Source of the DNA: Candidatus Omnitrophota bacterium
Lineage (GTDB): Bacteria; Omnitrophota; Gorgyraeia; Zapsychrales; JANLHA01
Length of the DNA stretch: 32,000 nucleotides
Reading direction: 5' to 3'
Assembly (NCBI GenBank): GCA_963662715.1
Contig: OY759724.1
Location: 2,370,001 to 2,402,000, forward strand
The notes under the pieces are model-generated. The model saw only the letters and a program-made list of their open reading frames with translations, had not been told where the DNA came from and searched no databases. Made by a program: the position numbers and the translations under genes. Shown here piece by piece: positions 1-32,000 of this stretch; positions within the stretch are counted from its first letter, which is position 1; each line of letters opens with the position of its first letter.

Positions 1-996
<996 letters not shown>

Positions 997-1216
997 TATT
1001 TTTTTTAGAAAGATATTCCGTAGTGTACACGGAAAAGAGTAGAGTGAAAAGTAGTTCCAGAGAACAAACTTCTCTTCGGAACGGCTTGGCTTAAAATATT
1101 ATTCAAGGGTAAGTGGTAAGTGTTAATCGGTAAGTTAGTGGTAAGATTAGAAAATTCCATTTTCTGCTTAGCATTAGCACTTACCACCAGGACTCTTGCC
1201 GCTGACCCATAGTTAG

Positions 1217-1293
1217 GGGCCCGTAGCTCAGTTGGTTAGAGCACCGTGCTGATAACGCGGGGGTCAGTGGTTCGACTCCACTCGGGCCCACCA
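1217..1293 (+). tRNA. tRNA-Ile (anticodon GAU), CCA encoded
   Basis: Acceptor stem GGGCCCG/CGGGCCC, D-arm GCTCAGTTGGTTAGAGC, anticodon loop CTGATAA, T-arm GGTTCGACTCC, discriminator A plus CCA. Lies in the 16S-23S spacer. Confidence 0.95.
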
Positions 1294-1305
1294 TATTAAA
1301 TATGG

Positions 1306-1381
1306 GGGGCTGTAGCTCAGCTGGGAGAGCACATGCTTTGCAAGCATGGGGTCAGGAGTTCGATCCTCCTCAGCTCCACCA
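1306..1381 (+). tRNA. tRNA-Ala (anticodon UGC), CCA encoded
   Basis: Acceptor stem GGGGCTG/CAGCTCC with the G3:U70 alanine identity pair. Anticodon loop TTTGCAA, T-arm AGTTCGATCCT, then ACCA. Confidence 0.95.
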
Positions 1382-1695
1382 AATGACATCTTTTTTATAA
1401 AGATTAATTTGGTTGGGGTGCCAGATTCCTTAAATGTTATTGGGAAAGACTGGCCTCCAGCAATGAATAGCATCTTGAGATGAGCATTAAATCGTAGTAT
1501 AATAGATGTAGTTGTTATGATGGCAAGTTCGAATTTAGGAAGACAATAAGATCAGGATAGATTTAGTAATCTTTAAGTGCAAGAGCAAAGGTTATTCTTC
1601 CAAGTTTAGCCTTTTCTTTTTCGCTGAAGATATTGTTCTTTGACAGTTATGTAATATAGGGTAAATGCAATTAGCCAAATTAATGTCATAGTTTT

Positions 1696-4649
<2,954 letters not shown>

Positions 4650-4714
4650 TTTTTTGATATTAATTTGAATTATTGCTTTATTCTATATTACATAACTGCC
4701 TTATAATTTAGATT

Positions 4715-4831
4715 TCCGGCAACTTTGCTGGAGGGGCCACACCCGTTCCCATTCCGAACACGGTCGTTAAGCCCTCTAAGGTCGATGGTACTTTAGTCGC
4801 AAGGCTATGGGAGAGTAGAACGTTGCCGGGT
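4715..4831 (+). rRNA. rrf: 5S ribosomal RNA
   Basis: Terminal helix tccggcaac/gttgccggg. Conserved cccgttcccattccgaacacgg and gggagagtag motifs. ~117 nt. Confidence 0.9.
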
Positions 4832-4838
4832 TAAATTT

Positions 4839-4871
4839 CCCCGTAAAGAATTATCTTTGCGGGGTTTTTTT
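4839..4871 (+). terminator. Rho-independent terminator of the rrn operon
   Basis: Hairpin ccccgtaaaga-atta-tctttgcgggg (one G:U) followed by a run of 8 T. A second hairpin ttcaggcag...ctgcctgaa lies at 4881-4904. Confidence 0.8.
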
Positions 4872-5056
4872 ATGTCTTCATTCAGGCAGGTAAAACTGCC
4901 TGAAATCGTGTAACTTTGCCGTACACCGCCTACTTTCAAGCTTATTATTAGGGAATTGTAAAAGGAATTAAATTTGGTAAAGTCCTTTGAAATTTTATAA
5001 TTATCTTATATACTTAATATGATTAATATAAATAACCTTAAAAGAATCAGAGTGTT

Positions 5057-7549
5057 ATGAGAAAAATATCCGTTATTTTTGCCTGCATCCTTTGTTTTTC
5101 CTCTCCCGCTTTATGCCTTGCCCAGCAGTCTCCCCGAAAAACAGATCTTGATATCAAGACCGAGACCTATGAAAACGGTAACGTCAAGCGGCAGATGATC
5201 ACAGATACCAAGTCCGGGAAGGTCATTATGAAGAAGTTTTATCGGGAAGGGACTTTGCAGACGCATGCTTCTTATGTCAATGGAAAACTCGACGGTCCCT
5301 ATAACGAATATTTTCAGAATGGCCAGTTAGCTTTGAGTGTTAATTTCGTGGCCGGTAAAGAGCATGGGAAATATACAAAATATTATGATACGGGATTTGT
5401 TAAGGAAAAGGGGGAGTTTTACCTTGGAAATGGACAAGGATTATTTGTTTATTTCTTTGAGAACGGAGAGTTGGCTAAAGAAATCAATTATAACAACGGC
5501 CGGGCAGACGGCGTTTCTAGGATGTATTATGCTAACGGACAAATACAATCAGAGAATCACTATAAACAGGGCTTACCCGTTGGCCTGAATAGGTCTTATT
5601 TTGATAATGGACAATTAAAGGACACGGTTGTTTACGAAAACGGCAAAAGAAACGGAGAGTTCAAGGTTTTTGACCGGGGAGGTCATATAGAGATGTATGG
5701 CCATTTTAAGGATGATATTTTAAACGGGACTGTTGTGACGTTTTATAAAAGCGGCATTTTGAAGACAGCCATTGATTATAAAGAAGGTAAGATTGCCGGT
5801 TTAATGAGGGAGTACCACCCCAACGGGCTTTTAAGCGTTCTTGATATCTACAAAGACGGGATTATTACGAAACAGATGAAATATGATCCCCAGGGCGTCA
5901 AGATACAACAAAAGGTTTTTGTGAAAGGGGACTGGTCGCTTCCTCAATTAGATGACTTGCATTTTAAACTGGCCGGGTTTGCCTTTCTGTTCGGTATCGC
6001 TTTTGCCGGTATATTGATACGCCTGTATATAAAAAGGCATAAAGATACTGTTTCCCCTGAGGCAGCCCCGCGGAAGGTGTTAAATAAAAACGACATTAAA
6101 AACAGCCGTAAAAGCAAGGAATTCAATCTGCTGCATTCCGAATCGGAACGCATGTATCGACGCATGGTGGAAACCGTAAGTAACGGTCTGTTTCTGGCGG
6201 ATGAAAAAGGGATTTTAAGCTATGTTAATTTTGCCTTTGCCCAGATTATGGGGTTTTGCAGTAAAACAGACATGGTCGGCTCCAATATGAAAGATTTCTT
6301 TCAGGATGAAAAAGGGGAATTCTGGAAACTGCTGCATGAAAAAAATGTGGTTAAGGATTATGTCCTGCAGGGCCCGGTATTGGAAGGCAAGAAACTTATC
6401 TTATCCGTTTCTGCCAACCTGCTTTGGGATGAGAGGGGAAAGGTCAACGGAATTGAAGGGGTTGTCAATGATATCACCCTGAGGCATAAGCTGGAAGAGG
6501 AAGTTCATACCGAAAAACGAAAAATGGAGCTGATTATAGAATTTTATGAAAAGATTGATACTGTCAGGGACATGAAGGTGCTGACTGACTTTACCGTCGA
6601 AGAAGTGTCAAATATCTTAGAAGCGAAGAGATGCTCGCTGATGATGGAGGACCCTAAAACAGGCTGTCTGACTATCCTGGGCGCCGTCGGAGTTCCCCAG
6701 GATATTATTGAAAAGACTCAAGTCAAGCTGGGAGAGCAGATAGCCGGACAGATTGCGCAAGATCAGGAGCCTTTGCTGGTCAAGAATATTGAATATGATG
6801 AACGGTTTGGCAGGGCTAAACTGCCTTATTACCTGGGCCGGTCTTTTATGAGCGTTCCTTTCAGAGTTAATGACAAGATATCCGGCGTCATCAATGTCGC
6901 TGACAAGAGTTCTTTCCTGCGGCAAGAAGAACCTTTCAGCGAAATTGATTTTAAAATTTTACGCATTATGGCCAAGCGTCTGTCGTCTGCTGTCGAGAAT
7001 GTCACTTTGTTTAAGGAGCTTAATTTGCAGACGGTGACCGATCCTATTACTCAGATATATAATTACCGTCTATTCTCGGAGTCTCTGGACCAGGAACTCC
7101 GCCGGCTGAAAAGAAACAAGACAGATCTCTGTGTCAGTATGATTGATATGGATCATTTCAAGTCTTATAACGATGCTTTCGGTCACGTCGCCGGTGATGA
7201 ACTGCTCCGGACTTTCGGGGAAATGCTGAAATCGAACTTGCGCGATACAGATATTGTCTGCCGTTATGCCGGGGATGAATTTTGTGTCGTGTTCCCTAAC
7301 ACGGACATCAAGGGAGCTCAGCAGGCAGCGGAAAAAGTCAGAAAAGTCGTTGAGGAATATCCGTTTAAAAAACAAATCACCCTCAGTATAGGAATCGCCC
7401 AGTACCAGGAAGGTTTAAGCAAAAAGGACTTAATCCTCAGGGCGGATGCCGCATTGTATAAAGCGAAAGAAGGCGGCCGGAACCAGGTCGTGCTTGCTGA
7501 CTCGTCCGAGGAGAATCCCCCTGAGGATGAGGCGGCGCCTTCAGAATGA
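5057..7549 (+). CDS. Membrane-anchored diguanylate cyclase: signal peptide, ~10 MORN-variant (YwqK-like) repeats, TM, PAS, GAF, GGDEF
   Basis: 830-aa ORF. N-terminal signal peptide ...ALCLAQQ. Repeats of form YxNGxLxxxxxYxNGKxxG. TM LAGFAFLFGIAFAGILIRLYI. PAS-like SNGLFLADEKGILSYVNFAF. C-terminal GGDEF domain has motif RYAGDEF (7268-7282) and I-site RDTD (7241-7252). Confidence 0.9.
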   Translation: MRKISVIFACILCFSSPALCLAQQSPRKTDLDIKTETYENGNVKRQMITDTKSGKVIMKKFYREGTLQTHASYVNGKLDGPYNEYFQNGQLALSVNFVAGKEHGKYTKYYDTGFVKEKGEFYLGNGQGLFVYFFENGELAKEINYNNGRADGVSRMYYANGQIQSENHYKQGLPVGLNRSYFDNGQLKDTVVYENGKRNGEFKVFDRGGHIEMYGHFKDDILNGTVVTFYKSGILKTAIDYKEGKIAGLMREYHPNGLLSVLDIYKDGIITKQMKYDPQGVKIQQKVFVKGDWSLPQLDDLHFKLAGFAFLFGIAFAGILIRLYIKRHKDTVSPEAAPRKVLNKNDIKNSRKSKEFNLLHSESERMYRRMVETVSNGLFLADEKGILSYVNFAFAQIMGFCSKTDMVGSNMKDFFQDEKGEFWKLLHEKNVVKDYVLQGPVLEGKKLILSVSANLLWDERGKVNGIEGVVNDITLRHKLEEEVHTEKRKMELIIEFYEKIDTVRDMKVLTDFTVEEVSNILEAKRCSLMMEDPKTGCLTILGAVGVPQDIIEKTQVKLGEQIAGQIAQDQEPLLVKNIEYDERFGRAKLPYYLGRSFMSVPFRVNDKISGVINVADKSSFLRQEEPFSEIDFKILRIMAKRLSSAVENVTLFKELNLQTVTDPITQIYNYRLFSESLDQELRRLKRNKTDLCVSMIDMDHFKSYNDAFGHVAGDELLRTFGEMLKSNLRDTDIVCRYAGDEFCVVFPNTDIKGAQQAAEKVRKVVEEYPFKKQITLSIGIAQYQEGLSKKDLILRADAALYKAKEGGRNQVVLADSSEENPPEDEAAPSE

Positions 7550-7644
7550 GCGGGTTGCCCCTTTGCTTCGTTTATCCCTTCGTATCATTTTTTTTCCTGT
7601 CATTATAGCCGGAAATTTCCGGCACTTGCCTGTATTTGAAAAGA

Positions 7645-7672
7645 TTGACAAAATGATTTTATATGCTAATAT
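7645..7672 (+). promoter_or_regulatory. Candidate sigma70-type promoter for marR-OMF-RND operon
   Basis: TTGACA (7645-7650), 16-nt spacer, TAATAT (7667-7672), with TG at the extended -10 position (tgcTAATAT). 36 nt upstream of the marR ATG. Confidence 0.45.
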
Positions 7673-7687
7673 TTAGCTTGGCTAAAT
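7671..7687. promoter_or_regulatory. Inverted repeat ATTTAGC-ttg-GCTAAAT, candidate MarR operator
   Basis: Perfect 7-bp arms overlap the -10 and predicted start site, directly upstream of the MarR gene. Confidence 0.35.
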
Positions 7688-7707
7688 AAACAAGGGGATA
7701 TGTTATA

Positions 7708-8139
7708 ATGTCACAAAATATTGAGACTATTGCAGATGAGTTGACTTTTGTCATGCCGCGCATCGTCAGAACCTTGACTTCCCGTTCTGCGCATTCTGTT
7801 AATCTGCCGCCTGCTCAGATTTTTGTTCTTTTAGAACTGCAGGAAAAAGAGATATGCCGGGTTTCTTCTCTAACAACGGCTTTGCATATATCCGCACCCA
7901 CTGTTTCGGGAATCGTGGACCGTCTGGAAAAGACAGGATACGTTTTTCGTGAGCAAGATAAAGAGGACCGCAGGGTGGTGAATATTAAATTAACACAAGC
8001 CGGGCAGGAAGCGGTCACTCAAATAAGACAGAGCATCAAAGAACGGTGGGGTATCATTCTGGAAAAAATACCTTTTGCGGATGCCGAGACATATTTGCGT
8101 ATCGTTAAACAAATTCAGGAACACTTGGAGTCATTATAA
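7708..8139 (+). CDS. MarR-family transcriptional regulator
   Basis: 143 aa. Winged-helix core LPPAQIFVLLELQEKEICRVSSLTTALHISAPTVSGIVDRLEKTGYVFREQDKEDRRVV is typical of MarR. Confidence 0.88.
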   Translation: MSQNIETIADELTFVMPRIVRTLTSRSAHSVNLPPAQIFVLLELQEKEICRVSSLTTALHISAPTVSGIVDRLEKTGYVFREQDKEDRRVVNIKLTQAGQEAVTQIRQSIKERWGIILEKIPFADAETYLRIVKQIQEHLESL

Positions 8140-8230
8140 AGGCGGCCTATCAAATGTGTTTGATTTTGACAGGGCCGATATCAAAGTTTTTGAAATATAT
8201 TTTTTTAACGCGTTAAACTGTTCCCCGGAT

Positions 8231-9757
8231 ATGAAAAATACAATGCACAAATTACTGTTTTTCGGCTTAACGTTAGGAATCCTTTTCAGCACAGAATTAT
8301 TCCTTTTGCCGCGTGCGTGTTCCTCGGCAGAACCCCGCGGGGAGGAGCCGTTGACCGGGCTCTCCCAAGAGTATCCTTTAACGCTCGAGGAAGTGTCCCG
8401 TCTGGCTTTGCAGAATAATTTTGATATTCAGCTCGCAAAATTTGACACATTGATATCCAGAACCGGACAACAGAAAACAGAATCTATCTATGACACGATT
8501 CTGGCAGCGACAATTGATTACCGGAATAACAAGAACAAGCAGACCAGCACGCTATTGGGGACAAAAACCCTTGAAAATAATTATGATGTGGGGCTATCCA
8601 AAAAATTGCCTTCCGGGAGCACAATCAGCCTGGATTCAACCCATAACCGCAACTGGAGCAATTCCACTATTTCCTCTATAAACCCGAGCCATGATACCGC
8701 CCTGGAGTTGAGTGTTGAGCAAGAGTTAGGGAAAAACTTTTTCGGACTTCAGGACCGCGGGGATGTGAGAATATCTCAAATGGATATTCAAAATGCCGAA
8801 TATACATCCCTGGATAAGATCGCGGCTGATCTGGCCCGGGTGCAGGAAGCCTACTGGGATTTGGTTTTGTCCTACGAAGTCCTTCGCATAGAACAAAACA
8901 TGCTTGAGCAGGCCAAGCGACTGTGGGAGGTTAATATCGAGAACGAAAAGCATGGTTTGGCGGAAAAACCGGATGTTCTTGCTGCGGAAGCCAATTATAA
9001 GGTGCAGGAAAACGAGTTTTTGCTGGTGAAAAATCAGCTGCAGACCAAAGAGAATGTTCTGAAGTTAATGCTTAATATTGATAAAGAAGATGTTTCCTTA
9101 AGGCCGCGGGAGACGTTGGCCTTGTTTGCCGCCCCTTTACCCGAGAGAAACGAAGCGCTGAGAGAAGCCTTTGACAACCGGTATGATTATAAGCAACTTA
9201 TGAATTCCGTAAAATCTTATGATGTGCGGCTGAGTATGAAAGAAAATGCTTTGTGGCCGCAAATTAATTTGAAGGCCTCATTATCCAGAAACGGCGTGGA
9301 CGACCATTTTCATCAGGCTTTTCAGCAAATAATGGATGAGGATAATTCTAATTTTTATATCGGGCTCAATTTCCGCATCCCGTTTGAAAACCGGGAGGCA
9401 CATTCTGAGCTGGAAGCCACTCAGTTAGAGAAAGCAAGACTTCTTGTGGCCTTGAAGTTGCTGGAACGCGAGATAGCCATCGGAATTTCCGACCAGGTCC
9501 GGATCTGCCGTGTTCTCAAAGAGATCGCCGAGAATGCCGAAGCCATTGCGCTGATTCAGGAAAACAAATTGAAGGAAGAGGAGAAGAGATACTCAAGCGG
9601 ACGTTCTGATACGGACACGATCATCCGGTTCCAGTCAGACCTCCTGCAAGCCCGTTTGATCGCCTCGGAAGCGAAATTTAATTATCAGACAGCGCTGATC
9701 CTTTTAGAGAAGCAAAAGGGAACGTTATTAAAAGCGTATTGGGACGGGGAGATATAA
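8231..9757 (+). CDS. TolC-like outer membrane efflux protein (OEP family)
   Basis: The ORF track starts at 8075 and overlaps marR. The ATG at 8231 gives a signal peptide MKNTMHKLLFFGLTLGILFS. Two OEP repeats with typical LTLEEVSRLALQNNFDIQLAKFD and coiled-coil segments. Confidence 0.85.
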   Translation: MKNTMHKLLFFGLTLGILFSTELFLLPRACSSAEPRGEEPLTGLSQEYPLTLEEVSRLALQNNFDIQLAKFDTLISRTGQQKTESIYDTILAATIDYRNNKNKQTSTLLGTKTLENNYDVGLSKKLPSGSTISLDSTHNRNWSNSTISSINPSHDTALELSVEQELGKNFFGLQDRGDVRISQMDIQNAEYTSLDKIAADLARVQEAYWDLVLSYEVLRIEQNMLEQAKRLWEVNIENEKHGLAEKPDVLAAEANYKVQENEFLLVKNQLQTKENVLKLMLNIDKEDVSLRPRETLALFAAPLPERNEALREAFDNRYDYKQLMNSVKSYDVRLSMKENALWPQINLKASLSRNGVDDHFHQAFQQIMDEDNSNFYIGLNFRIPFENREAHSELEATQLEKARLLVALKLLEREIAIGISDQVRICRVLKEIAENAEAIALIQENKLKEEEKRYSSGRSDTDTIIRFQSDLLQARLIASEAKFNYQTALILLEKQKGTLLKAYWDGEI

Positions 9758-9761
9758 AAAA

Positions 9762-12700
9762 ATGAAGTTAGCCGAATTCTCAGTCAAGAACAGCCTTTTG
9801 GTCAACCTGCTGTCAGTGTTTATCATCTGCGTCGGGTTTGTCTCCATGGTGCAGTTGCGTCGGGAAGCTTTTCCGCAGGTTGAATTTGACGTCGTCACAA
9901 TCACGACGGCCTATCCCGGCGCTCCGGCCGAAGATGTTGAGAAGCTCGTGACAACGCCGATAGAGAAGGAATTAAAAGGCATCAGCGGCATTAAAGAGAT
10001 GACGTCCAATTCGGAAGAAGGGCTTTCGACGATTGGAATAGAAATAGATCCGGAAGCGCGTGAAAAAGATAAAGTCATTGATGATATTGAGCGTGCCGTT
10101 GACAGGGTCAAAGATCTCCCTGAAGAAATCGAGGATGACCCTTATATTTTTGAGCTGTCTGCCGATGAGTTCCCGATTATTGAAATTTCGGTCGGCGGGG
10201 ATCATCCGGAATGGGAAAGACGCAAATACGCGGAAGCCCTGGAAGATCAGCTCCTTGATATCGACGGTGTTGCATCCGTTATGCGTATTGCCTGGAGAGA
10301 TAAGGAGTTCTGGGTGGAAGTCGATCCTGATAAACTCCAGCAATATCACGTTTCTATGGATGAAATTAGCGACACTTTAAAGACAAGAAATATTACTTTG
10401 CCGGGAGGCCCATTGACCACGCCTTCCATGGAATATAGCGTGCGCATCTCCGGGGAATTCCGCACCCCTCAGGAAGTCGAAGATGTCGTTATTCGTGCCA
10501 ACGATGCCGGACATTGGCTGAAAATTAAAGATATTGCGAGGGTCGTTGACACTTTTGAAGACGAAACCCATATCCCGAAGGTCAATGGTAAACGTTCCGT
10601 CTCAATGGTCGTTGTAAAAAGCAAGCAGGGCGATGTTATAACGGTCGTTGACAGTGTCAAAAAAGTCGTGGCGGAATTTGAATCTGCCCTTCCGGAAGGG
10701 ATGGAAATCATTATTACAAACGATTTCTCCTATTACGTGAAGCGCCGGTTGAACGTGCTGAAGATGAATGGCGTCATTGGCATTGTCCTGGTTCTCGTCG
10801 TCTTATTCCTTTTCCTGGACCCCGTCCCGGCCTTCATGACGGCGCTCGGGCTTCCCATTGCCTTATTTACGACGTTCGGGGTGATGCTGGTTATGGACAC
10901 CAGCATCAATCTTATAACCATGCTGGGTTTGATTATTGTCCTGGGGATGCTGGTTGATGACGGGATTATTGTCGCTGAAAATGTCTACCGTTATATTGAA
11001 CAGGGGATGTCCCCCAAAGAAGCCGCCATCAAGGGGACCAGTGAAGTCATCGCCCCGGTGACGGTGACGATCTTGACGACGTGTGCGGCTTTTATGCCTT
11101 TGTTGTTTATGAAAGATATCCTCGGGAAGTTCATCCGTTTTATCCCCATTATCGTTATGGTTGCGCTGGGCTCGTCTCTTTTGGAAGCGTTTATCATTCT
11201 TCCGTCTCACCTGGCGGATTTCGTCAAAGGGCATAAATTTAAATCCACCCATAAAGATAACCCGCATAAAGACCGGCGCTGGTTTCATGCCTTATTGAAC
11301 TTTTATACGAAGGTGATTCATAAAGCCCTTGCCTTCCGCTACCTGGTGATCCTGATGGTTTTTCTGACATTCGTCGGATCTATTTTTGTCGCTGTCAAGA
11401 AAATGAAAGTCATCATGTTTACCGGAGAAGGGATCGAGGAATTTCACGTGCGGGCGGAAGCGCCCAAGGGGACCCCTTTGGAAAAACTGGACGAATTGAT
11501 GATCCCGGTGGAAAAGCTGATCGCGTCTCTTCCCGAGGAAGACCTCGACGCTTCCCGGACTTATCTGGGCGCGATAGAAGAGGAACGGGGATTCGACCCC
11601 AACGCCAAACGCGGCACGCATTTGGGGCAGATCAGGGTGTTTCTGACCCCGTCCCAGAAAAGGAAGCGGACGCCGCAGGAGATTATTGAGTCCCTGAGAC
11701 CCAAATTAGCTGAGATAGAAGGGTTCGACAGGCTTTATTTCCATATGCCCCGTGAGGGCCCTCCGGTGGGGCAGCCTGTCGAGATCGGGATTAAAGGAGA
11801 TGACTTTGCTGTTTTAGAAGAAATAGCCAGAAAATTTATGGCGGCTTTGGACGATATCGAGGGGGTAACGGATATTGTTCTGGGATATGAATTCGGAAAA
11901 AAACAGCTGAAGATAGCTGTTGATGAAAATAAGGCGAAACAATATGACCTTTCTGTCGGCCAGGTTGCCGCGACTGTCCGGACAGCCTTTGACGGAACGG
12001 TGGCGACATCCATTAAGCCGACAAAAGCCGAAGAAGAGATAGATGTCCTGGTCCGTTTCCCCGAATCCGTTAGAAATGACCGCCAGAAGGCTTTTGACAG
12101 GATTTTAGTTGCCAATAGTAAAGGGAATCTGGTCCCGCTGAGTTCCGTGGCCGAGGTTCGGGAACAAGAGGGGCTCTACAAGATAAATCACCTGGAGGGG
12201 AAGCGGGTCGTTTACGTAACGGCTCAGGTGGACGGGAAAAAGGCCACGTCTCTGGAAGTGAATTTTAAAATACAGAATCAGTTTAAGAATATGTCCGAAC
12301 AGTATCCGGGATATACCGTGAAATACAGCGGAGAATTTGAAGAGCAGCAGAAGACCATGCTGAATTTAGGCCGGTCTTTCCTCATTGCTTTATTCTTGAT
12401 CTTTATCATTTTGGCGGCTTTATTCAATTCGCTTGTCCAGCCGTTTATTGTTTTATCGGCGATTCCTTACGGCATTATCGGCGTTATTTTCGGTTTCCTG
12501 ACGCATCATCGGCCTCTGAGCTTTTTTGCTTTTATGGGCCTGGTCGGGCTGGCCGGCATTGTCGTGAACGATTCGGTTGTCCTGGTGGACTTTATCAATC
12601 AGCTGCGGAAATCGGGAAAAGCCCGGCGGCAGTCCATCGTGGAAGCCGGGCAGATGAGACTGCGGCCTGTTATTATGACGACGGTAACAACGATTGCCGG

Positions 12701-12902
12701 TTTGTTGTCGGTCGCTTACGGCTGGGGTGGAGGAGATCCTTTTTTAAAGCCGATGGCCTTGGCGATCATTTGGGGGCTGGGGTTTGCCACCGGCTTGACT
12801 CTCGTTGTCATCCCCTGCATCTACGCCATTGTCGATGATGTTTCCGAAAAGCTCTTTCATCACGGCACGGTTAAGCTGAACGGAATTAAGAAGAAAAGAT
12901 AG
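9762..12902 (+). CDS. RND efflux transporter permease (AcrB/AcrD/AcrF family)
   Basis: 1046 aa with the 12-TM, two-large-loop layout. N-terminus MKLAEFSVKNSLLVNLLSVFI...TITTAYPGA. Conserved GLIIVLGMLVDDGIIVAENV and GLVGLAGIVVNDSVVLVDF TM4/TM10 motifs. Starts 5 nt after the OMF stop. Confidence 0.93.
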   Translation: MKLAEFSVKNSLLVNLLSVFIICVGFVSMVQLRREAFPQVEFDVVTITTAYPGAPAEDVEKLVTTPIEKELKGISGIKEMTSNSEEGLSTIGIEIDPEAREKDKVIDDIERAVDRVKDLPEEIEDDPYIFELSADEFPIIEISVGGDHPEWERRKYAEALEDQLLDIDGVASVMRIAWRDKEFWVEVDPDKLQQYHVSMDEISDTLKTRNITLPGGPLTTPSMEYSVRISGEFRTPQEVEDVVIRANDAGHWLKIKDIARVVDTFEDETHIPKVNGKRSVSMVVVKSKQGDVITVVDSVKKVVAEFESALPEGMEIIITNDFSYYVKRRLNVLKMNGVIGIVLVLVVLFLFLDPVPAFMTALGLPIALFTTFGVMLVMDTSINLITMLGLIIVLGMLVDDGIIVAENVYRYIEQGMSPKEAAIKGTSEVIAPVTVTILTTCAAFMPLLFMKDILGKFIRFIPIIVMVALGSSLLEAFIILPSHLADFVKGHKFKSTHKDNPHKDRRWFHALLNFYTKVIHKALAFRYLVILMVFLTFVGSIFVAVKKMKVIMFTGEGIEEFHVRAEAPKGTPLEKLDELMIPVEKLIASLPEEDLDASRTYLGAIEEERGFDPNAKRGTHLGQIRVFLTPSQKRKRTPQEIIESLRPKLAEIEGFDRLYFHMPREGPPVGQPVEIGIKGDDFAVLEEIARKFMAALDDIEGVTDIVLGYEFGKKQLKIAVDENKAKQYDLSVGQVAATVRTAFDGTVATSIKPTKAEEEIDVLVRFPESVRNDRQKAFDRILVANSKGNLVPLSSVAEVREQEGLYKINHLEGKRVVYVTAQVDGKKATSLEVNFKIQNQFKNMSEQYPGYTVKYSGEFEEQQKTMLNLGRSFLIALFLIFIILAALFNSLVQPFIVLSAIPYGIIGVIFGFLTHHRPLSFFAFMGLVGLAGIVVNDSVVLVDFINQLRKSGKARRQSIVEAGQMRLRPVIMTTVTTIAGLLSVAYGWGGGDPFLKPMALAIIWGLGFATGLTLVVIPCIYAIVDDVSEKLFHHGTVKLNGIKKKR

Positions 12903-12907
12903 CATTG

Positions 12908-13426
12908 TCAGGCGGGCCGGTTCCGGTGTTTTTTGAAAACATATTTCAGAAGCGCAATATAAGAGGGGCCCGTAAGCATAACGGCCACGATGATGCAATC
13001 TCTGGTAAGCACGGTGTTTTGATAATAAAAAGATTTGAGAGTGTTGATTTCATATATTCTTCCGGTCAAATCACTTGCGAGCCGGATCAGCAGGAACCAG
13101 CCCCAGAATTTTTTGGACAGCCAGTGGATTTGATGAAGATAAAGATAGAAGGGCACGAGCGTTAAAACATTAAGGATGACAGAAAGGGCATTGCGGCAGT
13201 AGACCCAGATGTACCGTGTATTATAGGCAATGAGAACGTGGTAATACGTGTTTATCCTGGAATCGACGTCGAAGAAATCCCAGGCCTGGTATGCGGTTAC
13301 GAAAAGATAAAGGTAGAAATAAAAGTGCCATATCCAATTAGGTTTTTTTGACATGGGCCTATTATGGCAAATTTCGCCAATAAAATCATTTGATTTTTTA
13401 AAAAACAGGAAAATAAAGCCGGACAC
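12908..13426 (-). CDS. Hypothetical aromatic-rich integral membrane protein (start may be the internal Met at 13354)
   Basis: 172-aa ORF with ~4 hydrophobic segments, convergent with the RND gene. No family recognised. Confidence 0.45.
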   Translation of the reverse strand: MSGFIFLFFKKSNDFIGEICHNRPMSKKPNWIWHFYFYLYLFVTAYQAWDFFDVDSRINTYYHVLIAYNTRYIWVYCRNALSVILNVLTLVPFYLYLHQIHWLSKKFWGWFLLIRLASDLTGRIYEINTLKSFYYQNTVLTRDCIIVAVMLTGPSYIALLKYVFKKHRNRPA

Positions 13427-13544
13427 CCTGTTCCCTGAAATCGTGCCGTTTGCCCAAGAAGAGAAGAGGCCTTTTAGAAAAAATCCCAGCGATGAATTAA
13501 AAGAAAATTTTGATACAAGGAAATAATTTTGCTACAATAACACC

Positions 13545-13937
13545 ATGCGCCAGGAATTAAATGATATTTTATTTGAGATTTGTGAACAGGATCCCCGTTA
13601 TAAGGATGACGCTTATGAATTTGTCCTGGAAGCCCTGTCCTATACGCAAAAGAAACTGCGCCGCTCGCGCCATGTGACAGGAAAGGAGCTCCTGGAGGGG
13701 ATCAAGGAATTGCTCATTGAAAAATTCGGCCCTTTAACTCTTGCGGTTTTACAGCATTGGGGTATTTATACAACGGAAGACTTCGGCCATATTGTTTTTA
13801 ACATGGTTGACAAAAAAGTCTTAAGCAAGACCGAAGAAGACAATATCGAAAGCTTCAAAAACGTTTATGATTTTGAAACTGTTTTTACCAAGGGTTACCG
13901 GGACAGATTGGACAAGCAGATCAGCAGATTGAGATAG
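13545..13937 (+). CDS. Minf_1886-like conserved hypothetical protein (family described as Verrucomicrobia/Planctomycetes-restricted)
   Basis: 130 aa. DPRYKDDAYEFVLEALSYTQ...HVTGKELLEGIKELLIEKFGPLTLAVLQHWGIYTTEDFGHIVFNMVD matches my recollection of this family. Not verifiable here. Confidence 0.6.
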   Translation: MRQELNDILFEICEQDPRYKDDAYEFVLEALSYTQKKLRRSRHVTGKELLEGIKELLIEKFGPLTLAVLQHWGIYTTEDFGHIVFNMVDKKVLSKTEEDNIESFKNVYDFETVFTKGYRDRLDKQISRLR

Positions 13938-14108
13938 TTTGGCCATGGCCCCCGGGCACGGGGCTTAGGCATGCAGGGCTGAATGTGGCGTATTAAATAA
14001 ATAGAGAATCGCTTTTTCCGGGCAGGGTTCATGAACCTTGCCTTTTTTCTTATAGCTCGTTACGGGCGTATCTGTTTTGAAAGAGCCAACCATAAGAAAG
14101 GATCCTAT

Positions 14109-14528
14109 ATGTCTGCCTATTTTTACGCTGTTCTAACGGCTTTAACCTGGGGATGCGTTCCTTTGATCGAAAAGATGGGATTAGTTAAACTCCCTCCGCT
14201 GGTGGGGCTTTTTTACCGGTGTCTCGGGGTTATCGCCGGGATCGTGCTGCTTCTGCTTTTTAAGGGAAAAGACATACGGGCATCCATGGCTGAACTGCAT
14301 ACAGGGATGCTGTTTTTGGTCCTGGGGGGATTTCTGGCCAGCGTTGTCGGGCAGTTGTTTTTTTATCATTCCCTGAAGCACGGGGAAGCCTCGAAAGTCG
14401 TGCCCCTGGCGGCGACATATCCTCTGGTGAGTTTTTTGCTGGGGGTTATTCTTTTAGGCGAGAAGGTGACGGCGGTGAAAGTGGGGGGCCTCCTTTGCAT
14501 ATTGGCCGGTGTTTTCCTGCTGAAATAA
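14109..14528 (+). CDS. Small EamA-domain (DMT superfamily) membrane transporter
   Basis: Five hydrophobic helices. Ends LGEKVTAVKVGGLLCILAGVFLLK, typical of the EamA C-terminus. Start taken at the ATG at 14109, preceded by aagaaagga, rather than the track start 14031. Confidence 0.75.
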   Translation: MSAYFYAVLTALTWGCVPLIEKMGLVKLPPLVGLFYRCLGVIAGIVLLLLFKGKDIRASMAELHTGMLFLVLGGFLASVVGQLFFYHSLKHGEASKVVPLAATYPLVSFLLGVILLGEKVTAVKVGGLLCILAGVFLLK

Positions 14529-14596
14529 GGAGGCTGTGATAGCCTCCCCGGTTAGGGCGTTCCCGGGGATGAGCCTGCCGAAGACAATTTTATCAA

Positions 14597-16681
14597 ATGC
14601 GACCTTTAAAAGATATATCCGTTCAGTACATCAAAGGCGTCGGTCCGGCTAAGAAGAAACTGTTTGAAAAACTGGGCATTGAAAGTGTTGAGGATCTCCT
14701 TTATTTTTTTCCCCGCCGGTATGAGGACCGTACGAATCTGGTGCCCCTGTCCCTCCTGAAAGCCGGAGACTTCCAGGCTGTGAGCGGCCGGGTTCTGGCC
14801 CGGGGCTCCCGGCGGAGCTGGTATACAAAGAAGCATGTCTATGAAATGGCTGTCGGTGACGGACAGGGCAAGCTGTTTGTGGTCTGGTTCAATCAGCCGT
14901 ATTTGGACAAGTATTTCAGCGTCGGCCGTCAGGTGATCCTCTACGGGAAGGTTGAATTATATAAGAACCGTCTGCAGATGGTTTCCCCGGAATATGAGAT
15001 CATTGAACGGGAAGATGATTTAAAGTTGAATATGGGCAGGATTGTGCCTGTCTACCCTTTAACAAAAGGGATTTCCCAGCGCTATTTAAGAAAGGTTGTT
15101 TTTCAGTGTATAGAAAAACATTTGAAGGATATGCAGGATATTCTGCCTGTATGGCTGCGTAATAAATACCGCCTGTCGAATATCCAGCGCAGTTTGCGGA
15201 ATATCCATTTCCCGGAAAGTTTTGATTCCCAGGAAAGTTCGCATAAGCGTATTTCCTTTGAAGAGTTTTTCCTTTTTCAGATTTCCGTGATGAAACGCCG
15301 CATGAGCATCGTGACCCAGAAGGGTTATGCCCATGCCATACCCCTTTCCCTGGTGAACGAATTTGAGGCGGCGTTCCCTTTCTCATTAACCAGGGCCCAG
15401 CAGAGAGTTGTCCGTGAAATAGCCGCCGACATGCAGAAGCCCGCCCCGATGCTGCGCCTGCTGCAGGGAGACGTCGGCTCCGGGAAAACGGTTGTCGCGC
15501 TCTTCGGCTGTTTGGCCGCCGTCCGCAACAACCGGCAGGCCGCCCTCATGGCCCCGACGGAGATACTGGCCCGGCAGCATGCGTCTTCTTTGCAGGCCTT
15601 GCTGGAAGGGACGTCTTTTCAGGACACGAAGATAGCCCTGCTGATAAGCGGTATGCCAAAGAAGCAAAAGGAGCAGGTCTGCCGCCGGTTAAGGGACGGA
15701 GAGATTGATATCATGGTCGGGACCCATGCCCTTTTGAGTGAGCATGTGGATTTTGCGGATTTGAGTTTTGTGGTTATTGATGAACAGCATAAATTCGGCG
15801 TAAGGCAGCGGGCGCTGCTGACGTCCAAGGGCGCCAATCCGGATGTCATGGTGATGACGGCGACTCCCATCCCCAGAACGTTGAGCCTGACCCTTTTCGG
15901 GGATTTGGATGTTTCGACGATCGATGAGATGCCGAAAAACCGGGGTAAGGTCGTGACCCAGCTGTACACCGCAGAGCAGTCCGGGGAGGTTTATCGTCTT
16001 GTCAGGGAAAAGGTGCGGCAGGGAGAACAGGCCTATATTGTTTATCCTATTGTTGAGACATCAGAAAAGCTCGATCTTAAAGCGGCCCAGGCCATGTTCG
16101 AGCATTTCCAGGAACATGATTTTAAGGGCTTGAAGATCGGGCTGGCCCACGGGCAGATGAAAAGGGCGCAAAGTGACGAGGTCGTGGCGCAGTTCAAAAG
16201 ACATGAGATTCAAATCCTTGTGGCAACGACGATCCTGGAAGTCGGAATCGATGTCCCCAACGCCAGTATCATGGTTATTGAACATGCCGAACGCTTCGGC
16301 TTGTCGCAGCTTCATCAGTTAAGAGGGCGGATCGGCCGGGGGCGGAAAGATTCGGTCTGCTATCTTCTTGCCGATCCTGGGACCCAGGACGGAAATGCGC
16401 GGCTGGACGCGATTCTGTCTTCGACAGACGGATTTAAGATCGCGGAACAGGATCTGCTTATTCGGGGGCCAGGGCAATACTTCGGCCGGCACCAGCACGG
16501 CCTTAATGAACTGAGGTTCGCCAATCCGGCCACTCAGGTGGATATCCTGGAACTGGCCCGTAAAGAGGCCGAAGACCTGGTCCATCGTGATGTGAATCTG
16601 AGGGACCGGCAGAATATTTTATTAAAACAGACGATTTTGGAACGTTATCCGACCTATTTGAGCCATGTGCAGGCCGGCTAA
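14597..16681 (+). CDS. recG: ATP-dependent DNA helicase RecG
   Basis: 694 aa. N-terminal wedge domain, LTRAQQRV, Walker A GDVGSGKT, DEQHKFG, and helicase C motifs HGQM...QLHQLRGRIGRG. Confidence 0.95.
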   Translation: MRPLKDISVQYIKGVGPAKKKLFEKLGIESVEDLLYFFPRRYEDRTNLVPLSLLKAGDFQAVSGRVLARGSRRSWYTKKHVYEMAVGDGQGKLFVVWFNQPYLDKYFSVGRQVILYGKVELYKNRLQMVSPEYEIIEREDDLKLNMGRIVPVYPLTKGISQRYLRKVVFQCIEKHLKDMQDILPVWLRNKYRLSNIQRSLRNIHFPESFDSQESSHKRISFEEFFLFQISVMKRRMSIVTQKGYAHAIPLSLVNEFEAAFPFSLTRAQQRVVREIAADMQKPAPMLRLLQGDVGSGKTVVALFGCLAAVRNNRQAALMAPTEILARQHASSLQALLEGTSFQDTKIALLISGMPKKQKEQVCRRLRDGEIDIMVGTHALLSEHVDFADLSFVVIDEQHKFGVRQRALLTSKGANPDVMVMTATPIPRTLSLTLFGDLDVSTIDEMPKNRGKVVTQLYTAEQSGEVYRLVREKVRQGEQAYIVYPIVETSEKLDLKAAQAMFEHFQEHDFKGLKIGLAHGQMKRAQSDEVVAQFKRHEIQILVATTILEVGIDVPNASIMVIEHAERFGLSQLHQLRGRIGRGRKDSVCYLLADPGTQDGNARLDAILSSTDGFKIAEQDLLIRGPGQYFGRHQHGLNELRFANPATQVDILELARKEAEDLVHRDVNLRDRQNILLKQTILERYPTYLSHVQAG

Positions 16682-16701
16682 CAGGAAGATATGGTGAAAA
16701 A

Positions 16702-17265
16702 ATGAGAATCCTTACCGGACAATATAAAGGCCGGAATTTTTATATGCCGGCAGAAATACGCCCAACACAGAATATGGCCCGCAAAGCTATCTTCGATTTA
16801 ATGGGCCATGATTTAAGCGCGTTGGAAATCCTGGATTTATACGCCGGCAGCGGGGCGGTCGGCTTGGAGGCCCTGTCCTTAAACGCCAAAAAGGTGATTT
16901 TTGTTGATAAATCGCTTAAGTGTATGGATACGATTGCGGAAAATCTTGAGCTTTTGGGATTAAAGAGCGGGTTGTTCACGGACCCCCGTTGTGAACTGCT
17001 GCATGCCGATGCTCTGGTGGCGATCAAGACTTTTTTCCGGCAAAAAAGGGCTTTTGACGTCGTTTTTCTCGACCCGCCCTATAACTGCGGCTTCGTAAAA
17101 AAAACCTTGAAAACCCTATGTGCCTATGATATAGTACACCCCGTTTCTTTTGTTGTGGTCCAATTTAGCAAGTCTGAAGCTCTTCCTGATATGCAGGAAG
17201 GATTTACGTTAATTAAGCGCCGGCAATATGGAAAATCTTTCCTTGCTATTTTTCAAAAGAAATAA
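16702..17265 (+). CDS. rsmD: 16S rRNA (guanine966-N2)-methyltransferase RsmD
   Basis: MRILTGQYKGRNF...RPTQNMARKAIFDL, LDLYAGSGAVGLEALS and FLDPPY are the RsmD signature. Confidence 0.9.
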   Translation: MRILTGQYKGRNFYMPAEIRPTQNMARKAIFDLMGHDLSALEILDLYAGSGAVGLEALSLNAKKVIFVDKSLKCMDTIAENLELLGLKSGLFTDPRCELLHADALVAIKTFFRQKRAFDVVFLDPPYNCGFVKKTLKTLCAYDIVHPVSFVVVQFSKSEALPDMQEGFTLIKRRQYGKSFLAIFQKK

Positions 17266-17297
17266 TATTATTAATAGATATAAACAGTAGGTGCATA

Positions 17298-17780
17298 ATG
17301 ATCAGATCCGCTATATATCCAGGGACATTTGATCCTATTACTTACGGGCATATTGATCTTATTCAGCGTGCTACTGAGATCTTTGATAATGTTATTGTTG
17401 CTGTTGCCAGAAACGGGCATAAAAAGCCTTTATTCAGCCTGGAAGAGCGTTTTGAGATGCTGAAAGAGGCGACCAAGGATTTTCAGGGCTTAGAAGTCGA
17501 GGCCTTTGACGGATTAGTTGTCGATTTTGCGCGGGAAAAGAATGTCAAGATTCTTATCCGGGGCCTGCGGATGATTTCTGACTTCGAGTATGAATTTCAG
17601 ATGGCGCTAACAAACAGAAGGCTGGCTTCTCATGTTGAAACAGTATTTCTTATGCCTTCCGAGAGTTATTCCTTCTTGTCGTCCAGGCTGATCAAAGAAG
17701 CGGCTGTTTTAGGGGCGGATATTTCAAGCTTTGTGCCTGATAATGTGGCGGTCCGGTTAAAGGAAAAATTGCATTCATGA
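17298..17780 (+). CDS. coaD: Phosphopantetheine adenylyltransferase
   Basis: AIYPGTFDPITYGHIDLIQRA (T/HxGH motif) and ISSRLIKE-type C-terminal motif. 160 aa. Confidence 0.95.
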   Translation: MIRSAIYPGTFDPITYGHIDLIQRATEIFDNVIVAVARNGHKKPLFSLEERFEMLKEATKDFQGLEVEAFDGLVVDFAREKNVKILIRGLRMISDFEYEFQMALTNRRLASHVETVFLMPSESYSFLSSRLIKEAAVLGADISSFVPDNVAVRLKEKLHS

Positions 17781-18259
17781 GAATTCAAGTACGTTCGATC
17801 TCTCACGAAGGATTGAGGATACAAAAGTCCATTCAGGCGGAAGATATCGGACTGGCTGAAGAGGAATTTAACGTTCTGTCTCCGATTCACCTGGACATCA
17901 AAGCAGAGAAAGCCGGAGACGAACTCTGCGTTGCGGTAAAAGCCAGCGGGGTTTATGCTTTTTCCTGCGCCCGTTGCCTGAATGAGATCAGCAGAGAACA
18001 GCAGAATACATTTGATATATATTGCGACATAGACCCGGCCACGGATTTCGTTGACATTTCCGAAGATATCCGGCAGGAACTGGTTCTGGCTCTTACCTCG
18101 GGCGTTATCCTCTGCAAGCCGGATTGTCAGGGGATATGTCCTAATTGCGGTGTCAATTTGAACGATGAATCGTGCCGGTGTCCGGAGGATCTGAAGAATC
18201 CGGTTGTGATGAGAAAAGAAGGCGATCCGGAAGATAAGCCGCGGCGTTTGGCGATATGA
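17777..18259 (+). CDS. yceD: YceD/DUF177 family protein (large-subunit rRNA accumulation protein)
   Basis: ATGA overlap with coaD. Cys pairs CARC and CKPDCQGICPNCG. Conserved position directly upstream of rpmF. Confidence 0.85.
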   Translation: MRIQVRSISHEGLRIQKSIQAEDIGLAEEEFNVLSPIHLDIKAEKAGDELCVAVKASGVYAFSCARCLNEISREQQNTFDIYCDIDPATDFVDISEDIRQELVLALTSGVILCKPDCQGICPNCGVNLNDESCRCPEDLKNPVVMRKEGDPEDKPRRLAI

Positions 18260-18286
18260 CAGGTAAACAATCAAGGAGTGAAAATT

Positions 18287-18484
18287 ATGGCTCATCCTAA
18301 AAGGCAACATTCCAAACAACGAAGTCGTAAACGGAGGACCCACTGGAAAATATCTGTTCCAAGTCTCGGGGAATGTTCCAATTGTAAGAAGCCCGTGATT
18401 CCGCATCGTGTTTGTCCTTTTTGCGGTTTTTACAAAGGGAAAACCGTTGTCGAAATTAAGGTTAAAGAGAAGAAAAAGAAATAA
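18287..18484 (+). CDS. rpmF: 50S ribosomal protein L32
   Basis: MAHPKRQHSKQRSRKRR... with CxxC...CxxC zinc ribbon (CSNCKK, CPFCG). AAGGAG lies 8 nt upstream of the ATG at 18287. The track start 18278 is a GTG inside the RBS. Confidence 0.93.
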   Translation: MAHPKRQHSKQRSRKRRTHWKISVPSLGECSNCKKPVIPHRVCPFCGFYKGKTVVEIKVKEKKKK

Positions 18485-18623
18485 TATCCATGCCCTGAAA
18501 TTGTTGCCCGTGGAAGTGTCCGAGGGGAAGCCCCGGTGTATGTTAACCTCTTCTTTGACGCTTCTCCCCGGGCAGCAAATATTTAAATAAACCCATAACC
18601 TAATTTATGGTAGGGAGAAGGTT

Positions 18624-19613
18624 TTGAATATCGTCGTTGATGCTATGGGAGGGGATTATGCTCCGGCTGCGGTTGTTGAAGGAGTAGTTGAAGCCATCAA
18701 AGACTTTGAGATAAACGTAGTTCTGGTCGGTATTCAGGAACAAATCGAAGCAGAGTTAAAAAAATATTCTTATCCCCCCGAACGCCTTAACATCATGCAC
18801 GCTCCGGATGTGATCGGAATGCATGAGCCTGCCACTGTCAGCATCAGGAAAAAACGCAAATCATCCATTACCATGGGAATCAAGCTGCTGGAAGAGTCGA
18901 AGTATGACGCTTTTATCAGTGCCGGAAATACCGGAGCCGTTGTCGCCGCCTCAACCATCAACCTGGGCATGCTGCCCGGAGTGGAACGGCCCGGGATCGG
19001 GTTGGTCATCCCGACGCTCGACAGTTTTTCTTTTATGATCGATGTCGGAGCCAACACCGACCCCAAACCCAAGCATTTGCTGCAGTCGTCACTTATGGCT
19101 GTTGTCTACGCCCGGGAAGTCCTGGGGGTGCAGAATCCCCGGGTCGGGCTGCTTAATATCGGGGAAGAAGAATCAAAGGGTACGGACTTTGTGAAAGAAA
19201 CGCACCGGATGATGTCGGCGCGCCTTGATAATTTTGTCGGCAATATTGAAGCCAATGATATCTTTTCCGGACGGTGCAACTGCATCATCTGCGACGGCTT
19301 TGCCGGGAATATCGTCATTAAAGTCTCGGAACACCTTATGGAATCCGCTGCGACGCTTATCCGCCGGGAGATTAAGAAGAGCCCGCTGGCTTTGCTCGGC
19401 GCGTTCTTAATGAAAACCCGTCTGGAGCAGATTAAGCGTTATGCCGATTATTCGGAATACGGCGGCGCTCCGTTGCTGGGCGTGAACGGCCTGGTGATGA
19501 TCAGTCACGGACGCTCGAGTTCCAAGGCGATTAAGAACGCTATCCGGGCCGCGAAACGGGAAATCGAACATAATATCATTTCTATTATGATAAAGGAGAT
19601 AAAAGCTAAATGA
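18624..19613 (+). CDS. plsX: Phosphate acyltransferase PlsX
   Basis: 329 aa. IVVDAMGGDYAP, ISAGNTGA, GANTD and PLLGVNGLVMISHGRSS motifs. TTG start preceded by gggagaagg. Confidence 0.93.
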   Translation: MNIVVDAMGGDYAPAAVVEGVVEAIKDFEINVVLVGIQEQIEAELKKYSYPPERLNIMHAPDVIGMHEPATVSIRKKRKSSITMGIKLLEESKYDAFISAGNTGAVVAASTINLGMLPGVERPGIGLVIPTLDSFSFMIDVGANTDPKPKHLLQSSLMAVVYAREVLGVQNPRVGLLNIGEEESKGTDFVKETHRMMSARLDNFVGNIEANDIFSGRCNCIICDGFAGNIVIKVSEHLMESAATLIRREIKKSPLALLGAFLMKTRLEQIKRYADYSEYGGAPLLGVNGLVMISHGRSSSKAIKNAIRAAKREIEHNIISIMIKEIKAK

Positions 19614-20587
19614 GAAGTGTCGGAATTGTTGCCACAGGCTCTTTTGTGCCTGATAAAGTTTTAACGAATGCTGATTTAGAAAAGATGGTTGACACCTCGG
19701 ATGAATGGATATTAACCCGTACAGGCATTAAAGAACGGAGAATCGCCGAGAAGCACGAGCGGAACAGTTTTCTGGCCAGCCGGGCGGCCAAAGATGTCTT
19801 GGCCCGCTCTCCGGTCAAAGCGGAAGATATCGAGTTGATCGTCGTGGCTACCATCAGCCCGGACAGCCCTTTCCCGTCGGTTGCCTGTCTTGTTCAAAAA
19901 GAAATCGGTGCGAAGAAAGCCGCGGCTTTTGATGTCAGTGCGGCCTGTGCCGGTTTCCTGTATGCTTTGACGACGGCGAAACAATATATCCAGACGGGCC
20001 TTTATAACAATGCCCTTGTGATCGCGGCTGAAAAATTCACTTCCTTTATCGACTGGAACGACCGCAGCACCTGCGTTCTTTTCGGTGACGGGGCCGGGGC
20101 CTGTATGCTGGCTCCTGTTGAAGACGGTAAAGGTATTGTCTCAGACCATCTTTTTTCCCAGGGGGATTCGGCAGAGCTTATGGCGGTGATCGTTGAGGAC
20201 CGGGAGCCTCTTAACCAGCAGAATACCATGATGCGTATCCCTTATGTGGAGATGCGCGGCCAGGAATTGTTTAAAGTCGCTGTCACATCCATGGCTGATG
20301 TCGCAAAGCTCGCTTTGCAAAAAGCCGGAGTCGGCATCGAGGACGTCGATTGCCTCGTGCCTCATCAGGCGAACGACCGGATTATTTCTGCCGTTGCCAA
20401 GAGGCTGGGGGTGCCCAAGGACAAGTTTTATATCAATATCCACCGTTACGGAAATATGTCGGCCGCTTCTTTGGCTGTCGCGCTGCACGAAGCCATTGCG
20501 GAAGGCCAGATTAAAGAAGGTTCTAACGTCGTATTGGCTGCCTTTGGTGCCGGACTCGTATCAGCCGCCAATGTCGTGAAGTTCTGA
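19610..20587 (+). CDS. fabH: 3-oxoacyl-ACP synthase III
   Basis: ATGA overlap with plsX. Catalytic Cys in AACAGFLYAL, His in VPHQAN, Asn in YGNMSAAS. Confidence 0.95.
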   Translation: MRSVGIVATGSFVPDKVLTNADLEKMVDTSDEWILTRTGIKERRIAEKHERNSFLASRAAKDVLARSPVKAEDIELIVVATISPDSPFPSVACLVQKEIGAKKAAAFDVSAACAGFLYALTTAKQYIQTGLYNNALVIAAEKFTSFIDWNDRSTCVLFGDGAGACMLAPVEDGKGIVSDHLFSQGDSAELMAVIVEDREPLNQQNTMMRIPYVEMRGQELFKVAVTSMADVAKLALQKAGVGIEDVDCLVPHQANDRIISAVAKRLGVPKDKFYINIHRYGNMSAASLAVALHEAIAEGQIKEGSNVVLAAFGAGLVSAANVVKF

Positions 20588-20747
20588 TTTGAGCGGCAAG
20601 CCCGAAGAGCCGTCCGTCCCGGATGCCGGTTTTTGCCCGGGCGGCCCCGCCGCAACTCTCATTTCGGACTTGAAATTCCCAGGACGCGAACGAAGAGATG
20701 ATATTCACCAGAGGGCACAACACGGCTAAAATCCGGAAAGGACATTT

Positions 20748-21659
20748 ATGAAAAAAGCTGCTTTTATATTCCCCGGCCAGGGCGCCCAGTACGTCGGTAT
20801 GGGCAAGGCGTTATATGACGCTTCCCCTGAGGCTAAAACTGTTTTTGAACAGGCGGACAAAATTTTAGGAAAGGACTTAACGCGGGTCATCTTCGAAGGC
20901 CCCGATGAAACCCTGATGTCCACGGCGTATTGCCAGCCGGCGATATTGACGGTGAGTTTTGCTGCGGTGAAGGCTTTGCAGGCGCGGGATATTCGGCCGG
21001 AGTTTGTCGCCGGATTGAGCCTGGGTGAACTGTCGGCTCTTGCCGTGAGCGGAGCGTTAAGCTTTGAAGAAACGCTTAAGCTGGTTGAGCGCCGGGCCGC
21101 TTTTATGGAGGAGGCGACAAAACTCAATGCCGGAAAAATGGCCGCGGTCATCGGCCTGGAAAAACAGCAGATTGCTGATGCCTGTCAGGCGACGGGCGCC
21201 GAGGTCGCCAATTTTAATTCTCCGCAGCAGATCGTCATTACCGGGCATGCGGATAAAGTGGATGCGGCCTGCCGGGTGCTTAAAGAGGCCGGAGCGAAAA
21301 ACGTTGTCGTGCTGGACGTGGCCGGAGCTTTTCATTCAAGCTTGATGCAGACGGCGGAAGATAAATTTAAAGAGGAACTGCAGCAATATGATTTTAAGCC
21401 GGCGAGCATCCCGATTGTTTCCAACGTGGACGCCAGACCGGCTGTCCGGCCCGAAGTGATCCGAAGTAATCTTGCGCGGCAAATTACATCTTCTGTCCAG
21501 TGGGTCGATTCGGTGAACTTTATGGCCGGGCAGGGGGTGGAGTCTTTTTTTGAGGTCGGTCCCGGGAAAGTCCTGAAAGGATTAATGCGGCGGATCAATA
21601 AGGGCTTGACGGTGCAGAATATTGAAAAGCCGGAAGACATTGCGGCACTTGACCTTTAG
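20748..21659 (+). CDS. fabD: Malonyl-CoA:ACP transacylase
   Basis: FIFPGQGAQYVGMG, active-site GLSLGELSAL, GAFHS. Confidence 0.95.
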   Translation: MKKAAFIFPGQGAQYVGMGKALYDASPEAKTVFEQADKILGKDLTRVIFEGPDETLMSTAYCQPAILTVSFAAVKALQARDIRPEFVAGLSLGELSALAVSGALSFEETLKLVERRAAFMEEATKLNAGKMAAVIGLEKQQIADACQATGAEVANFNSPQQIVITGHADKVDAACRVLKEAGAKNVVVLDVAGAFHSSLMQTAEDKFKEELQQYDFKPASIPIVSNVDARPAVRPEVIRSNLARQITSSVQWVDSVNFMAGQGVESFFEVGPGKVLKGLMRRINKGLTVQNIEKPEDIAALDL

Positions 21660-21861
21660 CCCTCCCGAAATAATCCGCGTCACTTATCCCGCAAAAAGAT
21701 GCAGCTGTGATAAGGAAGAGGCTTCTGCGCTTATTTTTTCCCGCGGAGCTGATTTTTTTTGTGTTTTTCTGACCCGAATATGTTTTTTTTACCCTGCATT
21801 TTAAAAACCACTTCTTTTATCTCAATTGTTGAAAATTTTGTTATAATAATTACGAATTATC

Positions 21862-21891
21862 TTGACGGTAAATAGACATCACTACTATAAT
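21862..21891 (+). promoter_or_regulatory. Candidate sigma70-type promoter for the FabZ-like/KAS operon
   Basis: TTGACG (21862-21867), 18-nt spacer, TATAAT (21886-21891), in an AT-rich 260-nt gap after fabD. 27 nt upstream of the ATG at 21919. Confidence 0.4.
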
Positions 21892-21918
21892 TAAAAATAT
21901 TAGTAGTAAGTTTACTAT

Positions 21919-22371
21919 ATGTCGCAAAAAATTAATAATTATCAGTTGCATAAAATCCTTCCGCACACTTATCCTTTTCTTTTAATAGACTATGTAGAAA
22001 AATTTACGAAAGGGAAAAACCTCACAGCCATTAAAAATATTACGGTCAACGAATGGCCGTTTACAGGCCGGGTCAATTTCTCTAACCGCTACCCGGAAAT
22101 ACTGCTGATAGAAGCGTCCGCTCAGGCCGCATTGGTTTTGTATTATTTGACTTTTGAAGATGACCCGAACCGCCCGTTGCCGATTATCGGCCGGGTCGCG
22201 GCGGAGTTTGCCGGGGATGTCTCTGCGGGGGATCAGGTCAGAATCGAAGTGACCGGCGGGAAGTATATGCGAAAAGGAGGGTATTCGTTTATTGATATCT
22301 TTCACGATCAGCAGGTTTTGGCGCGGATTAAAATTATTTACGGAGTCTTACCCAGGAAAAGAACGTTATGA
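21919..22371 (+). CDS. FabZ/FabA-like hotdog-fold protein with catalytic His replaced by Arg
   Basis: LPHTYPFLLIDYV...AIKNITVNEWPFTGRVNF...ILLIEASAQA aligns position-for-position with E. coli FabZ LPHRFPFLLVDRV...NEPFFQGHFPG...LILEAMAQA. The His of GHFP is Arg51 (cgg, 22069-22071). The Glu is retained. Confidence 0.8.
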   Translation: MSQKINNYQLHKILPHTYPFLLIDYVEKFTKGKNLTAIKNITVNEWPFTGRVNFSNRYPEILLIEASAQAALVLYYLTFEDDPNRPLPIIGRVAAEFAGDVSAGDQVRIEVTGGKYMRKGGYSFIDIFHDQQVLARIKIIYGVLPRKRTL

Positions 22372-22490
22372 TAAAAGCCGTCCAATCCCCTAAAAGACGC
22401 GTTGTGGTGACCGGGCTGGGCGTTGTGTCCTCTATCGGCATAGGCTGGCAGGAATTCTGGAAGAATATTATTGCCGAAGAATTTACCTGA
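22368..22490 (+). pseudogene. 40-codon N-terminal remnant of a beta-ketoacyl-ACP synthase (not in ORF track)
   Basis: My translation is MIKAVQSPKRRVVVTGLGVVSSIGIGWQEFWKNIIAEEFT*. ATGA overlap with the FabZ-like stop. Residues 12-31 are identical to residues 8-27 of the intact KAS at 23717. It then diverges and stops. Confidence 0.8.
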
Positions 22491-22568
22491 ATTTGTTGTA
22501 GATTTAGAGTAAAAAATTTTTTGTAACCTTGGGTGACTTATAAAAGAACTCAAAAGAGAGGGGTAAAG

Positions 22569-23720
22569 ATGTTCAATGATGTAGAATCAAAGATTAAAGC
22601 TATTTATAATAAAAAGTATTATGAGGTTTTTCATCTAGGGAAGGTTTTTACCGTGGAACTTGTGCGGAAGATATTAATCGAATCTTTAATTGTAGAAAAA
22701 TTATCTCAAAAAGAAAGTACATTGCAACAAATTAAAGATGAATTAATATTTGCTGATAATTCAATCCCCGCATTAAGATGGCTGATGGAGTTTGCCTGTG
22801 AAGAAGAATTAATTAATAAAGAATTTTTCAATGAAGAATGGAGATATTCTTTAAAAGGAGAATTTTTAAAAAGAGACCTACAGTTACTTGCTAATAATAT
22901 TTTAGATCTTGATCCTGGTTGGAAGACATTTATTCAGTTGATGCGGATAGTTGCTGATGATTATCCATTATTTTTTAAAGGAAAAAAGACTGGAATAGAA
23001 ATTTTATTTGCAAAAGACCGCGCTCATTATTGGGATGCTTATTTTGGAAACGTTTATAGTGCGTATACTGCTTATAATGAGTTTGGGGCTTTATTAGCTT
23101 CAGAAGTTATTGCTTTGAAAGAACATCCTTTAATTTTAGAAATAGGCGCGGGAACGGGAGGTGCGACTGAAAAGTTGCTAGATTTATTGAAAAAAAGAGA
23201 CCTTTTGTCGAGAATGAGTCAATATATTTACTCTGATATTTCTCCTCTTTTTTTGAGAACTGGAAATAAAGTTTTGATGAGATATCTTGGCCCTGATATG
23301 GATTATGATTTATTTAAAGTAGATTTTAACAAATCTTTCACAAATCAAAAAATTAAAGAAGAAAGTGTTGATGTTGTGTATGGTGTAAATGCCTTGCATG
23401 TATCGAAGAATTTATTGCAAACATTGAATTCTATAAAAGAGATATTAAAACCAGAAGGATATTTAGTTGTTTGTGAGGTTATTCGATCTCAAAAAAACAA
23501 ACCGTTATTTTTAGAACTCATTTTTAACATATTAGATTCATATACACAAGTTGATATTGATCCCGATTACAGATTTTCTCATGGCTTTTTAACCTTTGAA
23601 GAATGGAAACGTGCTTTAGAAATAGCAGGTTATGCTAAGGTTGAAATTTATGATAATGTTTGTGGCAATTCCCAGGAAAAACAGGAAATAATAGCCGGTG
23701 TTATTGTGGGACAAAAATGA
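22569..23720 (+). CDS. Class I SAM-dependent methyltransferase (Methyltransf_12 / PKS C-methyltransferase-like) with ~180-aa N-terminal helical extension
   Basis: Motif I ILEIGAGTGGATEKLL, post-I YSDISP, VVYGVNALHVSKNLLQTLNSIKEILKPEGYLVVCE. Start set at the ATG at 22569, preceded by gagagggg. The track start 22533 is a GTG. Confidence 0.8.
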   Translation: MFNDVESKIKAIYNKKYYEVFHLGKVFTVELVRKILIESLIVEKLSQKESTLQQIKDELIFADNSIPALRWLMEFACEEELINKEFFNEEWRYSLKGEFLKRDLQLLANNILDLDPGWKTFIQLMRIVADDYPLFFKGKKTGIEILFAKDRAHYWDAYFGNVYSAYTAYNEFGALLASEVIALKEHPLILEIGAGTGGATEKLLDLLKKRDLLSRMSQYIYSDISPLFLRTGNKVLMRYLGPDMDYDLFKVDFNKSFTNQKIKEESVDVVYGVNALHVSKNLLQTLNSIKEILKPEGYLVVCEVIRSQKNKPLFLELIFNILDSYTQVDIDPDYRFSHGFLTFEEWKRALEIAGYAKVEIYDNVCGNSQEKQEIIAGVIVGQK

Positions 23721-24925
23721 TTATGAAAGAAAAAAAAGTTGTTGTTACAGGGCTAGGAGTTGTTTCCTCTATTGGTATAGGTTGGCAGGAATTTTGGGGG
23801 AATCTTTTAGCTGGGAAATCAGGGATTAGCAGGGTATCTTCTTTTGATACTTCAGAATATGATCGTCATAATGCTGGAGAAGTAAAGATTTTTAAATCAA
23901 GAAAATTTATTGCTGAAAAGAAATCTAAAAGATTGGGCAGATCTTCCCAAATGGCTATAGCTGCGAGTTTGCTTGCTCTAGAAGATGCGAAAATAGTCGT
24001 TAACGATCAAATATCTAAGAAAGGAATTGTCTGTGTCGGCACGACAACAGGAGAAATCGGGATTTTTATTAAATATCATGATAATAAATTTAGAGGTGAA
24101 GTAAAATTTGACTCTAATCTAATATCTGTTTTTCCTGCGAACTCAGTTGCCTCAAATATTGCTATTCAAAATGATTTTCGAAGTCAAAATATTACTTTTG
24201 GCACAGCATGTGCCTCGGGTAATTATGCAATATCTTACGCATTTGATTTAATTAAATCTGGACAGGCTGATTATGCTTTGGTCGGTGGTAGTGATGTCTT
24301 TTCAAGAATGGTCTTTGCGGGATTTTGTAAATTATTTGCAGTTGCCCCCCAGATGTGCCAACCTTTTGATAAGAATAGGAAAGGTATGATCCCAGCAGAG
24401 GGAGCTGGGTGCCTTTTTTTAGAATCTCTTATGTCTGCGAAGGAACGAAATGTAGATATATATGCAGAGATTTTGGGATACGGATTGTCTTGTGATGCTT
24501 TTCATATGACTAAGCCTTCACCAGAGGGAATCTTTAAGGCAATTAAAAAAGCAATCGTGAATTCTGATATTTCACCATCTGATATTGATTATGTTTCTGC
24601 ACATGGCACGGGTACTAGAGAAAATGATATTGCCGAGTGTGCGGCAGTAAAGAAAATATTGAAGAACAATGTTCCTATGAGTTCAATAAAATCAATGTTA
24701 GGCCATACTTTGGGAGCTGCTTCTGCTATTGAAGCTATCTCTTGTTGTTTATCCGTTTCTACGGATCAGATTCCCCCAACTATAAATTATGAAACTCCCG
24801 ACCCGTTATGTGATGTTGACTGTGTGCCGAATGTTAGTAGAAATAAAAAAGTACGAGTGGTATTGAATAATTCGTTAGCTTTTGGGGGAAATAATTGTTG
24901 CGTGATTTTTAAAAAAATTGATTAG
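23717..24925 (+). CDS. Beta-ketoacyl-ACP synthase, elongating (FabF/FabB-like, Cys-His-His) of a non-housekeeping subfamily
   Basis: KKVVVTGLGVVSSIG, active-site Cys in GTACASGNYA, His in VSAHGTGT and SMLGHTLGAAS, C-terminal AFGGNNCCVIFKK. ATGA overlap with the methyltransferase stop. The track start 23660 lies inside the upstream gene. Confidence 0.88.
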   Translation: MIMKEKKVVVTGLGVVSSIGIGWQEFWGNLLAGKSGISRVSSFDTSEYDRHNAGEVKIFKSRKFIAEKKSKRLGRSSQMAIAASLLALEDAKIVVNDQISKKGIVCVGTTTGEIGIFIKYHDNKFRGEVKFDSNLISVFPANSVASNIAIQNDFRSQNITFGTACASGNYAISYAFDLIKSGQADYALVGGSDVFSRMVFAGFCKLFAVAPQMCQPFDKNRKGMIPAEGAGCLFLESLMSAKERNVDIYAEILGYGLSCDAFHMTKPSPEGIFKAIKKAIVNSDISPSDIDYVSAHGTGTRENDIAECAAVKKILKNNVPMSSIKSMLGHTLGAASAIEAISCCLSVSTDQIPPTINYETPDPLCDVDCVPNVSRNKKVRVVLNNSLAFGGNNCCVIFKKID

Positions 24926-24945
24926 TTAAAAAGTGGTGAGAATCT

Positions 24946-26046
24946 ATGAAAAAAGCCGCAATGTTGTTTCATCCCCCGAATTTGACAATTGTTGATGAAA
25001 CCGTTGTCAAGGTTATGCCTTTTTTAAAGAATTTATACTCTCGTATTTCAGAAATTAAGAAAAAAAATTTTTTTAGAAGATGTCCACCCTTTAAATTTTT
25101 TAATGTTGATAATTTTGAGTCAGTAACTGGGAAAAAGATTGGATTACTTGGGGTTATGCTTCCGTGGTTCCCAGAACAATTAGTGTCTGGAGATCGTCAA
25201 GTAGTTCAAAAAGAAATTCTTAAAGCAATTTCTTTGGCAAAAAAGAATAAAGCAGAAATTATTACTTTGGGGGCTTTTACATCTATAGTAACGAATCAAG
25301 GGAAAGATTTGGTTGGGAAAACACCCATTGCAATAACTAGCGGAAATACTTATACGGCAGCTTTGTGTATCCGTTCTATTTTTGAAATATGTCAAAAATT
25401 AGAGGTTGATTTAAATAAGGTCAGCTTATGTATTGTTGGGGCAACTGGAGATATTGGTAGTATGTGTGCGAAAGTCCTTTCAAAATATGTTAAGAAATTA
25501 ATTTTATGTTCAAGAAGTATTTCAAACACAAGTGAAATTGTTGTTGAGATTGAGAGAAATATGAACAAAAGGCCAATCATTATGAATCAGCAAGATGAGG
25601 CAGTTAGAGAAGGCGACATTATTATTAGCGCAACTAGTTCGTGGGGGTTGTTATTTAATCATTTAGATTTAAAGCCTGGGACGATATTATGTGATATCTC
25701 TATGCCGCCGAATGTCGCTAGAAATATTCGAAAGGAACGAAAGGATATTTTAGCTTATTCAGGGGGAAGAGCACAGTTTTTAAATTTTATGCATATCAAG
25801 AATCCTATTTGGAAGGCAATGTTTCCTACTAATAATATATATGGTTGTATGGTAGAATCACTAATTTTGGCATTAGAAGATAGATTTGAGAATTTTTCTT
25901 TGGGAAGAGCCACTTCTGATGAGAAAAAAATAGACGAGATATATGACTTGGGGATAAAACATGGTTTTTCTCTAGCAAAATTTAATAATTTTAATTATAT
26001 TTATTCAATAGAAGATTTTAATTATATCAAATCAATTTTACATTAA
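24946..26046 (+). CDS. Acyl-ACP reductase (cyanobacterial AAR)-like NAD(P)-dependent reductase
   Basis: LGAFTSIV, ITSGNTYTAALC, VGATGDIGSMCAKVL (Rossmann), IYGCMVESLILALE (Cys301 at 25846-25848), NFSLGR...IDEIYDLGIKHGF. These parallel AAR blocks LGGFTSII, TTGNTHTAYV, VGATGDIGSAV, FACFAEAMLLEFE, NFSWGR...ASVRHGF, which I recalled from memory. Confidence 0.7.
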   Translation: MKKAAMLFHPPNLTIVDETVVKVMPFLKNLYSRISEIKKKNFFRRCPPFKFFNVDNFESVTGKKIGLLGVMLPWFPEQLVSGDRQVVQKEILKAISLAKKNKAEIITLGAFTSIVTNQGKDLVGKTPIAITSGNTYTAALCIRSIFEICQKLEVDLNKVSLCIVGATGDIGSMCAKVLSKYVKKLILCSRSISNTSEIVVEIERNMNKRPIIMNQQDEAVREGDIIISATSSWGLLFNHLDLKPGTILCDISMPPNVARNIRKERKDILAYSGGRAQFLNFMHIKNPIWKAMFPTNNIYGCMVESLILALEDRFENFSLGRATSDEKKIDEIYDLGIKHGFSLAKFNNFNYIYSIEDFNYIKSILH

Positions 26047-26051
26047 TAATT

Positions 26052-28247
26052 ATGATAGGTAATTTAGAGAATATATTATCAATAGCCACTTTTGTGACAT
26101 TTTTGTTGTTTTTAGTGTTAGCCATTTTCCTTGTTACAAAAAATATAAGATCCTCCACCAATATTTCTTTTTCTCTCGTTTGTGTAAGTGCCTCAATTTG
26201 GTCTTTAAACTATTCAATAGCATACAGATCTGTCGATACTGATGTAGCTTTATTTTGGTTTAAGATAGGATATGTTGGAGTTATGTTTATTGCTATTACT
26301 TATTTTCATTTTGCGATAGTCTTTCTAAGACTAAAGAACATGTTCAAATATGTAAGCTTAAACTATATAGCAGGAATTTTCTTAACAGGGCTACTTTTAA
26401 ATTCTAATATGCTTATTAGTGGCCTTAATGTATTTTCTTGGGGAAGATATCCGAAGGCCGGAAGTTTGCACCCGATCTTTTTGTTGTATTTTTTTGCATT
26501 AGTAAATATCGCAACGATTCAATTAGCAGTAGCTTTTATCAAAAAAAGGAAGACAATTCCTTTAACGCAGGTTCAGCAGCTAAAATATATATTGTTCGCT
26601 TTTAGTATTTATACAATAAATTCTATAGATTTCATTCCTAATTATGGAATTAGTATCCTCCCTGTCGGGTTCATCCCGGCAACGATTTTTATGAGTATAA
26701 TCGTTTATAGTATTGTTAAATTCCGCCTGATGGATATCTCCGTCGCCATCACTCGTACAAGTATTTTCGTCGCAGTTTATTCTCTTGTCCTTGGTATTCC
26801 TTTTGCTCTTGCCTTTGGGTGGCGTGCCCGTCTGCAGAATATTCTGGGGGAGGGGTGGTGGTTGGCGCCTTTAGTTAGTTCTACGGTTTTAGCCACAGCC
26901 GGGCCGTTTATTTATCTTTACATCCAGAAAAGAGCGGAAAACCGCCTGTTCCAGGAGCAGAAAAGGTATCAATCCACCTTGAGGCAGGCTTCGGCCGGTA
27001 TGGGCCGGATAAAAGATTTAAACCGTTTGGTGAACTTGATCGTCCACATCGTCAGCAGGACTGTCCGCTTGGAACATGCTTTGGTGTATTTGCAGGACCC
27101 GCAGACGCGGACATATGTTTTAAAGGCTCATCGAAGCCGGGCTGTAAGGTTCAAAACCCAGGATGTTATCGAGAGTAATTCAGAAATTGTCAAAGTGTTA
27201 AACCGGGAGCGGGAGCCTGTCGTCTATGAGGAGATTAAACAGCAGACCCAGGATTACGGGGATTTGAAGCTGGCCCGTTTGGAAACGGAATTAGCCGCTA
27301 TTAATGCTGCTTTGGTGGTGCCTTGTTATATTGATGAAAAATTGCTGGCGATGATTATCCTCGGCAGAAAGATGTCGAATGATTTATATTCTGAAAGCGA
27401 CCTTGCTGTTTTCTCCATCCTGGCTAATCAGGCGGCCTTGGCCATGGAAAATGCGATGTTTTATGAAGAAATGAAAAACACCCATGCCCAGCTTATGAAA
27501 GCGGAAAAAATGGCAACGATCGGGACCATGGCGGACGGGCTTTCCCATCAGATTAATAACCGCCTTCACGCCTTGGGCTTTATTGCCGGAGATGCTCTGG
27601 ATACGATAAAGTACAAAAAAGACGTGCTTATGAAAGACCCGGAAGTGAAGGAAATTATGGTTGACCTGGAGCATGCTTTGAATAGAATAGAGGATAATGT
27701 GACGCAGGGCGGAGAAATTGTCCGGGGCTTGTTGAAATATACCCGTAAGGGAGAGGAAGGCTTTTCCGATCTGGAGTTTGACCAGCTGATCAATGCTTCT
27801 GTGGAGATGACCCAATTTAAGATCAAGCCGGGAGAGCTGCAGATCTTAAGAGAGTACGGCGCGGACATTCCGAAAATAAAGGGGAATTTTACCCAGCTTC
27901 AGGAAGTGTTCTTTAACCTCATTGATAATGCTTATGATGCGATGATGCAGAGGAAAGCCGAGCTTAAAGAAAAAGAATATAGCCCGACGATTAAGATTTT
28001 CGCTCAGGGGGATAATAACGGCGGGATAAATATCCGCTTTGAAGACAACGGGATCGGTATTAAGGACGAAGATAAGATGAAGCTTTTTACCCCGTTCTTT
28101 ACGACGAAATTATCGAGTAAGAAAGGCACGGGGCTGGGCCTTTATGTCATTCAGAAGCTGATCGAAGAAAATCATGAAGGGAAAGTCGCCTACAGTTCCG
28201 TGTATCAGCAGGGGACGAATGTATCGATTTATCTTCATTCTGTTTAA
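26052..28247 (+). CDS. Sensor histidine kinase: N-terminal 7TM sensor region, GAF, HisKA, HATPase_c
   Basis: 731 aa with ~7-8 hydrophobic helices in the first ~290 aa. GAF-like segment LVNLIVHIVSRTVRLEHALVYL...AALVVPC. H-box MADGLSHQINNRLHAL, N-box FNLIDNAYDAM, G-boxes EDNGIGI and GTGLGLYV. Starts 5 nt after the AAR-like stop. Confidence 0.88.
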   Translation: MIGNLENILSIATFVTFLLFLVLAIFLVTKNIRSSTNISFSLVCVSASIWSLNYSIAYRSVDTDVALFWFKIGYVGVMFIAITYFHFAIVFLRLKNMFKYVSLNYIAGIFLTGLLLNSNMLISGLNVFSWGRYPKAGSLHPIFLLYFFALVNIATIQLAVAFIKKRKTIPLTQVQQLKYILFAFSIYTINSIDFIPNYGISILPVGFIPATIFMSIIVYSIVKFRLMDISVAITRTSIFVAVYSLVLGIPFALAFGWRARLQNILGEGWWLAPLVSSTVLATAGPFIYLYIQKRAENRLFQEQKRYQSTLRQASAGMGRIKDLNRLVNLIVHIVSRTVRLEHALVYLQDPQTRTYVLKAHRSRAVRFKTQDVIESNSEIVKVLNREREPVVYEEIKQQTQDYGDLKLARLETELAAINAALVVPCYIDEKLLAMIILGRKMSNDLYSESDLAVFSILANQAALAMENAMFYEEMKNTHAQLMKAEKMATIGTMADGLSHQINNRLHALGFIAGDALDTIKYKKDVLMKDPEVKEIMVDLEHALNRIEDNVTQGGEIVRGLLKYTRKGEEGFSDLEFDQLINASVEMTQFKIKPGELQILREYGADIPKIKGNFTQLQEVFFNLIDNAYDAMMQRKAELKEKEYSPTIKIFAQGDNNGGINIRFEDNGIGIKDEDKMKLFTPFFTTKLSSKKGTGLGLYVIQKLIEENHEGKVAYSSVYQQGTNVSIYLHSV

Positions 28248-28295
28248 TGTCATGTGTTAATATAAAATGCAGTTGTTATTAGAAAGGATAGGGAG

Positions 28296-28661
28296 ATGCC
28301 CAAGCTGTTGATCGTTGATGATGAGATGGATATACGCGAATTCGCGAGAAACTTTTTTAAAAAAAGAGGCATAAACGTGTTCACGGCCAGCGGTGGCGGT
28401 GATGCTTCGGAAATCATTGAGAACGAAAAGCCCGATTTGATTCTGCTGGATGTGCGTATGGAAGAGATCACCGGGGTGGAGCTGCTTAGAGATATCCGGC
28501 AGAAAGGGAATGATACAAAAGTTATTATGGTAAGCGGGGTGGAAGATGATTCTATCATTGACGAATCAAAAACACTGGGAATTTTGGGTTTTATTCATAA
28601 ACCGCTTATTTTGGATGAGCTGGAGAAGATCGTTTTAAAAGAGCTCCAGCAAGAGCAGTAA
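28296..28661 (+). CDS. Stand-alone response regulator receiver (CheY-like)
   Basis: KLLIVDDE, DLILLDVRM (phospho-Asp), VIMVSG, FIHKP. No output domain. Confidence 0.9.
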   Translation: MPKLLIVDDEMDIREFARNFFKKRGINVFTASGGGDASEIIENEKPDLILLDVRMEEITGVELLRDIRQKGNDTKVIMVSGVEDDSIIDESKTLGILGFIHKPLILDELEKIVLKELQQEQ

Positions 28662-28724
28662 CTCTTCAATGAATATCTCGTCTGAAAACCCAAACACATT
28701 TTTCCTTGAATAGATCATATCGTT

Positions 28725-29921
28725 ATGGCTATGACAAAGCATAAGAGAATCGATTATAAAAGAGAGCTGGAGGCCGCCAGCAAGGGCATGATCATGATCC
28801 ATGACCCGAAGCTCCTGATCAAGCTCATTGTGCGTATGATCGTGAATAAAGTCATGATCAAGCATGCCGGTATGATCCTTTATGAACCGGAGAAAGACGC
28901 TTATGTGTTAAGCATTTCCCGGGGGGAGACGGGGTTTAAAGTCCCGGCGGGGTTTGCCCGTTTTAGCACAAACCATTCGGTTATCAAATTATTTACCGAA
29001 AAAGAATACCGGGCGCTTACCATAAACAAGAATGCCATTCTTGTCCAGGATCTCAACAGGCTGATCTGGCAGGAGAGTATCCTGAACAGTAAAAACGGCA
29101 ATCAGCAGCTTCTGCATGACGTGGGGGAGCAGATGCAGATGTTTAATGCGGTTGCTTGTGTTCCGGCTTATTATCAGGACAAGTTGCTCGCCGTCCTGTT
29201 GCTGGGCGAGAAGAACGACGGCAACAGCTTTGATCAGGAAGAACTGGATTTTTTTGCTGCTTTAGCTTCGGATGTCGCGATGGCTATCCGGAACGCCCAG
29301 CTGTTTATGGATCTTAAACGGGAGTCGGAAAAGAACCATGACTTGTTTCTCAGGACGATGATGGTTTTAGGGCAGGCGATTGAAGTTAAAGACAAATATA
29401 CACATGGCCATACCAAAAGGGTGACGGATTTTGCCGTTGCCATTGCCAAGCAAATGATCCTTAACGGATCGGCGGATTTTGATGACGTTTTCCTGGAGGA
29501 TTTGTATATCGCCGGAATGCTGCATGATATCGGGAAGATCGGGGTGCCGGAAGAAGTCCTTAACAAGAATGGCCGGCTCTCAAAAGAGGAATATGAAATT
29601 ATCAAGCTTCATCCCCAGTACGGCGTGGAAATTTTATCCCCGCTGTCTGAATTGAAGCAGAGTCTGGACGGAGTCCATTACCACCACGAAAGGTATGACG
29701 GTGCCGGCTACCCGGAAGGGTTGAAGGGAGCCGAAATCCCGATCGTGGCGATGATCATTTCTGTTGCAGATGCGTTTGACGCGATGACGACCGACCGTCC
29801 TTACCGCCCGGGCATGACAAAAGGACAGGGTGTTGAAGAAGTCAAGAGAAACTCCGGGACCCAATTTCACCCCAAGCCTGTCCAGGCCTTAGTCGAATTG
29901 TTCGAAATGGGCCGCTTGTAA
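28725..29921 (+). CDS. GAF domain-containing HD-GYP phosphodiesterase (c-di-GMP hydrolase family)
   Basis: GAF-like N-terminal half (ACVPAYYQDKLLAVLLLGEK). HD-GYP half has THGHTKRV, MLHDIGKIGVP, HHERYDGAGYPEGL and DAFDAMTTDRPYR. Confidence 0.9.
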   Translation: MAMTKHKRIDYKRELEAASKGMIMIHDPKLLIKLIVRMIVNKVMIKHAGMILYEPEKDAYVLSISRGETGFKVPAGFARFSTNHSVIKLFTEKEYRALTINKNAILVQDLNRLIWQESILNSKNGNQQLLHDVGEQMQMFNAVACVPAYYQDKLLAVLLLGEKNDGNSFDQEELDFFAALASDVAMAIRNAQLFMDLKRESEKNHDLFLRTMMVLGQAIEVKDKYTHGHTKRVTDFAVAIAKQMILNGSADFDDVFLEDLYIAGMLHDIGKIGVPEEVLNKNGRLSKEEYEIIKLHPQYGVEILSPLSELKQSLDGVHYHHERYDGAGYPEGLKGAEIPIVAMIISVADAFDAMTTDRPYRPGMTKGQGVEEVKRNSGTQFHPKPVQALVELFEMGRL

Positions 29922-30030
29922 ATGAGCATATTGTGATGACTTTCTTCTTATGAGGTGGGGTGGATAAGATGGCCGGGGAGTTTGATCTGAAACTCTGTTT
30001 CGAAAGAATCATTAAAAGGCAGATTTTAAA

Positions 30031-30393
30031 TTATGTTGTTAGGTTTTTTCTCACCACGCTCAGAATTTCTTCCGCCTTAAATGGTTTAACGACATAGCCG
30101 TCAGCACCTAATTTTACAGCTTCCGTAGCTGTCTCCTCAGACGCATAGATGGTCACCATAATAACTCCCACGCCGGGATAATCATTTTTGATGTGTTTAA
30201 GTATTTCCAGCCCATTGCTGCTTGGCATTTTGATATCCAGCAGAACCAGGCCAATCTCCTTGTCGTTCGCAAGGCAGTCAAGGCCTTGTCCGGCGTCTTC
30301 TGTGACAATCAGTTCATAAAAGTCACTGAGAATCAACTTAAGTGACTCCCGTACTCCTTCTTCGTCATCAATGATTAAAATTTTTTTTGACAT
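30031..30393 (-). CDS. Stand-alone response regulator receiver (CheY-like)
   Basis: KILIIDDEE, LVLLDIKMP, IMVT, VVKPF. Start set at the Met of MSKKIL (30393), where GGAGG sits 5 nt upstream on the coding strand. The track start 30405 falls within that RBS. Confidence 0.88.
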   Translation of the reverse strand: MSKKILIIDDEEGVRESLKLILSDFYELIVTEDAGQGLDCLANDKEIGLVLLDIKMPSSNGLEILKHIKNDYPGVGVIMVTIYASEETATEAVKLGADGYVVKPFKAEEILSVVRKNLTT

Positions 30394-30428
30394 TGGGGCC
30401 TCCATAATTTTAAAAAATAAGGGATAGG

Positions 30429-30980
30429 TTATAATTCTACCGGAGTCGTAACAGAGATCAATTTAGCCGGTCCGCTGCCGGTATTCTCAACAAAATGCTT
30501 AAGCGTGGCATTAAAATACAATGTATCATTGGGTTTAAGGGGGTGGCTTCTTTCTCCTACATGCAGGATGAGTTCTCCCTCCAAGATAAAGATGAATTTT
30601 TCCGTGCCGGGACGGTTTTGCTCGAGACTTGTCCTGCCGCCTTCCTCGATACGTAAGACAACAGGCAGCATTTTTTTGTTCATGATATTTCCTGTTAGAA
30701 TTTCATAGGAAGCTTTGTCGTTGTAAGTGAATGATTCGGGGGCGTCCCCGAGCTCGGCCTGAACCATTGATTTTTGCGTGGTTTCAACCCCTTTATATAG
30801 CTCAATCAGGTCAACACCCAGGGCTTGGGCTATCCGCATATGAGATTCCAGCGTGCCGGTCATTTTCATGTGTTCGATCCGGCTTAGGGTTGCAATCTGA
30901 ATTCCGCTTTTTTCGGCCAGATCTTTTAATTTTAAATTTTTTGCTTTCCGCAATTCTTTTATTTTCTTTCCTAGTTCCAT
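30429..30980 (-). CDS. XRE-family HTH transcriptional regulator with C-terminal cupin domain
   Basis: N-terminal HTH_3 LGKKIKELRKAKNLKLKDLAEKSGIQIATLSRIEH. C-terminal cupin GTEKFIFILEGELILHVG...DTLYFNATLKHFVENTG. Confidence 0.88.
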   Translation of the reverse strand: MELGKKIKELRKAKNLKLKDLAEKSGIQIATLSRIEHMKMTGTLESHMRIAQALGVDLIELYKGVETTQKSMVQAELGDAPESFTYNDKASYEILTGNIMNKKMLPVVLRIEEGGRTSLEQNRPGTEKFIFILEGELILHVGERSHPLKPNDTLYFNATLKHFVENTGSGPAKLISVTTPVEL

Positions 30981-31263
30981 GGGGTATTACCTCTAATTAA
31001 TACATTTGATAAATGGCCTGAAAGCCAATAACGGCATTCTCTGGTGGTGCGAACCGTATGCCAGTAAATGCATACTACCTTAATAAGTAGTTTCTGTAGA
31101 TACAATATAAGGTTATCATGATTTGATTAAATTGCAATATTTATTTGATGAATAATAAAATATATGTTGTTTCTGTCAATTGTATTCATACTCGACAGGA
31201 AATGCACCTATTAAACAAATACATGAAGAATAACCATCCGACCTCCCAAATGGAGTTTGGGAA

Positions 31264-31572
31264 ATGTGTCCTGATAGTAATGGTTTAATCCAAACGTCAA
31301 ATACAATATCAGACCTTCAACAATGGGGTACTCATCAAACGACTCAAAAATCACTAGCTTTAGGTGGAGATTACATTGAATCCTTTCAAGTTCGTGTCAA
31401 TAAACAAGGATTAATTGACGCAATTCAACTTTATGAACAAACTTTTTCTGGGCAAATGGATTATAATGCATTAAATCATAATAGTAATTTTGCTGTAAAC
31501 AGTATAATATATGTAGCGGGTGGTGATATCCCTGCGGGCGGTCGGGCTCCCGGATTTCCATCTAATCCATAA
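31264..31572 (+). CDS. Hypothetical protein (orphan, AT-rich segment), possibly the 3' part of a frameshifted gene
   Basis: 102-aa ORF. An overlapping 47-codon ORF that I translated at 31148-31288 lies in another frame. Weak NC/PPPDE-like motif YNALNHNSNFAV with Ser where those families have Cys. Confidence 0.35.
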   Translation: MCPDSNGLIQTSNTISDLQQWGTHQTTQKSLALGGDYIESFQVRVNKQGLIDAIQLYEQTFSGQMDYNALNHNSNFAVNSIIYVAGGDIPAGGRAPGFPSNP

Positions 31573-31587
31573 TTAAGGAATATAAAA

Positions 31588-31977
31588 ATGATAAAGAAAA
31601 TATATGTGATTTTAAGTTTTCTGGTTCTCGCTATGTTTTTATATCCAATGAGAGGAGTTCCGATGGCGATAAACCCTGATAAATCCAACGAAATCATAAA
31701 AAAGTATAACCGAATCAATTTTTCTGATGGTATTAATAAAGATGAGGCAATTATTATTGCCCAACATAGTATTGTTACTGATGAGGAAAATAATTGGAAG
31801 GATAATTTGAAAGTAGCCAGCGCAGAAGTTGACAATAGTGGTCTTGATGAAGGTTGGTGGGCAGTAGGATTTGATGCCACATTAAGTTTTAAATCAAGAA
31901 CAGGGTTAAGATGGTTTACTATTCACATTGATAAAAAGACAGGAGAGATAAAAAGTAAGGGCTGGGGGCCTGCATAA
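31588..31977 (+). CDS. Hypothetical exported small protein
   Basis: 129 aa with N-terminal hydrophobic signal or anchor IYVILSFLVLAMFLY. C-terminal WFTIHIDKKTGEIK resembles the PepSY-type beta-hairpin motif. aaggaa RBS-like sequence upstream. Confidence 0.5.
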   Translation: MIKKIYVILSFLVLAMFLYPMRGVPMAINPDKSNEIIKKYNRINFSDGINKDEAIIIAQHSIVTDEENNWKDNLKVASAEVDNSGLDEGWWAVGFDATLSFKSRTGLRWFTIHIDKKTGEIKSKGWGPA

Positions 31978-32000
31978 TTTTCGACGAGAAGTGCAAAAGA

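Follow-up and report, generated by a model that had tools for sequence, protein, structure and literature searches.

In the window, a 32,000-nt stretch of DNA from an uncultivated Omnitrophota bacterium, the genes for a C-methyltransferase (MT), a KAS and a thioester reductase, together with the part of a sensor kinase gene that encodes its 7TM domain, form a single low-GC block inserted in a resident KAS gene. This foreign-looking block appears to be exchanged between genomes jointly with the membrane part of the kinase. Tentatively, we favour the reading that it encodes a module for ACP-dependent extension, α-methylation and reductive release, carried on an exchangeable cassette that is coupled to a sensor. 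The features are listed in Table 1.

Table 1. Positions of the features discussed, numbered from the first letter of the window.
Feature	Position	Strand	Basis or remark
plsX	18624-19613	+	housekeeping fatty-acid/phospholipid initiation
fabH	19610-20587	+	housekeeping fatty-acid/phospholipid initiation
fabD	20748-21659	+	housekeeping fatty-acid/phospholipid initiation
promoter-like TTGACG-18-TATAAT	21862-21891	+	11/12 consensus matches
FabZ-derived hotdog protein, 150 aa	21919-22371	+	Pfam FabA 46.6 bits
KAS 5' remnant, 40 codons, MIKAVQSPKRRVVVTGLGVVSSIGIGWQEFWKNIIAEEFT*	22368-22490	+	FabF N-terminus match
low-GC block, ~4.3 kb (MT, KAS, reductase, kinase 7TM)	22476-26750	.	GC3
stand-alone PKS-type C-methyltransferase, 383 aa	22569-23720	+	profile, fold, residues
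elongating KAS, 402 aa, Omnitrophota "KAS-B" group	23717-24925	+	orthology, active-site residues
AAR/PigE-N family thioester reductase, 366 aa	24946-26046	+	PigE-N/AAR homology
sensor histidine kinase, HisKA_7TM-GAF-HATPase	26052-28247	+	domain matches
stand-alone receiver-domain response regulator, 121 aa	28296-28661	+	L001 orthologue matches Pfam Response_reg
GAF-HD-GYP protein, 398 aa	28725-29921	+	HDIGK, HHERYDGAGYP readable in translation

GC3 was 0.22-0.32 over the MT, KAS and reductase genes and the first ~233 codons of the kinase gene, compared with 0.5-0.6 in the flanks. The left edge of the block lies inside a KAS remnant that is itself host-like (GC3 0.56) and whose end marks the start of low GC. 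The right edge falls at the border between the 7TM and GAF parts of the kinase, the 7TM part (26052 to ~26750) belonging to the block and the GAF and HATPase parts being host-like, as are plsX, fabH and fabD upstream (0.57-0.60). Low GC3 of the cassette genes and the 7TM domain recurs at loci L001, L003, L008, L023, L083, L085 and L090. The low GC of the 7TM part could owe a little to amino-acid composition. The block did not figure in the original prediction.

Five same-strand ORFs were confirmed between positions 21919 and 26046. The shortest matches the FabF N-terminus (28 bits, E 9e-7), shares 80% identity across 74 nt with the intact KAS gene at its 5' end (23738-23811) and is what remains of the 5' part of the resident KAS gene. 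Its ATG and the hotdog stop codon share an ATGA (22368-22371), and a hotdog/KAS overlap of this kind is the native junction in L001. The original prediction had taken the same ATGA for translational coupling of the hotdog and MT genes; that ATG opens the remnant and was rejected as the MT start, the actual coupling being between hotdog and remnant. The MT gene starts at the ATG at 22569, after a 78-nt gap with a ribosome-binding site (GAGAGGGG), and the homologue alignment backs this start. The second predicted ATGA overlap, between MT stop and KAS start (23717-23720), was found as described, as was the 20-nt gap between the KAS and reductase genes (24925 / 24946). A putative promoter, recognised by consensus match, lies 28 nt 5' of the hotdog start within the AT-rich 259 nt that follow fabD.

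The truncation of the KAS remnant and the sharp change in GC might also point to an assembly chimera or to a recently scrambled, non-functional locus, a reading to which we give hardly any credence. All four of the ORFs considered are intact with catalytic residues (4/4), the kinase frame runs unbroken through the shift in GC, other lineages show the same GC pattern in independent assemblies, the MT/KAS ATGA overlap is kept in L083 and L085, and identical proteins are recorded from a single 3.36-Mb contig.

The order hotdog, KAS, reductase, 7TM kinase, response regulator and HD-GYP recurs in ~20 Omnitrophota loci, and the 7TM-GAF kinase, receiver and HD-GYP protein are part of the same conserved unit as the enzymes. 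The receiver protein is kept in place in L001, L003, L004, L008, L023, L083 and L090. The HD-GYP protein, whose orthologues are 59-62% identical across loci and match Pfam HD_5 and HD in L001, is a probable c-di-GMP phosphodiesterase. An MT gene adjoins a KAS-B gene in four lineages (L083/84, L085/86, L090 and L091). In MT-bearing L083, L085 and L090 a second KAS (KAS2) occupies the reductase slot; L091 is too short to show the slot. Of the proposed trio, the KAS-reductase and MT-KAS pairs are thus found elsewhere, but MT, KAS and reductase together occur in no other locus among those examined, and co-function of the three is therefore not backed by conservation.

The slot is filled by either the reductase or KAS2, and a distinct 7TM type goes with each. 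Among the nine kinases compared, 7TM domains were 50-56% identical within reductase-type loci and 17-30% identical to those of KAS2-type loci, whereas the cytoplasmic part was 53-73% identical whatever the cassette type. Over 15 identity pairs, which are mutually dependent, Spearman coefficients of reductase identity were 0.76 with 7TM identity and 0.12 with that of the cytoplasmic part. From genome to genome, the 7TM domain changes along with the enzyme cassette; the cytoplasmic part of the kinase does not. We infer that the cassette was imported as one piece, which could have happened through a single crossover within the kinase gene plus illegitimate joining at the KAS 5' end.

This pattern could be that of a signal and its receptor. 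The enzymes would produce a signal derived from fatty acids, either an aldehyde or something formed from it, the adjoining 7TM kinase would sense it and relay it to the receiver and HD-GYP proteins, and joint exchange of the enzyme genes and the receptor membrane domain would yield pherotype-like variants. We consider this rather unlikely; it is a proposal on what the product is for and can stand alongside the chemistry favoured here. The reductase stop and kinase start are 5 nt apart and the two genes overlap in L001, the breakpoint lies at the 7TM/GAF border, and reductase and KAS2 are swapped in one slot along with the 7TM type. Moreover, the 7TM part follows cassette type and reductase divergence while the GAF-kinase part, the response regulator and the HD-GYP protein do not, and agr and rpf-1/rpf-2 are precedents of the same genetic architecture. 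Against these points, HisKA_7TM domains have no known ligand, there is no RpfF, CqsA or LuxI-type synthase, the comparison covers only nine kinases, and the co-variation could reflect physical linkage in a recombination hotspot or a kinase that monitors a membrane property altered by the lipid.

Both motifs quoted for the MT in the original prediction (ILEIGAGTGG and NALHV...LKPEGYLV) are present, and its likeness to PKS C-MT domains was confirmed. The sequence matches solely such domains (DisA at 3e-20, AprA MT2, CurJ, PsoF, PksCT and LovB), the best match of the family profile by far being the CurJ C-MT (E 3e-59, 204 bits). An AF2 model (pLDDT 92.5) can be superposed along its entire length on CurJ, AprA MT2, DszA and PksCT (Foldseek TM 0.79-0.83), and the SAM motif, His277 and Glu303 are invariant in the homologue alignment. 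The nearest relatives outside a small stand-alone family are C-MT domains inside type I PKS modules; other members of the family adjoin type I PKS or sit in an aryl-polyene-like cluster with an ACP. Profile and model alike identify the MT as genuinely homologous to the C-methyltransferase domains of PKSs. It might act instead on malonyl- or methylmalonyl-ACP, as the AprA MTs do, with or without coupled decarboxylation, and so provide either a starter (propionyl or branched) or a methylmalonyl extender and leave the β-keto intermediate unmethylated. AprA MT2 is the top structural match of the model (E 1.3e-21, TM 0.82) and the third-best profile match, and BioC, which methylates malonyl-ACP, is matched weakly (NCBIfam, 27 bits; 8x8i, E 5e-4). 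We give this chemistry little chance: AprA MT2 scores 157 bits against 204 for CurJ, a β-keto C-MT, the BioC score compares with a cut-off of 185, and the His-Glu dyad that is invariant here is typical of β-keto C-MTs.

The KAS retains the predicted Cys-His-His active site, together with the Lys and Phe. It is 38% identical to E. coli FabF, 41% to Omnitrophota housekeeping FabF and 52-60% to the orthologous KAS-B of larger Omnitrophota clusters, which also encode a dedicated ACP, a FabG-like SDR, a CLF-like KAS-A and the reductase. On these comparisons the KAS does not appear to be of the housekeeping FabF type, although it could still be the main elongating KAS of the cell.

The hotdog protein was predicted to be FabZ-like. 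It does derive from FabZ, but it scores 80 and 71 bits against the NCBIfam FabZ models (cut-offs 113 and 155), and alignment to solved FabZ structures and orthologues shows Arg in place of the catalytic His (GHFP to GRVN); the Glu of the IEA.AQ motif is retained. The catalytic His is also absent in the orthologues of L001, L003, L005, L008, L023, L083 and L085. A normal FabZ dehydratase is ruled out by this replacement. Such a paralogue would more likely be a substrate-binding or partner subunit, a role that can be likened to that of the non-catalytic HadA/HadC of mycobacteria beside catalytic HadB. In relatives the hotdog protein has a weak ApeP-like match.

These two proteins bear on a further reading, in which the locus serves housekeeping membrane lipids: the KAS would be the main FabF, the hotdog protein a FabZ variant, the reductase a source of fatty aldehydes or alcohols for bulk membrane lipids, e.g. 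ether lipids, and the kinase simply a regulator of membrane homeostasis. The module lies directly 3' of plsX-fabH-fabD (18624-21659), as predicted, and the same order is seen in L003, L005, L018, L023, L083 and L085. KAS-B occurs very widely among Omnitrophota (hundreds of clusters, 54-61% identity), the KAS falls just below the cut-off of the FabF subfamily model (383.4 against 387), and the window has no dedicated ACP. Nevertheless we hold this reading to be decidedly unlikely. The catalytic His is missing from 8/8 hotdog orthologues, L020 carries a canonical fabG-acpP-fabF set (acpP 71% and fabF 54% identical to E. coli) in addition to a KAS-B cluster, a canonical FabF (49%) is likewise present in L012, and AT-richness, fast divergence and replacement (reductase or KAS2, with or without MT) would be unexpected of housekeeping genes.

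The predicted AAR-like reductase proved to belong to the AAR/PigE-N family (196 bits to PigE-N, 173 bits to AAR), with a GATGDIG nucleotide-binding motif and a conserved Cys301; the catalytic Cys294 of AAR aligns with this invariant Cys. Its score against the AAR equivalog model is 115 (cut-off 450). Clustering with shikimate dehydrogenases was also considered, and that identity was rejected because the score is only ~25 bits. PigE's N-terminal domain reportedly forms an aldehyde by reducing a thioester (PMC8341465). A Bacteroidota homologue of the reductase directly adjoins an aldehyde-decarbonylase-like gene.

In the pathway that we tentatively favour, KAS-B would add one C2 unit to acyl-ACP and the MT would methylate the α-carbon of the resulting β-ketoacyl-ACP, or else the malonyl extender. 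The methylated chain would be processed by housekeeping FabG, FabZ and FabI, and the reductase would load the acyl chain on its catalytic Cys and free an aldehyde with NAD(P)H. The substrates, the order of the steps and the 2-methyl aldehyde product are conjecture on our part. As predicted, no ACP was found in the window (tblastn with E. coli AcpP and four Omnitrophota ACPs), and therefore the cell's ACP and malonyl-ACP are presumably used. Ketoreductase and enoyl reductase are likewise absent from the window and there is no aldehyde-consuming enzyme near the module, all of which speaks against the pathway. Nor are type II FabG, FabZ and FabI known to act on 2-methyl intermediates.

Among known systems, the reductase shares full-length homology, the nucleotide motif and the catalytic Cys with AAR (6JZQ) and the PigE N-terminal domain (4PPM) at only ~27-30% identity. 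Here the ADO partner and the fused aminotransferase are absent, and the partner genes are those of the KAS and the 7TM kinase. Over its full length, the helical N-terminal part included, the MT has the fold of the C-MT domains of CurJ (5THY), DszA/DisA (6CCA), AprA MT2 (6D6Y) and PksCT (CMeT, 5MPT) and carries the same SAM motif and His-Glu dyad, the trans-acting fungal C-MTs PsoF and CalH being further closest known systems. Whereas the PKS C-MTs are megasynthase domains, it is a free bacterial protein beside discrete type-II KAS genes. Known highly reducing type II PKS and aryl-polyene systems have discrete KS and CLF, ACP, KR and DH. The fuller Omnitrophota clusters (e.g. L010, L011, L013 and L022) combine an active KS (KAS-B) and a CLF-like KAS-A without Cys/His/His with a dedicated ACP, a FabG-like SDR and a FabZ. 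In the window the CLF, ACP and SDR are lost, release would be by the AAR-type reductase rather than by a thioesterase or acyltransferase, and there are no aryl starter ligase or LolA/MMPL export genes. The module represents the reduced end of a larger family of specialised type-II PKS/FAS-like clusters, in a mosaic with a sensor kinase.

The regulatory half resembles staphylococcal agr and Stenotrophomonas rpf, in which biosynthetic genes and the membrane input of the kinase vary jointly and the cytoplasmic part is conserved. The agr hypervariable region spans agrB-agrD-agrC (PMC10482373), and in rpf-1/rpf-2 the N-termini of RpfF and RpfC are fully associated (PMC4517397). DSF arises from FAS acyl-ACP, and once RpfC has sensed it the signal passes to RpfG, a regulator of the HD-GYP type (PMC4542539, PMC4504480); here too an HD-GYP protein is part of the output, and precursors would be drawn from FAS acyl-ACP. 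Unlike agr and rpf, the putative signalling system of the window has synthase types that are unrelated, no AgrB/D and no RpfF crotonase, and its HD-GYP protein is separate from the receiver rather than fused to it.

Both Omnitrophota and the anammox Planctomycetota are assigned to the PVC group. The original prediction held that no pathway with this combination had been described; a C-MT-like enzyme in a FASII cluster had, however, already been reported. This is AmxMT1 (PDB 8HD2), a free-standing class I MT that anammox bacteria encode in a type II FAS cluster. Its fold resembles that of PKS C-MTs and it has a His-Glu dyad; it binds an ACP and has been proposed to methylate Cα of a β-ketoacyl-ACP, from which a branched lipid would arise (PMC9821293). 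Its sequence relationship to the window MT is undetectable, 8HD2 being absent among the best 60 of 74 PDB profile matches (E<=10) and among the top 50 Foldseek matches of the model. The anammox clusters have their own ACPs, radical SAM enzymes and a phytoene-desaturase-like enzyme, and an AAR-type reductase is not reported there. AmxMT1 nonetheless represents the same concept, a stand-alone C-MT-like enzyme in a FASII setting, and is a partial precedent for the MT described here.

One same-strand string of genes runs 3' of fabD, from the gene for a FabZ-derived hotdog protein to that for a GAF-HD-GYP protein (Table). The gene order leading toward it is recG, rsmD, coaD, yceD, plsX, fabH and fabD, with regulatory and efflux genes before these. 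The spacer 3' of fabD (259 nt) is AT-rich and contains the best promoter-like site of the region as judged by consensus match. The window starts in an rRNA operon, which could place the organism precisely. No separate gene for a membrane-fusion protein was seen between the genes that run from the diguanylate cyclase to the RND pump (5057-12902).

Table. Coordinates of features in the window and in loci from other genomes and metagenomes (L numbers)
Feature	Sequence	Positions	Strand	Remark
rRNA operon	window	1-4831
16S rRNA	window	1-995		partial
tRNA-Ile(GAT)	window	1217-1293
tRNA-Ala(TGC)	window	1306-1381
23S rRNA	window	1696-4650
5S rRNA	window	4715-4831
Diguanylate cyclase	window	5057-7549		MORN-PAS-GAF-GGDEF
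MarR	window	7708-8139
Efflux protein	window	8075-9757		560 aa, OEP outer-membrane efflux repeats
RND pump	window	9762-12902		AcrB type
172-aa ORF	window	12908-13426	-	no Pfam match at E<=1e-4
130-aa ORF	window	13545-13937	+	no Pfam match at E<=1e-4
Promoter-like site	window	21862-21891		TTGACG-18-TATAAT
Hotdog protein	window	21919-22371	+
40-codon ORF (KAS remnant)	window	22368-22490	+
ICCRFRVKNFL	window	22491-22530		very short candidate 3' remnant of donor hotdog gene
Methyltransferase (MT)	window	22569-23720	+
Elongating KAS	window	23717-24925	+
Reductase	window	24946-26046	+
7TM-GAF histidine kinase	window	26052-28247	+
Receiver protein	window	28296-28661	+
GAF-HD-GYP protein	window	28725-29921	+
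Divergent receiver protein	window	30031-30405	-	pair spans 30031-30980
HTH-cupin regulator	window	30429-30980	-
Second KAS (KAS2)	L083	10386-11693
Second KAS (KAS2)	L085	10385-11659
Second KAS (KAS2)	L090	3737-5023
PDDEXK_3 and 23S_rRNA_IVP/bAvd-type genes	L083	4600-5019, 15309-15695		small
PDDEXK_3 and 23S_rRNA_IVP/bAvd-type genes	L085	13967-14335		small
PDDEXK_3 and 23S_rRNA_IVP/bAvd-type genes	L090	7238-7633		small
Fuller cluster	L010	8745-17497
Reductase homologue and neighbors	L048	9159-12979		Algoriphagus zhangzhouensis
Aryl-polyene-like cluster	L088	5002-15179

Two of the junctions described as translationally coupled in the original prediction were correct, namely the ATGA overlap at 23717-23720, where MT ends and KAS begins, and the 20-nt gap ahead of the reductase gene. 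The overlap at 22368-22371 also exists but is not the start of MT, as its frame reads MIKAVQSPKRRVVVTGLGVVSSIGIGWQEFWKNIIAEEFT and is then closed by an in-frame stop at 22488-22490. A GTG at 22533 was likewise set aside as the MT start in favor of the ATG at 22569, which is preceded by a GAGAGGGG ribosome-binding site and agrees with the alignment of homologues. The peptide encoded by the short ORF matches the N-terminus of FabF-type KAS proteins (E 9e-7), and at the DNA level the ORF shares 80% identity over 74 nt with the start of the intact KAS gene (5' end), 1.3 kb downstream; we therefore regard it as the stump of a resident KAS gene. Mismatches between the two copies are mostly G/C in the remnant and A/T in the intact gene. 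In the related locus L001, the KAS start overlaps the hotdog stop exactly as at the remnant junction in the window.

Base composition divides the string at the same place. GC3 was 0.57-0.60 in plsX, fabH and fabD, 0.51 in the hotdog gene and 0.56 in the KAS remnant, compared to 0.22 in MT, 0.25 in KAS, 0.25 in the reductase gene and 0.32 in the first 233 codons of the kinase gene, which encode the 7TM domain; the rest of the kinase, the receiver protein and the HD-GYP gene returned to 0.51-0.61. On its left, the low-GC block begins where the remnant loses its resemblance to KAS (~22475), and on its right it ends at the 7TM/GAF border of the kinase (~26750). The block showed no genes for a transposase or integrase, and apart from the duplicated 5' end of KAS its flanks have no notable repeat. 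The pattern recurs in independent assemblies: L003, L008, L023, L083, L085 and L090 had GC3 of 0.23-0.36 in the cassette genes and 7TM domain, against 0.5-0.75 in the GAF-kinase part and flanks. Direct evidence for the joining of such a block to a resident locus in the window genome comes from the stump. A single import, by one crossover within the kinase gene and illegitimate joining within the 5' end of KAS, would be the simplest account. In several relatives, but not in the window, small genes of the PDDEXK_3 and 23S_rRNA_IVP/bAvd types have been inserted, some separating yceD from rpmF and others the kinase gene from the receiver gene; they suggest that the region around the cassette is prone to small insertions.

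The resemblance of MT to the C-methyltransferase (C-MT) domains embedded in polyketide synthases was well supported. Pfam yielded only generic class I methyltransferase families (Methyltransf_12, 44.8 bits), while all significant matches to solved structures were PKS C-methyltransferases (DisA/DszA, AprA MT2, CurJ, PsoF, PksCT and LovB), and a profile of the small stand-alone family matched the CurJ C-MT at E 3e-59. A BioC-type O-methyltransferase was rejected as the main reading (27 bits, cut-off 185). The AlphaFold (AF2) model of MT (pLDDT 92.5) superposed on the CurJ C-MT in Foldseek with TMq 0.82 and TMt 0.83 over 389 columns, and full-length on CurJ, AprA MT2, DszA and PksCT with TM 0.79-0.83 (0.79 for the last two); the predicted fold extends to the N-terminal helical cap over the C-MT core. 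Motif I (E/DxGxGxG) reads ILEIGAGTGG, with E191, G193, G195 and G197 invariant in 10 family members. H277 (NALHV) and E303 (VVCEV) are invariant in the family alignment and correspond to the His of NVVHA and the Glu of LNE in the DisA C-MT, a His-Glu pair that is the catalytic dyad of C-MTs (PMC9821293). MT is, however, a free-standing ORF of 383 aa and not part of a type I megasynthase. The family is rare, an indexed search giving only 11 matches. An exhaustive HMMER search at E<=1e-30 returned 113 cluster representatives, both free proteins of ~380 aa and domains in megasynthases of 3,000-7,500 aa; about 30 of the representatives similar to MT stand alone. Among metagenome loci fetched with the family profile, 79 of 80 were KS-AT-...-MT type I modules.

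KAS was correctly predicted to be an elongating Cys-His-His enzyme. Alignment to E. coli FabF (38% identity) placed the triad, the Lys and the gating Phe in ACAS, AHGT, GHTL, IKSM and AFGG. Scores fell below the cut-offs of TIGR03150 (400, cut-off 493.75) and NF005589 (383.4, cut-off 387). Identity was 52-60% to a large Omnitrophota-specific group, KAS-B, but only 41% to the FabF of L020, which lies 3' of canonical fabG-acpP, and KAS is thus not orthologous to the fabG-acpP-fabF gene of related genomes. The nearest KAS among 5.8 billion proteins was 61% identical.

The hotdog protein proved to be FabZ-derived (Pfam FabA, 46.6 bits; solved FabZ structures, E 1e-17) but lacks the catalytic His, GRVN replacing the GHFP of FabZ. 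Across eight orthologues (the window, L001, L003, L005, L008, L023, L083 and L085) this position varies between R, D, F, N, P and Q. A second Omnitrophota hotdog group keeps GHFP. The catalytic Glu of the central helix is retained in the window (LLIEASAQ, aligned with ILEAMAQ) and in the orthologues. These residues preclude dehydration by the FabZ mechanism, and for the protein a role as a binding or partner subunit would be more likely. Mycobacteria offer a parallel in the non-catalytic HadA and HadC that accompany catalytic HadB. Because FabZ active sites take the His from one subunit and the Glu from the other, a heterodimer of the hotdog protein with a genuine FabZ would keep one site.

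The only Pfam match of the reductase was to the Shikimate_DH nucleotide-binding domain, and the "shikimate dehydrogenase" names on several of its NCBI homologues arise because this match covers the NAD-binding domain alone. In NCBIfam it scored 165 bits with the PigE model and 115 with AAR; its family profile matched PigE (4PPM) with 196 bits, AAR (6JZQ) with 173 and shikimate dehydrogenase with ~25. The six- to eightfold difference ruled out a shikimate dehydrogenase; clustering of the 366-aa protein with shikimate/quinate dehydrogenases, which the original prediction named as counting against it, was thus not borne out. Its description as an acyl-ACP reductase homolog was upheld by AAR/PigE-N homology over the full length, by a GxTGxIG nucleotide-binding motif (GATGDIG) invariant in the family and by an invariant C301 (YGCMVE) aligned with position 294 of 6JZQ. 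We take Cys294 of AAR to be the catalytic Cys that carries the acyl-enzyme intermediate. Both scores are below equivalog level (115 against 449.7 for TIGR04058, 165 against 850 for the PigE model), and by sequence the protein is an AAR-family member, not an AAR orthologue. The N-domain of PigE is reported to reduce a thioester to an aldehyde (PMC8341465). The nearest reductase homologues are all from Candidatus Omnitrophota MAGs, and just one reductase is closer (P0002, 72%), on a contig of 1.3 kb that is too short for gene context. In the bacteroidotal locus L048, a 33%-identical homologue lies directly 3' of a ferritin-like Ald_deCOase (ADO-like) gene and is followed by DUF3419 and a fatty-acid desaturase; from its sequence, this is a putative AAR/ADO-like pair outside cyanobacteria.

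The synteny of MT, KAS and the AAR-like reductase elsewhere was sustained for pairs but not for the three together. With the window proteins as tblastn queries against 82 loci, plus gene calls, the order (plsX-fabH-fabD)-hotdog-KAS-reductase-7TM kinase-receiver-HD-GYP was found in L001, L003, L008 and L023, and parts of this order in L002, L004, L005 and L018. MT was in none of these eight by tblastn. Elsewhere MT occurs in the arrangement hotdog-MT-KAS-KAS2-7TM kinase (L083/84 and L085/86), in the same chromosomal slot and with the MT/KAS ATGA overlap kept, and as hotdog-KAS-MT-KAS2-7TM kinase (L090) or KAS-MT (L091). It is also found beside a type I PKS (L089), among other methyltransferases (L087) and inside an aryl-polyene-like cluster (L088). 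The 30%-identical, stand-alone family member of L088 is accompanied by an AMP-ligase, ApeI-like and ApeP-like dehydratases, a flavin halogenase, an ACP, a lipid A-type acyltransferase, LolA_3 and MMPL. In the loci that are long enough (L083, L085 and L090), a divergent, catalytically intact second KAS of 424-435 aa fills the reductase slot. KAS2 is 25-30% identical to KAS-B, keeps Cys-His-His and is paired with a different type of 7TM domain; it may provide an alternative chain-release or condensation step. The MT-KAS-reductase triple was not found in 80 genome loci, 80 metagenome loci, the contigs of six MT homologues or around the nearest KAS homologues.

Distant Omnitrophota loci hold a fuller set: a CLF-like KAS-A that lacks the Cys, His and His, the reductase, a FabG-like SDR, a dedicated ACP, a His-containing FabZ, KAS-B and a FAD amine-oxidase/phytoene-desaturase-like enzyme, with the 7TM kinase always last. 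These clusters place the window module at the reduced end of a family of specialised type-II PKS/FAS-like clusters. In L010, L006, L011, L013, L016 and L022 the ACP motif is DLGMDSMMALE, the desaturase-like protein has ~483 aa, and the His-bearing FabZ and a nitroreductase are present in some. The FabZ-FabF-desaturase-like part recalls the putative ladderane cluster described in anammox bacteria (PMC10139942).

From the observed families, intact catalytic residues, synteny and mosaic structure, the following route can be proposed. KAS-B would extend acyl-ACP with the ACP of the cell, on which it would have to rely because the window, as predicted and as a search of it confirmed, encodes none. 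MT would then methylate the β-ketoacyl-ACP at its α-carbon, this being the substrate on which C-MT enzymes usually act, or less probably use malonyl-ACP, as AprA MT domains do. After β-processing, the reductase would free the chain as an aldehyde through a Cys301 acyl-enzyme. Several points weigh against this route. The combination was seen in the window genome only, we know of no type II β-processing enzymes that accept 2-methyl intermediates, and no aldehyde-using enzyme is nearby, neither gene calls nor Pfam revealing an ADO or a fused aminotransferase in the window. A further weakness is that KAS could be a housekeeping enzyme. If the module works as proposed, it would be a type-II (discrete-enzyme) route to α-methyl-branched fatty aldehydes, and a liberated PKS C-methyltransferase with AAR-type reductive release would be useful for engineering branched oleochemicals. 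All the enzymes are of known families, and the novelty lies in the discrete-enzyme combination with AAR-type release, in the His-less FabZ paralogue and in the mosaic of cassette and sensor domain. A literature search found no published description of such a combination or module, and no work on lipid biosynthesis in Omnitrophota, a large uncultivated phylum.

The biosynthetic genes adjoin the multi-pass membrane kinase closely; the gap between reductase and kinase genes is 5 nt, the two overlap in L001, and the arrangement is conserved in ~20 loci. When nine kinases were compared all-against-all, the cytoplasmic part was 53-73% identical whatever the cassette type, and that of the window was closest (69%) to L085, a KAS2-type locus. 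The 7TM domains, in contrast, were 50-56% identical among the reductase-type window, L001, L003 and L004, and 33-41% among KAS2-type loci, but only 17-30% between the two types. Among reductase-type loci, pairwise identity of the reductase correlated with that of the 7TM domain (Spearman 0.76) but not with that of the cytoplasmic part (0.12), based on 15 non-independent pairs. Since the 7TM domain tracks the enzymes and the cytoplasmic part does not, the history common to the enzymes and the membrane sensor domain is not that of the surrounding genes. Thus the nine kinases display the pattern of agr/rpf-like loci, a 7TM domain that co-varies with biosynthetic genes beside a conserved cytoplasmic part. 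A divergent receiver protein and an HTH-cupin regulator lie downstream of the HD-GYP gene in the window and, along with a HisKA kinase, 3' of the module in L001, and the regulatory neighborhood is therefore conserved beyond the HD-GYP gene.

Such a pattern raises the tentative and rather unlikely reading that the locus is a lipid-based counterpart of the agr/rpf pherotype systems, in which an AT-rich exchangeable cassette specifies the enzymes for a fatty-acyl-derived signal as well as the matching ligand-binding 7TM domain of the kinase. The signal would be a methyl-branched aldehyde in the window and a condensation product in KAS2-type variants, the conserved cytoplasmic part of the kinase would feed the receiver protein and the HD-GYP c-di-GMP phosphodiesterase, and Omnitrophota lineages would carry different signal-receptor pairs in the same chromosomal slot. 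Three features fit polymorphic signal/receptor loci: the reductase and kinase genes are tightly joined, the 7TM domain is inherited along with the enzymes, and a single slot holds either the reductase or KAS2, each accompanied by a 7TM domain of a different type. However, the same pattern could also arise from linkage in a recombination hotspot, or if the kinase monitored some membrane property that the lipid alters. Interest in the locus would rise sharply if the signal/receptor reading were true, and the data suggest that lipid signal or receptor types diversify in Omnitrophota. The wider reach is in the architecture, as the enzymes and the membrane sensor domain of a neighboring kinase appear to move as one AT-rich unit between conserved flanks; this co-travel yields a testable prediction on what HisKA_7TM kinases sense.

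Fungal PKS systems also have trans-acting C-MTs (PsoF and CalH). The closest conceptual precedent for MT is AmxMT1, a stand-alone C-MT-like enzyme encoded in the FASII clusters of anammox bacteria; it binds an ACP, and a role in making branched lipids has been proposed for it (PMC9821293). No sequence similarity between the two was detected among the 60 best of 74 PDB matches (E<=10) of a family-profile search. Polymorphic signal/receptor loci are known from agr, where the hypervariable region spans agrB-agrD-agrC (PMC10482373), and from the rpf-1/rpf-2 variants, in which RpfF and RpfC N-termini show full association (PMC4517397). DSF signaling likewise starts from FAS acyl-ACP and passes through an HD-GYP protein (PMC4542539, PMC4504480), and the likeness of the window locus to it lies in the HD-GYP output and in FAS acyl-ACP as the source pool.

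Follow-up and report, generated by a model that had tools for sequence, protein, structure and literature searches.

Why does a reading frame of 40 codons that begins like a β-ketoacyl-ACP synthase (KAS) stand between a FabZ-like gene and a methyltransferase (MT) gene, with an intact KAS gene directly behind the latter? This question was addressed in a window of 32,000 nucleotides, the whole stretch of DNA analysed here. Along the window, an rRNA operon and several unrelated genes are followed by RecG-rsmD-coaD-yceD-rpmF-plsX-fabH-fabD and then by the FabZ-like gene (FabZl in gene layouts); behind it come the 40-codon frame (the stub), the MT gene (383 aa), the intact KAS gene (402 aa), a gene for an oxidoreductase resembling acyl-ACP reductase (AAR, 366 aa), a 7TM-GAF histidine kinase (HK) gene, a response regulator (RR) gene and an HD-GYP gene. 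From 21919 to 26052 the genes overlap or stand 5–78 nt apart (Table 1). Loci of relatives, situated on related contigs, are designated by L-numbers. We regard it as likely that the stub is a pseudogene scar of cassette turnover, namely the first 36 codons of a vertically inherited KAS gene.

Table 1. Positions of the features discussed, numbered from the first letter of the window
Feature	Position	Strand	Remarks
Extended −10-like motif TGTTATAAT	21839–21847	+	Upstream of the FabZ-like gene; invariant in the alignment of window, L001 and L048
Promoter-like TTGACG-18-TATAAT, 11/12 matches	21862–21891	+	Top site in a consensus scan; window-specific
FabZ-like hotdog protein, 150 aa	21919–22371	+	Resident gene; Pfam FabA, E 3.4e-12
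Stub ORF	22368–22490	+	36 KAS codons, then EEFT and a stop; reads MIKAVQSPKRRVVVTGLGVVSSIGIGWQEFWKNIIAEEFT
KAS-homologous part of the stub	22368–22476	+	Resident KAS codons 1–36 plus one base; GC 0.51
AT-rich spacer, start of the low-GC tract	22477–22568	+	92 nt, GC 0.29; no homology in the DNA alignment
SAM-dependent MT, 383 aa, PKS C-methyltransferase-like	22569–23720	+	GC3 0.22; Pfam Methyltransf_12
Intact KAS, 402 aa	23717–24925	+	Xenologous by identity and tree; GC3 0.25; Pfam PF00109 and PF02801; ATGA overlap with the MT gene
AAR-like/PigE N-domain-like oxidoreductase, 366 aa	24946–26046	+	GC3 0.25; NCBIfam PigE, AcACP_reductase
HK gene, 5′ part, 7TM sensor domain	26052–26650	+	Low-GC tract by composition; right boundary approximate
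7TM-GAF HK, 731 aa, whole gene	26052–28247	+	Conserved right-hand anchor; Pfam HisKA_7TM, GAF, HATPase_c

A KAS fragment behind the FabZ-like gene

The ATG of the stub overlaps the TGA of the FabZ-like gene (ATGA). The 40-aa product matches FabF (NCBIfam TIGR03150, E 8.8e-7) and, slightly under the cut-off of 20.8 bits, Pfam PF00109 (18.9 bits, E 0.0012), while a repeat finder reports stub and intact KAS as a 74-nt direct repeat of 80% identity; the similarity to KAS is thus not a matter of chance. Positions 22401–22460 and 23738–23797, the latter in the intact KAS gene, both translate to VVVTGLGVVSSIGIGWQEFW. The two segments differ in 10 places, all of them third codon positions, and in every case a G/C of the stub stands against an A/T of the intact gene (10/10, binomial p = 0.002); each number that the original prediction gave for this comparison was reproduced.

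The same prediction had the KAS homology end at Trp31. It runs on to codon 36: residues 32–36 of the stub (KNIIA) correspond to KNLIA or KNLLA in the KAS genes of relatives. In a DNA alignment with four relatives homology is lost after ...ATT GCC G at 22476, from where the sequence continues as AAGAATTTACCTGA; the KAS breakpoint is 22476|22477, past codon 36. The adjoining spacer provides the final four codons and the stop of the stub. Because just 36 KAS codons precede EEFT and the stop, the stub is a fragment of a gene and not an enzyme; homologous to ketosynthases at its N terminus, it has neither the complete two-domain thiolase fold nor the Cys-His-His triad.

A KAS was assigned to the specialised family considered here if it carried the N-terminal motif and if its start overlapped the stop of a FabZ-like gene or lay ≤12 nt past it. 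The stub, with VVTGLG[VA][VI]SS[IVL]G[IL]GW[QE][ED]FWKN[LI][ILV]A and a start that overlaps the FabZ-like stop, belongs to this family on both counts, and the N-terminal motif is also present in L001, L002, L003, L008, L048, L128 and L129. The named members of the family in the protein database are from Omnitrophota.

Codons 1–36 of the stub are 89% (amino acids) and 79% (nucleotides) identical to the start of the KAS gene in L001. The leader MIKAxQSxKRR is common to the stub (MIKAVQSPKRR) and L001 (MIKANQSKKRR), with 9/11 residues matching, and both starts overlap the FabZ-like stop by the same ATGA; the leader of the intact KAS, MIMKEKK, is different. Over the core, codons 12–36, DNA identity of the stub is 79% with the intact KAS, 81% with L001, 81% with L048 and 79% with L008, and about half of the codons differ at their third position, a level near saturation. 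Since the core is equally close to all members compared, the identity of the 20 residues reflects family-wide purifying selection on the N-terminal motif. Judged from these identities, the match between stub and intact KAS is no sign of a recent or specific relationship, and the synonymous-only divergence that had been taken to link the two copies does not tie them to each other; what identifies the stub, on the sequence evidence, is its leader peptide and its position, not the similarity of its core. The same figures bear on local duplication, by which part of the 5′ end of the present KAS gene would have been copied in tandem to give the stub. Such a copy would explain why the same 20 residues are encoded twice in the same orientation at a distance of 1337 nt, but we give it a probability close to nil, since the leaders differ, the core is no closer to the intact copy than to the KAS genes of other genomes and codon usage in the two is opposite.

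The differences between the stub and L001 fall on first, second and third codon positions as 4/2/17 (chi-square p = 1.7e-4). This is the pattern of divergence under purifying selection: most of the differences accumulated while selection still acted on the gene, so that, measured against the split from L001, the truncation is a recent event. The pattern could also be read as a sign that the stub was kept as a small ORF with a function, either as a coupling or leader peptide that takes ribosomes from the FabZ-like gene on to the cassette or as a 40-aa peptide with an independent role, given that the frame is open, that the ATGA overlap and an upstream AGGA are preserved and that the substitutions relative to L001 are mostly synonymous. 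We consider such retention very unlikely: a synonymous bias would arise anyway from the changes that preceded the truncation and from those on the L001 branch, the stub is devoid of catalytic residues, and the MT gene, 78 nt downstream, has its own strong Shine-Dalgarno sequence, which the spacer provides. Nor was a free-standing 40-codon homologue seen in any relative, and with this the possibility that the original prediction had named as fatal to it, a conserved independent small gene, found no support.

With four full-length KAS of the family as tblastn queries, no further KAS fragment besides the intact gene, and in particular no 3′ remnant of the resident KAS, was detected in the window; remnants of an FAD oxidoreductase, of an MT of the other type or of a second KAS (KAS2) were likewise not found there. 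A frame past the junction that ends in NLPEFVVDLE and a stop was considered as a KAS or FabZ C terminus and dropped, as its match to KAS C termini (just VV..E) is at chance level.

The slot in related genomes and the origin of the intact KAS

L001 is the nearest relative by fabD (80% identity over the last 167 residues) and by the FabZ-like gene (69%, the closest homologue). Its fabD precedes the FabZ-like gene, and a KAS gene with the ATGA overlap comes next, whose frame is normal through to the contig end. L048 has fabD, the FabZ-like gene, a full KAS of 410 aa (GC3 0.51) and then an AT-rich FAD oxidoreductase gene (GC3 0.245), and in L002 and L011 the same KAS start lies directly behind the FabZ-like gene. 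Altogether, a full-length KAS gene follows the FabZ-like gene in L001, L002, L011, L048, L003, L128 and L129, with the frame in L001 running to the end of its contig, a JGI contig of 1.5 kb. L048 stops 1.2 kb past its KAS, and the ancestral content downstream of the KAS is thus known only in part. The proposal that the stub is the 5′ end of a resident, GC-normal KAS coupled to the FabZ-like gene is thereby upheld, the nearest relatives (L001, L048, L011 and L002) having a full-length KAS in this very place. As to the suggested comparison with relatives free of the MT gene, MT genes do occur at this locus in relatives, in another position or of another type.

These loci came from several searches. 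A scan of a genome collection with an alignment of FabZ-like proteins returned mostly housekeeping FabZ from other phyla and, as its sole useful locus, L011; L048 was recovered by a second metagenome scan, and a metagenome scan with the AAR-like protein as query gave no match.

The intact KAS has a different history from its neighbours. Judged by housekeeping genes (plsX 80%, fabH 84%, fabD 73%, coaD 76% and rsmD 76% identity), no relative is closer than L048, yet its KAS is 54% identical to the intact KAS, as against 61%, 60% and 59% for L003, L128 and L008, three more distant relatives. In a neighbor-joining (NJ) tree of 65 sequences the intact KAS and the KAS of L048 were grouped in 0/100 bootstraps, L048 grouping with L002 instead. 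On identity matrices and NJ bootstraps, the intact KAS is not the vertical ortholog, its phylogeny being incongruent with that of the flanking genes, as is characteristic of the cargo of a genomic island. The Cys, His and His motifs of the intact KAS (TACASGNYA, SAHGTGT and MLGHTLGAAS), which are those of an elongating KAS active site, are identical in PDB 9s5h_B, its best structural match (457 bits, compared with 320 for Iga11 and at most 288 for ordinary FabF). The protein was not filed as a housekeeping FabF because it scored 400 bits against the NCBIfam FabF equivalog, below the cut-off of 494.

Between the fab genes and the 7TM kinase-RR-HD-GYP genes the slot has at least six layouts. These are FabZl-KAS-FAD oxidoreductase (L048 and L002, with contigs that end ahead of any kinase); FabZl-KAS-MT-HK with an MT of 360 aa of unrelated type (L003–L005); FabZl-KAS-SDR/NAD_binding_4 reductase-HK (L128); FabZl-KAS-AAR-HK (L129, where BacA and an OmpR-type regulator are upstream instead of fabD); FabZl-MT-KAS-KAS2-HK with an MT of 383–387 aa (L006–L009); and FabZl-stub-MT-KAS-AAR-HK (the window). 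HK-RR-HD-GYP synteny was found in L003, L006, L008, L128 and L129. Thus, gene content at the locus differs in nearly every sampled relative and the flanks are fixed. The cassettes seen so far carry an FAD oxidoreductase, two kinds of MT, a second KAS, an SDR reductase or an AAR-like reductase.

Parts of the window cassette recur in these layouts. Homologues of the MT numbered 11 in all; the best, 43% identical (L006 and L008), lie between the FabZ-like gene and KAS, with the MT-KAS ATGA overlap seen in the window. The nearest relatives of the AAR-like protein are 44–47% identical, and one of them (46%) is that of L129. In the searched collections no donor of the cassette was closer than 61% (KAS), 43% (MT) or 47% (AAR), and for this reason transfer is deduced from incongruence and composition and not from a matched donor. 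The MT-KAS order of L006 and L008 and the KAS-AAR-HK order of L129 make the homologous locus of another lineage a plausible source; to this extent the original prediction that a homologous locus had replaced the body of the resident gene is also plausible, the incongruence of the intact KAS pointing the same way.

The direction of the exchange could in principle be the reverse, with the AT-rich MT-KAS-AAR-HK genes resident and the GC-normal fabD and FabZ-like genes, along with 36 KAS codons, having overwritten the left end from a relative like L001. The junction is symmetric and silent on which of its sides is older, and among the loci sampled low-GC cassettes are more common than not. We nevertheless think this direction improbable. 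Both L001 and L048 have the GC-normal FabZl-KAS arrangement, and parsimony places that state in the common ancestor. With 69% identity of the FabZ-like protein to L001 against 80% for fabD, the rate ratio is the same as for L048 (51% against 73%), and such a lack of excess similarity to L001 gives no suggestion of a recent import. The promoter region, moreover, is conserved with L001 and L048. The region between fabD and the FabZ-like gene is AT-rich, and two sites in it (Table 1) are candidate promoters: the invariant TGTTATAAT motif may act as one, and the TTGACG-18-TATAAT site is a putative second.

Composition of the tract and the route of replacement

GC content drops from 0.51 at 22368–22476 to 0.29 at 22477–22568. 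Downstream, the MT, KAS and AAR-like genes have GC3 of 0.22, 0.25 and 0.25, as against 0.38–0.62 in the other window genes checked (two unannotated ORFs at 31264–31977 are left out of this range); the third-position bias between stub and intact KAS is the local expression of this region-wide step. Composition is therefore atypical with a sharp boundary, as in a genomic island, but the tract contains just the MT, KAS and AAR-like genes and the HK 5′ end, no mobility gene, tRNA, att site or flanking repeat beyond chance marks it, and neither an Rfam element nor flanking repeats were found at the junction. At the other end, the HK gene has GC3 of 0.24–0.36 over its first ∼600 nt and 0.5–0.7 thereafter. 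The right-hand junction cannot be placed by GC3, because the same step inside the kinase gene occurs in five relatives. Membrane-protein coding was rejected as the cause of the low GC3 of the kinase 5′ end, AcrB and EamA of the same window having 0.55–0.58.

In L003, L006, L008, L128 and L129 too, GC3 of the cassette genes and of the kinase 5′ end is 15–30 points below that of their own flanks. With five other genomes behaving in this way, low GC is a property of the cassette pool and no pointer to a donor genome, and the part of the original prediction that named a lower-GC relative as the donor is unproven.

The abrupt change of composition at the junction could also have been produced in assembly, by the joining at about 22477 of two co-occurring populations with different cassette types, and related populations with alternative cassettes do exist in nature. 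Such a chimera has little probability in our estimation, given that both flanks are in the expected syntenic order, that KAS codon 37 is joined to non-coding DNA with the sole repeat, the one shared with the intact KAS, 1.3 kb away, and that a source contig of 3.36 Mb and an rRNA operon in the window suggest a long-read or finished assembly.

Under the reading that we prefer, cassette turnover, the resident KAS gene would have sat directly behind the FabZ-like gene, whose product has lost the catalytic His, and would have been translationally coupled to it, in a slot between fabD/FabZ-like and the 7TM-GAF HK in which AT-rich lipid-tailoring cassettes appear to turn over in the clade. The incoming cassette, with a PKS-type C-MT, its own KAS and the AAR-like gene, would begin at 22477, and the body of the resident KAS gene would have been lost, so that condensation would now depend on the xenologous KAS that came in with the cassette. 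The 7TM portion of the HK is probably a component of this cassette too. No terminator was found between the stub and the MT gene, and operon continuity is thus intact; the conserved promoter would still drive transcription of the stub, which holds none of the catalytic residues, and the ATGA overlap probably brings about its translation. What the comparison shows directly is the nature of the stub, the position of the junction, the incongruence of the intact KAS and the existence of alternative architectures; the route that led to the present state we infer from them.

Two variants of this route may be envisaged. The replacement could have occurred in one step, if the crossover was homologous at the kinase end and illegitimate at the other, where the joint falls inside KAS codon 37; this would fit homology-facilitated illegitimate recombination (PMC3240628), where homology on one side is combined with an illegitimate joint on the other. 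Alternatively, the cassette may have been inserted behind the resident KAS gene, where accessory genes sit in L048, L003, L128 and L129, and the redundant KAS body deleted afterwards. The two variants are not separable, because the 92-nt spacer has no similarity to the loci of relatives and no donor was found.

Identity of the 7TM domain between loci is 17–53%, as compared with 48–85% for the remaining, cytoplasmic part of the kinase, and the 7TM domain of the window has its nearest counterpart in L129, the other locus with an AAR-like gene. A tentative extension of the turnover reading, which we put forward as a possibility and would not favour over its negation, is that the slot is a recombination hot spot at which AT-rich lipid cassettes are exchanged together with the 7TM sensor of the kinase, the sensor being tuned to the chemistry. 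If this were true, the stub would provide the first direct trace of an exchange of this kind, and the window would represent an intermediate between 'KAS-first' and 'MT-first' layouts.

Taken alone the stub is a pseudogene fragment of an ordinary kind; it is of value as a dated footprint, which would mark a swap of lipid-tailoring cassettes in Omnitrophota and, more specifically, the in-place exchange, in an uncultured phylum, of the condensing enzyme of a fab-linked lipid operon for a distant homologue arriving with tailoring genes. Events of this kind are well known; what is new is the particular case and its locus. In Vibrio cholerae, sequential in-situ displacement of T6SS effector/immunity modules leaves relics (PMC5361080), and there, as in the window, a module of homologous function replaces the resident one at a conserved slot and a piece of the old one remains at the junction. 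The T6SS relics, however, are whole immunity genes under selection, whereas here the remainder is a 36-codon fragment with no evident function. Annotators should label the 40-codon ORF a KAS fragment instead of a hypothetical protein, and the downstream KAS should not be taken as a vertical ortholog in phylogenomic or metabolic reconstructions.

Predicted product and related systems

The FabZ-like protein scores 79.7 bits against NCBIfam FabZ, under the cut-off of 113. An alignment to the FabZ structures 4h4g and 6n3p shows that the Glu is retained and that the catalytic His is replaced by Arg (GH to GR), so that the protein does not have the FabZ dehydratase signature of a catalytic His in G-H-F-P plus the Glu; FabZ-like proteins of relatives have Gln, Lys, Ala or Gly at the His position.

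The best PDB matches of the MT are the C-methyltransferase domains of DisA, AprA, CurJ, PksCT and LovB, so the closest relatives of this protein are PKS domains (DisA 6cca, CurJ 5thy, PksCT 5mpt); the second-best structural relative of the intact KAS, Iga11 (PDB 6kxd), is from a highly reducing type II PKS. This suggests that the β-ketoacyl-ACP made by the KAS would be methylated at its α carbon. Unlike Iga11 and the PKS domains, the window proteins are free-standing and encoded among fab genes, and the genome provides no chain-length-factor partner for them.

The 366-aa protein aligns over its full length with cyanobacterial AAR (PDB 6jzq) and with the N-terminal domain of PigE (PDB 4ppm), its PDB matches; its hits to NCBIfam PigE (E 1.8e-48) and AcACP_reductase (E 3.7e-33) are both under the cut-off. 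In contrast to AAR proper, it scores 115 bits where the cut-off is 450, and neither an aldehyde-deformylating oxygenase nor an aminotransferase partner is nearby. From these similarities, it likely serves the reductive release of the acyl chain as an aldehyde. A reasonable guess, which rests on homology, is that the product of the operon is a methyl-branched acyl chain, reductively released; C-MT, KAS and AAR-like protein behind a His-less FabZ-like protein would predict a methyl-branched fatty aldehyde or alcohol.

The 'Cluster I' fatty-acid genes of anammox bacteria include amxACP, amxFabZ and amxFabF2/amxFabFmut (bioRxiv 10.64898/2026.05.19.726425; PMC10139942), and PDB 9s5h_B is probably the anammox amxFabF2 of the former study, a link that we infer, since the accession is not printed in the preprint. 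As in Cluster I, an unusual FabZ adjoins a specialised FabF-like KAS beside core fab genes in the window. The window differs in that its FabZ-like protein is without the catalytic His and in that a dedicated ACP, a radical-SAM gene and an inactive FabF partner are absent from the five proteins encoded at 21919–26052, where there is no room for further genes. KAS2 of L008 was considered as an inactive, chain-length-factor-like partner and rejected, its Cys/His/His motifs being intact, and the analogy with the anammox heterodimer is accordingly not directly transferable. No ladderane chemistry is implied by the similarity of the intact KAS to 9s5h_B. The 'ladderane-like' clusters that antiSMASH reports in Omnitrophota (PMC9902471) may denote loci of the type found in the window.

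Enzymes encoded at the locus

Judged from its sequence, the FabZ-like protein is probably not a canonical dehydratase. Members of its family at this locus retain the hotdog core and the catalytic Glu, but the His that serves catalysis in FabZ is missing (Arg stands in its place in the window, and Gln, Lys, Ala or Gly in the relatives). About 75 nt 5′ of the start of the FabZ-like gene lies an extended −10-like motif, TGTTATAAT, which is invariant in the window, in L001 (a relative's contig) and in L048 (the nearest housekeeping relative); the surrounding AT-rich spacer is otherwise poorly conserved.

The methyltransferase (MT) belongs to a very small family, with 11 matches among 5.8 billion proteins. 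Its top structural relatives are C-methyltransferase domains from PKSs of the modular and iterative types (DisA, AprA, CurJ, PksCT and LovB).

The intact beta-ketoacyl-ACP synthase (KAS) scored 457 bits against PDB 9s5h_B, which is probably the anammox amxFabF2 subunit, as compared with 320 bits against Iga11 and at most 288 bits against any FabF. This KAS family may be the source of the ‘ladderane-like’ antiSMASH calls in Omnitrophota. In the MT-first loci (those with the layout FabZ-like–MT–KAS–KAS2–kinase, such as L006 and L008) the second KAS has ∼30% identity to the first. The anammox heterodimer has an inactive partner; the second KAS of L008 differs in this respect, with its Cys/His/His motifs retained.

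Features of the window and of related contigs
Feature	Sequence	Positions	Remark
Extended −10-like motif	window	21839-21847	
FabZ-like gene	window	21919-22371	
FabZ-like gene	L001	761-1213	
FabZ-like gene	L002	23-487	
FabZ-like gene	L048	8001-8450	
FabZ-like gene	L129	1825-2277	
MT	window	22569-23720	
Intact KAS	window	23717-24925	
Second KAS	L008	10797-12071	
Second KAS	L006	10426-11733	
Kinase 7TM sensor part	window	26052-26650	
Region of GC3 step	L048	8444-10837	
Two adjoining ORFs	window	31264-31977	
Small PF05635 genes	L003	12660-13061, 15197-15592	
Small PF05635 gene	L004	4217-4453	
Small PF05635 genes	L006	15349-15735, 17175-17621	
Small PF05635 gene	L128	6478-6873	
rRNA operon (partial 16S, two spacer tRNAs, 23S, 5S)	window	1-4831	same strand as locus

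AT-rich tracts and the kinase sensor

In the histidine kinase gene, the part for the 7TM sensor has GC3 of 0.24-0.36 vs 0.5-0.7 in the remainder, a cassette-like low value that is common to the kinase genes of all the relatives (L003, L006, L008, L128 and L129) and unlike the normal GC3 of the window's other membrane proteins. This part is also hypervariable (17-53% amino acid identity vs 48-85% for the cytoplasmic part). The nearest match of the window 7TM domain is the one in L129; no other locus besides these two has a gene for an acyl-ACP reductase (AAR)-like protein.

In L048, KAS shares an ATGA overlap with the gene of a FAD-dependent (phytoene-desaturase-like) oxidoreductase, and GC3 steps from 0.51 to 0.245 precisely at this overlap. 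The variable AT-rich tract of L048 begins directly after KAS, not within it. The two adjoining ORFs at the window edge (102 and 129 aa, GC3 0.18 and 0.29), neither of which has a Pfam match, may form a further AT-rich accessory tract.

Other elements near the locus

Small PF05635 genes (23S rRNA IVP/bAvd-like four-helix-bundle) occur in several relatives, at differing positions inside a region where synteny is otherwise kept, and look like small elements inserted independently; none was seen in the window. The rRNA operon lies ∼17 kb upstream of the FabZ-like/KAS locus.

Follow-up and report, generated by a model that had tools for sequence, protein, structure and literature searches.

A low-GC block of fatty-acyl genes and a kinase sensor in an Omnitrophota genome is probably one allele of a phylum-wide replacement cassette

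Composition of the low-GC block

The 32,000-nucleotide stretch of a Candidatus Omnitrophota genome analysed here (the window) carries a low-GC block which is probably the allele, in this genome, of a phylum-wide replacement cassette, exchanged between lineages by recombination. This reading draws on a step in composition, on the boundaries of the block, on the replacement of a KAS gene by a xenolog, on the recurrence of the pattern in other genomes and on the co-variation of sensor and cassette type.

GC is 0.326 at positions 22479-26715, as against 0.501 to the left (18624-22478) and 0.464 to the right (26716-29921). Block-size windows elsewhere in the stretch (n = 288) had a mean GC of 0.475 (sd 0.019) and a minimum of 0.424; the low GC of the block is genuine and well outside chance expectation. 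The drop noticed in the preliminary description at ~22.46-26.7 kb is thus real in computed windows (flanks 0.46-0.50), although its size, given as 27-30% against 50-60%, had been somewhat overstated, the 500-nt windows within the block ranging from 0.28 to 0.39. GC3 was 0.22-0.26 in three genes of the block, ~0.24-0.36 in kinase codons 1-220 and 0.42-0.62 in the flanking genes, and the pooled values were 0.250 for the block versus 0.537 for the flanks (chi2 = 368). AcrB and EamA, membrane proteins of the same window, have a GC3 of 0.58 and 0.55, respectively. The GC and GC3 profiles step at both edges rather than changing smoothly, and, since the GC3 gap between block and flanking genes persists, the amino-acid composition of the proteins does not account for the low GC.

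Gene content of the block and its operon

All genes given below with coordinates, as well as the promoter candidate and the leader, are on the + strand. The best pattern match to a sigma-70-like promoter (TTGACG-18-TATAAT, 11/12) lies at 21862..21891, in an AT-rich gap after fabD, and is the likely start of an operon that would extend from the hotdog gene to the HD-GYP gene. The former (21919..22371) encodes a FabA/FabZ-like hotdog dehydratase which scores below the cutoff of the FabZ models and has a native-like GC3 of 0.51. Downstream of the block and the kinase gene, a single-domain response regulator (RR; 28296..28661), the conserved partner of the kinase, and a GAF-HD-GYP protein with an HD_5 domain (28725..29921), presumed to be the c-di-GMP phosphodiesterase output, are both conserved at the locus.

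The first enzyme gene of the block (22569..23720, GC3 0.22) encodes a SAM-dependent methyltransferase (MT) of 383 aa belonging to a rare family; its nearest relatives are the C-methyltransferase domains of PKS, and the best database match is 43% identical. Its stop overlaps (ATGA) the start of a full-length FabF-like KAS II gene (23717..24925, GC3 0.26) with the motifs ACASG, HGTGT and GHTLGAAS, taken here for the Cys and two His of the active site. This KAS is 52-55% identical to those of the backbone relatives, whereas the latter share 81% among themselves and the backbone genes are 71-89% identical, which indicates replacement of the KAS by a xenolog. On TIGR03150 its score of 400 bits stayed below the cutoff of 494. 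On PRK07314 (cutoff 387) it reached 383, as against 404-415 for the KAS of the relatives. The hotdog-MT-KAS order was found intact at two other loci (L019 and L084).

The third enzyme gene (24946..26046, GC3 0.25) encodes an acyl-ACP reductase-like (AAR-like) protein with full-length homology to AAR (6jzq) and to the N-domain of PigE (4ppm), which is the predicted chain-release enzyme of this cassette type. It is 30-39% identical to the AAR-like proteins of relatives and 47% to its best database match. A Cys-containing stretch, YGCMVE, presumably corresponds to the catalytic-Cys motif of AAR. Assignment to the cyanobacterial AAR equivalog was rejected (115 bits on TIGR04058, below the equivalog cutoff of 450), and the protein is designated AAR-like only.

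Boundaries of the block

The left edge falls, as first described, within a KAS remnant. A stump ORF of 40 codons (22368..22490), whose start overlaps the stop of the hotdog gene (ATGA), comprises 36 native high-GC codons, 4 foreign ones and a stop codon, and is ~85% identical at the amino acid level to the KAS N-termini of several other loci (L017, L019, L027, L037, L066). Homology to the native KAS of relatives stops at 22465-22480, within the stump, the range over L001/L002/L005/L087 being 22465-22476; the last nucleotides that match the native KAS in L001/L002/L005 are placed at the left junction (22477..22480), and immediately to its right, at ~22481, GC collapses. An AT-rich cassette leader of 90 nt follows (22479..22568), with an RBS-like AGAGAGGGG ahead of the MT start, and no homology to it was found in the relatives. 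The stump and the block KAS share a 74-nt repeat, 80% identical (22401-22474 and 23738-23811), which is a duplicate of the KAS N-terminus; at all of their synonymous differences (10/10) the stump has G/C and the block A/T. To judge by its sequence, the stump is the scar of a KAS replacement. The data support a non-homologous join that would have truncated the native gene at codon ~36-37; in the DNA that came in, the matching position of the KAS is found 1.3 kb past the junction. The illegitimate join proposed earlier agrees with this truncated KAS fused to an unrelated AT-rich leader.

At the other end, the right boundary falls in a conserved stretch of the kinase gene, at the transition from the 7TM sensor to the core. 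As had been noted, the reading frame stays open across the GC shift: the ORF (26052-28247, 731 aa) is intact and keeps its HisKA_7TM, GAF and HATPase_c domains. The hypervariable HisKA_7TM sensor part (aa 1-~221; 26052..26714; GC3 ~0.24-0.36) shares 26-43% identity with the sensors in the nearest kinase-core relatives, with a best match anywhere of 55-57%. In comparison, the conserved core (end of TM7, GAF, DHp and HATPase_c; 26715..28247; GC3 ~0.55) is 80-87% identical to its closest relatives. Within the junction zone (26712..26820), DNA homology to the backbone relatives is back at 26712-26757, and GC3 rises between ~26700 and 26820, the step being finished by ~26820. The return of homology in frame, in the conserved core, supports the homologous crossover that had been suggested for this gene.

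An integrative island, a transposon, a prophage remnant or a diversity-generating retroelement would also leave a segment AT-rich relative to the host, and the bAvd-like gene of one relative (see below) can be counted in its favor. However, Pfam scans of the block genes and most of their neighbours, apart from the rpmF region and two ORFs that match no Pfam family, found no integrase or transposase domains, and no reverse transcriptase was found at the block. No tRNA target is near it, the only two tRNAs of the window being at 1217-1381 in the rRNA spacer; terminal repeats are absent as well, the duplicated KAS N-terminus being the sole notable repeat. Moreover, the divergence spans whole genes and gene content rather than a short variable repeat. 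Such an origin has an almost negligible probability, in line with the preliminary description, which had seen neither mobility genes nor a tRNA target nor flanking repeats and had spoken against a classical mobile element.

The same locus in other Omnitrophota

Comparison with ~80 independent Omnitrophota assemblies/loci (76 loci for sensor versus core GC3) placed the block at a locus with the order plsX-fabH-fabD-hotdog-KAS-[variable]-HK-RR-HD-GYP, which is found in L001, L002, L005, L084 and many of the 80 loci; L001, L002 and L005 have identical synteny and low-GC3 cassettes. Most sampled genomes have a hypervariable segment of low GC3 there, and its right boundary falls at the same point within the kinase gene. 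Median GC3 is 0.29 (IQR 0.26-0.33) in the sensor and 0.47 in the core; the step from one to the other exceeds 0.1 at 50 of 76 loci (extreme, 0.29 vs 0.79), and the GC3 values of the N- and C-terminal kinase parts are weakly correlated (rho 0.31). Sensor identity is decoupled from that of the kinase core, with a median of 26-30% in each core-identity bin from 40% to 90%.

The gene adjacent to the kinase is of the AAR-like, thioester-reductase, thioesterase-like or second KAS (KAS2) type, and a CrtI-like FAD desaturase, an MT, a nitroreductase, an SDR and a FadL-like gene are present or absent depending on the locus. By family assignment, the variable genes, FAR-like reductase genes among them, would encode alternative acyl-thioester enzymes of analogous function. 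In one relative, L084, a bAvd-like gene is present at the equivalent locus.

Kinases with the same adjacent gene family have more similar sensors (0/2000 permutations) but not more similar cores (164/2000), and 19 of the 26 pairs with a sensor identity of at least 45% share the adjacent family, versus 13% expected. This co-variation may come from physical linkage alone. A second kinase of the relatives has a hypervariable 7TM sensor without a neighbouring biosynthetic cassette, which weakens the case for the cassette product as the driver of sensor variability.

The coincidence of low GC3 with hypervariable regions might be explained without any transfer, by fast evolution under relaxed or diversifying selection with AT-biased mutation lowering GC3 in place, the more so as accessory genes are AT-rich as a rule. 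Such divergence in situ is very unlikely, and as the sole cause it is refuted, although it may contribute to the AT-rich pool. The AAR, FAR, thioesterase, KAS2, MT and FAD genes occur in differing combinations and order, and in this window a complete KAS xenolog accompanies the native stump; both observations argue against it. Between L088 and L002, whose flanks are 92-95% identical at the nucleotide level and whose cassettes and sensors are unrelated, identity jumps from ~0.45 to 0.90 within ~60 nt at aa ~230, i.e., from saturation to ~90%. One pair (L038 and L050) has sensors more alike (76%) than the cores (only 58%). Finally, the poorly conserved linkers of the kinase core, used as a control, keep a host-like GC3 of 0.5-0.6.

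A chimeric assembly of two co-occurring strains, named in the preliminary description as the competing explanation, would fit a probably metagenome-derived source genome and the lack of an identical protein recorded elsewhere. Yet the window sits in a 3.36-Mb contig, and a chimera would take two collinear joins, with a return in frame to the chromosome left at the first. Shared k-mers are what assemblers join at, whereas no homology underlies the left join; the kinase ORF and the ATGA-overlap coupling of the operon are intact, and the same step in composition and identity recurs in dozens of independent assemblies. A chimera is therefore extremely unlikely.

The earlier reading itself, a one-off patch acquired from a relative of lower genomic GC by homology-facilitated illegitimate recombination (HFIR) at an otherwise unremarkable locus, has two observations on its side. 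No comparable KAS stump or non-homologous left join was found at the other loci examined (~85 loci), and the nearest cassette relative by AAR and sensor (L008) comes from a genome of uniformly low GC3 (0.25-0.37). The part of it that survives is a block history separate from that of the flanks and installed by recombination, as the boundaries and the xenology indicate. The singular event does not hold, since the low-GC3 hypervariable segment and its right boundary recur across the phylum, including hosts with a GC3 of 0.7-0.8. Nor is a donor of lower genomic GC required: cassettes keep a GC3 of ~0.25-0.33 even where the host flanks are at 0.7-0.8, which makes low GC a property of the cassette pool. 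Near-identical genomes such as L088 and L002 differ by entire cassettes, and this, together with the recurrence, marks the locus as special rather than the site of a single event. L006, L013 and L014 have cores 93-94% and sensors 21-30% identical. As a complete explanation the one-off patch is unlikely and already largely refuted.

Origin and proposed mechanism

The replacement-cassette reading implies a fixed site at which accessory fatty-acyl genes and the 5' third of the kinase gene, which encodes the 7TM sensor, would be repeatedly exchanged, anchored on the right in the conserved kinase core and on the left in the conserved hotdog/KAS/fab genes, from a pool that would retain a GC3 of ~0.25-0.33 regardless of host composition. 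In this window, the arriving DNA would have been MT-KAS-AAR-sensor, with a homologous right crossover somewhere in 26712-26820 and an illegitimate left join at 22477-22480. The latter would have deleted the cassette present before and the native KAS starting with codon ~37, so that a native stump of 36 codons stayed behind. The outcome is HFIR-like, although the left join could alternatively have arisen in two steps, insertion and then deletion. Because no close donor cassette was found in the databases (best matches: MT 43%, sensor 57%, AAR 47%), the transfer is deduced from incongruence rather than from a matched donor and recipient.

The hotdog protein, C-methyltransferase, KAS and acyl-ACP reductase would together probably yield a C-methylated fatty aldehyde or alcohol. 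The co-inherited 7TM sensor would detect this product, or the change that it causes in the membrane, and signal via the RR to the HD-GYP protein, and the gene arrangement suggests a lipid signal/receptor pair. A more far-reaching possibility, which we offer tentatively, is a phylum-wide, agr-like polymorphic chemical-recognition locus. Its swappable mini-pathway would supply each lineage with a fatty-acyl derivative of its own, an aldehyde or alcohol that is methyl-branched or desaturated, and the 7TM sensor transferred with it would be the cognate receptor, exerting c-di-GMP control via RR and HD-GYP. Frequency-dependent selection, together with frequent recombination between lineages at a hotspot on the domain boundary, would keep the alleles ancient and AT-rich.

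Comparison with known systems and significance

In architecture, the locus is most like the hypervariable region of staphylococcal agr and the replacement flexible genomic islands. The agr locus has a hypervariable agrB-agrD-agrC sensor part with discrete divergent alleles among close relatives (PMC10482373). In both cases, the variable segment comprises biosynthesis genes plus that part of the neighbouring kinase which forms the membrane sensor, with the core and flanks conserved. However, agr uses a ribosomal peptide, processed by AgrB, as its signal, whereas here the predicted enzymes are fatty-acyl ones (KAS, C-methyltransferase, acyl-ACP and thioester reductases, desaturase-like). The Omnitrophota locus also differs in varying in gene content and in its HisKA_7TM sensor and RR + HD-GYP output.

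Replacement flexible genomic islands are usually of lower GC. Those for O-chain/O-antigen and capsule are credited to homologous recombination in the flanks and lack mobility genes (PMC4033161). Shared features are the constant chromosomal position, non-homologous genes of analogous function between conserved flanks, the absence of mobility genes, and close relatives carrying different versions with sharp boundaries (L088/L002; L006, L013, L014). The known islands are typically large clusters for glycosylation or the envelope, with entire conserved genes on either side, in contrast to the 2-5 kb, the predicted lipid-type chemistry and the intragenic right boundary at a domain border seen here. 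They also encode surface structures that phages target, whereas the predicted products here are lipid-type molecules and an inner-membrane sensor. With that boundary inside the kinase gene, each exchange would produce a chimeric sensor kinase.

In HFIR, as described in Acinetobacter, S. pneumoniae, P. stutzeri and E. coli, a homologous anchor at one end is combined with an illegitimate join at the other (PMC3240628, PMC5361080). Here, the kinase core would be the anchor and the illegitimate join would lie within the KAS, with foreign DNA gained and the intervening recipient DNA lost; HFIR was defined by experiment, whereas the present mechanism is deduced from its product alone. Module displacement in T6SS effector-immunity pairs and at Rhs/CDI C-termini leaves orphan remnants (PMC5361080). 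There, too, a conserved segment anchors the new module, a truncated remnant of the old one persists, and the junction is intragenic at the border of constant and variable parts. Those systems have toxin/immunity logic with a constant 5' and a variable 3' part, unlike the variable 5' sensor with upstream enzymes found here, which shows no such logic.

Pairs of a lipid-signal synthase and a sensor kinase include Ralstonia PhcB/PhcS, Vibrio CqsA/CqsS and Xanthomonas RpfF/RpfC. PhcB is a methyltransferase, and such fatty-acyl-modifying enzymes adjoin a multi-pass membrane histidine kinase that senses the product. The Omnitrophota genes have no known sequence relationship to these pairs and a different enzyme set, the proposed link between enzymes and sensor being drawn from linkage and co-variation.

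The KAS stump would be a rare natural footprint, outside model organisms, of recombination homologous on one side and illegitimate on the other. The locus also cautions that a low-GC patch need not be a one-off import from a low-GC donor, the pool being low even where the host GC3 is near 0.8. If the replacement-cassette reading is correct, it would provide for an uncultivated phylum an example of modular sensor evolution, in which the ligand-binding half is swapped along with the neighbouring enzymes at a recombination boundary reused phylum-wide. The gene set (hotdog, KAS, C-methyltransferase, reductases) is small, with products identifiable in principle, and in Omnitrophota populations the locus may serve to tell strains or 'pherotypes' apart.

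Gene Organization and Composition of the Low-GC Block

The first 5 kb of the window contain no ORFs because they are occupied by an rRNA operon (1–4831) with the 3′ part of the 16S rRNA gene (1–995), tRNA-Ile (1217–1293), tRNA-Ala (1306–1381), 23S (1696–4650) and 5S (4715–4831). It is followed by genes for a GGDEF protein, MarR, an OEP/AcrB efflux pair, EamA, RecG, RsmD-like, CoaD-like, YceD, PlsX, FabH and FabD proteins, and then by an AT-rich gap, in which 21862–21891 is the strongest promoter-like match. Within this stretch, 5057–12902 holds, in order, the genes for a diguanylate cyclase of 830 aa (MORN-PAS-GAF-GGDEF), MarR, an efflux protein of the outer membrane and an AcrB-type pump; with this GGDEF protein upstream and an HD-GYP protein downstream, c-di-GMP signaling genes are abundant in the region. 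After the gap, a co-directional run starts with a FabA/FabZ-like hotdog gene (21919–22371), whose stop overlaps (ATGA) a 40-codon ORF (22368–22490). The run continues with a methyltransferase (MT; 22569–23720), a ketoacyl synthase (KAS; 23717–24925, ATGA overlap with the MT), a 366-aa acyl-ACP-reductase-like (AAR-like) protein (24946–26046), a 731-aa HisKA_7TM-GAF-HATPase_c histidine kinase (26052–28247) and a receiver-only response regulator (28296–28661), and ends with a GAF-HD-GYP protein (28725–29921).

In a 500-nt sliding profile, GC fell from 0.48–0.55 to 0.28–0.39 between ~22.25 and 26.75 kb; at 60-nt resolution, the drop was at ~22481 and the recovery at ~26700–26820. The block itself (22479–26715) had a GC of 0.326 vs. 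0.501 in the left (18624–22478) and 0.464 in the right flank (26716–29921), lower than in all 288 same-size windows elsewhere in the stretch (minimum 0.424, mean 0.475, sd 0.019). The low-GC block reported in the preliminary description is thus real, and its profile is stepped rather than smooth. The GC3 of its three complete genes was 0.22, 0.26 and 0.25 vs. 0.42–0.62 in the flanking genes, and within the kinase gene, it changed from 0.24–0.36 up to ~nt 26700 to 0.48–0.70 beyond. In the pooled GC3 test, one flank interval (8140–9757) was out of frame; the per-gene values are reliable and leave the conclusion unchanged. An amino-acid or membrane-protein bias fails to account for the dip: besides the GC3 values, it is ruled out by the polytopic membrane proteins AcrB and EamA of the same window (GC3 0.58 and 0.55) and by the 40-codon ORF, a KAS N-terminus in which all 10 of 10 synonymous differences from the block KAS are G/C, the block copy having A/T.

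Junctions of the Block

Both edges fall inside coding sequences, as originally proposed. On the left, bases 22401–22474 of the 40-codon KAS remnant (hereafter the stump) are 80% identical to 23738–23811, the N-terminus of the full block KAS, and its homology with KAS from the closest relatives stops at 22465–22480. To the right lies an unrelated AT-rich leader of 90 nt, running to the MT start. Since the homology stops where this leader begins, the native KAS was cut at codon ~36–37 and fused to non-homologous DNA, which bears out the suggested illegitimate join. A homologous crossover is not the explanation on this side because the incoming KAS carries the corresponding homologous site 1.3 kb further right. 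It was considered whether the leader derives from the 3′ terminus of a hotdog gene of the donor; its translation (KNLPEFVVDLE, then a stop) is unlike the C-termini of the hotdog proteins at 16 loci (…I.IIY.V…), which gives this origin no support. No similar KAS stumps were found at the other loci, where the duplicate matches were full second KAS genes and not remnants.

The hotdog gene next to this junction shared 52–57% identity with backbone relatives vs. 71–89% for its neighbors; GC is low (0.17–0.38) over its first ~140 nt, and the GC3 of the whole gene is host-like (0.51). At another locus, L056, the hotdog and KAS genes had a GC3 of 0.34–0.35 vs. 0.76 in the flanks. The hotdog gene may be a mosaic itself or belong to the variable zone in some lineages.

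On the right, BLASTN homology with equivalent loci in other assemblies restarts at 26712 (L001), 26748 (L087) and 26757 (both L002 and L005), and protein identity with the same four rises from 0.1–0.5 to 0.75–1.0 at kinase aa ~221–231, coinciding with the start of the universally conserved segment VKFRLMDIS...VYSLVLGIPFA. The kinase reading frame is unbroken across this junction. A terminator-like GC-rich hairpin with a T-run (26663–26691) lies inside the kinase ORF, ~25–50 nt before the junction; its sequence codes for the conserved P-x-GFI motif, and the match probably arose by chance.

Neither a classical mobile element nor a DGR finds support. In the block and the genes adjoining it, Pfam scans revealed no recombinase or transposase domain, the tRNA search of the window detected no tRNA near the block, and the block has no terminal repeats, all in agreement with the first reading of the sequence.

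Separate Histories of the Block and Its Flanks

The contig to which the window belongs measures 3.36 Mb. Homologs of the window kinase number in the hundreds in Omnitrophota. The conserved kinase core (aa 237–731) was closest to P0004 (87% identity), P0013 and P0006 (83%), P0002 and P0005 (82%) and P0003 (80%), whereas the 7TM sensor (aa 1–236) was only 26–43% identical to the same six proteins and had its best match (55–57%) in a protein with a 58% identical core. The backbone behaved in line with the core: compared with L001, L002 and L005, identity was 79–81% for plsX, 84–89% for fabH, 81–86% for the response regulator and 84–87% for the HD-GYP protein. The block KAS was 52–55% identical to the KAS of these three loci vs. 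81% among them, and the AAR-like protein 30–39% identical to their AAR-like proteins. No donor was recognized: none of the 120 best kinase matches had a sensor more than 57% identical, and the MT family in the database had 10 members, the closest 43% identical; the MT of P0125 is located in an unrelated gene context. Exact-sequence look-ups of the kinase, MT (GTG start), AAR-like and hotdog proteins gave no match.

A Probable Swappable Module Across Omnitrophota

The block is best explained as an allele of a swappable module, found across the phylum and composed of a cassette of variable enzyme genes and the sensor part of the kinase. Loci L001, L002 and L005 have a synteny like that of the window (recG ... 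plsX-fabH-fabD-hotdog-KAS-[accessory]-HK-RR-HD-GYP), with an accessory pair of AAR-like protein and CrtI-like FAD oxidoreductase genes in either order, an accessory GC3 of 0.25–0.33 and a step in GC3 within the kinase gene. Even between L001 and L002, identity is only 28–29% for the AAR-like and the FAD protein. A scan of GTDB species representatives yielded 80 loci, nearly all from Omnitrophota, where the segment upstream of the kinase has variable content and a GC3 of ~0.22–0.33, persisting even with flanks at 0.7–0.8 (L037, L056, L018, L027 and L046). The patch is therefore not an isolated event, and a donor genome of lower GC, as initially assumed, is not needed. Many GTDB records with the locus (L004, L006, L007 and other 'binchicken'/TPA MAGs) bear the title 'uncultured Planctomycetales', with isolated records under 'Daviesbacteria' or 'Actinomycetota'; these titles are probably naming or binning artifacts and not evidence for the locus outside Omnitrophota.

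Among 76 kinases, the median GC3 was 0.29 in the sensor (IQR 0.26–0.33) and 0.47 in the core, with a step above 0.1 in 50 of the 76 loci (the largest 0.29 vs. 0.79). Averaged over 31 high-GC loci, GC3 rose from ~0.33 to ~0.6 at aa 240–256, just past the rise in conservation (aa 211–240). Low conservation as the cause is ruled out: weak constraint alone does not lower GC3 because the poorly conserved core linkers (aa 361–375, 526–540 and 646–660) stay at 0.5–0.6. Sensor identity was independent of core identity (median 26–30% in each core bin from 40% to 90%), and the GC3 values of the two parts were weakly correlated (rho 0.31).

Exchange is directly visible between L088 (P0003) and L002 (P0005), which share 91.8–94.8% nucleotide identity from kinase aa ~230 to ~10 kb downstream, barring a gap of ~0.8 kb. 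Upstream of the shared part, L088 has a thioester-reductase (FAR-like) gene and L002 an AAR-like gene, and the sensors are unrelated; identity changes from ~0.45 to ~0.90 within ~60 nt. Likewise, the cores of L006, L013 and L014 are 93–94% identical, with sensors at 21–30%. L038 and L050 are the converse case, with 76% identical sensors and 58% identical cores.

In-situ AT-drift of the segment cannot explain these data, since it leaves unaccounted for the changes in gene content, the stump plus xenolog and the 60-nt identity cliffs. A chimeric assembly, raised at the outset as the competing explanation, is unlikely: the window lies on a multi-megabase contig, a chimera requires two collinear in-frame joins, the left edge links non-homologous sequences, and independent assemblies show the pattern again.

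The simplest account would be the installation by recombination of incoming DNA carrying MT-KAS-AAR-sensor and the start of the core, with a homologous crossover in the conserved core within 26712–26820 and an illegitimate join at 22477–22480, at the cost of the earlier cassette and of the native KAS sequence from codon ~37 onward, both deleted. The initial recombination-patch reading stands for its homologous kinase end and illegitimate KAS end; its lower-GC donor is not required. The highly conserved TM7/linker sequence would provide homology for crossovers, and probably only domain-border crossovers yield a working kinase. The other loci are mostly without a scar, consistent with ordinary double homologous exchange.

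Other Variable Regions Nearby

The ~0.8-kb gap between L088 and L002 falls on the N-terminal 7TM part of a second HisKA_7TM kinase, which close relatives encode on the minus strand between HD-GYP and the divergent response regulator (L002:13899–15521, L088:4960–6588 and L089:4249–5877). Its 7TM N-terminus (~300 aa) is hypervariable with low GC3, its core is 87–100% identical, and its sensor alleles assort independently of those of the first kinase. This gene is absent from the window and L001, where HD-GYP and the response regulator are 110 nt apart (29921–30031 in the window).

A second low-GC stretch (31000–32000, GC 0.33–0.36) contains two ORFs (31264–31572, GC3 0.18; 31588–31977, GC3 0.29) with no Pfam match; at this position, after the HTH-cupin gene, the relatives carry other genes. 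It may be another variable region beginning at the window's edge. In the related L084, the conserved locus is broken up by small genes, namely one for PDDEXK_3 (4640–5059, flanked by yceD and rpmF) and two for 23S_rRNA_IVP/bAvd-like four-helix bundles around HD-GYP (15349–15735 and 17175–17621), all absent from the window.

Cassette Enzymes and Comparison with Known Systems

The window MT is nearest to PKS C-methyltransferase domains (DisA, AprA MT2, CurJ, PsoF, citrinin PKS and LovB). Its family is rare (the 10 database matches), and in L019 and L084 it occurs within an intact hotdog-MT-KAS-KAS2-HK; therefore, the gene order of the window is a natural cassette type. The KAS is FabF-like, with motifs ACASG, HGTGT and GHTLGAAS, read as containing the catalytic residues. 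The 366-aa protein is homologous along its whole length to the cyanobacterial acyl-ACP reductase as well as to the PigE N-domain, with a score that falls short of the equivalog cutoff for AAR. In the other assemblies, the kinase-adjacent gene encodes an AAR-like protein at 13 loci, an unknown ~340-aa protein at 12, a thioester-reductase/'male sterility' domain protein at 10, a second, AmcF-like KAS at 8, a CrtI/CrtD-like FAD enzyme at 8 and a thioesterase-like protein at 4; nitroreductase, SDR, FadL/TodX-type outer-membrane channel and HTH genes are extras at some loci, as in L087, where FAR and nitroreductase genes are combined. Such a content suggests that hotdog, KAS and the variable tailoring and release enzymes channel acyl-ACP toward a fatty-acyl product specific to the lineage; in the window, judging from family membership, this product is probably a C-methylated aldehyde or alcohol.

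Loci with the same kinase-adjacent family had more similar sensors (median 31.6% vs. 26.1%; 0 of 2000 label permutations) and no more similar cores (54.2% vs. 54.2%; 164 of 2000). The same family was adjacent in 19 of 26 pairs with sensor identity of at least 45% vs. 13% expected. This co-variation fits transfer as one block; functional coupling is compatible with it, though linkage alone could suffice.

No description of the locus or of HisKA_7TM ligands came up in the literature searches. The outcome proposed for the window, a homologous right crossover and an illegitimate left join with deletion, is what homology-facilitated illegitimate recombination would be expected to produce (PMC3240628; PMC5361080). 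Among evolutionary categories, the replacement flexible genomic island, for which double homologous exchange has been proposed (PMC4033161), comes nearest. The nearest architectural analog is the agr hypervariable region, which extends over agrB and agrD into the sensor-coding part of agrC and comes in discrete allelic groups (PMC10482373). The Omnitrophota locus is set apart by lipid-type chemistry, a variable gene content that includes non-homologous release enzymes, and an intragenic boundary at a domain border, reused across the phylum.

Follow-up and report, generated by a model that had tools for sequence, protein, structure and literature searches.

Within a window of 32,000 nucleotides (the whole stretch of DNA that was analysed) from a Candidatus Omnitrophota genome, a set of biosynthetic genes and the 7TM domain of the adjacent histidine kinase together form an AT-rich, hypervariable block that lies between conserved flanks (Table 1). 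[quoted passage not shown] Its conserved coupling to the kinase, and the way in which the block evolves as a cassette, are the notable features of the locus, and go beyond the initial annotation, which had described a cyanobacterial-type AAR without ADO in an apparently non-cyanobacterial context. We read the block as a diversifying cassette for a lipid product and its sensor, with the reductase as the putative aldehyde-releasing enzyme. On the explanation that we favor, to which we assign a probability of roughly 0.6, the reductase releases an aldehyde from a module fed by fatty acid synthesis (FAS), and is exchanged together with the 7TM sensor.

The substrate, cofactor, product and ligand role that we infer for the module are as follows. 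The protein would be a Cys-dependent acyl-thioester (acyl-ACP) reductase of the AAR/PigE-N/KecF-C superfamily, working without an ADO partner and probably with NADPH. The FabF-like ketosynthase (KAS) would elongate an acyl-ACP taken from the housekeeping FAS whose genes lie just upstream; alpha-methylation of the beta-keto intermediate is, in this genome, the probable task of the PKS-type C-methyltransferase. Cys301 would then take over the acyl chain, and reduction of the chain would give a free fatty or polyketide aldehyde. The reductase gene is predicted to be co-transcribed with the genes for the 7TM-GAF histidine kinase, REC and HD-GYP proteins, and to evolve and exchange with the 7TM sensor domain as a single unit; the ligand of the sensor would most likely be the aldehyde or a derivative of it. 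Our confidence differs between the parts of this scheme. The protein is very probably an acyl-thioester reductase; that it acts as the release enzyme of the KAS module we hold to be probable; and that the adjacent kinase senses the product of the module is a tentative proposal, for which we put the odds at somewhat below even.

Table 1. Annotated features of the window; positions are counted from its first nucleotide.
Feature	Position	Strand	Details
plsX-fabH-fabD, housekeeping fatty-acid synthesis	18624..21659	+	Pfam FA_synthesis, ACP_syn_III, Acyl_transf_1
Candidate sigma-70-like promoter	21862..21891	+	TTGACG-18-TATAAT, 11/12; consensus match only
FabZ-like hotdog protein	21919..22371	+	Pfam FabA and NCBIfam FabZ, both under cutoff
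Displaced resident ketosynthase, 5' remnant	22368..22490	+	40 codons; overlaps hotdog stop codon
AT-rich replaced block	22466..26717	+	4.25 kb; C-methyltransferase, KAS, reductase, 7TM sensor part of kinase
PKS-type C-methyltransferase, stand-alone	22569..23720	+	Pfam Methyltransf_12; 383 aa from RBS-bearing ATG
FabF-like ketosynthase (KAS)	23717..24925	+	Pfam ketoacyl-synt N and C domains; Cys-His-His triad intact
Predicted stand-alone acyl-thioester reductase, AAR superfamily (COG5322)	24946..26046	+	366 aa; Cys301; GATGDIG 165-171
Sensor histidine kinase	26052..28247	+	Pfam; starts 5 nt past reductase stop codon
Single-domain response regulator (REC)	28296..28661	+	Pfam; syntenic in relatives
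GAF + HD-GYP protein	28725..29921	+	Pfam HD_5, HD, GAF; HHERYDGAGYP
Divergent REC gene	30031..30405	-	Pfam
HTH-cupin regulator gene	30429..30980	-	Pfam

The replaced block and its biosynthetic genes

The limits of the block were found by comparison with L168, the locus whose flanks are closest to those of the window. The two are collinear by blastn over 19652-22465 and 26718-29873, and within 22466-26717 the sole stretch that aligns is 24667-24906. The flanks are 82-87% identical at the protein level, whereas the block, including the sensor domain, is non-homologous. The GC content at third codon positions (GC3) is 0.17-0.35 within the block against 0.5-0.65 outside it; the low values could alternatively reflect relaxed selection or reduced recombination instead of import. 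Direct evidence that the block has been replaced comes from the stump of the resident ketosynthase at its upstream edge. Positions 22401-22460 of this remnant match 23738-23797 of the intact KAS gene at 50 of 60 nucleotides, and the mismatches, judged by eye from the alignment, are mostly G/C to A/T changes at third codon positions. GC3 is 0.56 in the remnant and 0.25 in the intact gene, and the homology to L168 extends through the remnant and ends at 22465.

Immediately upstream, plsX-fabH-fabD has a native composition (GC3 0.57-0.60) and an arrangement that recurs in L001, L021, L168 and L169, and is presumed to supply the module with malonyl-ACP and acyl-ACP. The best promoter match lies in the AT-rich intergenic region, 28 nt 5' of the first gene of the operon. 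Genes in the operon either overlap or are separated by gaps of 5-63 nt; for example, the start of the KAS gene overlaps the stop codon of the methyltransferase gene. The first gene encodes a hotdog protein that has lost the catalytic His: by comparison with FabZ structures, ‘GHFP’ has become ‘GRVN’ (His to Arg) and ‘PG’ has become ‘PE’, while the Glu of ‘LEAxAQ’ is retained. The His is lost in all nine of the minimal clusters (9/9), and GHFP is kept where clusters have their own ketoreductase (KR) and ACP. No ACP or ketoreductase is encoded in the window cluster itself, and this, with the missing catalytic His of the hotdog protein, counts against the explanation that we favor.

The methyltransferase has as its top PDB matches the C-methyltransferases of DisA and CurJ, AprA MT2, PsoF, and the CMeT domains of citrinin synthesis and LovB. 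It was not found in loci L001-L165; however, L169 has a homolog of 43% identity in the same DH-MT-KAS position, and we therefore reject the idea that the gene is unique to this genome. The KAS scores 400 bits against TIGR03150, for which the cutoff is 494. Its PDB matches are 9s5h_B (457 bits), the ishigamide type II PKS ketosynthase 6kxd (320) and FabF (about 288), and the motifs TACASGNYA, SAHGTGT and GHTLGAASA all align.

Exchange of the cassette with the kinase sensor domain

The same arrangement was found in about 22 loci from Omnitrophota, one Rhodocyclaceae MAG and Planctomycetia, where an AAR-like gene follows FabF-like ketosynthases and precedes genes for a 7TM-GAF kinase, a REC protein and a GAF-HD-GYP protein. 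The KAS gene adjoins the reductase gene in every type-B locus. The kinase ortholog lies 3' of the AAR-like gene in all of these distinct loci, being adjacent in 16 and separated by further biosynthetic genes in six; in the window both neighbors, KAS and kinase, are as the initial annotation gave them. Extended loci add KR, ACP, a His-containing DH, a second KAS and CrtI-like oxidoreductases. In L167 and L168, the position after the KAS is occupied by an unrelated SDR-type terminal thioester reductase (PF07993; top PDB match MxaA TR, 105 bits), which provides independent, if indirect, support for the function of this slot. L167 also carries a leftover AAR-like gene that lacks the catalytic Cys. 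In L169 the slot holds a second KAS and no reductase, which counts against the favored explanation. Different cassettes lie between flanks that are 80-88% identical in L104/L106, window/L168 and L095/L119, which are MAG comparisons.

The kinase consists of a HisKA_7TM domain (aa 13-229, nt 26088-26738), a GAF domain (aa 321-466), an H-box and a HATPase domain (aa 614-729). The compositional step seen in the window recurs in 22/22 loci: mean GC3 is 0.355 in the reductase gene and 0.386 in kinase codons 1-240, against 0.694 from codon 300 to the end (p = 5e-7), with a sharp climb near codons 240-270. A Mantel analysis over all 22 loci gave r = 0.57 between the reductase and the 7TM domain and r = 0.70 between the reductase and the catalytic part of the kinase, so that over this set co-variation of reductase and sensor is not separable from shared phylogeny. 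We therefore limited the analysis to pairs of loci whose cytoplasmic kinase parts are at least 70% identical, together with gene-by-gene and nucleotide comparison of close pairs. There are 47 such pairs, in which the reductases are 36-72% identical and the 7TM domains 26-81%. Across these pairs, which are not independent of each other, reductase identity correlates with that of the 7TM domain at r = 0.54-0.62 and with that of the cytoplasmic part at 0.22-0.26.

Downstream of the kinase, the GAF-HD-GYP protein is 87% identical to its L168 counterpart and is presumed to provide the output as a c-di-GMP phosphodiesterase. Relatives have a second 7TM kinase gene between the REC/HTH-cupin pair and the HD-GYP gene, which is missing from the window. 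A 7TM kinase of 35% identity occurs in L166 without any biosynthetic genes, and this speaks against the favored explanation. A reciprocal search with the 7TM domain gave 20 matches, many of them fragments; three contexts were read, of which two proved to be the syntenic locus and the third unrelated, a sample too small to give a frequency. Our search of the literature on HisKA_7TM, Omnitrophota quorum sensing and PDB entry 9S5H found nothing bearing on the locus.

The product might instead be a structural lipid, for example a fatty aldehyde or alcohol destined for an ether-/plasmalogen-like or other envelope lipid, with the two-component system regulating or monitoring the membrane; the cassettes would then vary as O-antigen and capsule loci do, through phage or predator pressure and low-GC imports. 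This would suit a cluster placed directly 3' of plsX-fabH-fabD, and an AT-rich hypervariable block with conserved flanks is equally the signature of a surface-structure locus. Moreover, an MGDG-synthase-like glycosyltransferase and a lipid A acyltransferase are encoded just downstream in L167, and the CrtI-like/FabF/FabZ/ACP set is reminiscent of kuste3603-3607, the candidate ladderane cluster of anammox bacteria (PMC4790861). We nevertheless consider a structural lipid unlikely, because it does not account for the position of the block edge, which in each locus examined lies within the kinase gene where the 7TM domain ends. If the sensor is supposed to read the lipid, the boundary is explained but the proposal merges with our own. 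In addition, the genes conserved in the locus include none for an acyltransferase, AGPS or an alcohol-forming enzyme, and a second KAS can occupy the reductase slot, from which no comparable membrane building block is expected.

A specialized-metabolite cluster is a poorer candidate, and we regard it as rather improbable. Here the aldehyde would belong to a toxin, an antibiotic or a pigment precursor (for example a polyene or alkaloid aldehyde) and the kinase would be an ordinary pathway regulator. It is true that the closest characterized relatives of the reductase, PigE-N and KecF-C, belong to antibiotic pathways in which they release aldehydes (PMC8341465, PMC6498172), that the KAS is nearer to the ketosynthase of the ishigamide highly reducing type II PKS than to FabF, and that the cluster includes a PKS-type C-methyltransferase. 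However, type-B loci have no aminotransferase, fused or adjacent, and no conserved transporter or resistance gene, and replacement of the sensor domain along with the enzymes is unexpected for a generic regulator.

Identity of the reductase

The reading frame and the quoted motif blocks were found as the initial annotation described them: LGAFTSIV at residues 108-115, SGNTYTAA at 132-139, VGATGDIGS at 164-172, and YGCMVES, which contains Cys301. Full-length homology to AAR had been suggested from inspection, and is significant when computed. A phmmer search of the PDB matched S. elongatus AAR (6jzq) with an E-value of 8.8e-23 and 84 bits, collinear over approximately 300 residues (42-342 of the reductase, 33-335 of AAR), and the NCBIfam profile TIGR04058 matched with an E-value of 3.7e-33. 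Identity to AAR is 28% over the trimmed alignment columns. The AF2 model has a pLDDT of 91.7 and shares its three-domain fold with AAR structures 6jzy/6jzu (TM 0.79-0.85, 24-26% identity). Cys301 does occupy the catalytic position, as had been claimed: it pairs with Cys294 of AAR and C296 of PigE in the PDB phmmer alignments, and is invariant in an alignment of 30 family members (30/30); the same holds for GATGDIG and for R190, where beta-2 ends. The C-terminal extension (343-366, 25 aa) is also real, but the whole family carries it, with the consensus LAxFxCGxxxYSxEDxxxIK. It is predicted to be ordered in the AF2 model, where residues 341-343 form a strand and 355-365 a helix (pLDDT about 93-95).

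These sequence comparisons show that the reductase is a genuine but distant relative of AAR and not an AAR ortholog. Its score against TIGR04058, the AAR equivalog, is 115.3 bits, below the cutoff of 449.7. The model for the PigE N-terminal thioester reductase, NF053554, gives 165.5 bits over model positions 15-340, so that PigE-N outscores AAR in NCBIfam (165 against 115 bits), as it does in the PDB (112 bits for PigE entry 4ppm, with the Cys aligned, against 84 for AAR). The residues of SeAAR that bind ADO are R73, R79, K80 and R118 (PMC9743570), and the equivalent residues here are D83, K89, E90 and G124: three of the four basic residues are lost, and two of these positions are now acidic. 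In a neighbor-joining (NJ) tree, which is rough and represents AAR by one sequence, the type-B proteins form a separate clade and SeAAR joins a soil ‘type C’ set. On all of these counts, the ‘cyanobacterial-type’ part of the first reading has to be abandoned. What stands of it is the AAR homology, the catalytic Cys, the non-cyanobacterial host (the flanks are syntenic with Candidatus Omnitrophota MAGs) and the lack of ADO in the window, where the scanned ORFs of the 32 kb gave no match to ADO/ferritin-like, aldehyde-dehydrogenase or FAR families. Likewise, type-B loci with annotated neighbors have no ADO-like gene within 8-10 kb, and neither the type-B loci nor the window encode an aminotransferase, whether separate from the reductase or fused to it. 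In soil ‘type C’ loci, a 231-residue gene product of ADO length encoded beside AAR-like genes proved to be of the AhpC/TSA family and not ADO.

The view that AAR-like enzymes go hand in hand with ADO is itself outdated. Relatives are present in at least 573 species genomes and form 2445 clusters at 50% identity, and because stand-alone relatives are so widespread, an AAR without ADO is ordinary for the superfamily. Within COG5322, PigE is the off-loading thioester reductase of prodigiosin synthesis (PMC8341465) and KecF that of koreenceine type II PKS synthesis (PMC6498172); mechanisms have been described for AAR (PMC9743570) and PigE (PMC8341465), although the reductase activity of PigE is difficult to demonstrate with pure protein (PMC8341465). 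The full-length homology and the conserved nucleophilic Cys point to membership of this group of off-loading reductases. TAD domains are related to the superfamily, and the same Cys may serve in them for a chemistry that is non-reductive (bioRxiv 10.1101/2024.10.28.620694).

Two other assignments can be judged on these data. Databases name the relatives ‘shikimate dehydrogenase’ or ‘predicted amino acid dehydrogenase’, and the sole Pfam match is to the NAD-binding family PF01488. That match covers the Rossmann domain at aa 152-263, whereas the entire chain fits AAR and PigE-N, and the shikimate dehydrogenase equivalog, which has a cutoff of 221 bits, gives a score of 22; we reject the label, and consider a shikimate, quinate or amino-acid dehydrogenase, or a TAD-like non-reductive chemistry such as amidation, to be very improbable. 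TAD domains are structurally related (TM about 0.7 by Foldseek, at 18% identity, weaker than the AAR match), but they are C-terminal NRPS domains with an NAD-specific Asp, while the reductase stands alone after a KAS and has the invariant Arg190 just past beta-2. Finally, a genuine alkane-pathway AAR with ADO encoded elsewhere in the genome is barely credible: the fold and full-length homology would suit it, and the DNA inspected is 32 kb of a 3.36-Mb contig, but the profile score, the altered ADO contacts (PMC9743570), the separate clade and the ADO-free surroundings in type-B loci all speak against it.

Possible signaling, significance and likeness to known systems

Beyond the favored explanation, we suggest, with distinctly less confidence, that the locus is an undescribed cell-cell or self-signaling system, in which the product of a minimal FAS/PKS module is detected by the 7TM kinase, and synthesis genes and sensor are exchanged as specificity cassettes. 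The product would be a lipid aldehyde or a related head-group variant, released by the AAR-like reductase or, in other alleles, by the SDR reductase or a second ketosynthase. The signal would pass from the 7TM kinase to REC and on to the HD-GYP protein (c-di-GMP), and the alleles would amount to lipid ‘pherotypes’, a counterpart of those that agr and comQXP form with peptides, spread over Omnitrophota and some Planctomycetia and Rhodocyclaceae. As a sub-variant, the reductase may dock on the 7TM domain and pass its hydrophobic product across directly, as AAR does to ADO. If the pairing of signal and receptor is true, Omnitrophota would have their first candidate communication system, and the locus would be a rare case in which pherotype-like diversity rests on lipid chemistry. 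It would also offer a natural collection of small molecules matched to 7TM sensors; the uncharacterized HisKA_7TM sensor family would gain a testable ligand class.

Other consequences concern the enzymes. Proteins annotated as ‘shikimate dehydrogenase’ or ‘amino acid dehydrogenase’ are corrected to members of the AAR superfamily, whose role as a stand-alone, aldehyde-releasing enzyme would be extended to uncultured phyla. Lipid-biosynthesis genes and a kinase sensor are swapped wholesale among closely related genomes, non-homologous reductases included. Those in search of biocatalysts for fatty aldehydes or fatty alcohols may find new specificities for chain or branch here.

The reductase resembles AAR (S. 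elongatus orf1594; 6JZU/6JZY; TIGR04058) in fold, in GATGDIG and in the Cys at the position of C294, and the ping-pong acyl-enzyme chemistry of AAR is presumed for it. It differs in its low identity (24-28%), its own clade and the extra ordered 25 residues at the C-terminus, and a ketosynthase and a histidine kinase take the place of ADO beside it. [quoted passage not shown] In PigE, however, a class III aminotransferase forms part of the fusion protein and takes up the aldehyde. The reductase is stand-alone with no aminotransferase nearby, and the Rossmann motif is degenerate in PigE (VGYPGSI) and canonical here. KecF-type transaminase-AAR fusions, compared by description, are similar in placing an AAR-like reductase beside discrete ketosynthases, ACP and reductases of a non-canonical type II PKS/FAS. 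KecF is nevertheless a fusion protein with an alkaloid antibiotic as the pathway product, unlike the unfused reductase, and neither a linked 7TM kinase nor cassette-like variation is reported for koreenceine-type clusters. The TAD of CarI and related NRPS (9E4S) shares the two-domain fold and the invariant Cys beside the nicotinamide, but is an NAD-specific C-terminal NRPS domain of 18% identity, and the reductase lies outside any NRPS.

At the level of the whole locus, two signaling systems invite comparison. In the Rpf/DSF system of Xanthomonas (RpfF, RpfC, RpfG), a small lipid derived from FAS, a membrane sensor kinase and an HD-GYP output are co-encoded. Lipid-type enzymes, a sensor kinase and an HD-GYP protein are grouped in the window too; unlike Rpf, there is no RpfF-type crotonase, the HD-GYP domain is joined to GAF and not to REC, and the sensor is of the HisKA_7TM family. 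In the staphylococcal agrBDC and Bacillus comQXP systems, a hypervariable segment comprises the signal-making genes and the membrane sensor part of the kinase, is bounded by the conserved cytoplasmic part of the kinase and by the flanks, and is exchanged by recombination. The block described here has the same layout, with hypervariable biosynthetic genes and a kinase sensor domain set between conserved flanks. The agr and com signals are ribosomal peptides, whereas this cassette carries lipid/polyketide enzymes and its predicted output runs through REC and HD-GYP. The cassettes also differ from agr and com in that their enzyme content itself varies, including an AAR-like reductase, an SDR reductase, a second KAS or a methyltransferase.

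The reductase and its superfamily

NCBIfam, PDB-sequence and structural comparisons consistently upheld the proposal in the initial annotation that the window reductase is homologous over its full length to the cyanobacterial acyl-ACP reductase (AAR). Its sole Pfam match is the NAD-binding domain PF01488 (residues 152–263). Two NCBIfam models match it over the full length: the PigE model NF053554, through its first 340 residues (165.5 bits, E 1.8e-48), and the AAR equivalog TIGR04058 (115.3 bits, E 3.7e-33). Among PDB sequences the top match is PigE 4ppm (112 bits), followed by Synechococcus elongatus AAR (SeAAR; 6jzq/6jzu, 84 bits), where query residues 42–342 pair with AAR residues 33–335 (E about 1e-22). 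These alignments place the block YGCMVES, which contains Cys301, opposite FACFAEA (AAR C294) and NGCMAET (PigE C296), confirming its suggested place at the AAR catalytic Cys. Cys301 is invariant or nearly so in the family alignment, as are G165-A-T-G-D-I-G171, R190, F111/S113, T131/G133/N134, C249/D250 and E304. The AlphaFold2 model, based on a family alignment of 30 sequences, has a pLDDT of 91.7, and its top structural matches are AAR chains (TM 0.79–0.85, 24–26% identity), followed by the carmabin TAD (TM about 0.7). TAD domains are relatives of the AAR-type off-loading fold (bioRxiv 10.1101/2024.10.28.620694); they carry an NAD-specifying Asp after β2, whereas the window reductase has R190 there. 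The C-terminal extension of about 25 residues noticed initially is real and is ordered in the model, but it is conserved family-wide and not peculiar to this protein.

Judged by its sequence, the window reductase is not an AAR ortholog, because its TIGR04058 score misses the curated cutoff of 449.7 bits and three of four ADO salt-bridge residues are not conserved. In SeAAR, the basic residues R73, R79, K80 and R118 form salt bridges with the aldehyde deformylating oxygenase, ADO (PMC9743570); they pair with D83, K89, E90 and G124 of the window reductase. In a rough NJ tree, with cyanobacterial AAR represented by one sequence, the window reductase lies in its own clade (“type B”), that lone AAR joins a group of soil proteins, with PigE on a long branch apart. 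The label “cyanobacterial-type” must therefore be dropped.

ADO-like, FAR and aldehyde-dehydrogenase families had no match among the scanned window ORFs, in agreement with the initial report of a window without ADO. An AAR-like protein without ADO in a non-cyanobacterium is thus correctly described, but it is ordinary, since the superfamily is not rare, is not confined to cyanobacteria and has off-loading roles in the literature. A scan that took a single genome for each species confirmed at least 573 relatives in Omnitrophota, Negativicutes, Clostridia, Armatimonadota, Chloroflexota and others. An exhaustive profile search gave 2445 clusters at 50% identity (E ≤1e-3; 239 of them at E ≤1e-30), many being proteins of 500–780 residues with a C-terminal AAR-like domain. 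Outside cyanobacteria, an off-loading thioester-reductase role is reported for the PigE N-domain (PMC8341465), and KecF and other transaminase-AAR fusions are off-loading reductases in type II PKS alkaloid clusters (PMC6498172, PMC10829540). The window reductase is a new stand-alone clade member of a superfamily whose type of role is already known.

ORFs were called and clustered in 165 related loci from other genomes and metagenomes (individual loci carry L numbers), and the superfamily falls into four neighbourhood types: A, Chloroflexota, soil C and B. Type A (a different AAR-like subfamily, in Firmicutes and Armatimonadota; 30–34% identity to the window reductase) has the order birA-coaX-dus-HTH-[307-residue partner, no Pfam match]-AAR-like-greA-lysS. 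A 300–330 residue protein without Pfam match is always at position −1 (about 49 loci), and the pair is widespread and conserved within this run (e.g., L012, L014, L017, L018, L020, L022, L026, L030). The Chloroflexota type runs from the AAR-like gene to REC-GGDEF and giant multi-GAF kinases, which are histidine kinases of 1500–2900 residues in L015, L019, L044, L049, L053 and L062; this is a second, independent tie of the family to two-component/c-di-GMP signalling. Type C (L141–L165, soil metagenomes) has the order GNAT-KR-AhpC/TSA-AAR-like-P450, with either the P450 or a 368-residue protein after the AAR-like gene, and the rough NJ tree places its AAR-like proteins with the cyanobacterial AAR. 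Its 231-residue neighbour was considered as an ADO and rejected, being a peroxiredoxin-family (AhpC/TSA) protein.

Architecture of the type-B cluster

The gene order of the window recurs around the orthologous cluster in MAGs of Candidatus Omnitrophota (L002, L021, L169). This makes an Omnitrophota genome the almost certain source, and the non-cyanobacterial host surmised earlier is borne out. The window encodes predicted enzymes for both making (GGDEF) and breaking (HD-GYP, 28725) c-di-GMP.

Features of the window and bAvd genes of related loci
Feature	Position	Strand	Remark
rRNA operon	window start		16S 3′ part, tRNA-Ile, tRNA-Ala, 23S, 5S
Gene run after rRNA operon			GGDEF-GAF-PAS, MarR, TolC-like, RND pump, EamA transporter, RecG, RsmD, CoaD, YceD, PlsX-FabH-FabD
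Diguanylate cyclase	5057–7549		large; MORN-PAS-GAF-GGDEF; right after rRNA operon
Efflux set	7708–12902		MarR, TolC-like, RND
Promoter-like site	21862–21891		good
KAS N-terminus remnant ORF	22368..22490		40 codons; encodes KRRVVVTGLGVVSSIGIGWQEFW
AAR-like reductase	24946..26046	+	ORF of 366 aa
bAvd gene, L001	6447–6812
bAvd genes, L006	13326–13703, 15496–15882
bAvd gene, L021	20277–20681
bAvd gene, L167	11991–12362
bAvd gene, L169	14309–14695

Type-B loci come from Omnitrophota, Planctomycetia and a single Rhodocyclaceae MAG. The reductase gene is preceded by at least one FabF-like ketosynthase (KAS) gene and followed by that of a kinase of about 720 residues (HisKA_7TM, GAF, HATPase), 3′ of which REC and GAF-HD-GYP proteins are encoded; on the opposite strand are genes for a second 7TM kinase, another REC protein and an HTH-cupin regulator. 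This minus-strand kinase (about 540 residues, with a 7TM domain in at least L001 and L003) lies between HD-GYP and the divergent REC gene in L001, L003, L005, L021 and L168. In the window only 110 bp separate these genes (29922–30030), so the second kinase has been deleted there. Small four-helix-bundle genes (“23S rRNA intervening sequence protein / bAvd”) recur in or beside the related loci of several genomes, with none in the window; they may be hitch-hiking elements or be tied to diversity-generating retroelements.

The smallest Omnitrophota version is hotdog-KAS-reductase. Extended clusters are enlarged by genes for a FabG-like KR and an ACP, additional KAS copies (a second or a third), a nitroreductase and CrtI-like FAD oxidoreductases (one or two); in some of them a protein with a REC domain is encoded between two of the KAS genes. 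This protein (332–334 residues in L095, L102, L105, L119 and L122; about 5.8–6.8 kb in L095) is 81–85% identical between loci, with downstream biosynthetic genes only 50–70% identical. Extended clusters of the form ACP-FabZ-FabF-FabF′-CrtI-like resemble the anammox candidate ladderane cluster kuste3603–3607 (PMC4790861). In clusters with a KR and an ACP of their own the hotdog protein retains the catalytic His of FabZ; in all nine minimal clusters, the window included, it has lost this residue (GHFP to GRVN). The window KAS has a Cys-His-His triad, and in the PDB it is much closer to 9s5h_B (457 bits) and to the ketosynthase of the ishigamide highly reducing type II PKS (320) than to FabF (about 288). 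The crystal of 9s5h, whose chain B is the closest solved relative of the window KAS, also contains another KS-like chain, C.

The slot after KAS is not always occupied by an AAR-like gene. In L168 and L167 it holds an SDR-type terminal thioester reductase (PF07993, 175 and 149 bits; top PDB matches the MxaA reductase domain, a PKS TR and a CAR R-domain), followed by a nitroreductase, a CrtI-like enzyme and a very different 7TM domain. Beside this functional-looking enzyme, L167 has a truncated AAR-like gene (313–1257, 314 residues, 26% identity) with the LGAFTS block deleted and the catalytic Gly-Cys changed to Ala-Pro. The L169 slot holds a second ketosynthase and no reductase. The presence of two unrelated thioester-reductase families in one position is independent evidence, at the level of sequence, for reductive thioester release as the predicted job of the slot, and the differing fillers show that product head-group chemistry is one of the things that vary between cassettes.

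Composition, divergence and replacement of the cassette

GC content in the window drops to about 34% between positions 22 and 27 kb. Third-position GC (GC3) is 0.22–0.31 in the methyltransferase, KAS, reductase and first 250 kinase codons, against 0.5–0.62 in fabH, fabD, hotdog, REC and HD-GYP, and it climbs within the kinase gene at about codon 240–270, where the 7TM domain ends. The intragenic step recurs in L002, L021 and L006, and the 5′ edge of the low-GC3 segment is variable, lying within KAS or exactly at the reductase start (L002, L021, L006). Over 22 distinct type-B loci, mean GC3 is 0.355 for the reductase and 0.386 for kinase codons 1–240, versus 0.694 for kinase codons 300–end and 0.638 for downstream genes, the former pair always being lower (Wilcoxon p 5e-7). 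The block is AT-rich in every genome, low-GC ones included (L005: 0.26 vs about 0.40). Low-GC donors may have supplied the block repeatedly; alternatively, segments that are too diverged to recombine may have lost the recombination that favours GC, or codon usage may be under selection.

The same segment is hypervariable. In 47 non-independent locus pairs with cytoplasmic kinase parts at least 70% identical (mean 76%), mean identity is 74% for REC and 82% for GAF-HD-GYP, with 36–72% for the reductase and 26–81% for the 7TM domain. Between L104 and L106 the flanks are 77–88% identical, the cytoplasmic kinase part 81% and HD-GYP 88%, the reductase 36.5% and the sensor 41%. Between L095 and L119, identity outside the block is 93% (KAS1), 81% (REC protein) and 75% (downstream REC), and inside it 56% (KAS2), 51% (reductase), 62% (ACP), 56% (DH), 60% (KAS3) and about 35% (sensor). 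Reductase and 7TM domain co-vary (r 0.54–0.62 over the 47 non-independent pairs), more than either does with the cytoplasmic kinase part; in a Mantel test over all 22 loci the reductase-sensor signal was not separable from shared phylogeny.

The window records one replacement. The remnant ORF overlaps the hotdog stop codon exactly like KAS in relatives, and 22401–22460 matches the intact KAS (23738–23797) at 50 of 60 nucleotides, the mismatches being mostly third-position G/C-to-A/T on reading the printed alignment. L168, the closest relative by flanks (protein identity 82% for the cytoplasmic kinase part, 82.5% for REC, 87% for HD-GYP), aligns collinearly with the nucleotide sequence of the window over two stretches, fabH to 22465 and 26718 (kinase codon 223) to 29873; in between, only the KAS 3′ end aligns. 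From the KAS stump and these limits we conclude that a 4.25-kb block was imported, displacing the resident genes and leaving the stump behind. Besides KAS, the AAR-like reductase and the 7TM sensor, it contains a C-methyltransferase of the PKS C-MT type (DisA, AprA, CurJ, LovB), of which L169 has a 43%-identical homolog in the same DH-MT-KAS position.

Proposed pathway and comparison with known systems

Judged by their tight spacing, the genes between 21919 and 29921 constitute a single transcription unit, with the promoter-like site (21862–21891) ahead of them. The window cluster has no ACP, AT or KR of its own, so housekeeping FAS would supply acyl-ACP and malonyl-ACP. KAS would extend the chain by at least one C2 unit. 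The C-MT would methylate the α carbon of the β-ketoacyl-ACP, which belongs to the substrate class established for PKS C-MTs, and the hotdog protein, lacking the catalytic His, may be a binding or gating subunit and not a dehydratase. With the catalytic residues in place, the acyl group would move to Cys301 and be reduced by NADPH, and free aldehyde would leave.

The aldehyde or a derivative would then partition into the membrane and be detected by the kinase 7TM domain; the kinase would phosphorylate the REC protein, and the GAF-HD-GYP enzyme would adjust c-di-GMP. We hold this last step tentatively, at a little under even odds; alternatively, the sensor may monitor a membrane lipid made by the module. 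For the signalling interpretation of the unit we put the probability at about 0.35.

A hypervariable, AT-rich, recombining block of lipid/polyketide-type genes and a kinase 7TM sensor, set in a conserved REC/HD-GYP scaffold, appears to be undescribed; our literature search found no paper describing such a unit. In composition it parallels O-antigen-type loci, and in architecture the specificity regions of agr and comQXP.
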